A DNA stretch of 64,000 nt from a virus, in the IMG/VR virus record IMGVR_UViG_3300003937_000144, positions 1-64,000 of that record, one strand, 5' to 3'. Below are positions 1 through 64,000 of the stretch, piece by piece; position 1 is the stretch's first letter; each line of letters opens with the position of its first letter. A program made the position numbers and the translations under genes. The notes beneath the pieces were generated by a model that was not told the DNA's origin, searched no databases, and saw only the letters and a list, made by a program, of their open reading frames with translations.

Positions 1-453
1 TTGTATGAAAAGATAGATGGCGAGTATAGAAAGACAATGAAAACTCATAAAGAGATTGTAGACTATTTCAATGCGTATAATAAATCAGCAGGTCATAGAC
101 GATTCAATTTTCAATATGCAGCATTCTCTATGGACTGTTCAGATTATTTTCCTACAGCAGTAGATCCAGATTCACACACATACTTAGGTAACAATGCTGT
201 TCGTTGTTTAAAGAAGTTATCTACTGGATATAGTCATGATGAGTTTATGGATATATTAAGAGAACGTACAGGCGGAAGACCAAAAGATTTAGAAGATGTT
301 ATGTGTGACTTTGTAAGGTTTGGTCAGAACTATGTACCAAGAGGTAACGGCACATATGACCACATTCCAAGTGATATAACTAATAGTAGCGGATGGGAAT
401 CTGGTTGGAGACAAAGACAAGGAACACCATCAAATAATATACTACCAATATAA
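1..453 (+). CDS. Amino-acid:DNA transferase-like (aGPT-Pplase family) protein, 5'-truncated by window edge
   Basis: C-terminal LEDVMCDFVRF resembles the conserved ED-x-x-C-[DE] motif of aGPT-Pplase DNA hypermodification enzymes; directly coupled to a PLP enzyme gene. Confidence 0.65.
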   Translation: MYEKIDGEYRKTMKTHKEIVDYFNAYNKSAGHRRFNFQYAAFSMDCSDYFPTAVDPDSHTYLGNNAVRCLKKLSTGYSHDEFMDILRERTGGRPKDLEDVMCDFVRFGQNYVPRGNGTYDHIPSDITNSSGWESGWRQRQGTPSNNILPI

Positions 454-1367
454 TGCCACATAACAAACATATAGAAGATGGGTTCAATATCGATATCGGT
501 ATGATGCAACCCGATGAAGCAAAGAATTATTATTTATGGTTAGCCAAAGACTGGAAGGACCCGAATCCACCTATAGTTGAAACAATGCATGAAGGAGTAA
601 GATGTGTAAGAGATGATCTTATTACTGGATCTAAAATACGTGGTGCAGATTTATTGATGTCAAGTATTAAAGAAGATACCGTGGCATACGTTCAACCAAG
701 AACTGGATTAGCTGGTGTAAGTATATTAGATGTTGCAAGTAAACATGGTAAAAAAGTACGTTTATATATGCCATCAAGTAAAAAAATAAGTCATCACCAA
801 GCATGTTGTATTGAAAGAGGAGCTCTAGTTAGTTTCCATAGAATTGCAGCAATGCCAAACCTAAACAAAATTGCTAAGGAAGATTCAAAGATACATGGAT
901 ATTACTTCATTCCCCTAGGACTGAAACACAAATTAATGACAGCAGGTATGGTAAAGGTTGCTAGTCAATTAAAAGAACCAGACGAAGTATATGTTGCAAC
1001 ATCAACTGGTGTACTCTCAAGGGCCCTGCAGATTGCTTGGCCTAATGCTAAGTTTACATCTGTTGCTGTAGCAAGAAATATGAAGGCAGGAGAGTTAGGT
1101 AGAGCAAAGGTTATATCTGAGCCACGGGCTTTCACGGCTCATGAGAGTAAAGAGAACTTACCACCATTTCCAAACATAGATACTTACGATGGTAAAGTTT
1201 GGAAGTATATACCAAAGAATACAGGCAGAGATATATTATTTTGGAATGTTGGTGCAGAACCAGTATTACATCAAAATCATATTATTGATGCAACAAATAG
1301 TTATAGAGATTGGGCTCCGCCTAAACGTGATAACGGAATACAAATATATGATAACAGGAACATTTAA
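453..1367 (+). CDS. PLP-dependent enzyme (fold type II), probable DNA base-hypermodification decarboxylase
   Basis: VRDDLITGSKIRG PLP-lysine motif, VATSTG phosphate loop, C-terminal ILFWNVG; context like ViI/M6-type thymidine hypermodification loci. Confidence 0.75.
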   Translation: MPHNKHIEDGFNIDIGMMQPDEAKNYYLWLAKDWKDPNPPIVETMHEGVRCVRDDLITGSKIRGADLLMSSIKEDTVAYVQPRTGLAGVSILDVASKHGKKVRLYMPSSKKISHHQACCIERGALVSFHRIAAMPNLNKIAKEDSKIHGYYFIPLGLKHKLMTAGMVKVASQLKEPDEVYVATSTGVLSRALQIAWPNAKFTSVAVARNMKAGELGRAKVISEPRAFTAHESKENLPPFPNIDTYDGKVWKYIPKNTGRDILFWNVGAEPVLHQNHIIDATNSYRDWAPPKRDNGIQIYDNRNI

Positions 1368-2179
1368 TAAGATACCAAAGAAAAAGAATAGCCTTTGGTG
1401 GTGGATTAAACCTATTTGGTGGATTTAATGGTGATCTTAAAAAGCGTATAGATAATTTTCTATTAGCTGAAGAAGTTTTCTCTCTTGATATGCCTATGCC
1501 AAGGTATGGTGATATGTTAGCCAAGCGAAAAGATGTAGAGGATAAAGCGTGGTGTGCTCGTGTTCAAGACAAATGTGACAATGCAAAAACATTACTATCC
1601 ACAGATTTAGATACGGAATGGTTAACTATAGGCGATAGTCATACGGCAGCATTTGCCCCTAAAGGTAGTATGGTTATTAAGACAGATGGTCTTACACTTA
1701 ATGGTCAGATTAAATCTAATTTTCAATATGTTCTTGACCACATGGCTAAATGCAATAATCTAATTGGAGTTACATTATGCTTTGGTAATATCGATATAAG
1801 ACATCACCTATGCAGGTTAAATGTAGACCCAAGAGATATGTGGATAGATTTAAAAAGATTTGGTGATTGGCTACCGGTACCAGTTGAGTATTCAGTGCCT
1901 TGGCCCATAGAGTTTGAAGGTAGAAGATTACCTAAGACTGGTTATTATAAACACCAACCATTTTGGGGTACACATTATGAAAGAAAAATGATGTTAGATA
2001 GAGTAATTGATACCATGGATATGGTGGAAATGAATAAAGTTATGTATCCAACCGAGTGGTTAAAGATGGATCCAGAAGTATTTGCAAAAACAAAAATGGA
2101 AAGTACTAGCTCGGTACATATATCACCTGAAGTATACAGACGAAAAGAATTCGGGGAAGAGTATGTACTTCCAATATAA
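1348..2179 (+). pseudogene. GDS(H)-motif SGNH-like protein, frame broken near 1393 (fragment MITGTFNKIPKKKNS, then FGGGLNLFGG... in another frame)
   Basis: ATG 1348 overlaps the PLP gene end; the frame of ORF 1490..2179 reads as protein from 1394 with no start; LTIGDSHT, FGNIDIRHH and SVHISP motifs. Confidence 0.55.
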
Positions 2180-2191
2180 ATGTGATATAAT
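2162..2191 (+). promoter_or_regulatory. Middle-type promoter TATGTAC-N16-TATAAT (extended -10)
   Basis: tATGTAC + 17 nt + TATAAT with TGn extension, upstream of uvsX; same motif recurs 4 more times. Confidence 0.75.
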
Positions 2192-2219
2192 ATACCTATG
2201 AGATAACAAAGGAGTATAA

Positions 2220-3281
2220 ATGGGAATAATGGATAAATTAGCGAAGAACTCTCGTATAAAGGAGTCTTCCCAACTTGACAAAAGCAAGTTGTTTAGTAAT
2301 CAAGAAATGGTAACCACTAAGGTTCCAATGATTAACGTTGCACTATCAGGTGATCCAGACGGAGGTCTGACATCAGGTTTAACAGTATTAGCAGGACCAA
2401 GTAAGCATTTTAAGACTTCATTTGGATTGTTAATGGCGGCAGCATACTTAGATAAGTATGAAGAAGCTGTATTATTGTTTTATGATTCAGAGTTTGGTAG
2501 CCCGCAACAATATTTTAAGTCGTTCGGTATTGACACTTCGCGTGTTCTACATAGCCCCATTACTAATGTAGAAGAGCTTAAGTTTGATTTAATTCATCAG
2601 CTCGAACATATCGACCGCAACGACAAAGTCATTATAATGATTGACTCTGTCGGTAACCTAGCTTCTAAGAAGGAGCTAGATGATGCTATGAATGAGAAGT
2701 CAGTAGCAGATATGTCGAGAGCGAAAGCCCTCAAAGGTTTATTTAGAATGACTACCCCTTATCTAACGATGAAAGATATTCCATTGTTAGCAGTCAACCA
2801 CACATATCAAGAAATAGGCTTATTCCCCAAAGCGGTCGTATCCGGTGGCACAGGTATATACTACTCCTCAGACAATATCTGGATCATCGGACGGCAGCAA
2901 GAAAAGAAGGGGACAGAAATTAAAGGATATAACTTTGTTATCAATGTAGAAAAGTCAAGGTTTGTCCGTGAGAAATCTAAGATCCCTATTGCAGTTACAT
3001 GGGAAGGTGGTATTGAACCATATTCTGGTTTATTAGATGTAGCAATAGATGGTGGTTATGTTGTTAAGCCTACGATTGGTTGGTACTCAAAGGTTGATAG
3101 ATCTACCGGTGAGGTAGAAGATAAGAAAGTACGTATTGCTGACACACTTAAAGAAGAGTTTTGGAAACCTATCTTTGATAATACAGATTTTAAGACACAC
3201 ATTAAACTCAAATATGAAGTCGGCCATGCTGACATGATTAAAGTATCACACCTAGAAGAAGGGTGGGATGATGAAGATTGA
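2220..3281 (+). CDS. uvsX: UvsX RecA-like recombinase
   Basis: LAGPSKHFKT Walker A, LFYDSEFG, IDSVGNLASKKE, T4 UvsX-like throughout. Confidence 0.97.
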   Translation: MGIMDKLAKNSRIKESSQLDKSKLFSNQEMVTTKVPMINVALSGDPDGGLTSGLTVLAGPSKHFKTSFGLLMAAAYLDKYEEAVLLFYDSEFGSPQQYFKSFGIDTSRVLHSPITNVEELKFDLIHQLEHIDRNDKVIIMIDSVGNLASKKELDDAMNEKSVADMSRAKALKGLFRMTTPYLTMKDIPLLAVNHTYQEIGLFPKAVVSGGTGIYYSSDNIWIIGRQQEKKGTEIKGYNFVINVEKSRFVREKSKIPIAVTWEGGIEPYSGLLDVAIDGGYVVKPTIGWYSKVDRSTGEVEDKKVRIADTLKEEFWKPIFDNTDFKTHIKLKYEVGHADMIKVSHLEEGWDDED

Positions 3282-4620
3282 GACATTAATCTTACGTAAC
3301 TTAATGTTGAATGAGGATTATACTCGAAATGTAATTCCTCATTTAAGAACTATATATTTTGAAGAACCACATAGAGCGGTCTTTAATGAGATTGTTGACT
3401 TCGTCAATAAGTTTAATAAGCTACCAAGTGCTGATGCACTAAGTATTGAATTAAGAAATAACCCTAAGGTTGGCTCTGAGTCTTTAGCTCTTATTCCTGA
3501 AATAAGTGTTATGGATAAAGAGAATACCCAAGAGTGGTTAGTTGAAAAGACTGAGAAATGGTGTCAAGACAGAGCAATCTATTTAGCAATTATGGATTCT
3601 ATTAATATTATTGAAGGTAAGCATGAGACATTAGATAAGAATGCATTACCGCAAGTATTAAGTGAAGCTCTTGGTGTTAACTTTGATTTAAGAGTTGGTC
3701 ACGATTATGTTGATGACTCTGATGGTCGTTATGATTTCTATCATAGGCAAGAAGAACACCTACCATTTGACTTAGAAAAGTTTAACACAATCACTAAAGG
3801 TGGTCTCGTCAAGAAATCATTGAATGTGGCTCTCGCAGGTACAGGTGTAGGTAAGTCTTTATTTATGTGTCATGTCGCTGCAGGGGCCTTGACTCAGATG
3901 AAAAATGTCCTATATATAACTATGGAGATGGCAGAAGAAAGGATAGCAGAACGTATTGACGCTAATCTAATGAATGTGCCTATTGACCAATTAGAGAATC
4001 TATCGAAAGATATGTTCGATAAGAAGATGCATAAGCTCACTGACAAAGGTGTTGGTAAACTTATTGTGAAAGAGTATCCCACTGGGGCAGCAAGCTCTAT
4101 TCACTTTAGAGCATTATTAAAAGAATTAAAGATCAAACGTGATTTCACACCTGATCTTATTTGTATAGACTATTTAAATATATGTGCAAGCTCACGTATG
4201 AAAGCTATGGGTGGATCCATTAACTCATATATTATGGTCAAAGCAATAGCAGAAGAATTGCGTGGCATGGCGGTAGAGTATAACTTACCTATCGTTACTG
4301 CCACACAAACCACTAGATCTGGTTTCGCATCATCTGATGTGGGATTAGAAGATACGAGTGAATCATTTGGTTTACCGGCAACGGCTGACCTTATGTTTGC
4401 ACTTATATCTACGGAAGAACTAGAGAACCTTAATCAGATAATGGTTAAGCAATTAAAGAATAGGTATAATGATCCTACAGGTGGGAACAAGAAGTTCGTA
4501 CTTGGTATTGATAGAGCAAAGATGAGACTATATGATGTAGAAGATACTGCGCAAACTCTCAATGTAAGGGATGAGCCACCTAAGAAAAATACACAATTTG
4601 AGGATTTTACATATGAATAA
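3268..4620 (+). CDS. gp41: Replicative DNA helicase
   Basis: LAGTGVGKSL Walker A, YITMEMAEE, IDYLNI, ATQTTRSG, SESFGLPATAD. Confidence 0.97.
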   Translation: MMKIETLILRNLMLNEDYTRNVIPHLRTIYFEEPHRAVFNEIVDFVNKFNKLPSADALSIELRNNPKVGSESLALIPEISVMDKENTQEWLVEKTEKWCQDRAIYLAIMDSINIIEGKHETLDKNALPQVLSEALGVNFDLRVGHDYVDDSDGRYDFYHRQEEHLPFDLEKFNTITKGGLVKKSLNVALAGTGVGKSLFMCHVAAGALTQMKNVLYITMEMAEERIAERIDANLMNVPIDQLENLSKDMFDKKMHKLTDKGVGKLIVKEYPTGAASSIHFRALLKELKIKRDFTPDLICIDYLNICASSRMKAMGGSINSYIMVKAIAEELRGMAVEYNLPIVTATQTTRSGFASSDVGLEDTSESFGLPATADLMFALISTEELENLNQIMVKQLKNRYNDPTGGNKKFVLGIDRAKMRLYDVEDTAQTLNVRDEPPKKNTQFEDFTYE

Positions 4621-4774
4621 TATTTTGAAACCTTACATATCCAGAATGTTGAATAAAGAACATATGATGGCTATGACTAAGGTCAAATTAGAAAAGCTAG
4701 CTCGCAAAGAAGGCGTTGAGTTAGATAGACGTGAGAAGAAAGAATCTCTTGTCGAACAAATATTAACCTTGTGA
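4613..4774 (+). CDS. Small helical protein (Rho-N-like)
   Basis: MTKVKLEKLARKEGVELDRREKKESLVEQI pattern; overlaps both neighbours. Confidence 0.5.
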   Translation: MNNILKPYISRMLNKEHMMAMTKVKLEKLARKEGVELDRREKKESLVEQILTL

Positions 4775-5238
4775 GCACTCTATTAACAGGTCATGGTTGG
4801 GCATCTAAATATAAACACCTAGCCAAAGAGATCTCTACATGGAGCAAAGACCCAAGCACTAAAGTTGGTGCAGTGGTTGTAGGCGAACATGGTCAGTTAT
4901 TGTCTCAAGGATATAACGGTTTTCCAAGAGGCATAAAAGACTCAGATGAAAGATTAAATAATCGTGAAAGAAAGTATGAATTAGTTGTACATGCAGAAAT
5001 GAATGCTATATATAATGCTAGTCTTAATGGAGTTTCTTTAGCAGATTCTACATTATATGTATATGGTTTACCTGTTTGTAACGAATGTGCTAAAGGTATT
5101 ATTCAATGTGGTATTAAAAAGGTTGTTGCAACAAGACCAACAGAATATAATGGAGCATGGGATAATTCAATAAAAGGAGCCGAAGCTTTATTTAAAGAAG
5201 CAGAGGTAATGTATTTAATAGACGTGGAGGAAGAATGA
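4771..5238 (+). CDS. cd: dCMP deaminase
   Basis: SKDPSTKVGA, GYNGFPRG, HAEMNA and PVCNECAK zinc motifs. Confidence 0.95.
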   Translation: MSTLLTGHGWASKYKHLAKEISTWSKDPSTKVGAVVVGEHGQLLSQGYNGFPRGIKDSDERLNNRERKYELVVHAEMNAIYNASLNGVSLADSTLYVYGLPVCNECAKGIIQCGIKKVVATRPTEYNGAWDNSIKGAEALFKEAEVMYLIDVEEE

Positions 5239-5369
5239 GTAAGACTGCAATACCGTATGTCATACGGAAAAGGGATCATAATAAAAATATTATCTCTAAG
5301 AAATATTTAAGTCATGGAACATTCAGATGTAAACGTCATCCAAACAGTAAGAGGTGTAAAAGTGCTTAA
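5235..5369 (+). CDS. Small basic protein (44 aa, not in ORF track)
   Basis: MSKTAIPYVIRKRDHNKNIISKKYLSHGTFRCKRHPNSKRCKSA; GGAGG RBS, ATGA overlap with cd stop. Confidence 0.6.
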   Translation: MSKTAIPYVIRKRDHNKNIISKKYLSHGTFRCKRHPNSKRCKSA

Positions 5370-5697
5370 AGCATTATTTAATCAAGGCTATTCGAAAAAG
5401 TTCATGGACCGAATAGAATTTAGAAGAAAGGAATACTACGAGAAACGTAGAATTCAAACGATCCGTGACAATGCTATGAAGATGGCATATAACTGGTCAC
5501 ATGAATATCCTACTGGTACGCCATTAGAATATATTCGTGATGACATTATTGAATGTTGGGAAAGGAATTCAAAGGTTGGTATTTTTGCGAATATAGATAA
5601 GAAGCAAAATATACAAGTACCAAACAAATATCCATTAGATCCATATGAAAAAGAAGTTGGAATCCCATACAAATTAGAAGGAAAACATGAAAAATAA
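5362..5697 (+). CDS. Hypothetical protein
   Basis: ORF 5314..5697, likely GTG start at 5362 overlapping the previous stop. Confidence 0.55.
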   Translation: MLKALFNQGYSKKFMDRIEFRRKEYYEKRRIQTIRDNAMKMAYNWSHEYPTGTPLEYIRDDIIECWERNSKVGIFANIDKKQNIQVPNKYPLDPYEKEVGIPYKLEGKHEK

Positions 5698-6115
5698 ATT
5701 AATAGGTTTAATCTTAATTGCCGTATCTATGTCAGCACTCGCTGCCAATAGAGGCGCAGTTGTAACAGATCATTACCATGAGGTTGTATACTTACAACCA
5801 TATACAGTTGAAGTATGTCAGAACCAACAAGTACAGGTAGGCAATGCAGACATTGCAAATAGTGCATTTTGGGGAGCAATCTTCGGTGGAGTTGTTGGTG
5901 ATGCTTTAGATGATGAGAATGGTAAAGTTCCAGGAGCTATCATTGGTGCTATGATTGGTGCTAAAGATGCTGAAGGCAAGGTAGGTACAACTACAGCTAT
6001 GGTGTGTAAGACTGAGACACGTAAGAAGTCTACTACCGTTAATGAATACTCACACTCAGTTATTAGATTTGAGTACGATGGTATTATGTACGAGCTCGAC
6101 TTTATTAAAAGGTAA
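5687..6115 (+). CDS. Secreted glycine-zipper (2TM) protein
   Basis: Signal peptide; GAIFGGVVG...GAIIGAMIG glycine zipper. Confidence 0.75.
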   Translation: MKNKLIGLILIAVSMSALAANRGAVVTDHYHEVVYLQPYTVEVCQNQQVQVGNADIANSAFWGAIFGGVVGDALDDENGKVPGAIIGAMIGAKDAEGKVGTTTAMVCKTETRKKSTTVNEYSHSVIRFEYDGIMYELDFIKR

Positions 6116-6426
6116 TGGCTAAGAAAAAAAAGAAGTTTATACCATTTAATAGATGGTCATTCGTAGACCGCAATGATCTAGATACAGATCATTGGTATAT
6201 TAGATTAGAGGGTGGTGAATACCACGATGTGATCTATCGTTATATGGATGTCAAATTAAATGATACAACCAAATCTATAAATTTCGATTATGAAATTGTA
6301 GAATATCCAATGGAAACTCCTCACGGTAATCCACAATTTAATGAAGCTGTTGGCGCTATACTACAAAGTATATTGGCTGACTCAATGGAAAAACAGGACT
6401 TCGTATTAGGTCCACGATCTAAATGA
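6115..6426 (+). CDS. Conserved T4-like hypothetical protein
   Basis: IRLEGGEYHDVIYRY...INFDYEIV pattern typical of T4-like phages. Confidence 0.6.
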   Translation: MAKKKKKFIPFNRWSFVDRNDLDTDHWYIRLEGGEYHDVIYRYMDVKLNDTTKSINFDYEIVEYPMETPHGNPQFNEAVGAILQSILADSMEKQDFVLGPRSK

Positions 6427-6695
6427 ATGTAAAAGAAACACTAACCATTCTCTCAGAAGAGTGCGCGGAAGTAATACAAGCTAACTCAAAATTAATTAGA
6501 TTCGGACCATATGATGAAGATAATATTCACGAACTAGAAAAAGAGTTAGGTGATATCATGGCTATGATACTTATACTTGATTATTATGGCTATGTTTCAA
6601 CAGAAAAAATAACAGACAATGTTATTCCTAAGCTTACTAAACTTAAAAAGTACAGTAAAATTAAGAATTTGAATAAGATTATCAAGAATTTATAA
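6423..6695 (+). CDS. MazG-like NTP pyrophosphohydrolase
   Basis: LSEECAEVIQA...LEKELGDIMAM (EExxE...ExxD). Confidence 0.75.
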   Translation: MNVKETLTILSEECAEVIQANSKLIRFGPYDEDNIHELEKELGDIMAMILILDYYGYVSTEKITDNVIPKLTKLKKYSKIKNLNKIIKNL

Positions 6696-6699
6696 AACC

Positions 6700-6707
6700 T
6701 ATAAATA
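6700..6707 (+). promoter_or_regulatory. T4-type late promoter TATAAATA
   Basis: Exact consensus upstream of the kinase cluster. Confidence 0.75.
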
Positions 6708-6735
6708 CCTTTATAATTATTCATATAAAGGTCCG

Positions 6736-7455
6736 ATGCAGTCTTTACAAACATTTCTCGAGGGTCGAAATGACCCTTCAATATTCAAAGCAGTTTTTAT
6801 GGCAGGCGCTCCAGGCGCAGGCAAGTCTTTTGTCTCTGATTGGATGGCATTAGGACCGCAACTTGGCTTTAAAGTAATTAATTCTGATAAAGAATTCAGT
6901 CGTTATATGAGAGAAGCAGGCCTTACCGATGATAAAGGCGCAGTCATTATTGACCCTAAAAGATCTTTCGAACGTGATGTTGTACGCACGGTAGCAAAAC
7001 GACATACTGCAGCTATCCAGAGACATGCTTTAATTGGTAGATTAGGTCTTGTTATTGATGGTACAGCTGCAAATGCTACTAAAATAATAGCGCAAAAGAA
7101 AAAGTTAGAGTTACTTGGTTATGAATGTGCTATGGTTTATGTTAATGTTCCTTTGAAAATGTCAATAGCAGCAGACAAACAGCGTGGTGAAGAGGGTGAA
7201 AGAACTATTGGAGCAGAACTTGTTACGGCTAAATACAATGAATTAGATACAGGTATACCTAAATTAATAAAAGCATTTGGTTCAGCAACTACTGGGTTCG
7301 GGCCTAGGCCTAGTAAATCAATGTTTTTTATAGTAGATAATACAGTAAGAGAAAAAACACCAAGTCTAATTAGAAAGGTGTTAGGTGAGATTACTAAATG
7401 GGCTAAAAAATTGCCAAAGAATAGGGCAGCAAAACTATGGATGAAGAATAACTAA
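6736..7455 (+). CDS. P-loop kinase (AAA_33/zeta-toxin/PNK-like)
   Basis: MAGAPGAGKS Walker A, VINSD, LVIDGT; leader MQSLQTFLE. Confidence 0.85.
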   Translation: MQSLQTFLEGRNDPSIFKAVFMAGAPGAGKSFVSDWMALGPQLGFKVINSDKEFSRYMREAGLTDDKGAVIIDPKRSFERDVVRTVAKRHTAAIQRHALIGRLGLVIDGTAANATKIIAQKKKLELLGYECAMVYVNVPLKMSIAADKQRGEEGERTIGAELVTAKYNELDTGIPKLIKAFGSATTGFGPRPSKSMFFIVDNTVREKTPSLIRKVLGEITKWAKKLPKNRAAKLWMKNN

Positions 7456-9026
7456 TGTTAAATTTTAAAGAACAAGTAAATGAAACAACTGGCATGCGCT
7501 TAGTCGATCTTCTTCCGAAGAAGGTTAAGCGTCTGATATACAGAGTTGCACATCAAGACAAATATAAAGGTGCTTTGCTTATGATAAAGCATTTAAGACA
7601 AGATCCTGATGTAATCTCAAGAGGCTTAACTAAACACCAGATTCAAAATATTGCTGCTGACCATTTTAAATTAGATCATAGAGAGTTTGCAAAGATACTC
7701 AATCGTCAAACAAGATACGAAGAAGCTCCTCCAGGAATGGCAGACACCGTCAAGAAATTTAAAGCTGATGGTATGGATGACGAGACGGCATTCGCACTTG
7801 CTTGGTCTATATATAATAAGAAAGAGGATGAGGTAGTACAATTATCAGAGGCAACAACTAAAGCCTCTACGTATTTTGAGTGGGCTCTTATTGCTATGAT
7901 TAATGATAAGTCAAAAGACGAAGGCGACTTTATTCGTAATATGAAAAGAGATAAAGGTTATACCGCTTGGTTTAAAGCTACAGATAAAAAATGGAATCAA
8001 AATCAATCAGATCATTATGAATTCTCTAAAAAATTAAAGAGTATTACAAGATCAAAGACCGCCGAATCAGCTGGTCAATCTTCTCCATCGACTTCAGCTA
8101 TGTGGAAAGACGTTACTGGTAAAAGCAAAGATACTTCTAAAGCTGATATTAATATAGGTTCACACAAAGTAAGTGTTAAAGGTACACAAGCCCGGTTAAT
8201 GTCTGGTGTTAAAGAGGAAAGTCTTGCTACACTATATGCAGCATTTGATACTATAGGCGTGGATAATCTCGGCCAAAACTTAGAAAAAATAGTAAATGAA
8301 TTTGTGTCAAAGGTTAGAACGGTTGGTGATGAAATGACTTCGACAGCTATCAAAGAAAAAGATCCTAAAACATTATCTGCAGAAAATAAAGCAGCATTTA
8401 AACAATTAGAAACACAAGTTCAAGTTAAAGCTAAAGCTGAAACTGCATTTAAAAAAGCATTTGCTAATAGGGAATTCGCTGATGCATTTGCTTGGGAAGC
8501 TATGAGTGGTGAAAAGAAATTTGGTAATGGTGAAGGTACAGCTGATGCAATGCTGGTCTGGCCATATGATCTAAGAAATATTGCATGGTATCCTGCCTTA
8601 AGTCTTAATCATAAGTATGTTAAAAAGGTTTCAGGTCAAATGAAGTTCTCAGCTAATGTTAAATCAGCAAGCTATAAAAAGAAAAATAAGAAATATGGTT
8701 ATGCTATATCACAAGTTGTTGACTTAGCTTTTAAAACTGCTGATTCTGAATTTGATATTGCTAAGAATGAGAGTATAGAACAAAGATTAGATCTAGAGAC
8801 TATGTTACAAGAAGGTAAAATTGATGAAGCAAAGTTATTAGATAAGCTTAAAGGTATTTGGGAAAGATTAAGGAATGCAATAGCAACAGCATGGGCTAAG
8901 TTAATGAATGCAATCACTAATCTTGCCCAACAAATAAGAGATGCAATTGATGGTGGTTTAGATACTTTACTAGATGCATTTGAATTAGAACCAGTTATCA
9001 AATTTAATAACAATATAAAACTATGA
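7455..9026 (+). CDS. Multi-domain probable internal head protein with PD-(D/E)xK-like nuclease domain
   Basis: Leader MLNFKEQVNE; TSKADINIG...VSVK resembles a PD-(D/E)xK/SxK core; internal LSE/A and IDE/A sites. Confidence 0.5.
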   Translation: MLNFKEQVNETTGMRLVDLLPKKVKRLIYRVAHQDKYKGALLMIKHLRQDPDVISRGLTKHQIQNIAADHFKLDHREFAKILNRQTRYEEAPPGMADTVKKFKADGMDDETAFALAWSIYNKKEDEVVQLSEATTKASTYFEWALIAMINDKSKDEGDFIRNMKRDKGYTAWFKATDKKWNQNQSDHYEFSKKLKSITRSKTAESAGQSSPSTSAMWKDVTGKSKDTSKADINIGSHKVSVKGTQARLMSGVKEESLATLYAAFDTIGVDNLGQNLEKIVNEFVSKVRTVGDEMTSTAIKEKDPKTLSAENKAAFKQLETQVQVKAKAETAFKKAFANREFADAFAWEAMSGEKKFGNGEGTADAMLVWPYDLRNIAWYPALSLNHKYVKKVSGQMKFSANVKSASYKKKNKKYGYAISQVVDLAFKTADSEFDIAKNESIEQRLDLETMLQEGKIDEAKLLDKLKGIWERLRNAIATAWAKLMNAITNLAQQIRDAIDGGLDTLLDAFELEPVIKFNNNIKL

Positions 9027-10246
9027 ATCTAAAGAAACACATAGCAGAAGCTAAGAATACTCACATGACTCACATTGAGGACATGGTGATTGACGGTGGT
9101 GTACAAGGAGCACGGTCAGCTATCTTCGCATTACGTGATTTAAGAGACATGTTAGCTGGTCATTCGAATGACACTAAGCAAGTCACGGTCAAATGGGATG
9201 GTGCACCAGCTGTATTTGCTGGTATCGACCCGAGTGATGGTAAGTTCTTTGTTGCAAAGAAAGGAATATTCAATAAGAATCCTATGGTATATAAGAGCGT
9301 TAAAGAAGTTAAAGCCGATACCTCTGGAGATTTAGCAGCAAAACTCACAATAGCATTTCAAGAATTAAGTAAACTTGGTATTAAACAAGGAGTCTACCAA
9401 GGTGATATTATGTTCACTAAAAAAGACTTAAAGAAACAAACAATTGACGGGAGGAAGTATGTAACCTTTCACCCGAACACTATAGTATATGCAGTACCCG
9501 TTGAAGCAGCAAAAGATATTATGAGAGCAAAGATTGGCGTAGTGTGGCATACTTATTACTCAGGCGCAACCTTTGAAAAAATGAATGCATCCTTTGGTGT
9601 AACCATTGGATCATTTAAAACAGTCCGAACGGTATGGCAAAAATCAGCCAACCTACCAGACATATCTGGTTTAGCCACACTAACTAAAAGGGACACAGAT
9701 GAAATTACGAAACATATATCAAACGCAGGAAAGCTCTTTCAAAAGATCTCTGCCAATACGCTTACTGACGTATCTACAAATACGGATATTAATTTACTTA
9801 TTAATACCTTTAGAAACACGAAAGTTAGATCGCAAGATGAAGTTACTAACTCAGCAAGATACGTACAAGAGCTCATTAGCTGGATCGAAGATCGATATAA
9901 CACAGAAAAAGAGAGACTTAAAAGCGATGCTGGCAAGGATAGGAAGGAAGAAGCGAAGCTTGCAGCACTAGAATTCTTCTCAGATGAGAACAAAGATGGG
10001 CTTATAAGTATGCTTGATATGCAAAACGAGCTAGTAATGGCTAAGAAAATGCTATTAAAGCATCTTGACAGCATGGATAGTATAAATACTTTTATAAAGA
10101 CTAAAGACGGTTTTAAAGTAACAGGTGCTGAAGGATATGTTGCTATAGATCATTTAACTAATGGCGCTGTTAAAATTGTAGATAGGATGGAATTTTCTTA
10201 TAATAACTTTAGCAAAGACATTATAAAAGGATGGGAGTCCGATTAA
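9023..10246 (+). CDS. DUF6267-like protein with ATP-dependent ligase/nucleotidyltransferase motifs
   Basis: TVKWDGAP (KxDG), YQGDIMF, AEGYVA, AVKIVDR; leader MNLKKHIAEA. Confidence 0.7.
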   Translation: MNLKKHIAEAKNTHMTHIEDMVIDGGVQGARSAIFALRDLRDMLAGHSNDTKQVTVKWDGAPAVFAGIDPSDGKFFVAKKGIFNKNPMVYKSVKEVKADTSGDLAAKLTIAFQELSKLGIKQGVYQGDIMFTKKDLKKQTIDGRKYVTFHPNTIVYAVPVEAAKDIMRAKIGVVWHTYYSGATFEKMNASFGVTIGSFKTVRTVWQKSANLPDISGLATLTKRDTDEITKHISNAGKLFQKISANTLTDVSTNTDINLLINTFRNTKVRSQDEVTNSARYVQELISWIEDRYNTEKERLKSDAGKDRKEEAKLAALEFFSDENKDGLISMLDMQNELVMAKKMLLKHLDSMDSINTFIKTKDGFKVTGAEGYVAIDHLTNGAVKIVDRMEFSYNNFSKDIIKGWESD

Positions 10247-10259
10247 AAGAAAATCGAAA

Positions 10260-10547
10260 TTGCCAGATCCTAAAATTTATTATTTTGATGTAAAAATTAA
10301 TAAGAGAGAACCTATAGAGGGTAGAATTGCAGATACTAGTAATACTGGTTATACACATGAACGTAAAGCTGGCGGACCACTAAATCCAACAAAAGTTAAA
10401 TACTTTGATTCTGCACAAGCAATAAAAATAGCTTTAAACAATACTAAAGTACCAGAAGATTTTATAAGAGATTTTTTAAGTAATGACTTTCTTGTAAGCC
10501 CACGAGCTATATTAGTAACCAAAAATGGTAAAAAGGAGAAGTTATAA
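10260..10547 (+). CDS. Hypothetical protein, probably lacking its 5' end
   Basis: Frame open upstream of the TTG with no ATG or RBS. Confidence 0.4.
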   Translation: MPDPKIYYFDVKINKREPIEGRIADTSNTGYTHERKAGGPLNPTKVKYFDSAQAIKIALNNTKVPEDFIRDFLSNDFLVSPRAILVTKNGKKEKL

Positions 10548-10549
10548 CC

Positions 10550-11095
10550 ATGAAATTAATAGACAAATTAGTAAAAGAGTTTACCTCAATAAATGAGGCT
10601 AGACCAAAAGATAATCATAGATGGAATGCTAACGATGAGATATCAACTATGAATTACATCTACAAAGATTTTAAAAAAGAATTAGGTAGAGATCCAGGTA
10701 AACCATATATGGACGATGATGCATTAGTAGTAGGTGATGAGACTGTGCTTAATGTTAAAGACAACACATCAGTCGGTGATATGAAAAAAGCAGTAGGAGC
10801 ATGGGTTGCAAAAAATGCAAAGGCAGCACCTGGTGAAACTAAGTTCGGTAAATTTAATGTTAAGTTACCTACTGAATTAGGTGGAGTACTTGGTAATAAA
10901 GCAACTAAGCTTGAAAATCCACGTGCGGTATTAAAGACCGATGTTGACAGCGCGAAAGAAATTCAACGTGTTGTGAAAGGCAAAGGTGTTAAATTCCGTA
11001 TGATGAAACGTAAAGATCACGTTGCTGTATATCTTGACTTCGATGACGGTAAATTAATGCAAGATGCACTGAAGAAAATAGCAAAAATTAAATAG
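10550..11095 (+). CDS. Hypothetical, probable internal head protein
   Basis: AGGAG RBS; leader ending ...SINE/A. Confidence 0.6.
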   Translation: MKLIDKLVKEFTSINEARPKDNHRWNANDEISTMNYIYKDFKKELGRDPGKPYMDDDALVVGDETVLNVKDNTSVGDMKKAVGAWVAKNAKAAPGETKFGKFNVKLPTELGGVLGNKATKLENPRAVLKTDVDSAKEIQRVVKGKGVKFRMMKRKDHVAVYLDFDDGKLMQDALKKIAKIK

Positions 11096-11104
11096 GAAAA
11101 TAAT

Positions 11105-11380
11105 ATGTCAGTAACTGTAACAGCAGCATTGAGAGATATGCAAGAAGCACAAGAACTAAAAGAAAAATGGAATGAAAAGGTTTCCCTTAAAGGCTTAGAC
11201 CAATTCCGCGCGATGTATAAAACATGGTTAAAATCTGGAGTTGATCCAAGATTTATTAAAGCAATGGAAAAATTATATGACGATATGGTAATTGGCGGCA
11301 TGTATTCTTCTCGTAGTGCTGAAGATGCTGGCATTCTAAAAATCGACGGCAAAACCAAATATAAGAACGCGAACTGGTAA
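11105..11380 (+). CDS. Hypothetical protein
   Basis: AGGA RBS, tight packing. Confidence 0.6.
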   Translation: MSVTVTAALRDMQEAQELKEKWNEKVSLKGLDQFRAMYKTWLKSGVDPRFIKAMEKLYDDMVIGGMYSSRSAEDAGILKIDGKTKYKNANW

Positions 11381-12198
11381 TGTCACTGCATAGCTTTAAA
11401 GAACACCTTCTCAAAGAGGCCGCAGCAAAAACGGTCACAGTAAACTTTGGTCGTTTCAATCCTCCCACTATCGGTCATGAAAAACTACTAGATATTAGTA
11501 TGTCCAAAGGTACCGGTGACCATAGAGTATATGCATCCCAAACCGCAGGCAATAAAAAGAATCCATTAGATTGGAAGACTAAAATTAAATTTATGCGTAA
11601 GATGTTTCCTAAGCATGCAAGACATATCCTTATGGATAAGAAAATTAAAACAATTTGGGATGTAGCAGTTACTTGTTATAAAGATGGATATACAGAATTC
11701 GAATTAGTTGTTGGTGATGACAGACACCAAGAATTTGTTAAACTTTTAGATGATTTTAATGGTAAAAAAGCTAGACATGGATTTTATGAATTTGATGTAA
11801 TAGATGTTATAAGCGCTGGTGTAAGAGACCCAGATGCTGAAGGTGCTGAAGGTATGTCAGCTTCCAAGATGAGAGCCGCTGCTGAAGACAATGACCTAAT
11901 TGCATTTACTAAGGGTGTACCAAAGAAATTTAAAGATGCCGAGGGACTAATGAAAGCAGTTCAAGCCGGCATGGGTATAAAGGAATCAAAACCTTATAGA
12001 CATATCAAATTAAAGAAAACTTCAAATCTAAGAGAAAAGTTTGTGGCTGGTAAACTGTTTAAAGTGAATGATCCGGTTGTAACTAAAGGTGGCAGAGAGG
12101 GTGTTATAGATACATTAGGAGCTAATCACGTTAAGGTGAAATTGAAAGAATCAGAAACATTTAAAACATTCTGGTTACAAGATATAATTACTACATAA
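11380..12198 (+). CDS. HIGH-superfamily nucleotidyltransferase (phage cytidylyltransferase-like)
   Basis: FGRFNPPTIGHEKL, VVGDDR, MSASKMR; leader MSLHSFKEHLLKE/A. Confidence 0.88.
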   Translation: MSLHSFKEHLLKEAAAKTVTVNFGRFNPPTIGHEKLLDISMSKGTGDHRVYASQTAGNKKNPLDWKTKIKFMRKMFPKHARHILMDKKIKTIWDVAVTCYKDGYTEFELVVGDDRHQEFVKLLDDFNGKKARHGFYEFDVIDVISAGVRDPDAEGAEGMSASKMRAAAEDNDLIAFTKGVPKKFKDAEGLMKAVQAGMGIKESKPYRHIKLKKTSNLREKFVAGKLFKVNDPVVTKGGREGVIDTLGANHVKVKLKESETFKTFWLQDIITT

Positions 12199-12207
12199 GG
12201 AGAAAGT

Positions 12208-12453
12208 ATGGCATTAAGAAGAGTAGGCGCGTATGCAAATAGTATTGCAACACCACGTGGTATTGTTAGTGTGGAAGGCCAGTTATTAATAGCTAACGAT
12301 GGCACTAGATACATCCATAGCCAAGAGTTTATGGATAAATGGAATGGATTAAGCTCGGACTTACCAGCGACTGGCGATACAACTACCAGTAGCGCTAGTC
12401 CAAAACCAAAAGCAAAGGTAAAGAAAAAGAAAAAATCTTGGTTTAAAAAATAA
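12208..12453 (+). CDS. Hypothetical protein with basic C-terminal tail
   Basis: AGGAG RBS; ATPRGIV motif. Confidence 0.6.
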   Translation: MALRRVGAYANSIATPRGIVSVEGQLLIANDGTRYIHSQEFMDKWNGLSSDLPATGDTTTSSASPKPKAKVKKKKKSWFKK

Positions 12454-12455
12454 AG

Positions 12456-12463
12456 TATAAATA
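12456..12463 (+). promoter_or_regulatory. Late promoter TATAAATA
   Basis: Exact consensus just before ORF 12470. Confidence 0.7.
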
Positions 12464-12469
12464 TATATT

Positions 12470-12826
12470 ATGGAATTGACTAAGAGTAACTTCGAGTTAT
12501 ATGCTGCAAAGCATTATCAGAAAGATAAGTGGGCAACTACAGAGGATTTCAAGGAAGATATATCTAGATTTAAGTATATTAACCGGCTTGTCAATAGATA
12601 TTATCGTGATGACGATTTAAAAGAGCGATTAATACTAAACCATATTATTATATTAGGTAATGTTTTAGGACCTAAGATCTGTGCAGAGATACTAATGTGC
12701 AAGACGCATGACGTATTAAAAAGTACAGTTAAAACATTTCTGGTTTATTTGAACTATTTGCCAGAAGAAGAGTTTGTCGAGGTCCCATTAGATGTAACAA
12801 TTATAGATGTATTAAGGAAGCTATGA
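12470..12826 (+). CDS. Conserved T4-like late hypothetical protein
   Basis: FELYAAKHY...RFKYINRL...ERLILNHIIIL pattern common in T4-like phages. Confidence 0.75.
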   Translation: MELTKSNFELYAAKHYQKDKWATTEDFKEDISRFKYINRLVNRYYRDDDLKERLILNHIIILGNVLGPKICAEILMCKTHDVLKSTVKTFLVYLNYLPEEEFVEVPLDVTIIDVLRKL

Positions 12827-13344
12827 GTCAATATTTAAAAGAGAGTGCTGTAGATTTATTCATTACGTATAAGTTTCTTCGCTTACTTACAACACCTTGG
12901 AAAAAGACCGATGCCTATAAGGAAGGTGTAATTGACGATAGGGGTAAGTTACTTGTTAAGGGTGACATACAATCAAACTCTCAAAAGAAAACTTATACGG
13001 TATTTCATAAGTTAGTATTTAATTTAAAAAGAATTTTAGAGAAGGTACCATTCGGTAAATCTAGAATAGCTTCATATGCTGCTGCATTGTTTCTCCTTAG
13101 GGAAGAGACTGGCATGGCAGAAGAAGATATGCTTAAAGTATTACAAGACTTAGGTCATGATACTTCACTTGACTTAAATGAAGACTTCAAGAACCTTGAA
13201 GAAGGTCAACACATCCTGAATCACGAAGGATACAAAGGAACGGTTGTGCATTTAGAATCAACAAAGCCAGTTGGATACTTCGCTGGTGTTCCTATATATA
13301 ATACCAAAGAAAACATTTTTATATCTGTTAATAACATACTGTAA
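12823..13344 (+). CDS. Conserved T4-like hypothetical protein
   Basis: DLFITYKFLRLLTTPW...AYKEGVID...FHKLVFNLKR; leader YLKE/S. Confidence 0.7.
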   Translation: MSQYLKESAVDLFITYKFLRLLTTPWKKTDAYKEGVIDDRGKLLVKGDIQSNSQKKTYTVFHKLVFNLKRILEKVPFGKSRIASYAAALFLLREETGMAEEDMLKVLQDLGHDTSLDLNEDFKNLEEGQHILNHEGYKGTVVHLESTKPVGYFAGVPIYNTKENIFISVNNIL

Positions 13345-13366
13345 TACATAATTTAATTGGAGTGAC

Positions 13367-15661
13367 ATGACGTCTATCTTTGTAACGAAGCGTAGCGGCG
13401 AGACTGAGCCGTTCAATATTAATAAAATCCACCGAGTTCTTGAATGGGCGTGTCAAGACTTAGTTGGGGTATCGGTCTCTGAAATAGAGATGAGAGCCAA
13501 TGTTCAAGTATATGAGGCAATGGAATCTGTTAAGATCCATGATCTCTTAATCAAATCAACATCCGAACTAATAAGTGAAGCAACACCTAACTATCAGACT
13601 GTTGCAGCAAGGCTAATCAATTATAAATTAAAGAAACTTGTATATGGTGACAAGGACCCATGGCGATTAAAAGATATTATTGACCATAATATTGATGCTG
13701 GAGTCTATGATGCAGATATATTAAACATGTATTCTGATGCTGAATTAGATTATATTGATTCGCAAATAGTAGATCATTCACGTGATGATGACTTCACATA
13801 TGCTGGTATGGAACAAATGAGATCCAAGTATTTGGTACAGAATAGATCAGATGGTACCATATACGAAACGCCTCAGGTATTATATATTATGATTGCCATG
13901 ACATTATTCGGTAGATATAATGGTAGGCGTATAAAGTTTATAAGAGAATTCTATAATGCTATATCACAATTCTATATCTCATTGCCAACACCTATCATGG
14001 CTGGTTGCCGAACGCCTACAAGACAATTCTCGTCATGTGTAGTCTTAGAATCTAATGACTCATTAGACTCAATCAATGCAACATCAACTTCAATCGTTAA
14101 ATACATTTCAAAGAAAGCCGGCTTAGGAATTAATGCTGGAAAGATTAGAGCGGTTGGTAGTAATATTGGTGATGGTTCTATTGCACATACTGGTCTAATA
14201 CCATTCCTCAAATTGTTTCAAGCATCGGTCAAATCTTGTTCTCAAGGTGGAGTGCGAGGTGGTGCCGCAACTGTATATATGCCTGTTTGGCATTATGAAT
14301 TTGAGGATCTTGTTGTATTAAAAAACAATAGAGGTACTGAAGAGAATCGTGTACGTAATATGGATTATGCATTTCAGTTTAACCAGTTAATGTATGAACG
14401 ACTATTAGAAGGTGGCAAAATAACATTCTTCTCACCTAATGATGTCCCTGGATTGTATGATGCATTCTTTGAGGATCAAGATCTATTCAAAGAGTTATAT
14501 GAAAAGTATGAGAGGTCATGGAAGATCCGTAAGAAATCTCTACCAGCCCTCGAGGTATTCTCTCAATTCCTAACAGAACGTAAAGAGACTGGACGAATAT
14601 ATCTACAAAATGTAGACCATGCAAATACACATGGGGCATTTATAGAGAAACAAGCTCCGATACACCAGTCGAATTTATGTTGCGAAATCGATCTGCCAAG
14701 TCACGGATTAGAATCATATGACGATACAAGTAAAGGTGAGATCAGTTTATGTACTCTTTCAGCAATTAATTGGGGTCTAATAAATGACCCACGTGATTTT
14801 GAAAAGTATTGTGAGTTAGCAGTACGTTCTCTTGATGCTCTCCTTGACTATCAAAACTATCCTGTTGTTGCGGCAGAAAGATCCACAATGAACCGCAGAC
14901 CACTAGGTGTAGGCATCATAAACTTTGCCTACTTCTTGGCGAAGCGTGGGCTGAAGTACAATGAGGAAGCCCTTGCCACCGTTGATATCTACGCAGAAGC
15001 ATGGTCATATTATCTCATAAAAGCTAGTGCAGATCTAGCAAAAGAGAAGGATTGTTGTTATAAAAATCTCGAGACTAAGTACGGGCATGGTATCTTGCCG
15101 ATAGATAGCTATAAACCCGAGGTCAATGAATTAGTCAAACATAAGGAAAGAATGCCTTGGAAGGCGTTACGGGCGCAGCTTTTGAAATCCGGCATAAGAA
15201 ATTCGACATTAATGGCTATTATGCCCGCTGAAACCTCGGCCCAGATAGGTAATGCTACAAATGGTATTGAACCACCTCGTGCATTAGTATCATATAAGCA
15301 ATCGAAGGACGGAGTTATGGCACAAGTTGTACCACAAATCCATAATCTTAAAAACAAATATGATCTATTATGGGACCAACCTGGACCAGAAGGTTACTTA
15401 AAGATCATGGCAGTACTTCAGAAGTATGTTGACCAAGGTATATCAGTAAACACCAGTTATAATCCAGCACAATATGAAGACAATAAAATACCAATGTCTG
15501 AGATGATGAAGGACTTAATTACCTTCTATAAATATGGTGGTAAACAATTATATTATTTTAATACTAATGACCTGACTAATGAAGATGAGTCACAATTAGG
15601 AAGAGAGGATTTTAGCAGTGATAAAGAATATGATGACTATTGTGAAAGCTGTGTTTTATAA
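13367..15661 (+). CDS. nrdA: Ribonucleotide reductase class Ia alpha subunit
   Basis: ATP cone VTKRSG, PTPIMAG, QFSSC, SNLCCEI, CTLSA, C-terminal CESC. Confidence 0.98.
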   Translation: MTSIFVTKRSGETEPFNINKIHRVLEWACQDLVGVSVSEIEMRANVQVYEAMESVKIHDLLIKSTSELISEATPNYQTVAARLINYKLKKLVYGDKDPWRLKDIIDHNIDAGVYDADILNMYSDAELDYIDSQIVDHSRDDDFTYAGMEQMRSKYLVQNRSDGTIYETPQVLYIMIAMTLFGRYNGRRIKFIREFYNAISQFYISLPTPIMAGCRTPTRQFSSCVVLESNDSLDSINATSTSIVKYISKKAGLGINAGKIRAVGSNIGDGSIAHTGLIPFLKLFQASVKSCSQGGVRGGAATVYMPVWHYEFEDLVVLKNNRGTEENRVRNMDYAFQFNQLMYERLLEGGKITFFSPNDVPGLYDAFFEDQDLFKELYEKYERSWKIRKKSLPALEVFSQFLTERKETGRIYLQNVDHANTHGAFIEKQAPIHQSNLCCEIDLPSHGLESYDDTSKGEISLCTLSAINWGLINDPRDFEKYCELAVRSLDALLDYQNYPVVAAERSTMNRRPLGVGIINFAYFLAKRGLKYNEEALATVDIYAEAWSYYLIKASADLAKEKDCCYKNLETKYGHGILPIDSYKPEVNELVKHKERMPWKALRAQLLKSGIRNSTLMAIMPAETSAQIGNATNGIEPPRALVSYKQSKDGVMAQVVPQIHNLKNKYDLLWDQPGPEGYLKIMAVLQKYVDQGISVNTSYNPAQYEDNKIPMSEMMKDLITFYKYGGKQLYYFNTNDLTNEDESQLGREDFSSDKEYDDYCESCVL

Positions 15662-17079
15662 TGAAAATATTAGGAATATCTGAAGGAAGCCACGATGCTT
15701 GTTGGTGCTTAATTGAAGATGGCGAGATACTAGAAGCTCACCATCAAGAAAGACATGATCGTATTAAAAATTCTAAATGGTTAGATGCTAGCCTACTCCC
15801 AAAAGCCGATGTTGTAGTCGGTCATCAAATACTTGACAATGTAAATGCCCGCCGTAAATGGTCAGGACAACCACCAATGAAAAGGAATATTCCTGTTGAC
15901 TATGAATATAACCATCATGAAACACATGCATGGGCTGGTTGGGCCACATCTCCATTTGATGATTGCGATATATTAACTATGGATGCTGTAGGTGAATGGG
16001 AGACTGCTACAGTTCATGAAGTACGTGATGGAGTAATGAAACAAACTTGGGGAATGAAATACCCTAAGTCTTTTGGTATGCCATACTCTTATGTAACAGA
16101 AAAGTTAGGTTATAAACCAATGCAAGACGAATATATTGTTATGGCAATGGCAGCACTTGGTGGTAGATACGATAGAGAAGACTCAAAGCTTTTTGGTTTT
16201 ATAGATGCTGTACCTAAAATATCTCCGTTGTTCCAAGGCAGTTGCCATTCAGAGCATTGGTTATTTCAACGACGATATGAGAATGCTCAAATACAGATTA
16301 ACGATAAAAATGATAATAGAAATATGGCTCGAAATATTCAAGACCATTATGAATACTATTTCCTTAAAACAATTCAAAGACATACCTCTCATGATAATTT
16401 AATTATTATGGGTGGATGTGCATTAAACTGTGTAGCTAATAGTAAAGCAAAGTCTATGAAGGAAGCTATTTGGATAATGCCAAACCCTGGTGATGGAGGC
16501 TCTGCCCTCGGAGCAGCGGCAAGACATTACGGAAAGAAACTAAATTGGAAAGGACCATACTTAGGAACTCAAGTACCTAGAATGGATCCACATAAAATAA
16601 TAAAAGAATTATTAGGTGGTGGTATAGCTGCGGTATGTTCTGGTAGAGCAGAGTTCGGACCAAGAGCATTAGGTAACAGATCACTATTATGTGATCCAAG
16701 AGGAAAACAAGAATTCCTTCATCCTATATATGGTATAAAAAAACGAGCAGAAACTTGGAGACCATTCGCACCTGCAATTTTATCAGAATATTATGAGCAA
16801 TATTTTATAGGACACGCCAGTCAGTATATGCAATTCACACCTAAACACCTAAGCCCAGATTTTAATTTAGTTGAGCATGTAGATAGGACAGCAAGAGTTC
16901 AATTAGTTAAACCACAATGTGATAGTATATTAAGAGAAGTATTAGAATTGTGGTATAAAGAAACAGGTTGCCCTATGTTACTTAATACTTCTTTGAACGT
17001 TAAAAATGAACCAATAGTTGATACAATGGATGACTATAGAAACTTTATTAAATGGAGTGGATTAAATGATCTTAGCTAA
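15661..17079 (+). CDS. Carbamoyltransferase (NodU/CmcH family)
   Basis: ILGISEGSHD, HHETHA, MGGCALNC, PGDGGSALGA, EFGPRALGNRS, RPFAP, LLNTSLN. Confidence 0.92.
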   Translation: MKILGISEGSHDACWCLIEDGEILEAHHQERHDRIKNSKWLDASLLPKADVVVGHQILDNVNARRKWSGQPPMKRNIPVDYEYNHHETHAWAGWATSPFDDCDILTMDAVGEWETATVHEVRDGVMKQTWGMKYPKSFGMPYSYVTEKLGYKPMQDEYIVMAMAALGGRYDREDSKLFGFIDAVPKISPLFQGSCHSEHWLFQRRYENAQIQINDKNDNRNMARNIQDHYEYYFLKTIQRHTSHDNLIIMGGCALNCVANSKAKSMKEAIWIMPNPGDGGSALGAAARHYGKKLNWKGPYLGTQVPRMDPHKIIKELLGGGIAAVCSGRAEFGPRALGNRSLLCDPRGKQEFLHPIYGIKKRAETWRPFAPAILSEYYEQYFIGHASQYMQFTPKHLSPDFNLVEHVDRTARVQLVKPQCDSILREVLELWYKETGCPMLLNTSLNVKNEPIVDTMDDYRNFIKWSGLNDLS

Positions 17080-18289
17080 CGGTTGTTCACACACGCATGG
17101 TACTAATCATGCTGTACTTAATAATTATGCAGATAAGCTATGGCCCAATATAGCTGGAAAGATGTTAGGTGATACTAATGTTGTTAACCTTGCTAAGGGT
17201 GGAGATTCAGCTGGAGCTATAGCAGATTCTACAATACACTGGATGGAAACAAATACAATCAAGCCAGATATGGTTATGATACAATGGACGTATGCAGATA
17301 GGTTTGATATTCCATATCATCGCTTATACGCAGATGATCCATTTCGTGATGGATGTTTTGTTGATAATATTAGATTAGGTATTGATCCGCCTTACTCAGA
17401 TAAGTTCACTTATTTAAATCAATATCCACGTGAAGGAATGATTAGGTTGACATCTACAGGAGGTTATCTATCTAAAGATGAGTCGACAGGAATGTTAAAA
17501 AGAATTCCTGATCTAATGGCTCACTTAGGTTTAAAGTTTCCAAACATATTATATCAGGCTGGGTACAAACAAAATGTGCATCCATATTATTTAGAGAACC
17601 ATGAAGATGAACATATGCAAGAGATCATAGAATATTATAAACGATATGTAGATTATAGAGAAGCTTATTTAAATCTACCAACAGCACATAATGAACTTAG
17701 ACATAAATGGGCAATGGCACAAAATCATGTTGCAGCTTATTGTGAAGCAAATGATATTCCTTATTATTGGTGGGGAACTGATGTGTGGTATCAACCAAAG
17801 TTTGCAGATCTTATGTATCTAAAACCTAAAACTGGTCATGAGATGTTTGCTAACTTAGGTTTTATAGACCAGTGGTTAGAGAGGCAGGGTATAATTGCAA
17901 ATGGTGATGCTATTGAAGGTGATATATCTGAAGAAGAAGTAGCAAAGAATCCTAACCTCATGCAAAACATAGACGATCATAGAGGAGAGGATGGTCATAA
18001 ATTCATTGGTGAAATGGTTGGTAATTTTATTAAGCATGGTATTGAGCCAGATCAAGATGATATAAATAAAGAATTATTAAAGGCAAACATATTATCTAGG
18101 CCTAACTTAACTCTGGAGAACGATGCAACAGGATTAAACCAGACTGGTGGGGACAATAATAGAAAAGAACACTATGAAGCATTACTCAGATGGTGTAACA
18201 GTGATGAGGCATTCCCAGGAGAAGGTTATCGCAGTGACATCTATGCAGCAACAAAAAGGCCATGGAGACCTCAATTTTACTATGATTAA
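17066..18289 (+). CDS. SGNH/GDSL-like hydrolase or acyltransferase
   Basis: ANGCSHTHG block I, NLAKGG block II, IQWT...R, DDH...GH block V. Confidence 0.7.
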   Translation: MILANGCSHTHGTNHAVLNNYADKLWPNIAGKMLGDTNVVNLAKGGDSAGAIADSTIHWMETNTIKPDMVMIQWTYADRFDIPYHRLYADDPFRDGCFVDNIRLGIDPPYSDKFTYLNQYPREGMIRLTSTGGYLSKDESTGMLKRIPDLMAHLGLKFPNILYQAGYKQNVHPYYLENHEDEHMQEIIEYYKRYVDYREAYLNLPTAHNELRHKWAMAQNHVAAYCEANDIPYYWWGTDVWYQPKFADLMYLKPKTGHEMFANLGFIDQWLERQGIIANGDAIEGDISEEEVAKNPNLMQNIDDHRGEDGHKFIGEMVGNFIKHGIEPDQDDINKELLKANILSRPNLTLENDATGLNQTGGDNNRKEHYEALLRWCNSDEAFPGEGYRSDIYAATKRPWRPQFYYD

Positions 18290-18337
18290 TCATAATATGG
18301 ATTTTTTCAATTATTTTGCGAAAATAGTTGCGTTTAC

Positions 18338-18368
18338 TATGTACTTTGCCTATAAATTATGTTATAAT
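18338..18368 (+). promoter_or_regulatory. TATGTAC...TGTTATAAT promoter preceded by an imperfect palindrome
   Basis: ATGTAC-N18-TATAAT; upstream attattttgcgaaaatagt. Confidence 0.65.
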
Positions 18369-18408
18369 GGTTCTTTAAATAAAAAAACGTATCCTGGACG
18401 TTTCAGGA

Positions 18409-18416
18409 TATAAATA
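18409..18416 (+). promoter_or_regulatory. Late promoter TATAAATA overlapping the 3' arm of hairpin TATCCTG-gacgttt-CAGGATA
   Basis: Exact consensus. Confidence 0.6.
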
Positions 18417-18420
18417 AATT

Positions 18421-18567
18421 ATGATTGAACTACTTACATGGGCGGGGATCGGATTCATAATAACACTCGCTGTCATAGGATTGTTATCCTCTTTTTTCTT
18501 CCCACTATTCCTTGAACTAAATAATGAAATAAATAAAAGGTTTAAGGATGATCTACCTCCGAACTGA
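18421..18567 (+). CDS. Small single-pass membrane protein (48 aa, not in track)
   Basis: MIELLTWAGIGFIITLAVIGLLSSFFFPLFLELNNEINKRFKDDLPPN. Confidence 0.6.
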   Translation: MIELLTWAGIGFIITLAVIGLLSSFFFPLFLELNNEINKRFKDDLPPN

Positions 18568-18603
18568 GGCTAAACTATTTTTAAAAACGACATAGGAGAA
18601 TAT

Positions 18604-18831
18604 ATGTTAGATAAAATCACAAACGGCGTAGCCGCCGCAACGGCTATAGCAATGTCACTTATTGGTTTGGCAATTATGTTGCAAATCGTATTTGGCGGCA
18701 GCGTGCCTTTTCTTGGCGGAGACGTCATTGGTACGATTATTGCAATAGTCCATCAGCTAGGTGACGCTGGATTGGTTGGATTAATTTCCGCAGCAATACT
18801 TTGGAAATTACTAACTTCAGATGATGCATAA
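18604..18831 (+). CDS. Small membrane protein
   Basis: AGGAG RBS; hydrophobic helices, LGDAGLVGLI motif. Confidence 0.75.
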   Translation: MLDKITNGVAAATAIAMSLIGLAIMLQIVFGGSVPFLGGDVIGTIIAIVHQLGDAGLVGLISAAILWKLLTSDDA

Positions 18832-18859
18832 ATAACATTCATTCAAAAATGAAGTGAGT

Positions 18860-19120
18860 TATAAAACGACGTAAAGGTGAAGGTAGGAGCACTTAACACG
18901 TGGGTTCAATTCCCACCTCCTCCACCAAATATATTTTAAACGAGATGTATTTGATGGGGGAGACACGGCTTCGATTAGGTAGCAGATCCGCTTGAGACTC
19001 GTCAGCCAACAAAGGCTATAAAATGAAAAATTAATCGGCAATCAGTCAGATTATTTACTAGCGGCGTAGAGTCAGCTAGTTGAGGTTTTCTCCGGAGTTC
19101 CTTATCACCCAATACTCCGG
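18860..19120 (+). ncRNA. ssrA: Circularly permuted (two-piece) tmRNA; tag (A)GNQSDYLLAA
   Basis: T-arm GTGGG-TTCAATT-CCCAC then CTCCTCC-A-CCA (to 18927) precedes the 5' strand GGGGGAG (18956-18962), giving a 7-bp acceptor stem with G3:U wobble; tag ORF 19037-19069 ends LAA-stop; outer ends approximate. Confidence 0.93.
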
Positions 19121-19130
19121 TCTTTTTTTT
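19092..19130 (+). terminator. Hairpin plus U-tract ending tmRNA
   Basis: CCGGAGT...ACTCCGG followed by TCTTTTTTTT. Confidence 0.7.
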
Positions 19131-19144
19131 ATATACATAATACT

Positions 19145-19456
19145 ATGATATCTCTAACTTCCCACGCAACTGAAAAATTACATGGCCTTCTAACTGGTCA
19201 AATGGGATTACGTGTATTAGTAAAAACTACAGGCTGTTCAGGTCTGGCCTATCACTTAGAATATTCTATAGATAAAAATATAGACGATATAGAAGAAACT
19301 ATTAATGGTGTTCGTGTAGTCATTGATCCTAAATCACTTGCATACGTCGATGGATGTGAGATAGACTATAAATATGAAGGTCTTAATGAAGGCTTTGAAT
19401 TTTATAACCCCAAAGAAAAAGCCAGGTGTGGTTGTGGAGAATCATTTACAGTATGA
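19145..19456 (+). CDS. iscA: IscA/HesB-type Fe-S cluster carrier
   Basis: TTGCSGLAY and RCGCGESF motifs. Confidence 0.93.
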   Translation: MISLTSHATEKLHGLLTGQMGLRVLVKTTGCSGLAYHLEYSIDKNIDDIEETINGVRVVIDPKSLAYVDGCEIDYKYEGLNEGFEFYNPKEKARCGCGESFTV

Positions 19457-20535
19457 AAATGAAAAAATCTGTATTTAAAATAAATACAAAAAGCCACTTA
19501 GAAAAAGATTTATTCTTTGACGAAGGTGTTGACGTTGCAAGATATGATGTAGTTAAATACCCAGCCTTACAAAAACTATATGAGAAGATGTTATCATTCT
19601 ATTGGACTCCTGATGAGATCGATGTCACAAAAGACAAGATTGATTTTAGTAAGCTAACAAAAAACGAACAACACATATTTACATCCAACCTAAAAAGACA
19701 AATCATATTAGACTCGGTACAGGGCAGATCACCTGACTTGGCTTTATTGCCACTTGCAAGTAATCCTGAACTTGAGTTACTTATTGAAACATGGGCATTC
19801 TTTGAGACTATTCACTCAAGATCGTATACACACGTTATCAGAAATGTATATCCTAATCCATCAAAGGTATTCGATGAGATAACTTCGATACCGGCAATAT
19901 CCGAATGTGGTAATGCAATCTCAGAACATTATGACAACCTCATCAATTATAAGGGCCCTCACGGTAGCTATACACATAAAAAACTGTTATATCTCTGTTT
20001 GATCAGTATATATATTCTGGAAGGTATAAGATTCTATGTGAGCTTTGCATGTTCATGGGCATTCGCAGAGCTTAAACAAATGGAAGGCAATGCAAAAATT
20101 ATTAAGTTAATTGCAAGAGATGAGAATCTACACCTTGCAGCATCGTTAAATATTATTCGTACGCTGATTAAAGAAGATAAAGACTTTGAAGACATTAAGC
20201 TTTCAACTAACGATCAAGTAATGAATCTATTTGAAGATGCATTGGTACAAGAAGAGGAATGGTGTGATTACCTATTTGGTAATGGTTCAATGATTGGATT
20301 AAACACAGACCTCTTAAAAGAATATGTACGTTGGATTGGAGCAAAGAGAATTAGAACACTAAATTATCCTGTACCATTTTCAACACATCAGCATAACCCA
20401 CTTCCATGGACAGAGAAATGGATTAGTGGCGGAGCAGTACAAGTTGCTCCACAAGAAACAGAGATAACATCTTACACATTAGGTGGTGTCAAACAAGATG
20501 TTAATAAGAAATCATTCGAGGGATTAAGTTTATGA
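19453..20535 (+). CDS. nrdB: Ribonucleotide reductase class Ia beta subunit
   Basis: FYWTPDEI, LDSVQGR, FETIHSRSY, EGIRFYVSF, RDENLH, VAPQE; start likely ATG 19453. Confidence 0.97.
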   Translation: MKMKKSVFKINTKSHLEKDLFFDEGVDVARYDVVKYPALQKLYEKMLSFYWTPDEIDVTKDKIDFSKLTKNEQHIFTSNLKRQIILDSVQGRSPDLALLPLASNPELELLIETWAFFETIHSRSYTHVIRNVYPNPSKVFDEITSIPAISECGNAISEHYDNLINYKGPHGSYTHKKLLYLCLISIYILEGIRFYVSFACSWAFAELKQMEGNAKIIKLIARDENLHLAASLNIIRTLIKEDKDFEDIKLSTNDQVMNLFEDALVQEEEWCDYLFGNGSMIGLNTDLLKEYVRWIGAKRIRTLNYPVPFSTHQHNPLPWTEKWISGGAVQVAPQETEITSYTLGGVKQDVNKKSFEGLSL

Positions 20536-20777
20536 GTACAGCAATAGTATGGTCTAAAAATAATTGTATATATTGTACAAAAGCAAAAGACTATTTAAAG
20601 AAAAAGAAAATTAATATAGAAGAGAGAAATGTTCAATCAGGTGAATGGTCAATGACTGATCTTCAAGAAAAGGTTCCAGGCGCAAGAGCATTTCCACAGA
20701 TATTTATTGACGGTAAGTATGTAGGATCATATGACAAGATGATGGCACATGTTCAAATGGGAGAATTAAGTTTATGA
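20532..20777 (+). CDS. Glutaredoxin
   Basis: CIYC, FPQIFIDG. Confidence 0.92.
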   Translation: MSTAIVWSKNNCIYCTKAKDYLKKKKINIEERNVQSGEWSMTDLQEKVPGARAFPQIFIDGKYVGSYDKMMAHVQMGELSL

Positions 20778-20968
20778 TTTGTAATGAATGTAATAGTGAA
20801 CCATTTCAGGTTACTGTTAAAGAGGAATTAGGCTTTGACAATGAAGCAATTGAACTTGGATTGGAAGTGACGCACTGCCCATTTTGCGGTGCTAATTTAG
20901 AATGGGCCCAGCGTGGAGGATATGATGCATCAGAATACGATAACGATGAAGACCGATTGGACGTATAA
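20774..20968 (+). CDS. Small zinc-ribbon protein
   Basis: CNEC ... CPFCG. Confidence 0.7.
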   Translation: MICNECNSEPFQVTVKEELGFDNEAIELGLEVTHCPFCGANLEWAQRGGYDASEYDNDEDRLDV

Positions 20969-21392
20969 TGGGAGACAATTTACTTCTGCTGATATTAATG
21001 ATTTTTATGGTTTTGTGTATCGCATTACCAACTTGGTCACCGGATATGACTATGTCGGACGTAAGTATTTCAGGACAGTTCGAAAGCTTAAGCCCCTAGT
21101 AGGTTTTAAAAGGAAACGTAAGGTTACAAAGGAAACTGACTGGCAAGAGTATTGGGGGTCAAGTAATAGGCTAACCGAAGATATAGAGAAACTAGGTAAA
21201 GAGAATTTCAAACGTGAGATCATTTGTTTATGTAAGACTCGTGGTGATACAAACTATATGGAAGCGAAGATCCAATTTGATGAGGATGTTCTATTGAATG
21301 AGAAAAATTATAATGGTATTATAGCTGTAAAGATTGGCGTAGGATCAGTTAAAAATTTAGCGGAAAACTATGTACATAAGCAAAAACTATGA
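20946..21392 (+). CDS. GIY-YIG (Seg-like) endonuclease
   Basis: GFVYRITN...YVGRK, YWGSS, FKREII, YNG; start likely ATG 20946. Confidence 0.85.
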   Translation: MKTDWTYNGRQFTSADINDFYGFVYRITNLVTGYDYVGRKYFRTVRKLKPLVGFKRKRKVTKETDWQEYWGSSNRLTEDIEKLGKENFKREIICLCKTRGDTNYMEAKIQFDEDVLLNEKNYNGIIAVKIGVGSVKNLAENYVHKQKL

Positions 21393-21398
21393 TATAAT
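21369..21398 (+). promoter_or_regulatory. Middle-type promoter TATGTAC-N16-TATAAT
   Basis: ATGTAC-N17-TATAAT with TGn, upstream of rnh. Confidence 0.75.
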
Positions 21399-21405
21399 AT
21401 AGAGT

Positions 21406-22263
21406 ATGGTATTAGTAGATTTTAATGGTTTAGCAATTGGTTCTATCATGGGCCAATTAGGACGAGGTGAAGAGCTTAGTGAGAATTTAGTTAAACATAT
21501 AATTCTTAATAATCTTAGAGTATATCGTAACAAATACCCAGAGTCAAATCATGGCAAAATGGTTATCTGTTGTGATAGTTACTCTTGGCGTAAAGATGTA
21601 TTCCCTGAATATAAAGCTCAGCGCAAAACTAATCGTGCTAAAGATAAACATGACTGGACAATGATCTTCGACTTAATAGAAGATACTCTCAAAGATTTAC
21701 GTGAGAATTTCCCTTATGCTGTTATTAAGGTAGACGGTGCAGAAGCAGATGATATCATTGGAGTACTTACTAAGGAAGCAGCCCAACCTCTTCTAGGTGA
21801 AGATGTAGTTATTATATCAGCTGACAAAGACTTTATTCAATTACAAGTAGATGGTCATGTCATACAATGGTCACCACTATTTAATAAAATGATTAAGGAA
21901 GATAATCCTCGTAGTTACCTATTCGATCATATTCTTAAAGGTGATGCTAGTGATGGTGTTCCTAATGCAAACTCTCATGATGATGTATTTCTGTCAGAGG
22001 CAAGACAAACACCTATGACACAAAAAGCTATAAATAAATACTGGGATAATCGTGATGACTTAGAAGCTATCATGAAACCTAATGTCTATCGTAACTTTAT
22101 GCGTAATGTACAAATGATAGATCTAGAGAATACACCACAAGAGATGGCAGGTGAAATATATATTGATTATCTAGAATATCAATATCCTCCTCGTACGAAT
22201 ATACTTACGTACCTTGTAGAGAATAGAATGAAAATGCTTATAGAGTGTGCTAACGAATTTTGA
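21406..22263 (+). CDS. rnh: T4-type RNase H / 5'-3' flap exonuclease
   Basis: LVDFN, WRKDVFPEYKAQR, EADDIIG, ISADKDFIQL, KGDASDGVPN. Confidence 0.95.
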   Translation: MVLVDFNGLAIGSIMGQLGRGEELSENLVKHIILNNLRVYRNKYPESNHGKMVICCDSYSWRKDVFPEYKAQRKTNRAKDKHDWTMIFDLIEDTLKDLRENFPYAVIKVDGAEADDIIGVLTKEAAQPLLGEDVVIISADKDFIQLQVDGHVIQWSPLFNKMIKEDNPRSYLFDHILKGDASDGVPNANSHDDVFLSEARQTPMTQKAINKYWDNRDDLEAIMKPNVYRNFMRNVQMIDLENTPQEMAGEIYIDYLEYQYPPRTNILTYLVENRMKMLIECANEF

Positions 22264-22415
22264 ATGAAGAAGAGTTAAAAGAATTCATTGAATATTTTAA
22301 AGATGAATTACCAAATCCAGACCATCATCCACAGAAAGTTATGTGGTTATATAAATGGTGGAAGAGTATAGTTATAAGGAATAGAGATGCCGACGTACAC
22401 GTTCGAAAGCAATAA
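22260..22415 (+). CDS. Small hypothetical protein (TTG start)
   Basis: MNEEELKEFIEYFKDELPNPDHHPQKVMWLYKWW..., TTGA overlap with rnh stop. Confidence 0.55.
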   Translation: MNEEELKEFIEYFKDELPNPDHHPQKVMWLYKWWKSIVIRNRDADVHVRKQ

Positions 22416-22644
22416 GACTGGTAAAATATGGGATGATACCATGAGCTGGAAAAAGCTTGAAGAGTATTATAAAGAACATGACTGTGTCCAAATATTTACT
22501 TCGATGCCAAAAGTTGTATCAATGGTTGGCGATGTTCAATCGAAGACCACTAGTGAATTCAAAGACAAAATGGCAGATATCCACAAGCAGGCTGGACAAC
22601 ACAGCCAAATGTTTAAAGGAACTAAAGAACAAGGTAATCATTAA
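22387..22644 (+). CDS. FmdB-like (MPTY) small protein
   Basis: MPTYTF N-terminus; typical neighbour of the exonuclease in T4-like phages. Confidence 0.65.
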   Translation: MPTYTFESNKTGKIWDDTMSWKKLEEYYKEHDCVQIFTSMPKVVSMVGDVQSKTTSEFKDKMADIHKQAGQHSQMFKGTKEQGNH

Positions 22645-23309
22645 TGTTTAAACATGAACCCGTTGACTTAGGTTATGAAGACTTAGCTACTATCAGTAAA
22701 GGTGGTAGACAATATGTTATAGAGAAAACCGATGTCAAGACTGTATACTATCCGTCAATCACAAATCTCCTTGGCAATCTAAGTAAAGAAGCTATTAAAG
22801 CATGGAGAGATCGTATAGGTCACGAAGAAGCAAATAAGATATCTAGACAAGCAGCAGGAAGAGGCACAGCAGTTCACCAAGTCTGTGAAGATTATGTGAA
22901 CAATAATCCTGATTATGACAAAGATTTAATGCCTAATATCTTATATGACTTCAATAGAATTAAAGATATACTTGATACCAGGATAGGTACAGTATATGGA
23001 CAAGAATTACCGTTGTATTCTGACCATTTAAAAGTCGCTGGAAGAGTTGACTGTGTGGCAGAGTTTGATGGTAAAGTAAGTATAATAGATTATAAGACCA
23101 GTCGAAAGACTAAAAAAAAGGAATGGATCCATTCTTATTTCATGCAAGAATGCTTTTATGCTATTGCATGGGAAGAGAGAACTGGTATTCCTATCACACA
23201 ATTAGTAACAATCATATCTGTTGACAACGCAGAACCACAGGTGTTTATTGAACATCGTGACAATTGGGATAAAGAACTTGTACAAGTTATAGAAAAATAT
23301 TCTACATAA
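22644..23309 (+). CDS. Cas4-like PD-(D/E)xK exonuclease
   Basis: YPSIT, RGTAVH, AGRVDC, IIDYKTS, Q...YA. Confidence 0.88.
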   Translation: MFKHEPVDLGYEDLATISKGGRQYVIEKTDVKTVYYPSITNLLGNLSKEAIKAWRDRIGHEEANKISRQAAGRGTAVHQVCEDYVNNNPDYDKDLMPNILYDFNRIKDILDTRIGTVYGQELPLYSDHLKVAGRVDCVAEFDGKVSIIDYKTSRKTKKKEWIHSYFMQECFYAIAWEERTGIPITQLVTIISVDNAEPQVFIEHRDNWDKELVQVIEKYST

Positions 23310-23332
23310 GCCGCATTTCATAGAAAAATCTT

Positions 23333-23379
23333 ACTATTTTCGAAAATAGTTACACAAGCGCCGCAAACTATGATATAAT
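23333..23379 (+). promoter_or_regulatory. Early-type promoter with perfect 18-bp palindrome ACTATTTTCGAAAATAGT and TGATATAAT -10
   Basis: Intergenic position, palindrome 23333-23350, extended -10 ending 23379. Confidence 0.65.
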
Positions 23380-23411
23380 GGTACCATATTTAATAAAAAA
23401 GGAAGATAAAA

Positions 23412-23486
23412 GTGGAAAGTGAAATTGTGTTTTTTCTAGTTATGTTAGGAAATTTAGGTTTACATGTTCTTTTAGGGAGATACTAA
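23412..23486 (+). CDS. 24-aa hydrophobic peptide (GTG start)
   Basis: AGGA RBS; MESEIVFFLVMLGNLGLHVLLGRY. Confidence 0.45.
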   Translation: MESEIVFFLVMLGNLGLHVLLGRY

Positions 23487-23487
23487 A

Positions 23488-23793
23488 ATGGTTGTTACAG
23501 ATTTAATATATAGGTTGGTTGGACGTTCAGATACAACATGGACTGAAACAGTTGAAGGCCATCCGGAACGAGATACCTTACATATAGGATTCTCGGGTGA
23601 TGAAGACAGGCGAGAAACTGTCCGCTCAATACTGCAGCAAAGCGGTGTTCTATTGAGTGAAGTTGAACGCTTAAGGGAAGAAGGTGTTGTCTTAGATGTT
23701 GTCTTAGACGATTACTTTGTTGGACTTAGGCTGAGTTTAGAGCGTGTCTGGTTATTTACATCTTGGTCACGTGAAACAATATTGAGATTTTAA
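23488..23793 (+). CDS. Hypothetical protein devoid of Lys, Asn, Ala and Cys
   Basis: GGGAG RBS, fills the space between neighbours, 101 codons. Confidence 0.65.
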   Translation: MVVTDLIYRLVGRSDTTWTETVEGHPERDTLHIGFSGDEDRRETVRSILQQSGVLLSEVERLREEGVVLDVVLDDYFVGLRLSLERVWLFTSWSRETILRF

Positions 23794-23803
23794 GGAGAAA
23801 ATT

Positions 23804-24091
23804 ATGAATACATTAGAACTATTAGAAAAATATGCAAGTCCAAAAGGAGAAGCTTCTTTTGCAAAAGGTATACCTATAAAATATCTTAAAGAAGTTCGAG
23901 AAGCTTTAAAGCTTGGCGATACTGTTGAAGCTGTCGAGAAAAAATGGACAGAAGCTGGATGGACTTATAACAGCTTTAGATACGTATTTCGCGGGAAGTC
24001 TAAACCTGGGTTTGTACGTCCACGAGCGTGGTGTCCTAAACCACATGCAGAAACATTTGCAATTTATGAGCGAGGTAATTATGCCTACTAG
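23804..24091 (+). CDS. Hypothetical protein
   Basis: AGGAG RBS; KGIP...RYVFRG...AETFAIY. Confidence 0.7.
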   Translation: MNTLELLEKYASPKGEASFAKGIPIKYLKEVREALKLGDTVEAVEKKWTEAGWTYNSFRYVFRGKSKPGFVRPRAWCPKPHAETFAIYERGNYAY

Positions 24092-24248
24092 ATCTAAATC
24101 AACACAGGCATTTATTGATGCCAATCCAGATAAATTCAGAATTATTACCCCGGAGGAAACTGCCAAGACTTTAGCAAAGCAAAGCGGTGGATATTTTAAA
24201 GGTAGATCTGTTATGGGTCCATCTAAAAAGAAGGGGAAATCGTCATGA
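24081..24248 (+). CDS. Small basic hypothetical protein
   Basis: GAGG RBS, MPTRSKSTQAFIDANPDKF... Confidence 0.55.
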   Translation: MPTRSKSTQAFIDANPDKFRIITPEETAKTLAKQSGGYFKGRSVMGPSKKKGKSS

Positions 24249-24319
24249 TGACATTTAATAATATTTTAGTAATGCTATTACTCGTTGCCAATTTCTTTAT
24301 ATGGAGTTGGGTTTTATAA
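24245..24319 (+). CDS. 24-aa membrane peptide
   Basis: MMTFNNILVMLLLVANFFIWSWVL with ATGA/TAATG overlaps. Confidence 0.45.
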   Translation: MMTFNNILVMLLLVANFFIWSWVL

Positions 24320-24558
24320 TGTGGGTTAAAGATAGCAAGCGTGCACGAATACACGAATTAGAAGGTATACGTCTTAGATCAGCCAGACTATGGTTAGACA
24401 AAGATGGATTCCATCCTTTCCTAGATCAGGATAAATTAACTAAACCCGACTTGCAAAAATCTATGGGTTGCAAGTATGATGAATTACCTAAAGAAGCATG
24501 GGATGTGATGGATCGTTATGATGAAGCATTAGCAAGAGGGAGCGAGTATGCTACGTGA
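24319..24558 (+). CDS. Hypothetical protein
   Basis: ORF 24301..24558, likely start 24319. Confidence 0.55.
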   Translation: MWVKDSKRARIHELEGIRLRSARLWLDKDGFHPFLDQDKLTKPDLQKSMGCKYDELPKEAWDVMDRYDEALARGSEYAT

Positions 24559-25138
24559 AATAAATGACAAATTAATACTGACTGACTGTGATGGAGTCCT
24601 ATTAGATTGGGAGTACCATTTCTATAAGTGGCTTAAGGAGACTGAAGGTTATGAGAGACTTGGTCCCGAATATAACATTGGTAAAGCTATAGGTGTTGCA
24701 CAGAAAACTGGTGCAAAGTTTGTAAACTTGTTTAACAGATCAGAGTATATGAAAACTTTATCGCCTATGCGCGATGCTATTAAGTATGTTCGTAAGTTAC
24801 ATGAGGAGCATGGATATATATTCCATGTGATTACTTCTCAGACTAACTGTCGACTTGCACAAGAGTATCGTAAAGAGAACTTGCGCAATGTATTTGGTGA
24901 AGTCTTTGATGGCTTTACTATACTAAACACTGGTCAAGACAAAGACGAAGCTCTTAAAAAGTGGGAAGGTACTGAATGTTTCTGGGTTGAAGACAAAGCT
25001 GCTAACATTAAGATGGGCAACGATGTTGGTCTTAGAGGAATTCTTATAGACCACACTTGGAACAGAACTTGTACGTACGAATGCGAACGTGCAAGGAAAT
25101 GGAAAGATGTTTATGAAATTATTACAGGAGAAGCATAA
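24548..25138 (+). CDS. HAD-family 5'(3')-nucleotidase
   Basis: LTDCDGVLLDW, VITS, WVEDK, TWN. Confidence 0.85.
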   Translation: MLREINDKLILTDCDGVLLDWEYHFYKWLKETEGYERLGPEYNIGKAIGVAQKTGAKFVNLFNRSEYMKTLSPMRDAIKYVRKLHEEHGYIFHVITSQTNCRLAQEYRKENLRNVFGEVFDGFTILNTGQDKDEALKKWEGTECFWVEDKAANIKMGNDVGLRGILIDHTWNRTCTYECERARKWKDVYEIITGEA

Positions 25139-25346
25139 TGGCTTTAGTAACAAATAAAACTGAAGAGACTAATCACTTACGTGGTAAATCTAGGTTCTAT
25201 GTTGCTGGTTGGGTAGCTAATCGTGAGTGTGAACCGAATCTTGCAAAGGTGACATTGTCGTTGAGAAATGGCATGAAGAATACCTAAGCGGATATGGCGA
25301 TTCATTTGCTAATGGCGAATGTTTAAGCCCACCGGTTGAAGATTAA
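25138..25346 (+). CDS. Small hypothetical protein, possible frame break near 25243
   Basis: AGGAG RBS; first frame stops at 25287, an alternative frame gives KWHEEYLSGYGDSFANGEC to 25346. Confidence 0.4.
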
Positions 25347-25384
25347 AATGATATAAATAACTCTATATCACATAGGGTTCTACA

Positions 25385-25555
25385 ATGTCGACTAATGATC
25401 GATTAGAAGTTCTTGAAACAAAGTTAAAGCACATCGGTATGATGGGGCAGTGGTACCAACGGTACGATATTTCTAAGAGTGCCGAAGAATGTAAGGAGAT
25501 CATTAAAGAAGTAAAAGAGGAATTGAACGAACCGTGTGGTATGAGTAGAAAATAA
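25385..25555 (+). CDS. Small hypothetical protein after late promoter (25352-25359)
   Basis: MSTNDRLEVLETKLKHIG...; TATAAATA upstream. Confidence 0.55.
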   Translation: MSTNDRLEVLETKLKHIGMMGQWYQRYDISKSAEECKEIIKEVKEELNEPCGMSRK

Positions 25556-25872
25556 TGGAGGTGACCATGGCGTTACTGGAAGATATAGTTGATTTTTGTA
25601 AAAAGGAATTGGAGATACCCCAAGAAGTTTTAGTGTCTGTTGAGGTTGAAGATATATCAGAAGATAATGTTAAAGGTTGGACCACTGATTCTGCTGAAGA
25701 TGATGAGTACGATATTGAAATAGATACAGGTCTCGGTTTCAAAGAAACTATCTTAACTGTGTGCCACGAGATGGTACATGTTCTCCAACTACACGAACAT
25801 CGTGAGCTTGATGAAAATGAAGCTTACGAAAAAGAGGAGTTGTTATATAGAAAGTATATAAATAACTCCTAG
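25555..25872 (+). CDS. Zincin-like metallopeptidase domain protein
   Basis: CHEMVHVLQ (HExxH) and E-x-EAY. Confidence 0.7.
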   Translation: MEVTMALLEDIVDFCKKELEIPQEVLVSVEVEDISEDNVKGWTTDSAEDDEYDIEIDTGLGFKETILTVCHEMVHVLQLHEHRELDENEAYEKEELLYRKYINNS

Positions 25873-25925
25873 TAGCCATCCCTACTATAAAAAGGATTTT
25901 TTTGTTTAAATAAAAAGGAAAGTAT

Positions 25926-26684
25926 ATGTTTAAAAAACTACTAGTCGCGACGGCGGCAATGGCAGTATCTGCAACTACGTTTGCTGGTATTAGTCTTTCG
26001 GGTTTATACGAAGGTACGTTAGATAGTCACGGAACGTACACTCAAGACATTCATACTACAATGAAGGGAACGGCAGGTGCGTCTAGCGTAACCGTTGTTC
26101 TTGATAAAGATTTCAGTGTAGATGACATGTGGGTAGAGAGCACAGCTGGTGCATTTACTCTTAAAATCGGTGATTCATCTGGCGATGATCCTGATTCCAC
26201 TACGATTGGTGTAACAACCACTCTTGGTGCTTATACAGTCGGACTAAGTCAAGTGAGTGGTGGTAGCACTACTATTGACGCAAGTGGTACGATCGGTGGT
26301 ATTGCTGTAGCGGTAACTGACGTTGCAAATTCTACTAGAGAAACTACTGGTTCTATTACAACGGGTGGTGTAACCGCTAAAGTTGTACATAGCAAAGTTG
26401 CAGCAGGACATAATGCTGAAACGACGGTATCTACTACTGTTGCAGGCCTAGGCTTAACAGTTGTTAATGATAGAAATGCTGGAGCAACGAATGACAACGA
26501 AGTATCAGTCTCTCGTGTTATCGGTACGTTAGGTACTCTTAAAGGTACTTACAATAAGACAGACGCAGCGACTCCTGTTGTCACGAAAACTGTAGAGTTA
26601 ACTCGTGGTATATGGACAGCTTCTTGGTCACAGGTTGATAGCGCAGACGCTACAACTTCACTGAAGGCAAGTCTATCGTTTTAA
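25926..26684 (+). CDS. Outer-membrane beta-barrel (porin-like) protein
   Basis: Sec signal peptide (…TFA/G), alternating beta-strand pattern, C-terminal LKASLSF beta-signal; late promoter at 25857. Confidence 0.75.
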   Translation: MFKKLLVATAAMAVSATTFAGISLSGLYEGTLDSHGTYTQDIHTTMKGTAGASSVTVVLDKDFSVDDMWVESTAGAFTLKIGDSSGDDPDSTTIGVTTTLGAYTVGLSQVSGGSTTIDASGTIGGIAVAVTDVANSTRETTGSITTGGVTAKVVHSKVAAGHNAETTVSTTVAGLGLTVVNDRNAGATNDNEVSVSRVIGTLGTLKGTYNKTDAATPVVTKTVELTRGIWTASWSQVDSADATTSLKASLSF

Positions 26685-26708
26685 AAAAACTTAGGTAACT
26701 AAGTACTC

Positions 26709-26731
26709 GGGGGAGTTATTATTACTCCCCC
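26709..26731 (+). terminator. GC-rich hairpin after porin-like gene
   Basis: GGGGGAGT-TATTATT-ACTCCCCC; no strong U-tract. Confidence 0.45.
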
Positions 26732-26753
26732 ATCTTAAATTATTGGAGATCAT

Positions 26754-26987
26754 ATGAGCTATAATAATACAAAATTAATGAGCGAGCACTATAAAGATGA
26801 TGGTAGTGTTGCAAAAATTTATCAAGTAGTAACAGGAATGGATGGTGAACATTCGTTTTTTTCAATCACGTATAAAGATCCTATAGGTAACAGAATAATG
26901 CAAGAAGATTTTCCATACAAAGCTCTAGGCTATGTTGAAGATGCAGCAACGAACTGGACTAAAGGTATCAAATTACTTAAAGGATAA
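26754..26987 (+). CDS. Conserved hypothetical protein
   Basis: GGAG RBS; YVEDAATNW motif. Confidence 0.7.
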   Translation: MSYNNTKLMSEHYKDDGSVAKIYQVVTGMDGEHSFFSITYKDPIGNRIMQEDFPYKALGYVEDAATNWTKGIKLLKG

Positions 26988-26991
26988 TCAG

Positions 26992-27240
26992 ATGGCAGAC
27001 GTATTCGATTTTGGTTTCACTCTCGTTGATGAGAAAGAGTTAGACGTTGCACAAGCAGCAACAACATCAGCGGCAGCAGCAGAAACTACACAAGACAGAT
27101 TAGATGATCTATACAATGCTATTACACCTCTACTCAATAACCTTAAGGCTAATCCAGAAAAAGAAATGATTAAGTGGCCTAATCGTGTTGAGAAGGTAGA
27201 AGCATTTGAAGATCATATTTACAAAATATATAAAGGTTAG
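26992..27240 (+). CDS. Conserved T4-like hypothetical protein
   Basis: FDFGFT...PLLNNLKANPEK..I.WPNR. Confidence 0.75.
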   Translation: MADVFDFGFTLVDEKELDVAQAATTSAAAAETTQDRLDDLYNAITPLLNNLKANPEKEMIKWPNRVEKVEAFEDHIYKIYKG

Positions 27241-27270
27241 TATGTACAAATTGTAAATCTATGTTATAAT
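27241..27270 (+). promoter_or_regulatory. Middle-type promoter TATGTAC-N16-TATAAT
   Basis: ATGTAC-N17-TATAAT with TGn. Confidence 0.75.
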
Positions 27271-27302
27271 ATACTTAACACACACAAAATAGGATTTATA
27301 TT

Positions 27303-27689
27303 ATGGCAAAACGTAAGATGACAGAAGCACAAAGAACAGCCGCGGCAGCTAATTTAGCTAAGGCAAGAGCTGCGAAAAAACCTGCTTCATACAAAACTAT
27401 TGCAGCTAATGTTGTTGCGTTAGATGATGACCATGGCTTATCGATGGTCAACGTCAAAAGATATATCAAAGCAACTACAGAAAAAATGGCGGCATTAAGA
27501 CGTGGAATCCAAACAAATGAAAGAGGTGCTATTGCTAAATATGAATCAGCAAGAGTATACCGAAACCATTGTCAAACATATTTGAGAGAAGGTGTATGGT
27601 CACTTGATTTCTATGGTGAGAATGAAGAGAAGCCAGTCTATTGGTCTACACTTGTCCCAGCGTATGACAGCGATGGGATGCAAAAGTAA
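27303..27689 (+). CDS. Conserved hypothetical protein upstream of gp33
   Basis: KRKMTEAQR...LAKARAAK, YLREGVW.LDFYGE. Confidence 0.7.
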   Translation: MAKRKMTEAQRTAAAANLAKARAAKKPASYKTIAANVVALDDDHGLSMVNVKRYIKATTEKMAALRRGIQTNERGAIAKYESARVYRNHCQTYLREGVWSLDFYGENEEKPVYWSTLVPAYDSDGMQK

Positions 27690-27919
27690 TGGAGGATATC
27701 AATAAGAAAGCCTTCTCAAATTTAGTTGAAACATTTGTTCGTACTCATAGAGATACCAATTATATAGATGCTATTATACAGGTATGTGAGGACAACGAGA
27801 TCGATCTTAGAGACAGTAAGAAACTTATCTCTAAGGAGATTATAGAACATGTTGAGTTCGAAGCAAAGGAACTTAACTTATTACAAGGGGGTAACCCAAC
27901 TTATGTGTTGCCTATATGA
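27689..27919 (+). CDS. gp33: Late transcription co-activator
   Basis: YIDAII..CE.NEI....KLIS...EA.ELNLL...LPI. Confidence 0.88.
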   Translation: MEDINKKAFSNLVETFVRTHRDTNYIDAIIQVCEDNEIDLRDSKKLISKEIIEHVEFEAKELNLLQGGNPTYVLPI

Positions 27920-28367
27920 GAATGACAGGATATGAGGCCTTCACATTACATAATGCAATTAACCTCCACTTATATTATATTTTGCTGCGCATCAAGTAGC
28001 AGGTAATAAGTATAGTGGTGATATGATCAGAGACGAAGAGTCTTATACCAAGTTCTTAAAAGTTATAGATAGTATATCGTATGTATTTAAGAACGAATTA
28101 GAACAGATTTCAGATGTAAAGTTTGATTCACTCTTGGAAATAGAAGAAACATATCCAAGAATTATCCAGCTTCATCTCGAAGGCACGGTTTCATTAGAGA
28201 CTGTGTGTATTATCAATAGGCTCACGGGCTTTATTGATAGAGCGAATAAGCAGATCACAGAAACAATTCTATGGCCTGACTTATATAAGAAGATAACTAA
28301 TTATCAATCCTTTTTAAAGTTTGACGACATTAAAATGAGAAAGATTATTGTAGATATTTTCAAATAA
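27916..28367 (+). pseudogene. gp59: Helicase loader, frame broken with apparent internal deletion near 27969
   Basis: N-terminal MTGYEAFTLHNAINLH, then second frame LILYFAAH...SYVFKNEL...VSLETVCII; lies between gp33 and gp32. Confidence 0.8.
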
Positions 28368-28369
28368 AG

Positions 28370-28399
28370 TATGTACTTTTATCAAAAATATGATATAAT
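28370..28399 (+). promoter_or_regulatory. Middle-type promoter TATGTAC-N16-TATAAT
   Basis: ATGTAC-N17-TATAAT with TGn, upstream of gp32. Confidence 0.78.
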
Positions 28400-28453
28400 A
28401 TATACTGATACAAAGCAATATAAATTAATATAAATCTTTAAAGGAGAAATAAA

Positions 28454-29365
28454 ATGAGTTTTGCAGACTTAAAGGCTAAAGCTAATGACATGAGCACATT
28501 AGTTGGTGCGGCCGGAAGCACCGAAAAGAAATCATACGGCGACGATCGTATGTGGAAACCCACGGTAGATAAAGCAGGTAACGGTTATGCCGTTATTAGA
28601 TTCCTACCAACTGTCGAAGGTGATGACTTGCCTTGGGCAAAGTACTGGGACCACTTCTTCCAAGGACCAACTGGACAATGGTATGTTGAGAAATCACTAA
28701 CTACTATTCAGAAGGACGATCCTGTGTCGGAGATGAATTCTAAACTTTGGAATACAGGCATTGAAGCCGACAAAGATTTAGCACGTAAACGTAAGCGTAG
28801 GCTTCACTATGTGTCAAACATCTATGTCGTTGCGGATCCTGAGAATCCTGAAAACGAAGGTAAAGTATTTCTATATGGATACGGTGCTAAAATCTTTGAG
28901 AAGATCATGGATAGCATGCAACCTAAGTTTCAAGATGAAACACCAGTCAATCCATTTGATCTATGGAAAGGTGCTAACTTTAAAATGAAGATTGCGAACG
29001 TAGCTGGTTACAGAAACTACGACCGATCTGAGTTTGCTAATGCTGAAGCTTTGAATGCAGATGATTCTGTACTAGAAGGCATCTATAACAAGCAGTATGC
29101 ATTAAGTGAGTTTACTGATCCTACATCATTTAAATCTTACAGTGAGCTTAATCTTAAGCTAACTCGTGTGTTAGGTGAGGAAGTTAAAACTAATCGTACG
29201 GAAATTGATTATGTTGATGAAGATATCAAAAATGAATCTCCATTCAATGATTCACCAAACGATGTTAAAGATCCTGTCGCAACCGCTGCTGATCCAGTAG
29301 CCAGAGCTGATTCGGATAATGATGACACTATGAGTTATTTCGCTAAGTTAGCGGCTGAAGCTTAA
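28454..29365 (+). CDS. gp32: Single-stranded DNA-binding protein
   Basis: DDRMWKPTVDKAGNGYAVIRFLP, NPFDLWKGANFK, acidic tail SYFAKLA. Confidence 0.97.
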   Translation: MSFADLKAKANDMSTLVGAAGSTEKKSYGDDRMWKPTVDKAGNGYAVIRFLPTVEGDDLPWAKYWDHFFQGPTGQWYVEKSLTTIQKDDPVSEMNSKLWNTGIEADKDLARKRKRRLHYVSNIYVVADPENPENEGKVFLYGYGAKIFEKIMDSMQPKFQDETPVNPFDLWKGANFKMKIANVAGYRNYDRSEFANAEALNADDSVLEGIYNKQYALSEFTDPTSFKSYSELNLKLTRVLGEEVKTNRTEIDYVDEDIKNESPFNDSPNDVKDPVATAADPVARADSDNDDTMSYFAKLAAEA

Positions 29366-29379
29366 GAGTTAAATCTGAG

Positions 29380-29403
29380 AACCCCCTTGATTGGGGGTTT
29401 TTT
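29380..29403 (+). terminator. Intrinsic terminator between convergent gp32 and tape-measure-like gene
   Basis: AACCCCC-TTGATT-GGGGGTT-TTTT. Confidence 0.85.
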
Positions 29404-29404
29404 A

Positions 29405-31351
29405 TTATTTAGGGCCTTTAGCTAGATGATGTACATTCTCTTTAGGTTGGTTAATAAATATTGTTTCAGAATTATGTACAGTTATTATATCTCCGCCTCT
29501 ACTTAAATCTGTATAGCCACCATAAGTACCTACACCAGTTCCATAAAGAATATCATCATTCATAGTTAAGCCAGGTGAATAAGCCGCATTCGTATATTCT
29601 TTTGCAAATGCCAATGACTCTTCAAATGCTCTAGCGGCTGCAGCCTTATCAGCAGCAGGATGTAGTGAATTTAAATTAGTTCCATACTGAGAACGAGGAG
29701 TGTTTATACTCGTTTGCATTTGTCTTAATTCTGTCTCAGACCAACCATGCTTCATTAATTCTTGTATATAAACCTCTTGAGCTTCTTTATTCTTCTTAAC
29801 TGTTTCAAGTAACATCCTTACGTTTTCTTTCTGCTTTGTATTTGGATCAGCAAGCATCATCGGGCCTTGCGTAAGGTGTTTAAACTTTTCCATATCAGTA
29901 TTTGCGATAAAGTCCATAGCACTAGCTTCAGTATCTACATCTAACATCTCTTGCATAAGTGCATCATTCTCGCCTTGTTGTGCCTTAATTGCATCAAGTC
30001 TCCATATAACTATTTCTGATACAGCCCATGCAGCTAAACCCCAAGGACCAAAGAATCTAAGAAAACCTCTACCTGCCATTTTCCAACCACCAGACTTAAT
30101 CATCTTCGCCCACATCTTACCTCTTAAAGTATTCTTACCAGCGTTTTTAAATATTTTAGTTATTCCTAATTTTGTTAGAGTTGAAACTCTGGTTACTAAT
30201 GATTTAACTGGAAGTAATGTAGTAATCAATAGAGCATTAATAGCATTATCTAAAGTAAGAATTGATTTACCAGCTGGACCATCTCCTATTTCAATCTCGG
30301 ACCCATCTCCACCATCATCATCCATCTTGAAGTCATCCATCTGTTCAGTTGACTGATTAATAAATCCACTAGCAATCATACCAGCAAGTAAAATTGGCCA
30401 CATCCTTGGATTACGTGCTCCCCTTCCTCTACCAAAGAGTTTCCTACCCATAATCTTTAATCTTAATTTCATAGTTTTAGCAAAACCACGTTTAGTTTTA
30501 AACCCAAACCATTTTTTAGTTAGAGCCCAAAGTGTAAGAGCGCCAGCACCAAGACCAACATTTTTAGAATTTTGACTTAACCAACCAAATATACCACCGC
30601 TTTCTTCATCAGCATCACTACCACCTTCACGACCACCGCCAACAGCACCAACACCAAGACCAGCATTCTTAATAGATTCTCTACGTGCTTCTTCTCTATC
30701 ACGCTGAGTTGTATTCCATCTTAGATCACTATCAACTTTAGATTGTTTTAAGAAGTCTAATATTTGATGATTGATGTTTTTAATTGTGGATAATGTGTTG
30801 GTTGATTTGTCACTATTAACTTTTATTAAAGGTAAAGACTTTAAATTTTCATCATCATAACCACTGCCACCGGGTTGTTGAGATTTTGGTATACCACCTA
30901 AAGCATCTCGCCATGCAGGCTGTGGACGTTTTGAATCGTCCCAATGTCCAGGATTTAATATTTCTATTAGATCCATCATGTATAGGCCAAATGACTTATT
31001 AAAATCTATTAGCTGTTCATCAAGACTATGAAGAAACTCTCTAGATATTTCAGCTTCTCTCAATATCATCATTTGAGCAAACTCTTTGGCAGGTCTATCT
31101 TTTATAGCAGCGTTAAATTCTGTTCTGGCTTGTCCCGCTAAGAACCTACGTTGGAAGTCTTGTGCATCGCTTACTAGGGCACCTTGAGTCTCATTTGCAA
31201 CAACGTTAGCCGCTGCTAAACTCTCTTGACGTTTTAGGGCTTCAGCATCTCTAAGTAGATCTTTTGCATTTGCACGATTCAGTTGTTGTAATTGACTTAC
31301 AATATTCTTTAATAATGCATTACCCTCTTTATTGTTACTTTTATCAGCCAT
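29405..31351 (-). CDS. Tape-measure / baseplate hub (gp29-like) protein
   Basis: Long helical protein with Gly/Ala-rich hydrophobic segments (RFFGPWGLAAWA), directly downstream of gp26/gp51. Confidence 0.55.
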   Translation of the reverse strand: MADKSNNKEGNALLKNIVSQLQQLNRANAKDLLRDAEALKRQESLAAANVVANETQGALVSDAQDFQRRFLAGQARTEFNAAIKDRPAKEFAQMMILREAEISREFLHSLDEQLIDFNKSFGLYMMDLIEILNPGHWDDSKRPQPAWRDALGGIPKSQQPGGSGYDDENLKSLPLIKVNSDKSTNTLSTIKNINHQILDFLKQSKVDSDLRWNTTQRDREEARRESIKNAGLGVGAVGGGREGGSDADEESGGIFGWLSQNSKNVGLGAGALTLWALTKKWFGFKTKRGFAKTMKLRLKIMGRKLFGRGRGARNPRMWPILLAGMIASGFINQSTEQMDDFKMDDDGGDGSEIEIGDGPAGKSILTLDNAINALLITTLLPVKSLVTRVSTLTKLGITKIFKNAGKNTLRGKMWAKMIKSGGWKMAGRGFLRFFGPWGLAAWAVSEIVIWRLDAIKAQQGENDALMQEMLDVDTEASAMDFIANTDMEKFKHLTQGPMMLADPNTKQKENVRMLLETVKKNKEAQEVYIQELMKHGWSETELRQMQTSINTPRSQYGTNLNSLHPAADKAAAARAFEESLAFAKEYTNAAYSPGLTMNDDILYGTGVGTYGGYTDLSRGGDIITVHNSETIFINQPKENVHHLAKGPK

Positions 31352-31547
31352 TCATTTTACCTTTTGTCTGTTTAGTTCTTTCGTTTACTTCCTTAACGTG
31401 TTGCCTTAAAAGAGAAACATAGATTTCCCTTTCCCATGGCATCATACTATCAAGCTCTTCCAAATTAAACCCATGTTGGTTCATCAACGTAAAATTTAAT
31501 TTATAATAGCCTACTACACTACTATGAGAAAGGGCTATTGAAAAAAA
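31344..31547 (-). CDS. gp51: gp51-like baseplate hub assembly protein, probably expressed by -1 frameshift from gp26 (internal ATG at 31484)
   Basis: IALSHSSVVGYYKLNFTLMNQHGFNLEELDSMMPWEREIYVSLL; conserved-looking residues lie upstream of the first ATG. Confidence 0.75.
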   Translation of the reverse strand, partial: FFSIALSHSSVVGYYKLNFTLMNQHGFNLEELDSMMPWEREIYVSLLRQHVKEVNERTKQTKGKMNG

Positions 31548-32239
31548 TCAGTTAACCCTTTTAACTCTATAGAGTTTTCTTTATTACACTTCTTACAATT
31601 ATAATTTACATTATAACTTAAATATGGTGCTTTAGCTAATACATTCACAATCTGTTCAAACTGATCTGTACTCAAGCTTTCAATAAAGTCTTTTATTTCT
31701 TCTCTAGGACTATCTCTTAAATCAAAAGTTTCTTCACCGCTATAGATTGTTTCAATAGAAGCTATCATTAAATTAATGATTGTTTCAGTCTCACTATCAC
31801 TTTGAAGCTCACCTTTTCTATCTTTCATGGTAGTCCATTTTAAATCAAGAGATATATCATCTGTCAATTTAATATGTCTATCAACGGCTTTACCAAGATT
31901 AGTTATAGTAACCTCATCTAAGTTAACCTTTATTTCATTTTCTTCTTCACAATGTACACAGCTTGGGCCTAGTTTAATACCTTCACCTACTGACTTACTT
32001 CGTAAAGTCACAAATATAAATTCCACATCAAATGTTGTTAATGAATTTATATCAAGCGGTGTTTCTACACACGACTCAATAACATTCATAACAGCATTCT
32101 CAATTTGTTTCTCATCTTGAGATTCCATTGCTATTAACAATATCTTCTCTTCTCTGACCACGTATGGTCTGTATGTAATACTTTCGCCTGTTGAGGGCAC
32201 AATCATATCATACTTTGGCGTTACTAGTTTAGGTAACAT
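31535..32239 (-). CDS. gp26: Baseplate hub assembly protein
   Basis: MLPKLVTPKY...YRPYVVREEKILL, LRSKSVGE, CxxC pairs, GLTDFF end. Confidence 0.9.
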   Translation of the reverse strand: MLPKLVTPKYDMIVPSTGESITYRPYVVREEKILLIAMESQDEKQIENAVMNVIESCVETPLDINSLTTFDVEFIFVTLRSKSVGEGIKLGPSCVHCEEENEIKVNLDEVTITNLGKAVDRHIKLTDDISLDLKWTTMKDRKGELQSDSETETIINLMIASIETIYSGEETFDLRDSPREEIKDFIESLSTDQFEQIVNVLAKAPYLSYNVNYNCKKCNKENSIELKGLTDFFQ

Positions 32240-32272
32240 ATCAATCTCACTCCATATTAAAAATTAAATTAT

Positions 32273-33349
32273 TTACTGTCCTGCTGCTTTTCTTCTATTC
32301 AAATCAGCTAATGCCGCACTATAATCTCCGCGGTTAGTTCGCTTACTACTTTGATAAGCTTCTTGCGCTGCCTTCCCAGATGTTCTAGGACCTGGTCTTT
32401 CAGGTCTATATGCTCCACTAAATGGTGCACCTTGTCCAGATGTTCTTGGTCCTGGTCGAGGCACTTCAACTGCAACCTCTTCATTTCTTGGTCCTGCACC
32501 TTTAGTACCAGAATCTCTGGCTCCTGGACCATTGTATGTTTCTTCACCTGACATTGGTGGAGCTTGACCAGATGTTCTTTCACCTGGTCCAGTCCAATCT
32601 TGTTCTTCTTCATTCCTTGGGCCACTACCCTTAGGTCCAGAATCTCTTCTACCAGGATGAGTCCATTTTTCTTCAACACTTGCTGCCTTAAATCCTTTAT
32701 CAATGTCAAGAGATCGCCAGTTATCATATTCCCATGTAATAGTTACTTCCATTAAACTTTCATTGGTATTACCCAATTCAACTTGACTCATTTGTATAGG
32801 ATATGCATTCTCTAATAGATTACCATATCCAACAACACCGTCTTCATTTCCTTGTAAGGCTCTTATTTCTACATCAGCAACATATTCTTTTTTATATAAT
32901 GTCTTATAATGATTGTGTGTACTATCTACAATCATGTTCATCCACATATCAAAATACTTTTTAATATAATAATCACCTGTTAATAAGAAGCTCATTGTGA
33001 CTTCATCAGTAGCCATTGAGTAAGGCTTCTTTGCAAGGTTATGATCGTGGGAAGCTTCAGTTGTGGATATACGTTTTCCAGGAAGTGATACGGATGTGCA
33101 TAGCATATATGTATCCTGGCCATCTTGTATAAAATTAGCCATAGGACTATCGTTTTTTTCGAATCGACCAACCACAGGGTTGTCATTAGATATTGAATTT
33201 CTTGCAAAGTGATTATCAATTGCAGTATCTGAATTCCGTTTAACTTGAGCAAGGTAAGGATGGCTAATCATTACTGAATATCTATTACCTCGTGCTATAC
33301 CACCACGGCGATCTAATAATGCTTTCATGTCGTCTATTGCAGTCTTCAT
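32273..33349 (-). CDS. Tail tube initiator (gp54-like) with repetitive C-terminal extension
   Basis: GGIARGNRY, CTSVSLPG, FDMWMN, LENAYPI, VTITWEY tube-fold motifs; Pro/Gly/Arg repeats. Confidence 0.75.
   Translation of the reverse strand: MKTAIDDMKALLDRRGGIARGNRYSVMISHPYLAQVKRNSDTAIDNHFARNSISNDNPVVGRFEKNDSPMANFIQDGQDTYMLCTSVSLPGKRISTTEASHDHNLAKKPYSMATDEVTMSFLLTGDYYIKKYFDMWMNMIVDSTHNHYKTLYKKEYVADVEIRALQGNEDGVVGYGNLLENAYPIQMSQVELGNTNESLMEVTITWEYDNWRSLDIDKGFKAASVEEKWTHPGRRDSGPKGSGPRNEEEQDWTGPGERTSGQAPPMSGEETYNGPGARDSGTKGAGPRNEEVAVEVPRPGPRTSGQGAPFSGAYRPERPGPRTSGKAAQEAYQSSKRTNRGDYSAALADLNRRKAAGQ
32370..32665 (-). repeat. PGxR(D/T)SG coding repeats
   Basis: Five PG-x-R-[DT]-SG units, arranged as a duplicated ~44-aa block plus one partial copy. 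Confidence 0.8.
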
Positions 33350-33930
33350 TAATATTGTTTCCTTGAGTCAGCCCATATAGCACCTTCACTAGCTTTCTTG
33401 AATGATGCTGTTTGTAAAAAAATTGCTATGCTCCATTCTGCCGAAGGAACTTTCATTATCTTTGAAGATACTTTCTTAGTCAGATAATGTTTAAAGCACG
33501 GTTTAAAGTATTTATAGTTCTTTGTTGCTTTTAATAAGTTATATGTAATTCTAAACTTAGTCATATCATTAAACTTTTGATTAGTTGCTACATCATTTAA
33601 ATGGTCTAAGAAGATTGCACGAACTTTAGGTGGTAAGTAATGTAAGTTAATACCATAGAAACCATCTTTCGCTGGGCCCACGACAATAGTCAAAGGGAAT
33701 GTATCATAGTAAGGCAATGTTGCTTTAAGCTTTGGATCATATGTGTACATAACCATTTCACCAGCCTTGGCACTTTGTCTTGCTATTAATCTCTCATCCT
33801 TCAACACACTCTTACCTAACGGCCCAAGCTTCTTCACATTCTTAGCAAACCAAACGTTTGCTTCTTTAGATCTTGCTGTTATGCCTTTACGAAAAGCTTC
33901 TGATTCTAACTTGTCAAATAGACTAGCCAT
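33349..33930 (-). CDS. gp2: DNA end protector protein
   Basis: YDPKLKATLPYYDTFPL, GINLHYLPP, CFKHYL. Confidence 0.92.
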   Translation of the reverse strand: MASLFDKLESEAFRKGITARSKEANVWFAKNVKKLGPLGKSVLKDERLIARQSAKAGEMVMYTYDPKLKATLPYYDTFPLTIVVGPAKDGFYGINLHYLPPKVRAIFLDHLNDVATNQKFNDMTKFRITYNLLKATKNYKYFKPCFKHYLTKKVSSKIMKVPSAEWSIAIFLQTASFKKASEGAIWADSRKQY

Positions 33931-34114
33931 TAAACGTCTCCATTAATTGTGGTCCGAACACTACCATAATATATGCTATGATAGCCATGGCAGCAATACC
34001 TCCTAATAGCCATTTTATTTTAAAATCGTCGACCATCATTTTAAATCCTATTATTTCGTTCCCTAATATACGTAGGGATATTTCTAACTTACCGTCACTA
34101 TCTTCTTCTGCCAT
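33923..34114 (-). CDS. Small membrane protein
   Basis: LEISLRILGNEI plus C-terminal TM helix; minus-strand late promoter at 34120-34127. Confidence 0.65.
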   Translation of the reverse strand: MAEEDSDGKLEISLRILGNEIIGFKMMVDDFKIKWLLGGIAAMAIIAYIMVVFGPQLMETFNG

Positions 34115-34122
34115 ACTTATAT

Positions 34123-34620
34123 TTATACTCTTTTCTTAAGAGATTTCCATATTCTTTTGCCAGTCTTTGTTTTACTTGCTTTAAATCTCATAGTCATAGT
34201 TTTAATACCCATTGCTTCTAATTCATTCTCAGTCCATATTTGAAATTCATATCCACGTTCCTCACAAAACTTACGTGCATACTTCCACTTAGAAGTATTC
34301 TTCATATAGGTTAATGCCTCTGTTAACTTTTTTCTTTTAGGTGGCACGGTTTGAGATGATGGTTTGATCTCGACTAAAAGAGTACGGCCTGTATCTGTTC
34401 GTATAGTAAGATCCACAAAGTATCTGTGAGCCTTGTTATCGGTTGCACATACGTAACCTATAACAGTTTCTTCAGAATTCCACCACTTAACCCATGATGC
34501 TTTATCTAAATACCTAAATGCATTGCGCTCCCATAAAGATCTATAATGTATATTATCTACATTACCTTTATACTTTGCTATATTTGTTGGTCTCCATGAT
34601 CCAGAATATGTTTTTTTCAT
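34123..34620 (-). CDS. gp4: Head completion nuclease
   Basis: KYKG...YRSLWE, W.SEE, HRYFVD, VEIKP, KWKYA; start ATG 34620. Confidence 0.92.
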   Translation of the reverse strand: MKKTYSGSWRPTNIAKYKGNVDNIHYRSLWERNAFRYLDKASWVKWWNSEETVIGYVCATDNKAHRYFVDLTIRTDTGRTLLVEIKPSSQTVPPKRKKLTEALTYMKNTSKWKYARKFCEERGYEFQIWTENELEAMGIKTMTMRFKASKTKTGKRIWKSLKKRV

Positions 34621-34625
34621 ACAAC

Positions 34626-34649
34626 TATTTATACAAATCGTTATAAATA
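34626..34649. promoter_or_regulatory. Back-to-back divergent late promoters
   Basis: TATAAATA on minus strand (34626-34633) and plus strand (34642-34649). Confidence 0.8.
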
Positions 34650-34675
34650 AGTAATATACAAACCAAGGAACTATT

Positions 34676-35935
34676 ATGGCAGACAACATCAAAGGTTATC
34701 CAATGAATCTCTCAGGAAGACTTTCATCAGACGAAACCCCGGCAGACGCAAACGCAAGAAGAGCACGAGAGATTAAAGAAAATAAATTTTTCACAACTGA
34801 AAAACCATTTTCTTTTAAATATCCGTCAACGGTAGCAGAGAATTTCAAAGAAGAAATAAATTTTAATACTCATGATTCTAGTGAGTATGCTTTAGTACGA
34901 TCTTCAATAGATGCAAATGGAAACCAACTTGGTATTGATGATGATGCTATTGAGCCATATGTTATATTTGAATTTATGAGACTAATGACTGATGATAAGA
35001 AAAAAGCTCTGTCTAAATGGCAAGATAAAAATAATTTTACTAGACGTAATTCTTCAGCATTAAAGAAAGAAATATATGATGCAAAGGATGCAACCGCGCC
35101 ACAATCGGCCGATGACATAGAAGCTGGTGCAGAAAAGAATTTTGTAATGCATGCAGAGAATAGAGCATTAATAGAAGCTTCCGGTATAGAAGATAGTATG
35201 TTTGATAAAGCTAAAAGAGTATTTGGTGGTTCAATAGCAATGTACATGCCTACAGATATTCAGATAAATGATGCAATAGGCTATAGTGAAGAGTCAAGAC
35301 AAATTGCAGCTATGCTAGAAGATTTTGGTACCTCTGATAAAGTTAATAATGCTACAATGTTTAATCCTACTACAATTGCTGCTGGTGCTGGTGGTGTAAG
35401 TTGGTTAGCAGATGCAGCTAGTAAATCCACAAATACTAGAATTGCTGGAAGTAAAATAACTAAATGGTTATCTAAAGGTAACGTTGGTCTTTCTTCAATT
35501 CTTGGTTATGGTGCTGGTGGTGTAATTAGTGATGAAATGCAAAGACATCACGGTCAGGCTTTAAATCCTAATGAATATATGGCTTATCAAAATACTCCAA
35601 TGAGAAGCTTCTCGTTTAACTTTACATTTTTACCAGACAGTGCAGAAGAATCTACTGAGGCAACTGATATTATTAGACAATTCAGATATGCAGCCCACGC
35701 AGAAAAAAGAGATAATCTTACAATCAATGTTCCGGATCATGTTGTTGTATCATTTCATGGAGCAAATGATATGATTCAATTGCCAGCTGTTGTTATCGAT
35801 TCAGTAAATGTTTCATACAACCCAAATAATACTTCATTCTTTAAACATAATAATGCACCAGTTGAAATAGGATTAGCTGTAACACTTAAAGAAATAGCAC
35901 CTATATTTAAGGGTGATGTAGAGAGGGGATTCTAA
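34676..35935 (+). CDS. gp48: Baseplate tail-tube cap
   Basis: IAMYMP, NPNEY...RSFSFNFTFLPDS.EE, VNVSYNP, LKEI. Confidence 0.82.
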   Translation: MADNIKGYPMNLSGRLSSDETPADANARRAREIKENKFFTTEKPFSFKYPSTVAENFKEEINFNTHDSSEYALVRSSIDANGNQLGIDDDAIEPYVIFEFMRLMTDDKKKALSKWQDKNNFTRRNSSALKKEIYDAKDATAPQSADDIEAGAEKNFVMHAENRALIEASGIEDSMFDKAKRVFGGSIAMYMPTDIQINDAIGYSEESRQIAAMLEDFGTSDKVNNATMFNPTTIAAGAGGVSWLADAASKSTNTRIAGSKITKWLSKGNVGLSSILGYGAGGVISDEMQRHHGQALNPNEYMAYQNTPMRSFSFNFTFLPDSAEESTEATDIIRQFRYAAHAEKRDNLTINVPDHVVVSFHGANDMIQLPAVVIDSVNVSYNPNNTSFFKHNNAPVEIGLAVTLKEIAPIFKGDVERGF

Positions 35936-35936
35936 T

Positions 35937-36647
35937 ATGTATTTTAAAAATATAAGTAATGCAGTTATAGATGTTGATGGGTCAGGTAATTTTGATGTAT
36001 TAAAAAATCTAACAGCAAAAGCATTAGTATCAGATGAGTTAACTAATAATGCTGCACATTATGAAACAGTAACAATTCAAGATGGTGAAAGACCTGATAT
36101 ACTTTCTATGAGATTGTATGGAACTGAAGTCTATCATTGGACATTCTTGTTACTTAATCCACAAATAAAAAATATATGGGATGACTGGCCGATGAAGTAT
36201 GGTCAATTAATAGAGTATTGTACACAAAAATATCAATACCTTGCAGCTGACACCGATGCTGATCTAAATGATAAATTTAAAGTTGGCGAGACTGTAGTAG
36301 GTGGTGTGTCAGGAGCAACAGGCTTAGTTAAAGAGATCCATGTAAATATGGGTTATCTTGTTATAGAATTAACTACCGGTACATTTGCTGAAACTGGTGA
36401 GACTATAAGTGGTGTTGATACACAAGACAATGTATCATGTATCTTTATTAAGTCACAAGCTTATGCACCTCATCATCATGTTGATGATTCAACTGGAGAG
36501 TGGACAACAAGGCGGACTGCTGGAACTACACCTTATACCTTTCTTGATTTTGAAGAAGCTGTTACCGATCAAAACAGAAATATTAAAGTAGTTAAATCTC
36601 AATACGTAAGTCGTATTGCTAGACAGTTTATAAAAATAATGGGTTAA
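35937..36647 (+). CDS. gp53: Baseplate wedge subunit
   Basis: MYFKN, IQDGERPDILS..LYG...YHWTFLLLN, DWP. Confidence 0.9.
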   Translation: MYFKNISNAVIDVDGSGNFDVLKNLTAKALVSDELTNNAAHYETVTIQDGERPDILSMRLYGTEVYHWTFLLLNPQIKNIWDDWPMKYGQLIEYCTQKYQYLAADTDADLNDKFKVGETVVGGVSGATGLVKEIHVNMGYLVIELTTGTFAETGETISGVDTQDNVSCIFIKSQAYAPHHHVDDSTGEWTTRRTAGTTPYTFLDFEEAVTDQNRNIKVVKSQYVSRIARQFIKIMG

Positions 36648-36648
36648 T

Positions 36649-37794
36649 ATGGAATTAGAATCTCTTGTAGTTACTGGTGGTGCCACTGATATATCAGGTT
36701 TAGTCCAAGATGTAACGCTGTTTGAAAGCATAGAAGGTTATATACAAGGAAGTATCCATATTCTTGATGGTACTAACTTCTTTGATAGGGTTATTGGTTC
36801 AACTGACGAATTAGTACCTATCACAATTAGTTATATTTATATGGGTATAGAAGTTGAGTATGTATTCCAGGCTGATGGTATCAGCAATATGAAGATAAAC
36901 AAAGGTAGTAAAGATTACAATATACATTTAATAACGCTTATCGAACAAAACTTAAAATTAGTTCCAATTAATGCAGCGTTTTCAGGAACAAGTCATGAAA
37001 TTGCTGCAAACATATTTCACGATGCAAATCTAGATGTTGGACCTCTCTTATATGTAGATAGCGCAGCAGTTACTACGGGTAAATATATTGTACCAAATAT
37101 TCCTGCTGGAGATGCTATAAGAAATGTAGTAGATGGTGCAATGGATATTGATAGTACTGGTTTTTATATCTACCAAAGACTCAATGATAATGGAAAAACA
37201 AGAATGGGTTCTTTGAAACAAATGGCTAATAATAAATTTATGAAAAGCCGAAAGGATGAATTTGTAATTTCTGGTAAATTAACAGGTAATGATGATGAAG
37301 ATGCTGGAGATAATATAGACAATATAGGAACATCAAATAAGTTTAATGTTCTAGAATATAAAAGAAACTTTACTGATAAAATCGCTGCTGGAGATTTCGG
37401 AAATAAAATTCATTCAGTTAGTCTTGACGAAACTGATGTTATAAAAAATGAAGCAACTGAAGATGTTAGTATTGTGCGAACTGTATATAAATCATCTAAT
37501 AATTTATATAATACTGAGAAGAATATATTTGCTACGGTTAATGATCCTCAAAGCAGTATGGCAGTAAATCAGATTGCACGTGTACACCATACAAGATTAA
37601 GTGTTGAGGATATAGTGCCAATACCTAATATTGGATGTGGCATGACTATAGAAGTTGAATTGGGTAAACAAGAAAATAGTGAATCAATATCAGATGGACC
37701 TTATATAATTTCTGATATTAATCATGTCTTGACATATAACGGTAAGGCATATGATTATAAACAACGTATGACATTAATAAGAGAGTATGCATAA
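36649..37794 (+). CDS. Baseplate hub protein (gp27-like)
   Basis: Position between gp53 and gp5; LFESI, G.YIISDINH. Confidence 0.6.
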   Translation: MELESLVVTGGATDISGLVQDVTLFESIEGYIQGSIHILDGTNFFDRVIGSTDELVPITISYIYMGIEVEYVFQADGISNMKINKGSKDYNIHLITLIEQNLKLVPINAAFSGTSHEIAANIFHDANLDVGPLLYVDSAAVTTGKYIVPNIPAGDAIRNVVDGAMDIDSTGFYIYQRLNDNGKTRMGSLKQMANNKFMKSRKDEFVISGKLTGNDDEDAGDNIDNIGTSNKFNVLEYKRNFTDKIAAGDFGNKIHSVSLDETDVIKNEATEDVSIVRTVYKSSNNLYNTEKNIFATVNDPQSSMAVNQIARVHHTRLSVEDIVPIPNIGCGMTIEVELGKQENSESISDGPYIISDINHVLTYNGKAYDYKQRMTLIREYA

Positions 37795-38632
37795 TGTATT
37801 TTGGAATAGTAAAAGATATAGAAGATCCTTTAAAGCTTGGAAGAGCTAAAGTAAAAGTATTTCACGTTCACGATAATATATCTACAAACGATCTTGGCTG
37901 GTCAAATATTGCAATGCCAGCAAATGTACCTGCTAAAAGTGGTATAGGTTCTTCAGTAAATTTATTAATTGGTACATTAGTGTTTGGCTTCTTTGAAGAT
38001 AATATGTTACAAGAGTTTGTGGTTGTAGGAACTTTACCTACAAAGACTGCTGGGCTACATGATAACAATGTTAGAGTAAGAGCTGAAGCAGATCCAAATG
38101 CACGTGATCCTAAAGGTACATATGAACCAGCTAGCGGATACGCGCCTGTCTATCCATTTAATAATGTTATGGAAACAGAGAGTGGACATGTTAAAGAGTA
38201 TGATGACACTCCTGGTGCAGAACGTATTGTGGAAAGACATAAGAGTGGTACTCAATATGAGATCCAACCCAATGGTTCAAAGAATGAAAGAATTGTAAGA
38301 GATAATTATACATTGGTATGTGGCAATGATACACTTGAAGTTAAAGGTAATGTTAGAATTTATGTGCGTGGTGATGCGAATATTTTAGTAGCAAAAGATC
38401 TAACTACACAAGTTGGTGGCGATATGGTTGCAGATGTAAAGAATATACTAATGATGTTGGGTCAACATATTCAGGAATAATATCATTAGATGGCGATGTA
38501 GCAATTACTAAGAATTTGTCGATTGAAGGTATAACAACTACTAGTAACGCTACTGATAAACTTATATTAGATGGACATGTCCATAATGAGAACAATGTTA
38601 ACCAAGATAGAACGGGTGGTCCGATTAATTAG
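37794..38632 (+). CDS. gp5: Baseplate central spike (no lysozyme domain), frame broken near 38440; HxH tip in the -1 frame
   Basis: DPLKLGRAKV OB-fold, YPFNNVMETESGH..EYDDTPGAER, beta-helix repeats; continuation ...LDGHVHNE...TGGP ends at 38632. Confidence 0.85.
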
Positions 38633-38640
38633 TATAAATA
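38633..38640 (+). promoter_or_regulatory. Late promoter TATAAATA
   Basis: Exact consensus before gp25. Confidence 0.75.
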
Positions 38641-38646
38641 AGATAT

Positions 38647-39045
38647 ATGGCAGAGATAGCACGACAAGAAACGTATAAAGATTTAGATTTTACTTTTAAG
38701 CAAAATCCTAATACCAATGACATTGGAATAAAGAAGAACAATGCAGCGGTAATACAAAGCTGTCTTAATATACTTCGCACTAATCACGGTGAGCGACCAT
38801 TTGATTATCTTTTTGGTGCAAACCTAAGAGCATATCTCTTTGAGAACATGACAAATGTAACAGCATCGAACATGGGAACAAGTGTTAATATAGCTTTAAA
38901 GAATTACGAGCCAAGAATAGAGGTACTTAATACTAATATTAACGCAAAGCCCGATGAGAATATGGTATATATTACAGTAACCGGTAGAGTTAAATCAACT
39001 AACGAGATATTAGACATCGCTACCACAATAGAGAGAATACGATAA
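38647..39045 (+). CDS. gp25: Baseplate wedge subunit
   Basis: YKDLD, NIL.T..GERPF...FG, YEPRI. Confidence 0.93.
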   Translation: MAEIARQETYKDLDFTFKQNPNTNDIGIKKNNAAVIQSCLNILRTNHGERPFDYLFGANLRAYLFENMTNVTASNMGTSVNIALKNYEPRIEVLNTNINAKPDENMVYITVTGRVKSTNEILDIATTIERIR

Positions 39046-40934
39046 TGGCAATAGAACGCAGAATTTCAGCAAGTGAATTAGACTTTGACCAAATAAAATT
39101 AAATCTAGTTAATTATATGAAGGCAACAGATACAACCTTCAATGATTATAACTACGATGGCTCAGCGATGAGTACCATCATTGATGTATTAAGTTATATA
39201 ACACACATTAACTCTATGAATGCGAACTTCGCTTTGAATGAAACATTTCTTGATACAGCTCAGCTACGAACTTCAGTTGTATCTCATGCCAAACTATTAG
39301 GATATACTCCAAGATCTATTGCCCCTTCGGTTGCTTATGTCGATGTTAAAATGAATTACGATACTACAGCAACTCCTTTATGGAATCATGATTCTGCTAA
39401 TGCTCCATTGCCTTTGTCAATGCCAAGAGGTACTACATTCCAAACAATAATTAATGGTGTCACATATCCAATGTTTAATTCAGTTACAGAAAATATTGTA
39501 TTTGATTCAACAGATGGTTGGAATTTCTCTAATGTTGCAATTGAACAAGGGGTATTAACTAGTATAACATACACATTCCAAAATAATAATTTCGAATCGT
39601 ATATACTTCCTATGGTAAATGTTAACACAAGCTCGATTAAGGTAACAGTTACCGATTCAAATTCAACATCAGCAGCTAAAGTTTATTCTCTTAATAGTAA
39701 TGTAGTTGACTTAGATGGTTCAAGTGAAGTGTTCTTCTTAGAAGAAGGAAGAGACGGGCATTATGAAGTTAAATTTGGTGATAACATTGTTGGTAAGAGA
39801 CCAGGCAATGGTAACAGTGTTGAGATAGAATATTCACATATACCTACTGGTGTTAATGTGAATGGTGCTACAGTGTTTAGTATGACAGGAACACTTAACG
39901 GCAATACCGATGAGACGATGACACTTGTGACTAAAGCTACTGGTGGTGCAGCAAGAGAAACTAAAGAGGCAATTAAATTTAATGCTCCTCTTGCTCACGT
40001 ATCTCAAAACAGAGCTGTTACACCAGATGACTATAAAGCTATTATTAAAAACGAATTTGCTGACGTTGAAGCAGTATCAGTATGGGGTGGTGAAGATCAT
40101 GATGTACCTGATTATGGTAAAGTATATATTAGTATCAAGCCTTTATCGGCTGATGTATTAACCACAGTACAAAAGGAAACAATCATTGGAAATATTCTTA
40201 AACCTAAAAATGTTGTAAGTATCACTCCTGTCCTTCTTGACCCTGAGTATACGTATATTAATTTAGAGGTTTTCTTTAAATTTAATCCGAACCTTGCTTC
40301 AGTAACTGCAGAAGGTTTGGCAACATCAGTAAGGAGTTCACTTATCTCACATAATACCGACGTACTAAAAAGTTTTGGTGGAGTATTTAGAGCAAGTAAT
40401 GTTATGAAGAAAATAGACGATACTAATATTGCTATCCTATCTAACATCACTCGTATTAGAATGACAAAGAAGATCATACCAGTGCTTGGTACAGCAACAT
40501 CATACTCACTTAAGTTTAATCAAAAGTTAGATAGTTTAGATGGTACTACATCAACTCTTGGTTCTTATGTGTCATCAAATTTATTTACATATAGTGGTCA
40601 GCAATGTATGTTAAAAGACTTCTATGATACTTCAAGCGGTACAAGAATTATTCAAATCGTTGATGCTAATGGAATAATATATAATACAAATGCTGGTTCG
40701 GTAAATGAAACTACTGGAACTGTTACATTAAATGGCTTTAATCCAACTGCACTTCCTACTGGACAAACTACAATCGATGTTAAAGTTAATCCAGCATCGA
40801 ATGATATTAAACCTATGAGAAATGAATTACTAACTATTGATACATCAGGCGCAACTATAACAGGAACAATTGATACTATGGCTACTGGTGGTACGACTGC
40901 TGGAATCGATTACGAAACAGAGGCTAGCTGCTAA
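39045..40934 (+). CDS. gp6: Baseplate wedge subunit
   Basis: LDFDQIK, NETFLDTAQLR.SVVSHAK.LGY.P, FGDN..GK, QNRAVT..DY, VWGGE. Confidence 0.95.
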   Translation: MAIERRISASELDFDQIKLNLVNYMKATDTTFNDYNYDGSAMSTIIDVLSYITHINSMNANFALNETFLDTAQLRTSVVSHAKLLGYTPRSIAPSVAYVDVKMNYDTTATPLWNHDSANAPLPLSMPRGTTFQTIINGVTYPMFNSVTENIVFDSTDGWNFSNVAIEQGVLTSITYTFQNNNFESYILPMVNVNTSSIKVTVTDSNSTSAAKVYSLNSNVVDLDGSSEVFFLEEGRDGHYEVKFGDNIVGKRPGNGNSVEIEYSHIPTGVNVNGATVFSMTGTLNGNTDETMTLVTKATGGAARETKEAIKFNAPLAHVSQNRAVTPDDYKAIIKNEFADVEAVSVWGGEDHDVPDYGKVYISIKPLSADVLTTVQKETIIGNILKPKNVVSITPVLLDPEYTYINLEVFFKFNPNLASVTAEGLATSVRSSLISHNTDVLKSFGGVFRASNVMKKIDDTNIAILSNITRIRMTKKIIPVLGTATSYSLKFNQKLDSLDGTTSTLGSYVSSNLFTYSGQQCMLKDFYDTSSGTRIIQIVDANGIIYNTNAGSVNETTGTVTLNGFNPTALPTGQTTIDVKVNPASNDIKPMRNELLTIDTSGATITGTIDTMATGGTTAGIDYETEASC

Positions 40935-42235
40935 TGGCCCATATCGGTAAATATAATATATCATCTTATGTTAATGACTTAATACCGGAACATGTAGCTA
41001 CTTCATATCCTGATCTTATTGAGTTCATTAAGGTATATGCATTATATTTAGAACGTCAAAACAAATCTGGATTCTATCTTAACGCATTAGATATCCAAAG
41101 AGATATTGATGAAGTAGAAGAGACATTACTTACAGAGCTTCAGAATGAAATTGGTATTGCTATACCTAGAGACTTTGCTACAGATCCAAGGATGTTCTAT
41201 AAGCATTTGATTGAGTTCTATAGAAGTAGAGGTACACCTGAATCAATCACATCATTTTTTAGAACTATATATGATGATGAAGTTGAGACATACTTTCCGT
41301 ATATAGATTTACTTGTTCCATCAGATGGAGACTGGACGGATCAAGCTGCGGATATTAAAATTAATCAATCTAAGTATACCCCTTGGAATACATTTACAAT
41401 ATCCGGTACACCTACAGTCGTAAGTGGAAATAATGATGCAGGTAACTCTGCATTTTTTGATGACGATATTGTATTTGTAAATGATGTATATAAAACTCCA
41501 GGTACAGATTATGCTGAAGGAGTATATTCAGAATCAAGTACAACTAAATATAAATTAACATTTACAAGTGCATTAGCAAACAGCGATGTGGTTAAGACAT
41601 ATCCTAAAGGTTTGTTTACTACAGCAAATGGTTTCTTATCAGATAGAAAATATATACAGGACTCTTATTATTATCAAAAGTTTTCATATGTTCTTAAGAC
41701 TGGTAAAAATATTTCTGATTGGAAGAATGCATTTACAAGACTAATTCACCCTGCAGGATTTATATTCTTCGGGGAAGTATCAATATTTATTCAGCTATTA
41801 ACTTCAACTAATGATGAAGTACAGCCTGGCTGGTTAGCAGCTGCTGGTCTGATAAATATAAACATAGCACAACTTCAAATTGGTCCAGTTTCATTCCATG
41901 AAGTTGGAAGCTATTTAGAGAAAACTTGGACATACTTTGCAAGAGGTAGTTCAGAGTTCAGCATTATTGGAATGCAGAATCATTGGGATAACATGAAGTT
42001 TAGATATTTAGGTCCAAATTCAAACTTTGCTCATTATACACTTCAAGATGCTATAAATAACAATATAAGGATACAACATAACCAAGAGGTTATGAAATTA
42101 ACGTGTGATACCGTTGCCGTACAAGCTGGTGAACCATATACAAGTACATATACTAGACCATATATAGTAAATGGAGTAAACCAAAATAGTGATATAACTT
42201 ATTACGTGCAAGATTGTACATCAACATATTCATAA
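40934..42235 (+). CDS. gp7: Baseplate wedge initiator (gp7-like)
   Basis: FYRSRGTPES, IQDSYYYQKFSYV, IHPAGF. Confidence 0.8.
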   Translation: MAHIGKYNISSYVNDLIPEHVATSYPDLIEFIKVYALYLERQNKSGFYLNALDIQRDIDEVEETLLTELQNEIGIAIPRDFATDPRMFYKHLIEFYRSRGTPESITSFFRTIYDDEVETYFPYIDLLVPSDGDWTDQAADIKINQSKYTPWNTFTISGTPTVVSGNNDAGNSAFFDDDIVFVNDVYKTPGTDYAEGVYSESSTTKYKLTFTSALANSDVVKTYPKGLFTTANGFLSDRKYIQDSYYYQKFSYVLKTGKNISDWKNAFTRLIHPAGFIFFGEVSIFIQLLTSTNDEVQPGWLAAAGLININIAQLQIGPVSFHEVGSYLEKTWTYFARGSSEFSIIGMQNHWDNMKFRYLGPNSNFAHYTLQDAINNNIRIQHNQEVMKLTCDTVAVQAGEPYTSTYTRPYIVNGVNQNSDITYYVQDCTSTYS

Positions 42236-42256
42236 ACATATAACAGAGGAAATAAA

Positions 42257-43759
42257 ATGTCAGCAATTATTACAAGTAAATTTAGATTAGATACAACGAA
42301 TAAGTTCGTAGATAGTCTTGCAGCTAACCAATTCTATATGGCACTGGGAAGGCCGAATGCTTGGGCAGACGACACCTCTCCAACGGTTCCATACGAAAAT
42401 GATTATGCAAACAACACTTTATGGGAAAACATGTTTGCCATGAAGAAACTAGACGCAACAGATATTGTTCATTGCGCAACAAGAAACTTATGGGTATCTG
42501 GTACAACATACATCGAGTATGACGATCAAGATACAAATATTGAAAGCAAAAAGTATTTTGTTATTACAGATAATAACAATGTATATATGTGCTTAAAAGC
42601 AGGAGCAGGAACAAGCTCAACTAACCCGGATATAATAGGTGTACAAACTTCTGGAGTTTTAAATCACTCAGGATCAGATGGTTACATATGGAAATATATG
42701 TTCACTGTCCCAACAGCGGATGTAACAAAATTCTTAACATCTACTTTTATACCAGTTAGACTTATTGAATCAGCTCCGGTAGCTGGATCAGATACTGCAT
42801 TGACAAATCAATGGAGTGTTCAACAAGCGGCTATCGATGGTGCAATATATAATATGAAGATAACAGCGGGCGGTACAGGTTATACAAGTACTCCTACATT
42901 AACTATTACAGGTGACGGCACAGGTGCTACTGCTACGGCAACTCTTACATCAGGTGTTATTACAGACATCACGATGACGGCTGCTGGTACAGGATATACT
43001 CACGCGACTGTTGCAGTAAGCGTAAGTGGTGGTTCTGGTGGTGCGGTAAGACCAGTCATTGGTCCTCCAGGTGGATACGGCGCTAGCCCTACTAATGATT
43101 TACGTGCACACTATGTAACAATTAATAAAGCATTTACTGGTGATGAATCAGCTTCTATTCCTGATGCAAACGACTTTAGACAAATAGCTATTTTGAAAAA
43201 CCCAACTACATTAGCCGCTAGCTCAACTGCTATCGGTGGTGCTGGCTCAATGGTTGTTGGTCAATTTTATAAAATCTTAACATTAGGTAATAGCTCAGCT
43301 GCAAACTGGGCAACTGCTGGAGCACCAGCTGATTATGTTGTTGGAACTGTATTTAAAGCAATAGCTACTACAAGTACTGGTACAGGTACCGTTGGTGCTA
43401 TAGCAAGTGCTACAGCATATAATACGTGTTCAAGCTTAACGGTTGCTACGGGTAATACATTCCCGTCAGACCAAGTTGTTGAAGGTACTATAACAGGTGC
43501 TAAGGCTTTTGTTGTTGAATATAATGCCACCTCTGGTGTATTACATTATATACAAAACGAAGCTACAGGCTTTGTAGCATTCACTGCTTCAGATTATATT
43601 CGTGAAGAAGGCACATCAATTGCAGGACAAGACTGCACAGCAGTAACAGCACCTTTAATTAACCATCATTCAGGTGATGTTATGTTTATCGAGAATAAAA
43701 CAGCAACTAGCAGGGCAACAGATCAAGTAGAAACAGTACGATTAGTAGTCGCATTTTAA
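42257..43759 (+). CDS. gp8: Baseplate wedge subunit
   Basis: MSAIITSKFR, VYMCL, DGYIWKYMF, FRQIAILKNP, Q.E.VRLV.AF. Confidence 0.88.
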   Translation: MSAIITSKFRLDTTNKFVDSLAANQFYMALGRPNAWADDTSPTVPYENDYANNTLWENMFAMKKLDATDIVHCATRNLWVSGTTYIEYDDQDTNIESKKYFVITDNNNVYMCLKAGAGTSSTNPDIIGVQTSGVLNHSGSDGYIWKYMFTVPTADVTKFLTSTFIPVRLIESAPVAGSDTALTNQWSVQQAAIDGAIYNMKITAGGTGYTSTPTLTITGDGTGATATATLTSGVITDITMTAAGTGYTHATVAVSVSGGSGGAVRPVIGPPGGYGASPTNDLRAHYVTINKAFTGDESASIPDANDFRQIAILKNPTTLAASSTAIGGAGSMVVGQFYKILTLGNSSAANWATAGAPADYVVGTVFKAIATTSTGTGTVGAIASATAYNTCSSLTVATGNTFPSDQVVEGTITGAKAFVVEYNATSGVLHYIQNEATGFVAFTASDYIREEGTSIAGQDCTAVTAPLINHHSGDVMFIENKTATSRATDQVETVRLVVAF

Positions 43760-43772
43760 ATAGGACAGACAC

Positions 43773-46700
43773 ATGGCAATTTCATTTAACGTAGAACCAT
43801 ATTGGGACGATTTTGAAACCGCAGGAGCGGATGGATTATCCCCAAAAGAAAAATACCAAAGAGTATTATTCAGACCCGGTAAGGCTGTACAAGCAAGAGA
43901 GTTAACTCAGTTACAAACATCATTACAACATCAACTATCTTCTACGGGAGATCATATATTTAAAGAAGGTTCGGTTGTTGTTCCTGGTGCACTTCACTTG
44001 CATAATAAACTTGACTATGTAAGACTATCAGCATGTAACACCGGTTTAGTTGCCGATATAGTTGGTACTGAATATACCGATGGTACAAACGTTGCTAAAG
44101 TTATCCATGCAGCTCTAGCTTCGGGTGATGACTCTATAACAATATGGGTACAATATATATCTGGTGCAGTATTTGCATCAGGCGCTTCATTAACAGCAAC
44201 AGGAAGTAAGACAGCGACTGTTGCAAGTTCTAATGATGCTAATGCAAATACGCCTACAGGCTTTGGCTCTATTGTGTCACTAGAAGATGGCATATATTAT
44301 ATTAAGAAACATATGGTTGTAGCTAAGGCTAAGACAATTATATTATCTAAGTATACAAGCAATGTGTCATTTGATATCGGCTTACTTGTCACTGAAGCTC
44401 TTGTTAGTTCAGGTACTGATGCATCGTTAAACGATAATGCTACAGGAACTCCTAACGCATCAGCTCCAGGTGCACATCGTTATTCTATTACAGCAGTATT
44501 ATCTACTCAAGCAGTTAATGCGACAACAGGTAACTTTGTTCTTATAGCTCGATTAGAAGAAGGCATTGTTATTAAGAATGCTCGCACCGCAGATTATAAT
44601 CACCTTGAAGATGAACTAGCTCGTAGAACATTTGACGAATCTGGTAACTACTATGTAAATCCATTTAAAGCTCTTGTTAAAACACATCAAGCAGCAAGTC
44701 CTGATGCTACCAAATTAACTCTTGCTGTTGAGCCTTCTAAAGCTTATGTAAGAGGTTATGAAATCCAAACATTATCAACTACTAATGTAACCGTTGACAG
44801 AGCAAGAACATCAGAAGTTGTTTCAGATAAGCTTACAGAGGTAACACACAATAACTATATTGAAGTCACAGCAATGACCGGCGTTCCTGATATTACTACA
44901 TTCGGCAAAATCTCTATTGAGAATTCAGGTGGAAATGAAATTGGTACTTGCCGAGCTCGTTCGATTGAACGTGTTTCAGGTGATGGTGCAACGGCTGGAT
45001 CAAGATATAGAATACATATATTTGAAGTTGTTCTTGATTTAGCAACGTATCCTACTGGTATGGCAGTTGCAACTCAACTAGATGACAAAGAAGGTACAGC
45101 GGCAGGTACAGCTTTTGCTGCGACTATTGCAACTTACAACTTTGGTCCAGACTCATTAATATATGAATTACCATATAAAAGAATTAAGACACTTAACGGT
45201 GAAGTAGATCCAAACTTATCTGCTGTATATGACTTTAGTTATAATACTAATCGCATCGTTGGTTCGGCTACAGTATCAGGTTCTGGTACCGCAACATTTA
45301 CTGCGGCAGCTACTGGTGAACAATTTGGATCTAAGTCAGCTAATACAAACTGGATTCTAATAAATGATACTAATGATGGTGATGGCGGTGAAGAAGTTTT
45401 AGTTGGTGATATTACAATTGATAATAATGCAACTCCACCGAATGTTGTTATAGATGGCTTACCAACCACTGGAGATTTAGGCGGTGGCGGCAGTGATGGT
45501 GCTGTAGGTGATACAGTAAGATTAATTGCACCTATGGTTAGAACTCTAACACATAAGACTAAAACATTATCTGCAAATACATCCGTAGCTTTTGGTGCTG
45601 GTGTGACTGGAGGATATGATGGTGCAGCGGCTGGATATGAAAAAGGTCAAGCACTTGGTCATGCTGACGTACACCAATTAGTAACTGTTGTTGAGACTTC
45701 AGGTTCTACTGATGTTACTGAACATTTCGAATTAGATACAGGACAAAGAGATGATTACTATGATGTAGGTCATGTTAAATTAAAGAGCACATCAAACTAT
45801 ACTGCGGCTGTAGCACTTACTGTTACATACAAATACTTCTCACATTCAACAGGAGACTTCTTCACAGTTGATTCATACACTGGTCAAATCGATTATGCAG
45901 ACATTCCTAAGCTTGGTGATTTAGAATTAAGAGCTTGTGTTGACTTTAGACCACGCGTAGCAGATGCTGGTGGTAACTTTACAGGAACAGGTAATTCAAT
46001 ATCAAATGCTCCAGTTAAAGGTACACAATTCTCAACTGATATTCAATTCTATCTACCAAGAATAGATAAAGTTTATTTAAATTCTGCTGGTACATTTGGT
46101 GTTGCGCCTGGCGTTCCATCACGTTACCCAGAAAAACCAAATATTCCATCCGATGCAATGCATTTATATACATTAACTATTCCTGCATATACATTAAATC
46201 CAGGTGAAGTAGAAGTTGAATACATAGATCAGCGTAGATTTACTATGCGCGATATTGGTCGTATTGAAAAACGAATTAATCAAGTAGAATATTATAGTGT
46301 GCTTTCATTCTTAGAAGCTGAAGCACAGAATACACAAATTTTAGATGCATCTAATAATGCAAGATGGAAATCAGGTTATTTAGTAGACGCATTTTCAAAT
46401 ACTAGAATGTCGAGATCTAATTCCTCAGAGTATAAAGCCTCTGTTGATTTAAAGAGTCGTACATTAAGACCTCCATTCTCTCAAGGTAATGCTTCATTAG
46501 ATTATCATGCGTCATCTACTACAGTTAGAACTGGCGATTTAGTTACATTGCCATATACCTCAGCTGCTATGATAACACAAGGGCAGTACTCTGGTCTAAT
46601 TAATGTTAACCCTTACGATGTATTTAATTGGACTGGTGGAATGACACTAACTCCTACTACTGATGAATGGCGCGATGTTGATAGAAGGCCTGAAGTAGTA

Positions 46701-48881
46701 ATTAATAACGATGGTGAATTTGATGCGATGGTAGCAAACCTTCAGCCTCAGGTAGGTACTGTATGGGGCGAATGGTCAACTAACTGGACTGGTCAAGAAT
46801 GGCGTGGAGTCGGTGGTAGAACTAGTGGACTCTTTCAGACTGGTACATCTACACGAACAGGTATTCAACAAACTATTGAGGTTGTAACATCAAGATTTAG
46901 TATTGGTGATCGTATTGTTGAAGTTAACTTTGTTCCATTTATGAGAACAAGACTTGTAGAATTTTCCGCAACACGCATGAAACCTGCAACTCAAGTCTAT
47001 GCATTTTTTGATGGTACATCTGTAGCAGACTATGTATCTACTACATCAACAAGCTATACACCTTTAGTTGGTGTTAATACTGTTACTGCTCACCCCGCTG
47101 GGGCCACGACATTAACAACCGATGCGAATGGCGCAATAAGTGGTACATTCTTAATACCTAATAACTCTGCCTTAAATTTCCCAGCTGGTGAAAAAGAATT
47201 TAAACTAACTCAAAGATCTGATAATGACGATTCAATAACAACAACATCCGCTACAGCAATGTATACAGCTGCGGGATTAATTGAAACTAGAGAGAATGTT
47301 ATTATTTCAACAAGAACTCCATTCATTCAGAAAACTTCGGCTGGTACTCAAACACAAAGTGCTAGTAGAGATACAGGACAAAGAACGACGCCAAGGGTTA
47401 ATTGGGGTGATCCACTTGCTCAATCTATCTTACTTGACCAAGCTGCATTTGTTACTTCAGTAGATCTTAACTTTACTACTAAAGATGATAACATACCAGT
47501 TCAAATACAGATTAGAGAAATGGTTAATGGATTCCCAACACAGGTTATTATTCCATTCTCTGATGTAACACTTAATCCAAGTGCTGTTAGTACATCTGCT
47601 GCAACAACATTTACATTCCCATCCCCTGTTTATTTACAAGATGGTGTTGAATATGCAATAACAGTTATATCTAACTCAAATAAATACCATGTGCGTTATG
47701 CTCAGATTGGTGATGAAGATCAAAATGGTAATAGAATAAGCCAACAGCCATACGCTGGTGTATTATTTAAATCACAGAATGCTTCAACATGGACTCCTGA
47801 TCAGAATAAAGATTTAATGTTCACATTGAATAGAGCAGTATTTGATATTTCAACTTCACGTAATTGTGTACTTAGAAATGCTGCATTGCCTTCAAGAGCT
47901 TTAGAAGCAAATCCATTAACAACTGTAGCATCGGCTGCCGGTGCGGCTAATACATTTAAAGTAACTCATAGAGATCACGGCTTTAAAGTTGGTGACACAG
48001 TTACTTTAGCTGGATTTGCAGATACAAATGGTTATGATGCAGACGAATTAAATATAACACACACTATTGTGGCAGTAACTATGGATAGTTATACTATTAC
48101 AACAGCGGCTGGTTCTCCTGGTGGTCATGTTCTTGCGATTACTGCTGGTAATGGTGGTGGTACTGCATGTACTGCAACTCAACATCTAGCTTGGAATACA
48201 ATACATCCAGTTGTACAAGGGATTGTATTACCTGATACTACAGCAACATGGACAGTTAAAGATGCATTAATGTCAAGTGGAACTATTACTGCTACTGGAG
48301 CGGCTATAGTACTTAACGAAGACTATACTCCTTTATATCCTAAAGTAATTAAATCTGGGGCCACGCAAACATTACAGTTTGATGGTACATTCGCTTCAAC
48401 GAATGCTTACCTATCACCTGTTATTGATATGGAACGTTGTTCAGTAATTACTATTGGTAATAGAATTGATAATAATGCTGGTGTATTTAATGCAGGGTTA
48501 ACTGCATTAACTGCTACTGCTGAGACAACGGCGGCATTAGGATCTAACTTAGCAAAGTATGTAACTAAAACAATTGAATTACAAGATACATCAGATGCAA
48601 TTAAAATATATTTAGATATTAATAGACCAAACGGATCATTTGTTGACGTGTACTATAAGACTGGTAACACGGCTGGAACATTTGATGCTGAGTCATGGGT
48701 TGAAGCTACACCTAATGCAACAGTTAAATTCTCGGATGGATCTACATACGATGAAACAGTATATGATATTGCCCCTGCAGCTTCATTTACTATATTTGCA
48801 ATTAAGATTGTAATGAGATCTACTGGTACAAGTTATATTCCAATGTGTCAAGATCTTAGGGCTATAGCAATGAGAGTGTAA
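43773..48881 (+). CDS. Large baseplate-associated structural protein (VrlC/DUF4815-like)
   Basis: PYWDDF, LFRPG.AVQARELTQ.Q, APGAHR, LARRTFDESG.Y, RFTMRDIG, DPLAQS, DLRAIA. Confidence 0.85.
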   Translation: MAISFNVEPYWDDFETAGADGLSPKEKYQRVLFRPGKAVQARELTQLQTSLQHQLSSTGDHIFKEGSVVVPGALHLHNKLDYVRLSACNTGLVADIVGTEYTDGTNVAKVIHAALASGDDSITIWVQYISGAVFASGASLTATGSKTATVASSNDANANTPTGFGSIVSLEDGIYYIKKHMVVAKAKTIILSKYTSNVSFDIGLLVTEALVSSGTDASLNDNATGTPNASAPGAHRYSITAVLSTQAVNATTGNFVLIARLEEGIVIKNARTADYNHLEDELARRTFDESGNYYVNPFKALVKTHQAASPDATKLTLAVEPSKAYVRGYEIQTLSTTNVTVDRARTSEVVSDKLTEVTHNNYIEVTAMTGVPDITTFGKISIENSGGNEIGTCRARSIERVSGDGATAGSRYRIHIFEVVLDLATYPTGMAVATQLDDKEGTAAGTAFAATIATYNFGPDSLIYELPYKRIKTLNGEVDPNLSAVYDFSYNTNRIVGSATVSGSGTATFTAAATGEQFGSKSANTNWILINDTNDGDGGEEVLVGDITIDNNATPPNVVIDGLPTTGDLGGGGSDGAVGDTVRLIAPMVRTLTHKTKTLSANTSVAFGAGVTGGYDGAAAGYEKGQALGHADVHQLVTVVETSGSTDVTEHFELDTGQRDDYYDVGHVKLKSTSNYTAAVALTVTYKYFSHSTGDFFTVDSYTGQIDYADIPKLGDLELRACVDFRPRVADAGGNFTGTGNSISNAPVKGTQFSTDIQFYLPRIDKVYLNSAGTFGVAPGVPSRYPEKPNIPSDAMHLYTLTIPAYTLNPGEVEVEYIDQRRFTMRDIGRIEKRINQVEYYSVLSFLEAEAQNTQILDASNNARWKSGYLVDAFSNTRMSRSNSSEYKASVDLKSRTLRPPFSQGNASLDYHASSTTVRTGDLVTLPYTSAAMITQGQYSGLINVNPYDVFNWTGGMTLTPTTDEWRDVDRRPEVVINNDGEFDAMVANLQPQVGTVWGEWSTNWTGQEWRGVGGRTSGLFQTGTSTRTGIQQTIEVVTSRFSIGDRIVEVNFVPFMRTRLVEFSATRMKPATQVYAFFDGTSVADYVSTTSTSYTPLVGVNTVTAHPAGATTLTTDANGAISGTFLIPNNSALNFPAGEKEFKLTQRSDNDDSITTTSATAMYTAAGLIETRENVIISTRTPFIQKTSAGTQTQSASRDTGQRTTPRVNWGDPLAQSILLDQAAFVTSVDLNFTTKDDNIPVQIQIREMVNGFPTQVIIPFSDVTLNPSAVSTSAATTFTFPSPVYLQDGVEYAITVISNSNKYHVRYAQIGDEDQNGNRISQQPYAGVLFKSQNASTWTPDQNKDLMFTLNRAVFDISTSRNCVLRNAALPSRALEANPLTTVASAAGAANTFKVTHRDHGFKVGDTVTLAGFADTNGYDADELNITHTIVAVTMDSYTITTAAGSPGGHVLAITAGNGGGTACTATQHLAWNTIHPVVQGIVLPDTTATWTVKDALMSSGTITATGAAIVLNEDYTPLYPKVIKSGATQTLQFDGTFASTNAYLSPVIDMERCSVITIGNRIDNNAGVFNAGLTALTATAETTAALGSNLAKYVTKTIELQDTSDAIKIYLDINRPNGSFVDVYYKTGNTAGTFDAESWVEATPNATVKFSDGSTYDETVYDIAPAASFTIFAIKIVMRSTGTSYIPMCQDLRAIAMRV

Positions 48882-49075
48882 TGCATATACCAGTTCAAGG
48901 ACATCCGGGAATGGTAAGAGATACAAACTCAGGTGCAGTTATAAATATGGGCAGCGAAGGTGATAGACATTCTGCTAATAGAGCAAGGATGGCACGAGAA
49001 GCTGAGAGATTAAATAAAGTAGAACAAGATGTATCGGAAATTAAAGATATGTTAAAACAATTAATAGAGAGATAA
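48881..49075 (+). CDS. Small conserved virion-associated protein
   Basis: V.GHP..VRD..SGAVIN...EIK.ML motif. Confidence 0.7.
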   Translation: MHIPVQGHPGMVRDTNSGAVINMGSEGDRHSANRARMAREAERLNKVEQDVSEIKDMLKQLIER

Positions 49076-49076
49076 T

Positions 49077-50282
49077 ATGGCAACAGTAAACGTAACAACA
49101 GCAAATACATTTGAAGAATGGAGAGTCAAGACCAATGAGTTGGGAACAGCTGTTGGTAACTTAACTAATCTGACTGAGCCATTAGCAGGTGCAACAGATA
49201 TAGTTTCTGCATTAGCAGACCATGAGACACGAACAGAAGCGCTTGATCTTATTGTTGGTACTGCTGCATTATGGGACACAACTAATTATGGTACTTTGCG
49301 TAAAGCTGCAAATAAGAACCATGCAGATATTACGACACTAGCTGCAACAGCCGGTATTGATTTAGCTAACAATAGTTTATCTGGATATAATGGTTCAGAG
49401 ACAACTCTAGTAGCTATTCTTAATGCTCAATATGCAGTTGACAATACTCAAACAACTAATATAACATCTAACGATACTGATATTGCTGCTATAAATACGA
49501 AGCTAGGTACAATCTCGGCAGCTGCGATGGGAACAACTGCGGCAACGGTTGGTCCTGCTATTTTAGAATTACACGGTGAATTAACCACCGCTACTTCAAA
49601 TATTGCTGCCGTCGGTGCTGCTTATGTAGCTGTTGCTGGTGATACAATGACTGGCACACTTGTTACTGCAAGCTCTGGATTAAGTGGTTCAACAGCGGGT
49701 GTAAGTGCTGCAACGCTATTAACATTTGGTACTGGTTCTAGTACAGCAATGCAAATTAACTCAAGCCAACGTATTGGTATTGGTACAAGTGCTCACGCAT
49801 CGCATAAGGTAGATGTATCTGGTAGCTTGAATGCTACAACATTATCATATGGCGGAACAGATTTAAAATCAGTATTCCATGAACAAGGTGAGTCATTCCA
49901 AGATGCGGTAGGTGCAATGCTTGGTGGTACAGAAACTGGTGGAATATCAGTAACATATGATGATGCTAATAACCATATAGACTTCGCAATTGCAGATGAT
50001 GGACATAATCACGTAGTTGGTAACATTGATAACTTCGCTGAAGAAGTTCAAGATGTTGTTGGCGCTATGGTTGGCTCTAATACTGAGTCAGGCATATCGG
50101 TTGTGTATCAAGATGGTGATGGAACTATTGACTTTGATGTTAACGATCCAACCATTACTTTGACAGGTGCGGTTACAGGTTCTGGTACAATAACAAACTT
50201 AGGTTCAGTGAGCATAACAACAACAGGTGCGCCATCGCTTAAACTAGATATTTATGATGTTGCTGGCAACCAGTTGTTCTAA
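49077..50282 (+). CDS. Fibre/whisker-like structural protein
   Basis: TFEEWRVKTN N-terminus, coiled-coil, QDxVGAM repeats, C-terminal DIYDVAG. Confidence 0.7.
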   Translation: MATVNVTTANTFEEWRVKTNELGTAVGNLTNLTEPLAGATDIVSALADHETRTEALDLIVGTAALWDTTNYGTLRKAANKNHADITTLAATAGIDLANNSLSGYNGSETTLVAILNAQYAVDNTQTTNITSNDTDIAAINTKLGTISAAAMGTTAATVGPAILELHGELTTATSNIAAVGAAYVAVAGDTMTGTLVTASSGLSGSTAGVSAATLLTFGTGSSTAMQINSSQRIGIGTSAHASHKVDVSGSLNATTLSYGGTDLKSVFHEQGESFQDAVGAMLGGTETGGISVTYDDANNHIDFAIADDGHNHVVGNIDNFAEEVQDVVGAMVGSNTESGISVVYQDGDGTIDFDVNDPTITLTGAVTGSGTITNLGSVSITTTGAPSLKLDIYDVAGNQLF

Positions 50283-50314
50283 ATTGACAATAATATAAAT
50301 AAAGGTATAGGGAA

Positions 50315-50653
50315 ATGGCAGTATTAAGCAATTTAAGTATAGACCAAGGTGCAGACTATAGTGCTGACATCGTGGTAGAAGATGGTAATGGTAACGTTGC
50401 AGATTTAACTGGATATACTGTAGCGGGTCAAATGCGAAAAAGCTATGCCTCAAGTACCGCAACAAATTTTGGAGCTACTATAGCTAATGCCGGACAGGGA
50501 TTAATTACAATAACTCTATCGAATTCGGTTACAAATGGATTGAAGGCCGGAAGATACTTATATGATGTGGAGATAACCAAGACTTCTACAAGTGAGAAGA
50601 CTAGGGTTGTCGAAGGACAAGTTACGATTAACCCAGGAGTTACACAAACATAA
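50315..50653 (+). CDS. Virion adaptor (BppU-N-like Ig domain)
   Basis: IDQGAD, DLTGY...QMRKSY, GRYLYDVE, RVVEG..T..PGVT; late promoter 50294-50301. Confidence 0.75.
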   Translation: MAVLSNLSIDQGADYSADIVVEDGNGNVADLTGYTVAGQMRKSYASSTATNFGATIANAGQGLITITLSNSVTNGLKAGRYLYDVEITKTSTSEKTRVVEGQVTINPGVTQT

Positions 50654-50904
50654 TGGCATTACAAGGAAAGATTACAGCAAATAGGGGATACCAATCCGCT
50701 GGAATCACAAAGAAAGTTATAATGGCAAGAAATGTAAGTGTCTCGGGGGTAACGTCGCAGCTCGCAGCGTTAACTGATGTTGATGTTTCTGCTAGAGCTG
50801 ATGGTTCAATTATACAATGGGATGGTTCTGCCGGAACATTTAAAGTTAAGCCGACTATGGAAGATACGAATAGTAATACAAAAATTAATGGAGGGTCATT
50901 TTAG
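50653..50904 (+). CDS. Small fibre connector protein
   Basis: L..LTDVD....DGS..QWD motif; C-terminal INGGSF. Confidence 0.65.
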   Translation: MALQGKITANRGYQSAGITKKVIMARNVSVSGVTSQLAALTDVDVSARADGSIIQWDGSAGTFKVKPTMEDTNSNTKINGGSF

Positions 50905-50940
50905 TGGCGCTACAACTTAACAAATTAGAGGAGAAATAGG

Positions 50941-52812
50941 ATGGCAGGAACAGTCATTGTAACTAAATATAGTTTAGCCACAGGCTCGCCGGCAACAGAT
51001 GCATTAGCGGTTGGTGAACAGGCTTACTCATTTAGTTCAGATAAATTATTCATTGGCGAAACATCGGGTTCGGATGTAGTAGCACGAGTAATTGGTGGTC
51101 AAGTCTACACAGACATGTTGGACCACACTGCGGGTACGCTAACAGCGTCATCAGCAATTATAACAGACGCATCGAGTAAAATTAGTGCATTAAATGTTGA
51201 CAACTTAACATTAGATGGTAATGCAATCACATCAACAAATACAAATGGTGATATTACAATCACACCACATGGATCTGGTAAGGTTATCCTTGATGGTTTA
51301 TCTCATCCAACGGCTGACGGTTCGAATGGTCATGTCTTAACAACTGACGGTTCGGGTAACTTAAGCTTTACTGCACCAGCTTCATCAAGCTTATCGCTTG
51401 CTGCTGATTCAGGTTCAAATGATACCTTTAATACTGGTGAGACATTAACCTTTACAGGTGGTGATGGTATTGATACAACAGTATCAGATAATACAATAAC
51501 AATTGCCGCAGAAGTTGCAACCTCAGCTAATAAGGGTGTTGTAACATTAAACACTGCTGACTTTGATGTAACATCAGGTGATGTAACGGTTAAAGCTTTA
51601 GGTATATCGAATGCACAACTTGCTGGTTCAATTGCTAATGGTAAATTAGCAAACTCAACTGTTGCATACGGTGGTGTTACATTATCATTAGGTACTGCAG
51701 ATACAACTCCTGCATTTGACCTAACTGATGCAACTAACTATCCAACATCTTCATTAACTGGCAGCATTACTAATGCTCAGTTAGCAGGTTCAATTGCTAA
51801 CGGTAAACTAGCAAATGATGGTATAACAATTGGTTCTACTGACACATCTCTTGGTGATACAATTACAGCATTAGCTGGAATGACAGCAATCGCTGTTGAC
51901 AATGTATCAATAGATGGTAATGCAATTTCAACAACTGATTCAAACGGTAACCTATCACTTGCACCACATGGTACAGGAACAGTTACGGTTCCTTCAAGTT
52001 ATGAAGGTCGTGCTGGATTTGGTTCTGATTCACTTACAAATAAAGCATATGTTGACTCTGTTGCAAACGGTTTAGATGTTAAAAAATCTTGTCGTGTTGC
52101 TACAACAGCCAACCTTGCTGCAACATATAACAATGGTGCAGGTACACTAACTGCAACTTCAAACGCTGCAATTTCTATCGATGGTGTAACTCTTGTTGCA
52201 GATGATAGAATTCTTGTTAAAGACCAAACAGCTGGTTTACAAAATGGTTTCTATAAAGTAACAACTGTTGGTGATGGTTCTACTGCATTTGTTATAACAA
52301 GAACACCAGACGCTGATGCAGCCTCTGAATTAACCGCAGGTGCATTTACATTTGCTGAAGAAGGTACTGATAACGGAGACAATGGTTATGTAATGAGCAC
52401 AAACGGTGCCATCACACTTGGTACAACTGCAATTACATTTGACCAATTCTCAGGTGCTGGTCAAATTAGTGCTGGAAATGGTTTAACTAAGTCTGGTAAT
52501 ACAATCAATGTTGTTGGTACAGCAAACAGATTAAGTGTTGCTGCTGATGCAATTGATATTGATTCAAACTATGTTGGTCAAGCTACAATAACAACATTAG
52601 GTAGTATTGCTACAGGTACTTGGGCAGCAACAGATGTTGCAATAGCTCATGGTGGTACAGGTGTAAGTTCACATACTGGTGACGGATATTGGGTATCAAA
52701 CGCTGGCGGTACAGCATTAAGCTACATAACTGGTACACAATACCAGCATTTAGGATTTAGTTCAACTGGAGTTCCACAAGCAAGTGGAACAATTGATGGT
52801 GGAACATTTTAA
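50941..52812 (+). CDS. Tail fibre protein
   Basis: LAVGEQA N-terminal domain, ITNAQLAGSIANGKL repeats, DRILVKDQ...NG.Y domain, C-terminal IDGGTF. Confidence 0.8.
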   Translation: MAGTVIVTKYSLATGSPATDALAVGEQAYSFSSDKLFIGETSGSDVVARVIGGQVYTDMLDHTAGTLTASSAIITDASSKISALNVDNLTLDGNAITSTNTNGDITITPHGSGKVILDGLSHPTADGSNGHVLTTDGSGNLSFTAPASSSLSLAADSGSNDTFNTGETLTFTGGDGIDTTVSDNTITIAAEVATSANKGVVTLNTADFDVTSGDVTVKALGISNAQLAGSIANGKLANSTVAYGGVTLSLGTADTTPAFDLTDATNYPTSSLTGSITNAQLAGSIANGKLANDGITIGSTDTSLGDTITALAGMTAIAVDNVSIDGNAISTTDSNGNLSLAPHGTGTVTVPSSYEGRAGFGSDSLTNKAYVDSVANGLDVKKSCRVATTANLAATYNNGAGTLTATSNAAISIDGVTLVADDRILVKDQTAGLQNGFYKVTTVGDGSTAFVITRTPDADAASELTAGAFTFAEEGTDNGDNGYVMSTNGAITLGTTAITFDQFSGAGQISAGNGLTKSGNTINVVGTANRLSVAADAIDIDSNYVGQATITTLGSIATGTWAATDVAIAHGGTGVSSHTGDGYWVSNAGGTALSYITGTQYQHLGFSSTGVPQASGTIDGGTF

Positions 52813-52847
52813 TTAACGTATATATATAAGAAAGAGAGGAAAATAAT

Positions 52848-53825
52848 ATGCCAAAACCTTTAAAGTGGAATGGAAGTGCAGGACTTAAGGAAATGTCCGC
52901 AGCTGAAATTGATGACAACGTCGATCTAATATTAGACCATTTTTCTGGAATGACATCTAATAATACTGGCCACCTTGCAATGAATGCAGAGTCGGGCTGG
53001 ACAGACATTGGTACATTCGCAGATACTAGACGTGACCAAGCACAGGGAACTCACCCGGCTAATACAACCATTCATACAGACAACTATGTCTTTAGACAAA
53101 ACTTAACTGACGTTACTCCTAGCCCAACAGCTAGGCCGTTCGCAGTTAAATATGATGGTGGTTCTTTTGATGGTATGATTGAAATGACAGATGCTGAATG
53201 CAGAGCTGACATTGTTGATAGAATCAATATTAAAATTGCTGCAGGTGGTGTAGGTTCATATGTATTACAACCAGCAGCTCCTGGTACAGGAACATGGACT
53301 AACGTTGGTACAGTTAATAACAAATTAGCTGTGGATTCAGTTGCTAATAGCACAATACTTTGGAAGAGAACAACTGGTTCGAATACAACTGCAACAAGAC
53401 CTCTAAAATGGAATTCAAATCAAGTGAAAGAGATGTCTGATGCTGAGATTAATGACTTAGTAGAAATGTATCAAGAATCTATTGTTGATACAGGTATTGG
53501 TAAGTACACATTAGCTGCAGCCGCTCCTGGTACAGGAACATGGCAAACAGTAGGTTCGGCCTTTGTTGATACAAGAAAACAAAGAACAGACCAAAACTAT
53601 TCAGGTGATTATACTGGTGCTTATACCGGTAACTATACTGGAGCTTATACAGGTTATTACTCAACATACTACTCAGGACGTCAAGTAGGTCCATATACTG
53701 GATATTACTCAGGCACATATACTGGATATTATTCAGGAACTTATACTGGTTCATATACTGGTGCAACAATTATGGCCGCAACAGACTCAGTAACTACAAT
53801 GAAACTTTGGTTAAGGACAGCATAA
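52848..53825 (+). CDS. Structural protein with Y-[TS]-G-x tetrapeptide repeat
   Basis: Internal repeats PLKW..KEMS.AEI and AAPGTGTW; YTGx array near C-terminus. Confidence 0.75.
   Translation: MPKPLKWNGSAGLKEMSAAEIDDNVDLILDHFSGMTSNNTGHLAMNAESGWTDIGTFADTRRDQAQGTHPANTTIHTDNYVFRQNLTDVTPSPTARPFAVKYDGGSFDGMIEMTDAECRADIVDRINIKIAAGGVGSYVLQPAAPGTGTWTNVGTVNNKLAVDSVANSTILWKRTTGSNTTATRPLKWNSNQVKEMSDAEINDLVEMYQESIVDTGIGKYTLAAAAPGTGTWQTVGSAFVDTRKQRTDQNYSGDYTGAYTGNYTGAYTGYYSTYYSGRQVGPYTGYYSGTYTGYYSGTYTGSYTGATIMAATDSVTTMKLWLRTA
53598..53765 (+). repeat. 12-bp-period coding repeat (YTGx/YSGx x14)
   Basis: YSGD YTGA YTGN YTGA YTGY YSTY YSGR QVGP YTGY YSGT YTGY YSGT YTGS YTGA. Confidence 0.85.
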
Positions 53826-53826
53826 T

Positions 53827-54261
53827 ATGGCAAAGCATAAAATAGTTTCATGTTATACCAAATCAGGTGCAGCATTTAATACAATAACAGAAGCAATAGA
53901 AACACATATGGCGGCTTCATCTGCTACTGAAACAACAATTGCTGAGTATGAATCATGGGTTGATGGACAAACTAACTTTACTGAAACAAAATCATTAACA
54001 TCTAATGGTTCAGCTGTTGCCTCTGGTACTGCAGGTAATGGTTATGCATTAACTAGAACTTGGACACAAGCTAAGTTAGCAGCATTGGCAGCAACATGGA
54101 CTTCTCTTGCTGAAGCTAAAGGTGAACCAACAACTATTGGTACTGGATGGACAGTAACCCATACTGATACTGATCCTGCTAGTGGTAATCCATCACCTGT
54201 ATGGGGTGGAGATGGAACAGGTGGTCCAGAAGGTTCAACATTTGGAGTAGAAGGCATTTAA
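53827..54261 (+). CDS. Hypothetical protein (likely virion)
   Basis: Thr/Gly/Ala-rich, codon style like neighbouring structural genes. Confidence 0.6.
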   Translation: MAKHKIVSCYTKSGAAFNTITEAIETHMAASSATETTIAEYESWVDGQTNFTETKSLTSNGSAVASGTAGNGYALTRTWTQAKLAALAATWTSLAEAKGEPTTIGTGWTVTHTDTDPASGNPSPVWGGDGTGGPEGSTFGVEGI

Positions 54262-54305
54262 TAAGCGAGTATAAATAATTATATTATAACTGAAAGGAAT
54301 ATATC

Positions 54306-54755
54306 ATGGCAACTGAGAATAAAAAAATCAATGATCCGTACTACGCGGATGCATCTTCCAATCTAATCGTATGCGACTTCTTATATGAAGATGGCACATC
54401 TACAACTGTGTCAATTGGAAATACTCCTAAGGGAGAAAAAGATAATCCGGATTGGAAACAAGTATTTAAAGAGTTTACTCACGAAGAAATTAAAGCAAAT
54501 ACTAAATTAAAAGAAGATTCATATCATGCTAACCAAGCTGGAAGACTGGCCAAAGAAAAAGCTGATCAAGATAAAGCAAAGAATGAAGCATTATTTGCAG
54601 CAAAGGTTGATGCCTTTGAAATCGCAGAGGTTAAAGCTTCTAAGAATAGAGTGGCAAAATCTAAAATTCGTAAAGCAAGTAATCTAGTAGAGATCTTTGC
54701 TTATAGTGCATCTATTATCTTAGAAGAAAATGCCAAACCAAAAGAAGAAGCTTAA
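54306..54755 (+). CDS. Hypothetical protein
   Basis: LFAAKVDAFEI.EVK.SKNR..K..IRKA motif; late promoter 54270-54277. Confidence 0.65.
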   Translation: MATENKKINDPYYADASSNLIVCDFLYEDGTSTTVSIGNTPKGEKDNPDWKQVFKEFTHEEIKANTKLKEDSYHANQAGRLAKEKADQDKAKNEALFAAKVDAFEIAEVKASKNRVAKSKIRKASNLVEIFAYSASIILEENAKPKEEA

Positions 54756-55443
54756 TGGGTTCATAATTGTAGCAAGTCAGTTTTACGAGTATTATGAGGC
54801 GGCTCATATGCTTATAGATTCACTGCTAGATTATATGCCAGAGGCAAACATTGCCCTATTCGCTCATGACCAATGGACCAAGAATGATTCACGCTGTGAC
54901 GATCTTTATATGGTTGATGATTGTCCTAATCATGTTCGAGCCAAACTCTATTGCCTATCTAAAACCCCATTTGATAAAACTGTATACTTAGATGCTGATA
55001 CTTATGTGCAGCATGAAGATGTATCTAAGATGTTTGACTTCGATTCCGATTTAGTATTCACTAATATAAGACCATACGCAGGTAAGATAGCTAAGTTTGT
55101 TGGAGGTGAAATGGTATTACATGGTGGCGTATTCGGTTATAAGTCAACGCCTAGAGTATTTCAATTCATGGATGATTGGTGGAATTATTATAATAAGCAA
55201 AGAACTAATGAATGGTGGCCAGAAGGGGTTCAACCAAAATCACAATTAATTAGTTGGGATCAGCTAACTTTATGGTGGTTAACTGAAAATACGTATTCTG
55301 ATTTAGATATAAGTATATACGAAGATGATGCAAGATGGAATTTTGTTTATGTATATAAAGAAGATGAATGCAAAGGACCAATAGTAATATGGCATTATAC
55401 ATTACCATTAAAAAAACCGGCAGATGCGCGAAGTCTTAATTAA
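54730..55443 (+). CDS. GT-A fold glycosyltransferase-like protein
   Basis: RAKL, TPFDKTVYLDAD (DxD), HGGVF, WDQ, RWN, IWHY. Confidence 0.78.
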   Translation: MPNQKKKLNGFIIVASQFYEYYEAAHMLIDSLLDYMPEANIALFAHDQWTKNDSRCDDLYMVDDCPNHVRAKLYCLSKTPFDKTVYLDADTYVQHEDVSKMFDFDSDLVFTNIRPYAGKIAKFVGGEMVLHGGVFGYKSTPRVFQFMDDWWNYYNKQRTNEWWPEGVQPKSQLISWDQLTLWWLTENTYSDLDISIYEDDARWNFVYVYKEDECKGPIVIWHYTLPLKKPADARSLN

Positions 55444-56044
55444 AAATAAAGAGATATTAAAAAGACTTGATGGCTTTATTGAAAGTATCAAGGGCCTTGA
55501 CATGTCTATTTTAGATATTAAAGAGCAAGGAGACAAGGGTAAAATATATGCCACCTCCAAAGAATATCTACAACTCGTATTAAATAAAGCTGAGAATAAA
55601 CAATTTAGAGGGCCACCTGAAATGATGTGGGGTGTAGACTTATGTAACAATCATAAGTACGGTGGCGAATGGTTAATACTTGCAGAGGATGTAGGATTTA
55701 ATTTTGCAAGAGAATTAGGTGCACAACAGAATGCATTGTTCATGTATTATCCTAAGGATGGTTATATAGGTTGGCATGATAATAGAGATGCTCCAGGATA
55801 TACTATATTATTTAATTGGAGTGAGGGTGGAGATGCATTCTATAGATATCGTGATTGGAAAACTGGTAAGGTGCATACTATACATGACAGACCTGGTTGG
55901 ACCTGTAAGACTGGTTGGTATGGACCAGGTAAAGAGTCAACATTCCATTGCGCTATGACTAATGAACCAAGATGGAGTATAGCATTCTATGCACGTAATG
56001 AGACGATGAGAGATCTAATCATTGATGAAATAGAAAATGACTAA
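55424..56044 (+). CDS. 2OG-Fe(II) oxygenase-like (DSBH) protein
   Basis: YYPKDGYIGWHDN ... FHCA ... RWSIAF. Confidence 0.65.
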   Translation: MREVLIKNKEILKRLDGFIESIKGLDMSILDIKEQGDKGKIYATSKEYLQLVLNKAENKQFRGPPEMMWGVDLCNNHKYGGEWLILAEDVGFNFARELGAQQNALFMYYPKDGYIGWHDNRDAPGYTILFNWSEGGDAFYRYRDWKTGKVHTIHDRPGWTCKTGWYGPGKESTFHCAMTNEPRWSIAFYARNETMRDLIIDEIEND

Positions 56045-57407
56045 AACAAAACTCATAAAATTTATAAAAGACAACAAACATAAATTTGTATTCTTTAATT
56101 ATAGAGGTGGAATGGGTGGTGAAACCATTTGTAATCATCTAACACTAACAAATGATTACTTCTATAATGAAACTTTTAAGCAAGATATCATAGATAATAA
56201 GTCACACATATTCAGTGCCGAGCTAGATGATGGAGGTTCTAAGCCTGTAACAGATGCTTATGATACCGCAAATAGATCTAGGTTTAGAGATTGGATGTTC
56301 GGAGATTGGTTTATGCTACATTCATTATACGATAATTATAATTCTAATAATAATAACCTATGGGATGGTGAAAATATATTTCCACAGTATGATGATGTAC
56401 ATGGTGATAATGAATTTTATGATAAACTATATGAGATATCAGATTCAATAGAACATAGAAATTCAAATCTAGGTGATATCAATTGTATTTTTGGTTGGGA
56501 CAATAGAATTAATGATGGTAAATGGGACCATGAATGGAAAGATGTAGATCATGAATGCGATGAGGTATTAGAAAGATTTGCTGCACAAGATAAACCTTAC
56601 TTGATTCGAACACATGGTATAACCCCTTTTATGAAATTTTTAGGTGGTGCAAAGTTTATTGATATTGTTTGTAATGAATGGGAAAGGTATTGTACAAGTT
56701 TATCCGAAGCAAAAGTATTTGTTAATCCTATTAAAGGCAAAGAAGAAATAGCCGCTATGGTTAAACAGGTAATACATTGTTGGTCAATTGGACTCGAAGC
56801 AATTGGTGTAGATAATAAGAATCAACCAGTGGGTGGAGTGTCACCTATTATAACACATAGCGAGATGGAAGCAGAACTTAAAGAAAAATTTGTTTTAGAT
56901 TATATAGGTGATGCGGAAGAGATATGTCTTAAGACAATAGGTGTTATAATAGATCCTGAAAAATATGAATTAAATTTAAATACTTTTAAAGATGCAACTG
57001 AATTAAATAAATTTGTTCATGCGTTACAAATGTTTAGATCATATCCAAAGATGCTACCTTTTTTTATGAGAGATGAACTTACAAAATGGGATATGGGTGG
57101 ACCATGGGGAACAAAGATTGAAGAGCCAAATCATAAAGGTGCATGGTGGCAAACAATATATAAGCATGAGCGATGGTGGTATGACATAATTAACCCACAA
57201 TTATATAATATGCAAGATATGTTTGATGGTGATTGGGTAGAAGAACAATTCGGAATGGATCCAAAACCTATAAGAGAAATGATGGCTAAATGGCATGAAG
57301 GCAATTGTAAGTTCTTAGACGATATGCATATTACTAATTATCTTCCTAAGGCACCTTCAAAAGAAGCACAAGATATATACCATACACATCGAATAACGCC
57401 GTCATGA
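56037..57407 (+). CDS. Hypothetical protein, degenerate P-loop sulfotransferase-like N-terminus
   Basis: FFNYRGGMGGETI and LIRTH motifs. Confidence 0.4.
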   Translation: MTKTKLIKFIKDNKHKFVFFNYRGGMGGETICNHLTLTNDYFYNETFKQDIIDNKSHIFSAELDDGGSKPVTDAYDTANRSRFRDWMFGDWFMLHSLYDNYNSNNNNLWDGENIFPQYDDVHGDNEFYDKLYEISDSIEHRNSNLGDINCIFGWDNRINDGKWDHEWKDVDHECDEVLERFAAQDKPYLIRTHGITPFMKFLGGAKFIDIVCNEWERYCTSLSEAKVFVNPIKGKEEIAAMVKQVIHCWSIGLEAIGVDNKNQPVGGVSPIITHSEMEAELKEKFVLDYIGDAEEICLKTIGVIIDPEKYELNLNTFKDATELNKFVHALQMFRSYPKMLPFFMRDELTKWDMGGPWGTKIEEPNHKGAWWQTIYKHERWWYDIINPQLYNMQDMFDGDWVEEQFGMDPKPIREMMAKWHEGNCKFLDDMHITNYLPKAPSKEAQDIYHTHRITPS

Positions 57408-58063
57408 ATATAGTAACAGTTAAATGGGGTGACAAATATTCTGTTGATGATGTCAATAAATTGTATTATAGTTGCGTAGCTACTACTCATGAGAATGATA
57501 TTCATTTTTATTGTTATACAGATGATTCTATTGGGTTAAATCCTCATATAAATTGGTTACCTCTTATTGATATGGATCTAGATGGGGTATGGAATAAGTT
57601 ATCATTGTTTAAGCCGGGTATGTTACCAGAAGGTAAGTGGTTATATTTAGACTTAGATGTAATTATACAAGGTAGATTAGATGAGATCTATATGCAAAAT
57701 CAGTTTACAATGGTTAAATGCTATTGGAAACCTATAGAAGTTCTTCGCCCTGATTGGGTATTTGAAGGCAGAACTATAAGAGATCATGATATAAACTCTT
57801 CTGTTATGTTGTTTCATAATGATGAGAACCATCATATATGGGAACACTTTTGGGAATCACCTGATGATTATATGATGGCTTATCCAGGAATAGATGGGTT
57901 TATATATTGTGAAGGCTTTGCCCCTAACAATTATTGGAAACAAGGTAGGATATATTCAAAGTACTATGGAATTAAAGAAGAGTCATGGTATAATCCACCT
58001 GATGAGCCTTATTATTTAGAAACAGCTGCAATCTGTTTACTTAACGGACCCCTTAAGATATAA
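57404..58063 (+). CDS. GT-A fold glycosyltransferase-like protein
   Basis: VKWGDKYS...VNKL, FYCYTDD, WNKLSLF, LYLDLDV, NSSVM. Confidence 0.8.
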   Translation: MNIVTVKWGDKYSVDDVNKLYYSCVATTHENDIHFYCYTDDSIGLNPHINWLPLIDMDLDGVWNKLSLFKPGMLPEGKWLYLDLDVIIQGRLDEIYMQNQFTMVKCYWKPIEVLRPDWVFEGRTIRDHDINSSVMLFHNDENHHIWEHFWESPDDYMMAYPGIDGFIYCEGFAPNNYWKQGRIYSKYYGIKEESWYNPPDEPYYLETAAICLLNGPLKI

Positions 58064-58102
58064 ATAAAGCTATAAGGATTGAATATTCAATTATTATAAA
58101 TA
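58059..58102 (+). promoter_or_regulatory. Two tandem late promoters TATAAATA
   Basis: 58059-58066 and 58095-58102. Confidence 0.7.
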
Positions 58103-58150
58103 AAGACAACGGTGGTTATATAATCATCACAATAAAATTAGAGCATAGAT

Positions 58151-58429
58151 ATGGCTGGTACTGTAGTAAAAATCAAGCAGTCCTCTGTTGCAGGTAAAGT
58201 ACCTTCAGCGAGTGACTTACAACAAGGCGAATTAGCACTTAACACGGCTGATGTCAAGCTATACTCAAAGAACGGATCAGGAGAAGTCATTACGTTAGCG
58301 GCGGGGGCTAGTACGTTTACTCAAACATTTGATATGGGTAACCATGCTGGAGATGTAATATTAGACGGCGGTGATTATAATGATTCAATTTATGTAACAC
58401 AGGGTTCATATGACGGCGGGGGAGCATAA
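58151..58429 (+). CDS. Small fibre connector protein
   Basis: KIKQS...P...LQQGELALN N-terminal domain; two C-terminal DGG motifs. Confidence 0.7.
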   Translation: MAGTVVKIKQSSVAGKVPSASDLQQGELALNTADVKLYSKNGSGEVITLAAGASTFTQTFDMGNHAGDVILDGGDYNDSIYVTQGSYDGGGA

Positions 58430-58432
58430 GAT

Positions 58433-60964
58433 ATGGCAACAATATTTAAGATAAGAAGAGATACGGCGGCCAATTGGGCGTCTGGCAATCCTACCCTAGC
58501 AGCGGGAGAAATGGGTCTTGACCAAACAAATAACTTCATCAAAATGGGTGATGGCTCAACTGCTTGGAATTCGTTAGCCCAATTCACACAAAACATTGAG
58601 AACGTAGAGGATTTAGTAGGTGCAATGGTCACCTCAAATACTGAAACATTTATTACAGTAACCTACGATGACTCAGATGGAACACTAGATTTCGTTGTTC
58701 CAGTATTAGATGAAGACAACTTATCAACAGATTCCGCAACACATTTAGCTACACAACAAAGTATTAAAGCATACGTGGATGGACAAACCCACTTAAGCTT
58801 ACTTGACGAAGACAATATGGCATCTAACAGTGCTACGCAAGCCGCTTCTCAACAATCAATCAAAGCTTATGTGGATGCACAAGTAGATACAGAAGATACC
58901 CTTGCTGAATTAGATGATGTTACTCTTACAACTCCAGCAGATGGTTCCCTATTACTTTATGATACTGGCAACTCAGTTTGGATTGACAATATCATGTCAG
59001 GTGATGCTACTCTATCAGACACTGGTGCTATAACACTTGCAACAGTTAATTCAAATACTGGTGCAATTGGTTCATCAACAGCTATTCCAATTATTACAAC
59101 TAACGCCAAGGGTTTAGTTACAGCAGTAAGCACGGCAAGTATTACAACATCATTAACGGTTGGAGCTGATTCAGGTTCTAATGATGCAGTAGCTCTAGCC
59201 ACTGATACATTAGATTTCTCAGGTGGTACAGGTATTGATACAACAGTTTCTGATAATGATATCTCAATTGCTATCGACGCTACTGTTGCTACATTAGCTG
59301 GTTCACAAACATTAACAAATAAAACATTAACTAGTCCAGTTCTAAATACGGGTGTTAGTGGTACTGCGGTTAAAGATGAAGATAATATGGCGAGTAATTC
59401 TGCCACTCATCTTGCTACTCAACAATCTATTAAAGCATATGTTGATAGCGTAGCGGATGCTCAAGATAATACAGATGAAATAACAGAAGGTTCAACTAAC
59501 TTATATTTCACTAACGCAAGAGCTAGAGCTGCGGTATCTGTTACAGATGCGGGTGGCGATGGTTCATTAGCATATAACTCTTCAACAGGTGTTATCACAT
59601 ATACAGGCCCAAGTGCTGCAGAAGCCAGAGCACATATTAGTGTTACTGATGCTGGTGGTGATGGTTCAGCTGCATACAATAGTTCAACTGGTGTTATAAC
59701 TTATACTGGTCCAAGTGCCGCAGAGGTTAGAGCTCATATAAGTGCTGGTACTGGCGTTGCAATTTCAAATGGTGCAATATCTATTGGACAAGCAGTAGCC
59801 ACAAGTTCTGATGTTCAATTTGCTGACCTAGTATTAAGTGGTGATTTAACTATTAATGGTACTACTACAACAGTTGCCTCAACTAACACTACACATACAG
59901 ATGCATTAATTGAATATGCTACTGGTACCACAGGTACACCGGCTAATGATGCTGGTATTGTTATTGAACGTGGTGATCAGAATAATGCATTCATCGGTTA
60001 TGATGAGAGTGCAGACGAATTTACTATGGGTACAGGTTCATTTACAGGTGCTTCAACCGGTAACTTAACAATTACAACTGGTACCCTTAATGTTGGTCAA
60101 GTAAAAGCCACATCGATGGCTTTGACAGGAGCTGTTACAACTAATTCCACATTTGATGGACGAGATGTAGCAACCGATGGTGCTAAGCTAGATAATATTG
60201 AAGCTTCAGCAACAGCTGACCAAACAGGTGCACAAATTAAAGTATTATATGAAGCAGAATCTTCAGCATTTACAGATGCACAATTTACTAAGCTAGCTAA
60301 TATTGAAACTGCAGCTGATGTAACCGATGCAACAAATGTTAATGCTGCTGGTGCTCTTATGTTATCAGATACTTCAACCTCTGGTTTGGGTATTGTTGTT
60401 GATGAAGATAACTTAGTATCAGATAGTGCTACTAAAGTACCTACTCAACAAAGTGTTAAAGCATATGTCGATGCTGGATTAGCAGCACAAAATCACCTAA
60501 ATGAAATGTTAGGTAATATGGATGACATAGATAATGGTACAACATTTGTTAAAACAGCAAACAACTTTACAGATGCTTTAAAGACTTCATTAGATACAAT
60601 GGAAGACAATGCAGATGTCACAGATGCTACTAATGTAGCGGCTGCTGGCGCTGTAATGGAATCAGGTGATACAGCTTCGGCTAAGATACCTGCTGGAACA
60701 ACGGCACAGAGAGACGGTTCACCGAGTGCAGGTTATTTCAGATGGAATACAACATCCGGTGGTGCTGAGATATTTGACGGCACTTCTTGGGGATTAGTAG
60801 GTGGTGGTAACACTACCGGAAAGGCGGTATGGGAACATAGTTATACAGTTGCAGAAGATTATGAAGTAACTTCTGGTAACAACGCATTAACAGCGGGACC
60901 AATTACCATTAATACTGGCTATTCAGTCACTGTTCCTTCGGGATCATCGTGGGTGATAGTTTAA
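58433..60964 (+). CDS. Long tail fibre protein with Mtd-N-like N-terminus
   Basis: IRRDTAANW...PTLAAGEMG...KMGDG..AW..L; DEDN..S.SAT...TQQS.KAYVD repeats; PAGTTAQR; AGPITI...SSWVIV end. Confidence 0.85.
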   Translation: MATIFKIRRDTAANWASGNPTLAAGEMGLDQTNNFIKMGDGSTAWNSLAQFTQNIENVEDLVGAMVTSNTETFITVTYDDSDGTLDFVVPVLDEDNLSTDSATHLATQQSIKAYVDGQTHLSLLDEDNMASNSATQAASQQSIKAYVDAQVDTEDTLAELDDVTLTTPADGSLLLYDTGNSVWIDNIMSGDATLSDTGAITLATVNSNTGAIGSSTAIPIITTNAKGLVTAVSTASITTSLTVGADSGSNDAVALATDTLDFSGGTGIDTTVSDNDISIAIDATVATLAGSQTLTNKTLTSPVLNTGVSGTAVKDEDNMASNSATHLATQQSIKAYVDSVADAQDNTDEITEGSTNLYFTNARARAAVSVTDAGGDGSLAYNSSTGVITYTGPSAAEARAHISVTDAGGDGSAAYNSSTGVITYTGPSAAEVRAHISAGTGVAISNGAISIGQAVATSSDVQFADLVLSGDLTINGTTTTVASTNTTHTDALIEYATGTTGTPANDAGIVIERGDQNNAFIGYDESADEFTMGTGSFTGASTGNLTITTGTLNVGQVKATSMALTGAVTTNSTFDGRDVATDGAKLDNIEASATADQTGAQIKVLYEAESSAFTDAQFTKLANIETAADVTDATNVNAAGALMLSDTSTSGLGIVVDEDNLVSDSATKVPTQQSVKAYVDAGLAAQNHLNEMLGNMDDIDNGTTFVKTANNFTDALKTSLDTMEDNADVTDATNVAAAGAVMESGDTASAKIPAGTTAQRDGSPSAGYFRWNTTSGGAEIFDGTSWGLVGGGNTTGKAVWEHSYTVAEDYEVTSGNNALTAGPITINTGYSVTVPSGSSWVIV

Positions 60965-60982
60965 TTTTTTAGGAGACGATAA

Positions 60983-63262
60983 ATGTCGAAATTAAAACTA
61001 AAGGGTGACTCAGGCGGAACTGGTGTATTTACATTAACTTCTCCTAACTCAAACACCGATAGAACAATTACTTTACCAGATGATACTGGTAATATTTTAA
61101 CTTCAGCACAAACTACGGTAGCTGCATCATCGTGGGTTATTGATGAAGATAACATGGCAAGTGATTTAGCAACAAAAGTACCTACACAGCAATCCGTCAA
61201 AGCTTATGTAGATGCTCAAATTAGCGCTGAAAACACACTAGCTGAAGACAACGATGTTAACCTTACCTCACCAGGTGATGGTGCATTATTAATATATGAT
61301 ACAGGTACATCAACATGGCGCGATGGTGCTATGTCTGGTGATGCAACGATTAGTGATACAGGTGCTTTAACAATTGCTAATGATGCTATCGATAGTCAAC
61401 ACTATGCTGCTGATTCAATCGATGCAGAACATTATGCTGCAGGTTCAGTTGATGGAACTGCTATAGCAAACGATGCTGTTGATAGTCAACATATAGCTGC
61501 GGATAGTATTGATGCAGAACATTATGCTGCTGGTTCAGTAGATGGCACAGCAATAGGTAATGACCAAGTTGATAGCCAACACTACGTAGCAGGTTCAATT
61601 GATAACGAACACTTAGCAGCGAACTCGGTTGATTCCGACAACTATGTTGATGCTTCAATTGATCTAGCCCATATGAGTGTAAACTCAATTGATTCAGATC
61701 AATATGTGGACGGTTCAATTGATACAATACATATTGCAGCAAGTAATATAACAAACGCTTTGATGGCAGATGATGCTATTGATTCAGCAGAGATTGCTGA
61801 TGGTGCGGTTGATCTAGTTCATATGAGTCCAAACTCAGTGGATAGTGACCAATACGTTGACGGATCTATTGATACAGTTCATATTGGAGCAGATCAAATC
61901 ACTGCAGCTTTGATTGCAGATGATGTAATTAATAGTGAGCACATTGTTGCAGACTCTATTGATGCGGAACATCTAGCACCAAACTCAGTTAACACTGATG
62001 CTATTATTGATGCTGCTGTAAGAACAGCTCATATACAAGCTGATAATATTACATCGGCACTTATTGCTGATGACCAAATTGATTCAGAACATATTGTAGA
62101 TGCTTCAGTCGATCTAGCCCATATGGCGGCTAACTCTGTAGATAGTGACCAATACGTTGATGGTTCAGTGGATAATGTTCACTTAGCTAACTCTGCTATT
62201 ACAGTTTCAGATGGTTCAAACACAACAGCTATATCACTCGGAGGCACTGCTACTTTCGCCGGTACGGCCAACGAGGTTACAGTTGCTGAAAGTTCAGGAA
62301 CGATCACTGTAGGTTTACCAGATAATGTAACAATTGCTGGTAACTTAACTGTATCAGGTACAAACACTTCAGTTAGTTCAACAACTATCGAAGTTGCTGA
62401 TCCATTACTACACTTAGCAACAACCAATAATGCTGCGGACGCAGTTGATATTGGTATGTATGGTTTGTATGATACATCAGGTTCATTAGACCTTTATGGT
62501 GGTATCTTTAGGGATGCTTCTGATTCAGGTAAGTGGAATATATTTAAAGACTTACAAGCTGCTCCAACTACAACGGTTAATAAATCGGGTACTGGATATG
62601 CAGTTGGTACATTAGTATCAAACCTTGAAGGTGATGTTACTGGTGATGTAACAGGTGACTTAACTGGTACAGCTTCATTAGCAACAAGCATTACGCTTAC
62701 AGCTAATGACTCAACTGATGAGACCGTTTATCCGGTATTTGTTGATGGTGCTACAGGTACACAGGGTCTTGAAACTGATACTGGATTATCATATAATCCT
62801 TCATCAGGTAACTTAGTTATCGGTGGTACGGTTGATGGTCGTGATCTACAAACTGATGGTACTAAATTAGATACTATTGAAACTAGTGCGACAGCAGACC
62901 AAACAAATGCAGAGATAAGAACAGCTGTTGAAGCTGCGTCTGATTCAAATGTGTTTACCGATGCTGACCATAGTAAACTGAATGCTATTGAAGCTTCAGC
63001 TACTGCGGACCAGTCAAATGCTGAGATTAGAGCGGCAGTAGAAGCGGCAAGTGATTCAAATGTATTCACAGATGCCGACCATACTAAATTAAATGCAATT
63101 GAAGCTTCTGCAACGGCTGATCAAACAGCTGCAGAGATTTTAACTGCTATTAAAACAGTTGATGGTGCAGGTTCTGGTTTAGATTCTGACTTGCTAGATG
63201 GTCAATCCGGTGCTCATTACCGTGTTGATATCTACAACGCAGCAGGTTCACTACTTAACTAA
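60983..63262 (+). CDS. Tail fibre protein with Asp/His decapeptide repeats
   Basis: DSIDAEHYAA-type repeats, IEASATADQ repeats, DG.GSGLD.DLLDG, C-terminal DIYNAAG.LLN. Confidence 0.85.
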   Translation: MSKLKLKGDSGGTGVFTLTSPNSNTDRTITLPDDTGNILTSAQTTVAASSWVIDEDNMASDLATKVPTQQSVKAYVDAQISAENTLAEDNDVNLTSPGDGALLIYDTGTSTWRDGAMSGDATISDTGALTIANDAIDSQHYAADSIDAEHYAAGSVDGTAIANDAVDSQHIAADSIDAEHYAAGSVDGTAIGNDQVDSQHYVAGSIDNEHLAANSVDSDNYVDASIDLAHMSVNSIDSDQYVDGSIDTIHIAASNITNALMADDAIDSAEIADGAVDLVHMSPNSVDSDQYVDGSIDTVHIGADQITAALIADDVINSEHIVADSIDAEHLAPNSVNTDAIIDAAVRTAHIQADNITSALIADDQIDSEHIVDASVDLAHMAANSVDSDQYVDGSVDNVHLANSAITVSDGSNTTAISLGGTATFAGTANEVTVAESSGTITVGLPDNVTIAGNLTVSGTNTSVSSTTIEVADPLLHLATTNNAADAVDIGMYGLYDTSGSLDLYGGIFRDASDSGKWNIFKDLQAAPTTTVNKSGTGYAVGTLVSNLEGDVTGDVTGDLTGTASLATSITLTANDSTDETVYPVFVDGATGTQGLETDTGLSYNPSSGNLVIGGTVDGRDLQTDGTKLDTIETSATADQTNAEIRTAVEAASDSNVFTDADHSKLNAIEASATADQSNAEIRAAVEAASDSNVFTDADHTKLNAIEASATADQTAAEILTAIKTVDGAGSGLDSDLLDGQSGAHYRVDIYNAAGSLLN
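61378..62190 (+). repeat. 30-bp-period coding repeat
   Basis: (D/G/N)-S/A-I/V-D-x-x-H/Y-x-x-x units over ~270 aa. Confidence 0.8.
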
Positions 63263-63275
63263 TAAGTAAAATTCT

Positions 63276-63299
63276 AAGGGCTCTTCGGAGCCCTTTTTT
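63276..63299 (+). terminator. Intrinsic terminator
   Basis: AAGGGCTC-TTCG-GAGCCCTT-TTTT (cUUCGg loop). Confidence 0.92.
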
Positions 63300-63316
63300 A
63301 TTATATAAATATTGTT

Positions 63317-64000
63317 ATGAAAACAAGTGATACTTTTTGTGCCCTTCCATGGGTACACCTCTCAACAAGACCGAATGGACATATGCGGGTATGTTGTACA
63401 GCAAATGCTTCCGGCGTTCAGAACCCAGACTCTCAAGATAAGATAGAATCAGACATTGGCATTTTAAAGAATGATGATGGTATGCCTTCTAATCTTGCCA
63501 ACACATCATTAGCTGATGCTTGGAATAATAACTATATGAGAGGAACACGTAAAGCAATGATGCGTGGTGAAAAGCCTGCAAGTTGTATTAAATGTTATAA
63601 AGAAGAAGATGCAGGACATAGATCCAAGAGGATGTGGGAGACCGATAAATGGATTAAGAAACTTGGTATAGAGTCAGTATTAGAAGGATATGATCCAGAG
63701 ACTGGTACAGTGCCACCACAAATCCGATACGTGGATCTTCGCCTTGGGTCTAAGTGTCAGTTAGCTTGTGTTATGTGTTCACCTAATGATTCATCGGGTT
63801 GGATAGTAGAACATAAAAAGATACATCCTAAATTAAAGAACGATAATCTAGAAAAAACAATGCGTTGGGAGAAGGAGACAGGTAAATTAGCCTTTGTAGG
63901 TGGTAGTTATGCGTGGCATAAAAAGAATCCAATGTTCTTTGATGAACTCTATGAACAGATACCTAAGCTAAAACAATTATATTGGGCAGGTGGTGAACCA
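63317..64000 (+). CDS. Radical SAM protein with N-terminal twitch/SPASM-like domain, 3'-truncated (not in ORF track)
   Basis: MKTSDTFCALPWVHL...RVCC...CIKC; DLRLGSKCQLACVMC (CxxxCxxC); YWAGGEP; late promoter 63304-63311. Confidence 0.88.
   Translation, partial: MKTSDTFCALPWVHLSTRPNGHMRVCCTANASGVQNPDSQDKIESDIGILKNDDGMPSNLANTSLADAWNNNYMRGTRKAMMRGEKPASCIKCYKEEDAGHRSKRMWETDKWIKKLGIESVLEGYDPETGTVPPQIRYVDLRLGSKCQLACVMCSPNDSSGWIVEHKKIHPKLKNDNLEKTMRWEKETGKLAFVGGSYAWHKKNPMFFDELYEQIPKLKQLYWAGGEP

Follow-up and report, generated by a model that had tools for sequence, protein, structure and literature searches.

Organization of the locus

We analyzed a stretch of 64,000 nucleotides (the window) belonging to the 94-kb contig of an uncultured marine T4-like myovirus. 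It contains a gene of 101 codons written in a restricted codon set, preceded by a hydrophobic mini-ORF and by putative signals for transcription and translation (Table 1). The promoter-like site has an equivalent or better counterpart (TTGACT-17-TATAAT) 40–110 nt upstream of the homologue in every inspected locus and probably acts as an early promoter, and the Shine-Dalgarno-like GGGAG is kept in the loci that bear the mini-ORF. The conservation of both agrees with the preliminary description of this DNA, which had credited the gene with a good ribosome-binding site and a promoter. The ORF is overlapped by RNA-library contigs from three studies, which is weak evidence, as such contigs do not prove transcription. 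Some database proteins of the family carry an N-terminal MKKGEKM extension that would add Lys. They map to the interval that separates the -10 element from a purine-rich Shine-Dalgarno-like stretch, and in one locus (L011) the frame is not kept; they are probably miscalled starts.

Table 1. Features of the analyzed locus (positions in the 64,000-nt window)
Feature	Position	Strand	Description	Basis
Promoter-like site, sigma-70 type	23351..23379	+	TACACA-17-TATAAT with TG extension	Consensus scan, 10/12 matches
Hydrophobic 24-aa mini-ORF	23412..23486	+	MESEI...LGNL...LGR[YF]; stop 1 nt ahead of main ATG	
Shine-Dalgarno-like GGGAG	23475..23479	+	8 nt before ATG, within the end of the mini-ORF	Read from sequence
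Protein gene, 101 codons	23488..23793	+	Restricted codon set	Composition, codons, dN/dS, homologues, AF2 model
Tandem 12-mer GTTGTCTTAGAT x2	23686..23709	+	Inside gene; encodes VVLD-VVLD, predicted beta-hairpin	

The codon count bears out the earlier observation that the gene has no Lys, Asn, Ala or Cys codons: AAR, AAY, GCN and TGY are all absent. Internal ATG is missing as well, Ile is encoded by ATA only, Val by GTT and GTC only, and rare Arg codons are favoured. These latter traits, together with a single Pro, go beyond the preliminary description. The most frequent residues of the product (11.8 kDa, pI 4.7) are L14, V13, R12, E11, T9, D8, S8 and G7. The remaining plus-strand ORFs of the window contain 6.4% K, 5.8% N, 8.4% A and 0.7% C. 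Under an independent-residue model the joint absence of the four residues has a probability of ∼4e-11, comparable to the ∼1e-10 estimated before, but this figure overstates the case because the residue set was picked after the fact. Among the ORFs of at least 60 aa on the 94-kb contig, the pattern is unique to this gene.

Pairwise dN/dS between homologous ORFs is 0.17–0.35, with an excess of third-position substitutions, and no locus interrupts the 101-aa frame. In an alignment of 10 homologues the tandem 12-mer shows hardly any nucleotide changes. A structured RNA, or the untranslated RNA allowed for in the preliminary description, finds no support: Rfam returned no hit for positions 23300–23900 even at E up to 10, and neither the fold z-score (-0.27) nor the alifold covariation term (-0.93) indicates structure. 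We also rejected the idea that the constraint stems from an overlapping or antisense ORF, as the other ORFs are all at most 44 aa and the in-frame TTA/CTA/TCA triplets are stops on the aligned antisense frame. The locus is thus a genuine protein gene under purifying selection.

The protein has a confident AF2 model (pLDDT 96.5) with the order helix, two strands, two helices, two strands, two helices. It found no match in Pfam at E up to 1, in PADLOC, in a profile search against PDB sequences or, in usable form, in ESM Atlas; the best PHROGs hit (E 0.023) is a family of unknown function, and Foldseek (PDB, BFVD) and VIA-align returned background-level matches only. The model contains the LAGLIDADG order alpha-beta-beta-alpha-beta-beta-alpha, and it aligns with I-DmoI (Z 5.1, rmsd 3.5 Å, 83 residues) and WhiA (Z 4.3, 3.2 Å, 70 residues), scores that fall in the background range, as do the Foldseek matches (E 0.03–0.1, TM ∼0.4). 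The LAGLIDADG motif itself is lacking: there is no Pfam or PDB profile match, and the N-terminal helix ends in R-S-D and not in a G-D-G-type sequence. The best winged-helix matches of the CRP/FNR type (7ets_B, Z 5.4; 2hkx_A, Z 5.2; 72–73 residues) are likewise at background level. A conserved SILQQSG-x-LSEV segment resembles a helix-turn-helix, with a second helix that is acidic here (SEVERLREEG) and basic in distant homologues. Judged from sequence and model, the product appears to be an acidic alpha/beta protein whose family is an orphan one confined to phages.

Codon omission in the homologue family

Homologues were recovered in 222 protein clusters and 84 loci; a 94%-identical one is present on a 151-kb contig. 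None was found in isolated phages (tblastn, 50,697 records) or in cellular genomes (185,579 species genomes). We counted codons in 59 distinct homologous DNAs (∼5,800 codons). GCN does not occur, internal ATG occurs once, at the variable codon 2, and AAY eight times. Ile is encoded by ATA in 273 cases versus three ATT and six ATC. It arose at ∼20 alignment columns, almost always as ATA, even where the alternative residue is a Val encoded by GTT or GTC, a two-change step. Val is represented by 494 GTT, 147 GTC and 32 GTA codons and by no GTG. AAR is absent from 50 members, Lys being confined to one subclade of nine. Members of this subclade carry 6–7 Lys, precisely at Arg positions of the other members, and keep the remaining omissions; the omission of Lys is thus separable from the others. 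One sequence that groups with the K-bearing subclade but lacks K (L068) has the look of a recombinant and not of an independent loss. The absence of Cys is not conserved, as homologues have 1–3 Cys. Apart from this, and from Lys in the nine-member subclade, the avoidance is kept across the 59 DNAs of the lineage, which answers the earlier concern that homologues might contain ordinary levels of K, N and A.

Ordinary levels are found at greater distance. Homologues with 31% identity (P0125, P0128-P0133, L020-L022) contain 7–10 K, 6–9 N and 2–3 A per ∼97-aa domain, use ATT/ATC for Ile and have 2–5 internal Met, and their predicted order of secondary-structure elements matches that of the 101-aa protein. 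The omission is therefore not demanded by the fold. Since composition and codons are ordinary in distant homologues of the same predicted fold, the restriction is derived and has been actively maintained in this lineage.

The mini-ORF behaves differently. Its peptide is conserved with synonymous variation (20 distinct DNAs). Most loci have it upstream of the main gene and three (L007/L008/L073) have it downstream, while others lack it. In codon use it is the mirror image of the main gene: 42 ATT/ATC codons vs 8 ATA, and 29 GTA/GTG vs 13 GTT/GTC, with ATG present 10 times and an invariant AAT. The preliminary description had noted that this peptide also lacks Lys and Ala. That is correct in the window, but the peptide carries Asn, and Ala and Lys in L007/L008; therefore the bias is not common to the mini-ORF.

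The replacement of Lys by Arg invites an explanation at the protein level, by which Lys, and perhaps Asn, Ala and Met, would have been lost because the protein has to evade a protease or the modification or conjugation of lysines (ubiquitin-like tagging, acylation). The choice of codons would then be incidental. Arg stands for Lys position by position in comparison with both the K-bearing and the distant homologues, Lys status switches as a block between alleles, and toxins and some phage proteins are recognised as having adapted by means of lysine-free regions (PMC13696103). However, no chemistry joins Ala, Asn and Met, and all the other omissions are kept by the K-bearing subclade. ATA-only Ile, the absence of GTG and the mirror-image codon use of the mini-ORF are left unexplained. 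We consider this explanation quite unlikely; escape from Lys-directed conjugation, suggested earlier, could cover the Lys part at most and nothing beyond it.

Tests for selection

To see how often the missing residues are expected to appear, we used other genes of the same related phages as controls. In 10 neighbouring gene families, K, N and A make up 254 of the 1170 minor residue states, and in the 101-aa family none of 78 (p ∼5e-9). Across 120 cluster representatives 12 of the 165 minor states are K, N or A, all of them rare. The avoided codons are used normally or preferentially by nine neighbouring families of the same phages and by the adjacent mini-ORF, which rules out local mutation bias as the cause.

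We also ran 200 simulations of codon evolution along the family tree (49 tips, 3.5 nt substitutions per site), each starting from an ancestor without K, N and A. With a single omega applied to all sites and residue changes, the simulated means were 112 AAR, 94 AAY, 89 GCN, 117 ATY and 133 GTR codons; the counts observed, in the same order 0, 7, 0, 9 and 29, are lower than in any of the runs. Single-step derived codons in the avoided classes number 4 versus 18.6 expected. As a minor variant, GTA is roughly as frequent as neutrality predicts, so the avoidance of Val(UAC) is weaker than that of the other classes. The restriction of Ile to ATA is synonymous and lies beyond protein chemistry, which argues for selection on decoding. 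The tRNA-level cause proposed in the preliminary description gains new support from such synonymous limits (ATA 273 vs 9, no GTG, no internal ATG), and what would remove the tRNAs is taken up in the Discussion.

The possibility that no specific selection is involved, and that the pattern stems from chance, donor-genome composition or an accidentally open non-coding element, is hardly credible. The ORF is somewhat richer in G+C (∼41–43% vs 36.5%), and an origin in GC-rich DNA would lower K and N and raise R. It would also raise Ala, yet Ala is absent. The omissions persist although dS within the family reaches 0.5–1.0, and the region shows clear coding constraint, with neither a match to an RNA family nor an RNA structure. 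The controls taken from these genomes behave very differently, and this reading is contradicted by the dN/dS values, the neighbouring genes, the simulation and the codon use of the mini-ORF alike.

Avoidance of a nucleotide motif was rejected, as AAA occurs four times and GCN nine times in the other frames of the ORF. The strictly in-frame nature of the avoidance is what escape from ribosome-dependent mRNA endonucleases (RelE/HigB/YafQ-type), which cut specific in-frame codons, would produce, and YafQ- and HigB-type toxins prefer in-frame AAA. In-frame AAA is indeed absent, yet the A-rich or A-ending codons GAA, ACA, ATA, TTA and CAA dominate the gene, contrary to the earlier suggestion of HigB-type cutting of A-rich codons. 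Moreover, the third-base rule is opposite in two boxes: only A is used in the Ile box, and both A and G are avoided in the Val box, which fits tRNA identity and not one nuclease pocket. Such endonucleases are a highly improbable cause.

The rare Arg codons AGG, CGA and CGC are fixed in position across homologues. This is compatible with a role in expression control, in which restricted and partly rare codons would tie translation to certain minor host tRNAs or phage tRNAs, or would slow it as a rare-codon timing switch. ATA, TTA, ACA, GGA and CAA are codons served by tRNAs of T4-type phages, and one relative has a tRNA gene 2 kb upstream. But expression control predicts codon enrichment and not the complete loss of four amino acids, the 94-kb contig has no tRNA genes, and a gene standing first behind an early promoter would be translated when phage tRNAs are not yet present. 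We regard this explanation as very unlikely.

Discussion

The gene and its codon omission are real; the omission is derived, has been maintained by selection and extends to synonymous codons. Read as decoding classes, the missing codons point to an mRNA that could be translated without tRNA-Lys(UUU), tRNA-Asn(GUU), any tRNA-Ala, elongator tRNA-Met, tRNA-Ile(GAU) and, largely, tRNA-Val(UAC). Host tRNA-targeting defence, tRNA loss induced by the phage and starvation are the conditions that may make these tRNAs dispensable.

The explanation we favour as a whole, with confidence somewhat short of even, is that of an immediate-early gene recoded so that it is made despite tRNA loss and encodes a counter-defence product. 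The coding sequence has been rewritten in this phage lineage and is held by selection in a reduced codon set without AAA/AAG, AAT/AAC, all GCN, internal ATG and ATT/ATC, and largely without GTA/GTG, with Arg taking the place of Lys and ATA alone serving Ile. Its translation would then require the initiator tRNA and the remaining tRNAs only. The protein would have to be made while the infected cell lacks usable copies of some or all of the six tRNAs; cutting or blocking by host abortive-infection systems that target tRNA is the most plausible reason. Its role could be that of a first responder, perhaps one that inhibits such a system. Both tRNA loss as the cause and the counter-defence role of the protein are conjectural steps of this explanation, as is the anti-defence or host-shutoff function proposed in the preliminary description. 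A fuller version, which we consider doubtful, has either host immunity or phage shut-off removing the six tRNAs and the protein neutralising or exploiting that loss. In that version the mini-ORF, which is rich in the omitted codons and overlaps the main ribosome-binding site, might sense ribosome stalling and adjust translation of the main gene.

Against tRNA loss as the cause stands the heavy use of the avoided codons in all other phage genes. Since these genes need the avoided codons, a single tRNA-independent protein would be useful only if it restored the tRNAs or stopped their loss. We know of no nuclease whose targets are these six classes of tRNA. The sole phage tRNA seen near a homologue is the tRNA-Asp of the relative mentioned above, and the gene does use Asp; 16 homologous loci, most of which reach just 4 kb upstream, contained no other RNA gene. 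The phage tmRNA, to which the preliminary description had linked the gene, is real and lies 4.4 kb away, and the shared genome is the only tie seen. Upstream genes encode a Zeta-toxin/AAA_33-like kinase, a DUF6267 protein and a 'cytidyltransferase' (Pfam, PHROGs) with no sequence relatives in the PDB, and the data speak neither for nor against a function of the kinase, DUF6267 and nucleotidyltransferase genes as an RNA-repair kit.

Starvation would make tRNAs scarce with no nuclease involved. In a slow-growing oligotrophic host the gene may have been selected for robustness to starvation or tRNA competition by avoiding early-depleted amino acids and isoacceptors, using minor isoacceptors where they exist (Ile2 for ATA, Val GAC for GTC) and dropping amino acids with a single acceptor. 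The selective-charging theory of isoacceptors, reportedly due to Elf et al. 2003, predicts just such a combination of full loss for some amino acids with retention of minor-isoacceptor codons for others. The nearest isolated phages infect streamlined marine bacteria, and the rare Arg and Leu codons AGG, CGA, CGC and TTG are enriched. However, Asp and Glu are enriched though each has one acceptor, and Val, Leu and Thr are enriched up to two-fold despite sharing precursors with the avoided residues. The commonest codons, TTA and GAA, are also heavily used genome-wide, and the pattern is found in no other early gene of the phage. We therefore think starvation an unlikely driver; if it acted in place of immunity, the gene would still be an unusually absolute adaptation at the tRNA level.

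Bacteria are increasingly found to rely on immunity directed at tRNA (PrrC, RloC, PARIS, retron and Schlafen-type nucleases) as a major defence against phages. If the favoured explanation is true, a gene without vulnerable codons is a third phage answer beside replacement tRNAs and tRNA repair, one recognisable from sequence alone. Should the fuller version hold, conserved omissions in phage early genes would provide a sequence-only read-out of the targets of tRNA immunity in uncultured bacteria. The gene is a natural example of selection on tRNA needs, with four amino acids lost and one Ile codon near-exclusive, matched controls are available both within its transcript and elsewhere in the phage genomes, and a sister allele has regained lysine. 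It thereby becomes possible to test whether codon omission reports which tRNAs are attacked by tRNases of uncultured marine hosts, what an orphan protein with a confident predicted fold binds, and whether recoded genes of this kind point to counter-defence loci of other phages.

Among known systems are immune nucleases that cleave several tRNAs, those for Lys and Asn among them (10.1101/2025.02.04.636281; PMC11464382), and the main targets of AriB are Lys(UUU), Thr(UGU) and Asn(GUU) (10.1101/2025.02.04.636281). Evasion of PARIS (AriB), put forward in the preliminary description, fits in the avoidance of Lys and Asn (no AAR in K-free members, eight AAY) and fails for Thr, as ACA, read by tRNA-Thr(UGU), is the main Thr codon (244 of ∼450). 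Evasion of a PrrC-type nuclease agrees with the lack of AAA/AAG in the 50 K-free members and with the conserved early promoter, and covers one of the six omitted decoding classes. Known phage answers to anticodon nucleases comprise the tRNAs of T5 against PARIS (PMC11464382; 10.1101/2025.02.04.636281), anticodon-loop variants in phage tRNAs (PMC10264068) and T4 tRNA repair against PrrC (PMC2610378). The pressure would be the same, namely host nucleases that remove tRNA-Lys, tRNA-Asn and others on infection, but those answers are replacement tRNAs or repair enzymes, whereas here codons are avoided and ACA, unlike the PARIS targets, is freely used. To our knowledge, codon avoidance in an early gene has not been described as an answer to anticodon nucleases.

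The closest parallel on the codon side is the tRNA-Lys-cleaving toxin MazF-mt9 of mycobacteria, from which transcripts poor in the affected codon escape (PMC6620280, PMC7033543). There, too, the lost tRNA stalls ribosomes at its codons, and messages without those codons are still translated. That escape is a statistical trait of host transcripts and concerns a single codon, whereas here a complete and conserved omission of ∼15 codons, corresponding to six tRNA species, is found in one phage family. In marine Synechococcus, tRNA supply decides infection by the T4-like cyanophage Syn9 (PMC11726456), likewise a marine T4-like phage, with one host tRNA limiting the translation of key phage genes. 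But that host has lost expression of a seldom-needed Leu-TAA tRNA, and TTA is the commonest codon of the 101-codon gene. As a host cannot lose all of its Lys, Asn, Ala or Met tRNAs, only an induced loss could explain our gene.

Lysine deserts (reviewed in PMC13696103) share with the protein the total absence of Lys and the supply of basic residues by Arg. They are associated with ubiquitin or Pup tagging and often occur in GC-rich genomes, where composition contributes, while the 101-aa protein belongs to a phage of 36% G+C, is restricted synonymously as well, and has also lost Asn, Ala and Met. Surveys define a desert as a Lys-free stretch of at least 50% of a protein of at least 150 aa (PMC13696103); with 101 aa the protein is outside this definition, although it is 100% Lys-free. 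Its omission of Lys is thus one part of a wider restriction that reaches synonymous codons. Finally, cognate-amino-acid bias and selective charging of isoacceptors are said to have been described by Alves and Savageau 2005 and by Elf et al. 2003, respectively. They resemble our case in that genes needed during amino acid or tRNA scarcity avoid the scarce component or use isoacceptors that are still charged. However, cognate bias is mild and concerns biosynthetic enzymes, whereas the omission described here is absolute and affects a phage early gene.

The gene, its product and its homologues

The absence of Lys, Asn, Ala and Cys codons from the 101-codon gene, noted in the preliminary description, was borne out and strengthened by codon reading, family-wide counts and controls. 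The encoded protein (11.8 kDa, pI 4.7) is the only one with such a profile among ORFs of at least 60 aa in the entire 94-kb contig. The four residues make up 21% of the other plus-strand ORFs of the window, which has a G+C content of 36.5%. A naive model puts their joint absence at ∼4e-11, but this figure is post hoc, and we therefore relied on comparative tests. Several large plus-strand ORFs at 49077-63262 are low in Lys (1.5-2.3%) and high in Ala (13-14%), the opposite Ala trend to that of the 101-aa gene.

Features of the 101-aa gene and its genomic surroundings
Feature	Positions	Strand	Remarks
101-codon ORF	23488-23793	+	zero Lys, Asn, Ala, Cys and internal Met; one Pro
Tandem 12-mer GTTGTCTTAGAT, two copies	23686-23709	+	inside the 101-aa gene; codes VVLD-VVLD
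Mini-ORF (24-aa peptide)	23412-23486	+	also at L007:4725, L073:2162 and 17 other loci
Sigma-70-type promoter-like site, extended -10	23351-23379		ahead of the 101-aa gene
Circularly permuted (two-piece) tmRNA	18867-19069	+	Rfam 65.6 bits, full model length; missed by ARAGORN
Zeta-toxin/AAA_33-like P-loop kinase	6736-7455	+	
DUF6267 protein	9023-10246	+	
'Cytidyltransferase'-like protein	11380-12198	+	

A word-indexed protein search matched 222 clusters (71-100% identity, nearly all 101 aa), and an exhaustive HMMER search showed the family to be narrow. Neither 50,697 phage records nor 185,579 species genomes yielded a homologue: the family is an orphan, confined to phages. We fetched 18 viral and 66 metagenome loci. 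The reading frame is always open, changes pile up at the third codon position, and dN/dS ratios between pairs are 0.17-0.35, with dS reaching 1.0. The avoidance of Asn and Ala and, outside one subclade, of Lys is conserved. An RNA element was rejected given this dN/dS, the lack of an Rfam match, an ordinary fold energy (z = -0.27) and the absence of covariation, which upholds the status of the region as a translated gene. RNA-library contigs from three studies overlap the ORF, a weak sign of transcription.

The confident AlphaFold2 model of the protein (pLDDT 96.5) has one helix followed by a pair of strands, a pair of helices, a second pair of strands and a last pair of helices. The protein has no profile match, and the model resembles LAGLIDADG domains and winged helices of the CRP type at background level only (Z at most 5.4). 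The best conserved segment, RET-x-RSILQQSG-x-x-LSEV plus LDD, is helix-turn-helix-like, with an acidic second helix in the clade of the window. Purely as a hypothesis, the protein might take part in a tRNA-directed conflict, either as an inhibitor or as a sensor.

Codon omission across the family

Lys, Asn and Ala occupy only 28 of ∼12,000 aligned positions in 120 cluster representatives. Lys in some database entries belongs to an MKKGEKM extension, which we read as a miscalled start. Among 59 distinct DNAs (∼5,800 codons; the sequences are related and some are mosaic) there are no GCN codons, eight AAT/AAC and no ATG after the start, except in one sequence with ATG at the variable codon 2. 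AAA and AAG are absent from all 50 Lys-free members. The restriction extends to synonymous codons: Ile is encoded by 273 ATA, three ATT and six ATC, and Val by 494 GTT, 147 GTC, 32 GTA and no GTG. Ile occurs in ∼20 alignment columns, nearly always as ATA, even opposite Val GTT/GTC, where two base changes are needed. The many A-ending codons of the gene contradict an escape from HigB/YafQ-type cutting, of which the HigB type, acting on A-rich codons, had been proposed earlier.

Arg has moved to AGG, CGA and CGC, away from AGA, the usual codon of the genome. AGG at codons 41, 63 and 81 and CGA at codons 28, 42 and 55, which are rare in the genome, hold positions fixed family-wide; AGG is kept even though one AT-favoured transition would turn it into AGA. 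Synonymous sites of the tandem 12-mer are likewise nearly unchanged among homologues. Timing of translation by rare codons does not predict complete loss of residues. Robustness to starvation or tRNA competition via selective charging agrees with the use of minor isoacceptors, but sits badly with a protein enriched in Asp, Glu, Val, Leu and Thr.

Controls and simulation

In ten neighbouring families from the same loci, Lys, Asn and Ala account for 254 of 1170 minor residue states (18-28% by family), against 0 of 78 in the 101-aa family. Codon usage of the neighbours is ordinary: in most families ATT/ATC match or outnumber ATA, GTA/GTG occur roughly as often as GTT/GTC, internal ATG makes up 2-5% and AAR 5-14%. 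The mini-ORF directly upstream of the gene has the opposite usage, with 42 ATT/ATC versus 8 ATA and 29 GTA/GTG versus 13 GTT/GTC, and contains ATG (10) and an invariant AAT, codons shunned by the 101-aa gene. Since it lies on the same transcript, local mutation bias is excluded.

We simulated codon evolution from a Lys-, Asn- and Ala-free ancestor (49 Lys-free tips, tree length 3.5 substitutions/site, kappa 3, omega 0.25, genome base frequencies, 200 runs). With site-specific constraints ignored, observed counts fall below all 200 runs for every class: AAR 0 (112 expected), AAY 7 (94), GCN 0 (89), ATT/ATC 9 (117) and GTA/GTG 29 (133). Counting only codon states derived by a single step, a more conservative measure, gives 4 for the avoided classes pooled, against 18.6 expected (p ∼5e-5). 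In this count ATA is in excess and GTA, as a rare variant, arises near the neutral rate, making Val the weakest component of the omissions. Together with the coding tests and the Rfam and folding results, these controls rule out chance, the composition of a donor and an RNA element as sources of the codon pattern.

Lysine-bearing alleles and distant homologues

A well-supported subclade of nine sequences, ∼50-58% identical to the window protein, carries 6-7 Lys at positions that are Arg elsewhere, and still lacks Ala and internal Met, never has more than one Asn and encodes Ile by ATA alone. Judging from these alleles, the omission of Lys can be separated from the remaining omissions. Lys-directed conjugation, an earlier suggestion, or another Lys-directed modification could cover the absence of Lys but explains none of the other omissions. 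We compared the Lys-bearing group (loci L067, L074 and L076-L086) with L068, a Lys-free member of the subclade. The replaced codons in L068 match those of Lys-free alleles. L068 is therefore probably not an independent loss but a recombinant, with a Lys-bearing backbone and a Lys-free central segment. In one RNA-library contig (run X16, record 8) a Lys-bearing N-terminal part is followed by a C-terminal part of the window type. Given a basal polytomy in the family tree, the Lys-bearing state may be ancestral or regained.

The HMMER search also uncovered a distant branch in other marine phages: P0125 (31% identity), then the proteins P0128-P0133 and the loci L020-L022. These homologues are sometimes the C-terminal domain of 165-229-aa proteins (L020:3590-4279, L022:3758-4273; P0128-P0130), some with CxxC...CxxC zinc-ribbon-like motifs in the N-terminal part, where Pfam gives only weak hints. 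Their Lys, Asn, Ala and Met contents are ordinary, Ile is encoded by ATT/ATC and Val by all four codons. Their Lys corresponds to Arg at the same positions in the T4-like-phage clade; with Arg at 12% of the 101-aa protein and 3.5% of the remaining ORFs of the window, the earlier view that Arg supplies the basic residues instead of Lys holds. In the model of a distant homologue (pLDDT 94.8), the predicted secondary-structure elements follow one another as in the window protein. The odd composition is demanded by neither fold nor ancestry, and the restriction is derived in the 101-aa clade.

Genomic context

The gene follows RNase H, a gp33-like protein and a PD-(D/E)XK exonuclease in a T4-like replication/early region. 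The closest isolates by RNase H (OM43 phage Melnitz, pelagiphage HTVC008M and cyanomyophages) are only ∼40% identical; the phage is therefore uncultured. An equal or better promoter-like site precedes the homologue in all loci inspected, even where flanking genes differ, which suggests that promoter and gene act as a cassette; we infer that it is expressed early. The mini-ORF peptide (MESEI...LGNL...LGR[YF]) is hydrophobic and conserved with synonymous variation, and its gene lies upstream of the 101-aa gene in most loci and downstream in some.

Two-piece tmRNAs were previously known in related marine myophages (PMC9004378). The DUF6267 and 'cytidyltransferase'-like proteins are placed in one family by PHROGs; neither these nor the kinase has sequence relatives among solved structures. 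We looked for a tie of the 101-aa gene to the tmRNA, as had been proposed, or to the upstream kinase and DUF6267 genes, and found none. One lineage carries a phage gene for tRNA-Asp(GTC) ∼2 kb ahead of the homologue (L009:1661-1736, L010:1759-1834); the window's own 94-kb contig yielded no tRNA genes.

Probable selection on decoding

Protein chemistry can cover the missing residues, but neither the writing of Ile almost solely as ATA, one of its three codons, nor the absence of GTG. At the third base, the Ile and Val boxes follow opposite rules, a pattern that speaks against one codon-reading nuclease and against effects of overall composition. With fair confidence, we take selection to act at the level of decoding. 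Viewed as a choice of tRNAs, the pattern becomes simple. The message would require no Lys(UUU), Asn(GUU) or Ala tRNAs, no elongator Met(CAU), no Ile(GAU) and little Val(UAC), and would draw instead on Ile2 (lysidine-CAU) and Val(GAC). These assignments presume standard bacterial decoding in the host. The most economical inference on the cause is that the omitted tRNAs are not available at the time when the protein has to be produced.

Precedents make such unavailability plausible. tRNases with several targets including Lys and Asn exist (10.1101/2025.02.04.636281; PMC11464382), whether a marine T4-like phage can infect is known to be decided by tRNA supply (PMC11726456), phage tRNAs are presumed to stand in for cleaved host tRNAs (PMC10264068), and codon-poor transcripts escape a tRNA-Lys-cleaving toxin (PMC6620280). 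No known nuclease matches the omitted set. The earlier proposal of tRNA loss to PrrC- or PARIS-type defences is partly supported, at the level of tRNA, by the synonymous restriction (ATA-only Ile, no GTG), but PARIS itself fits only in part: ACA, read by its prime target, is used freely in the gene. Lysine-less proteins and codon-dependent escape from tRNA loss are known ideas, of which the 101-aa gene is an unusually absolute and well controlled variant.
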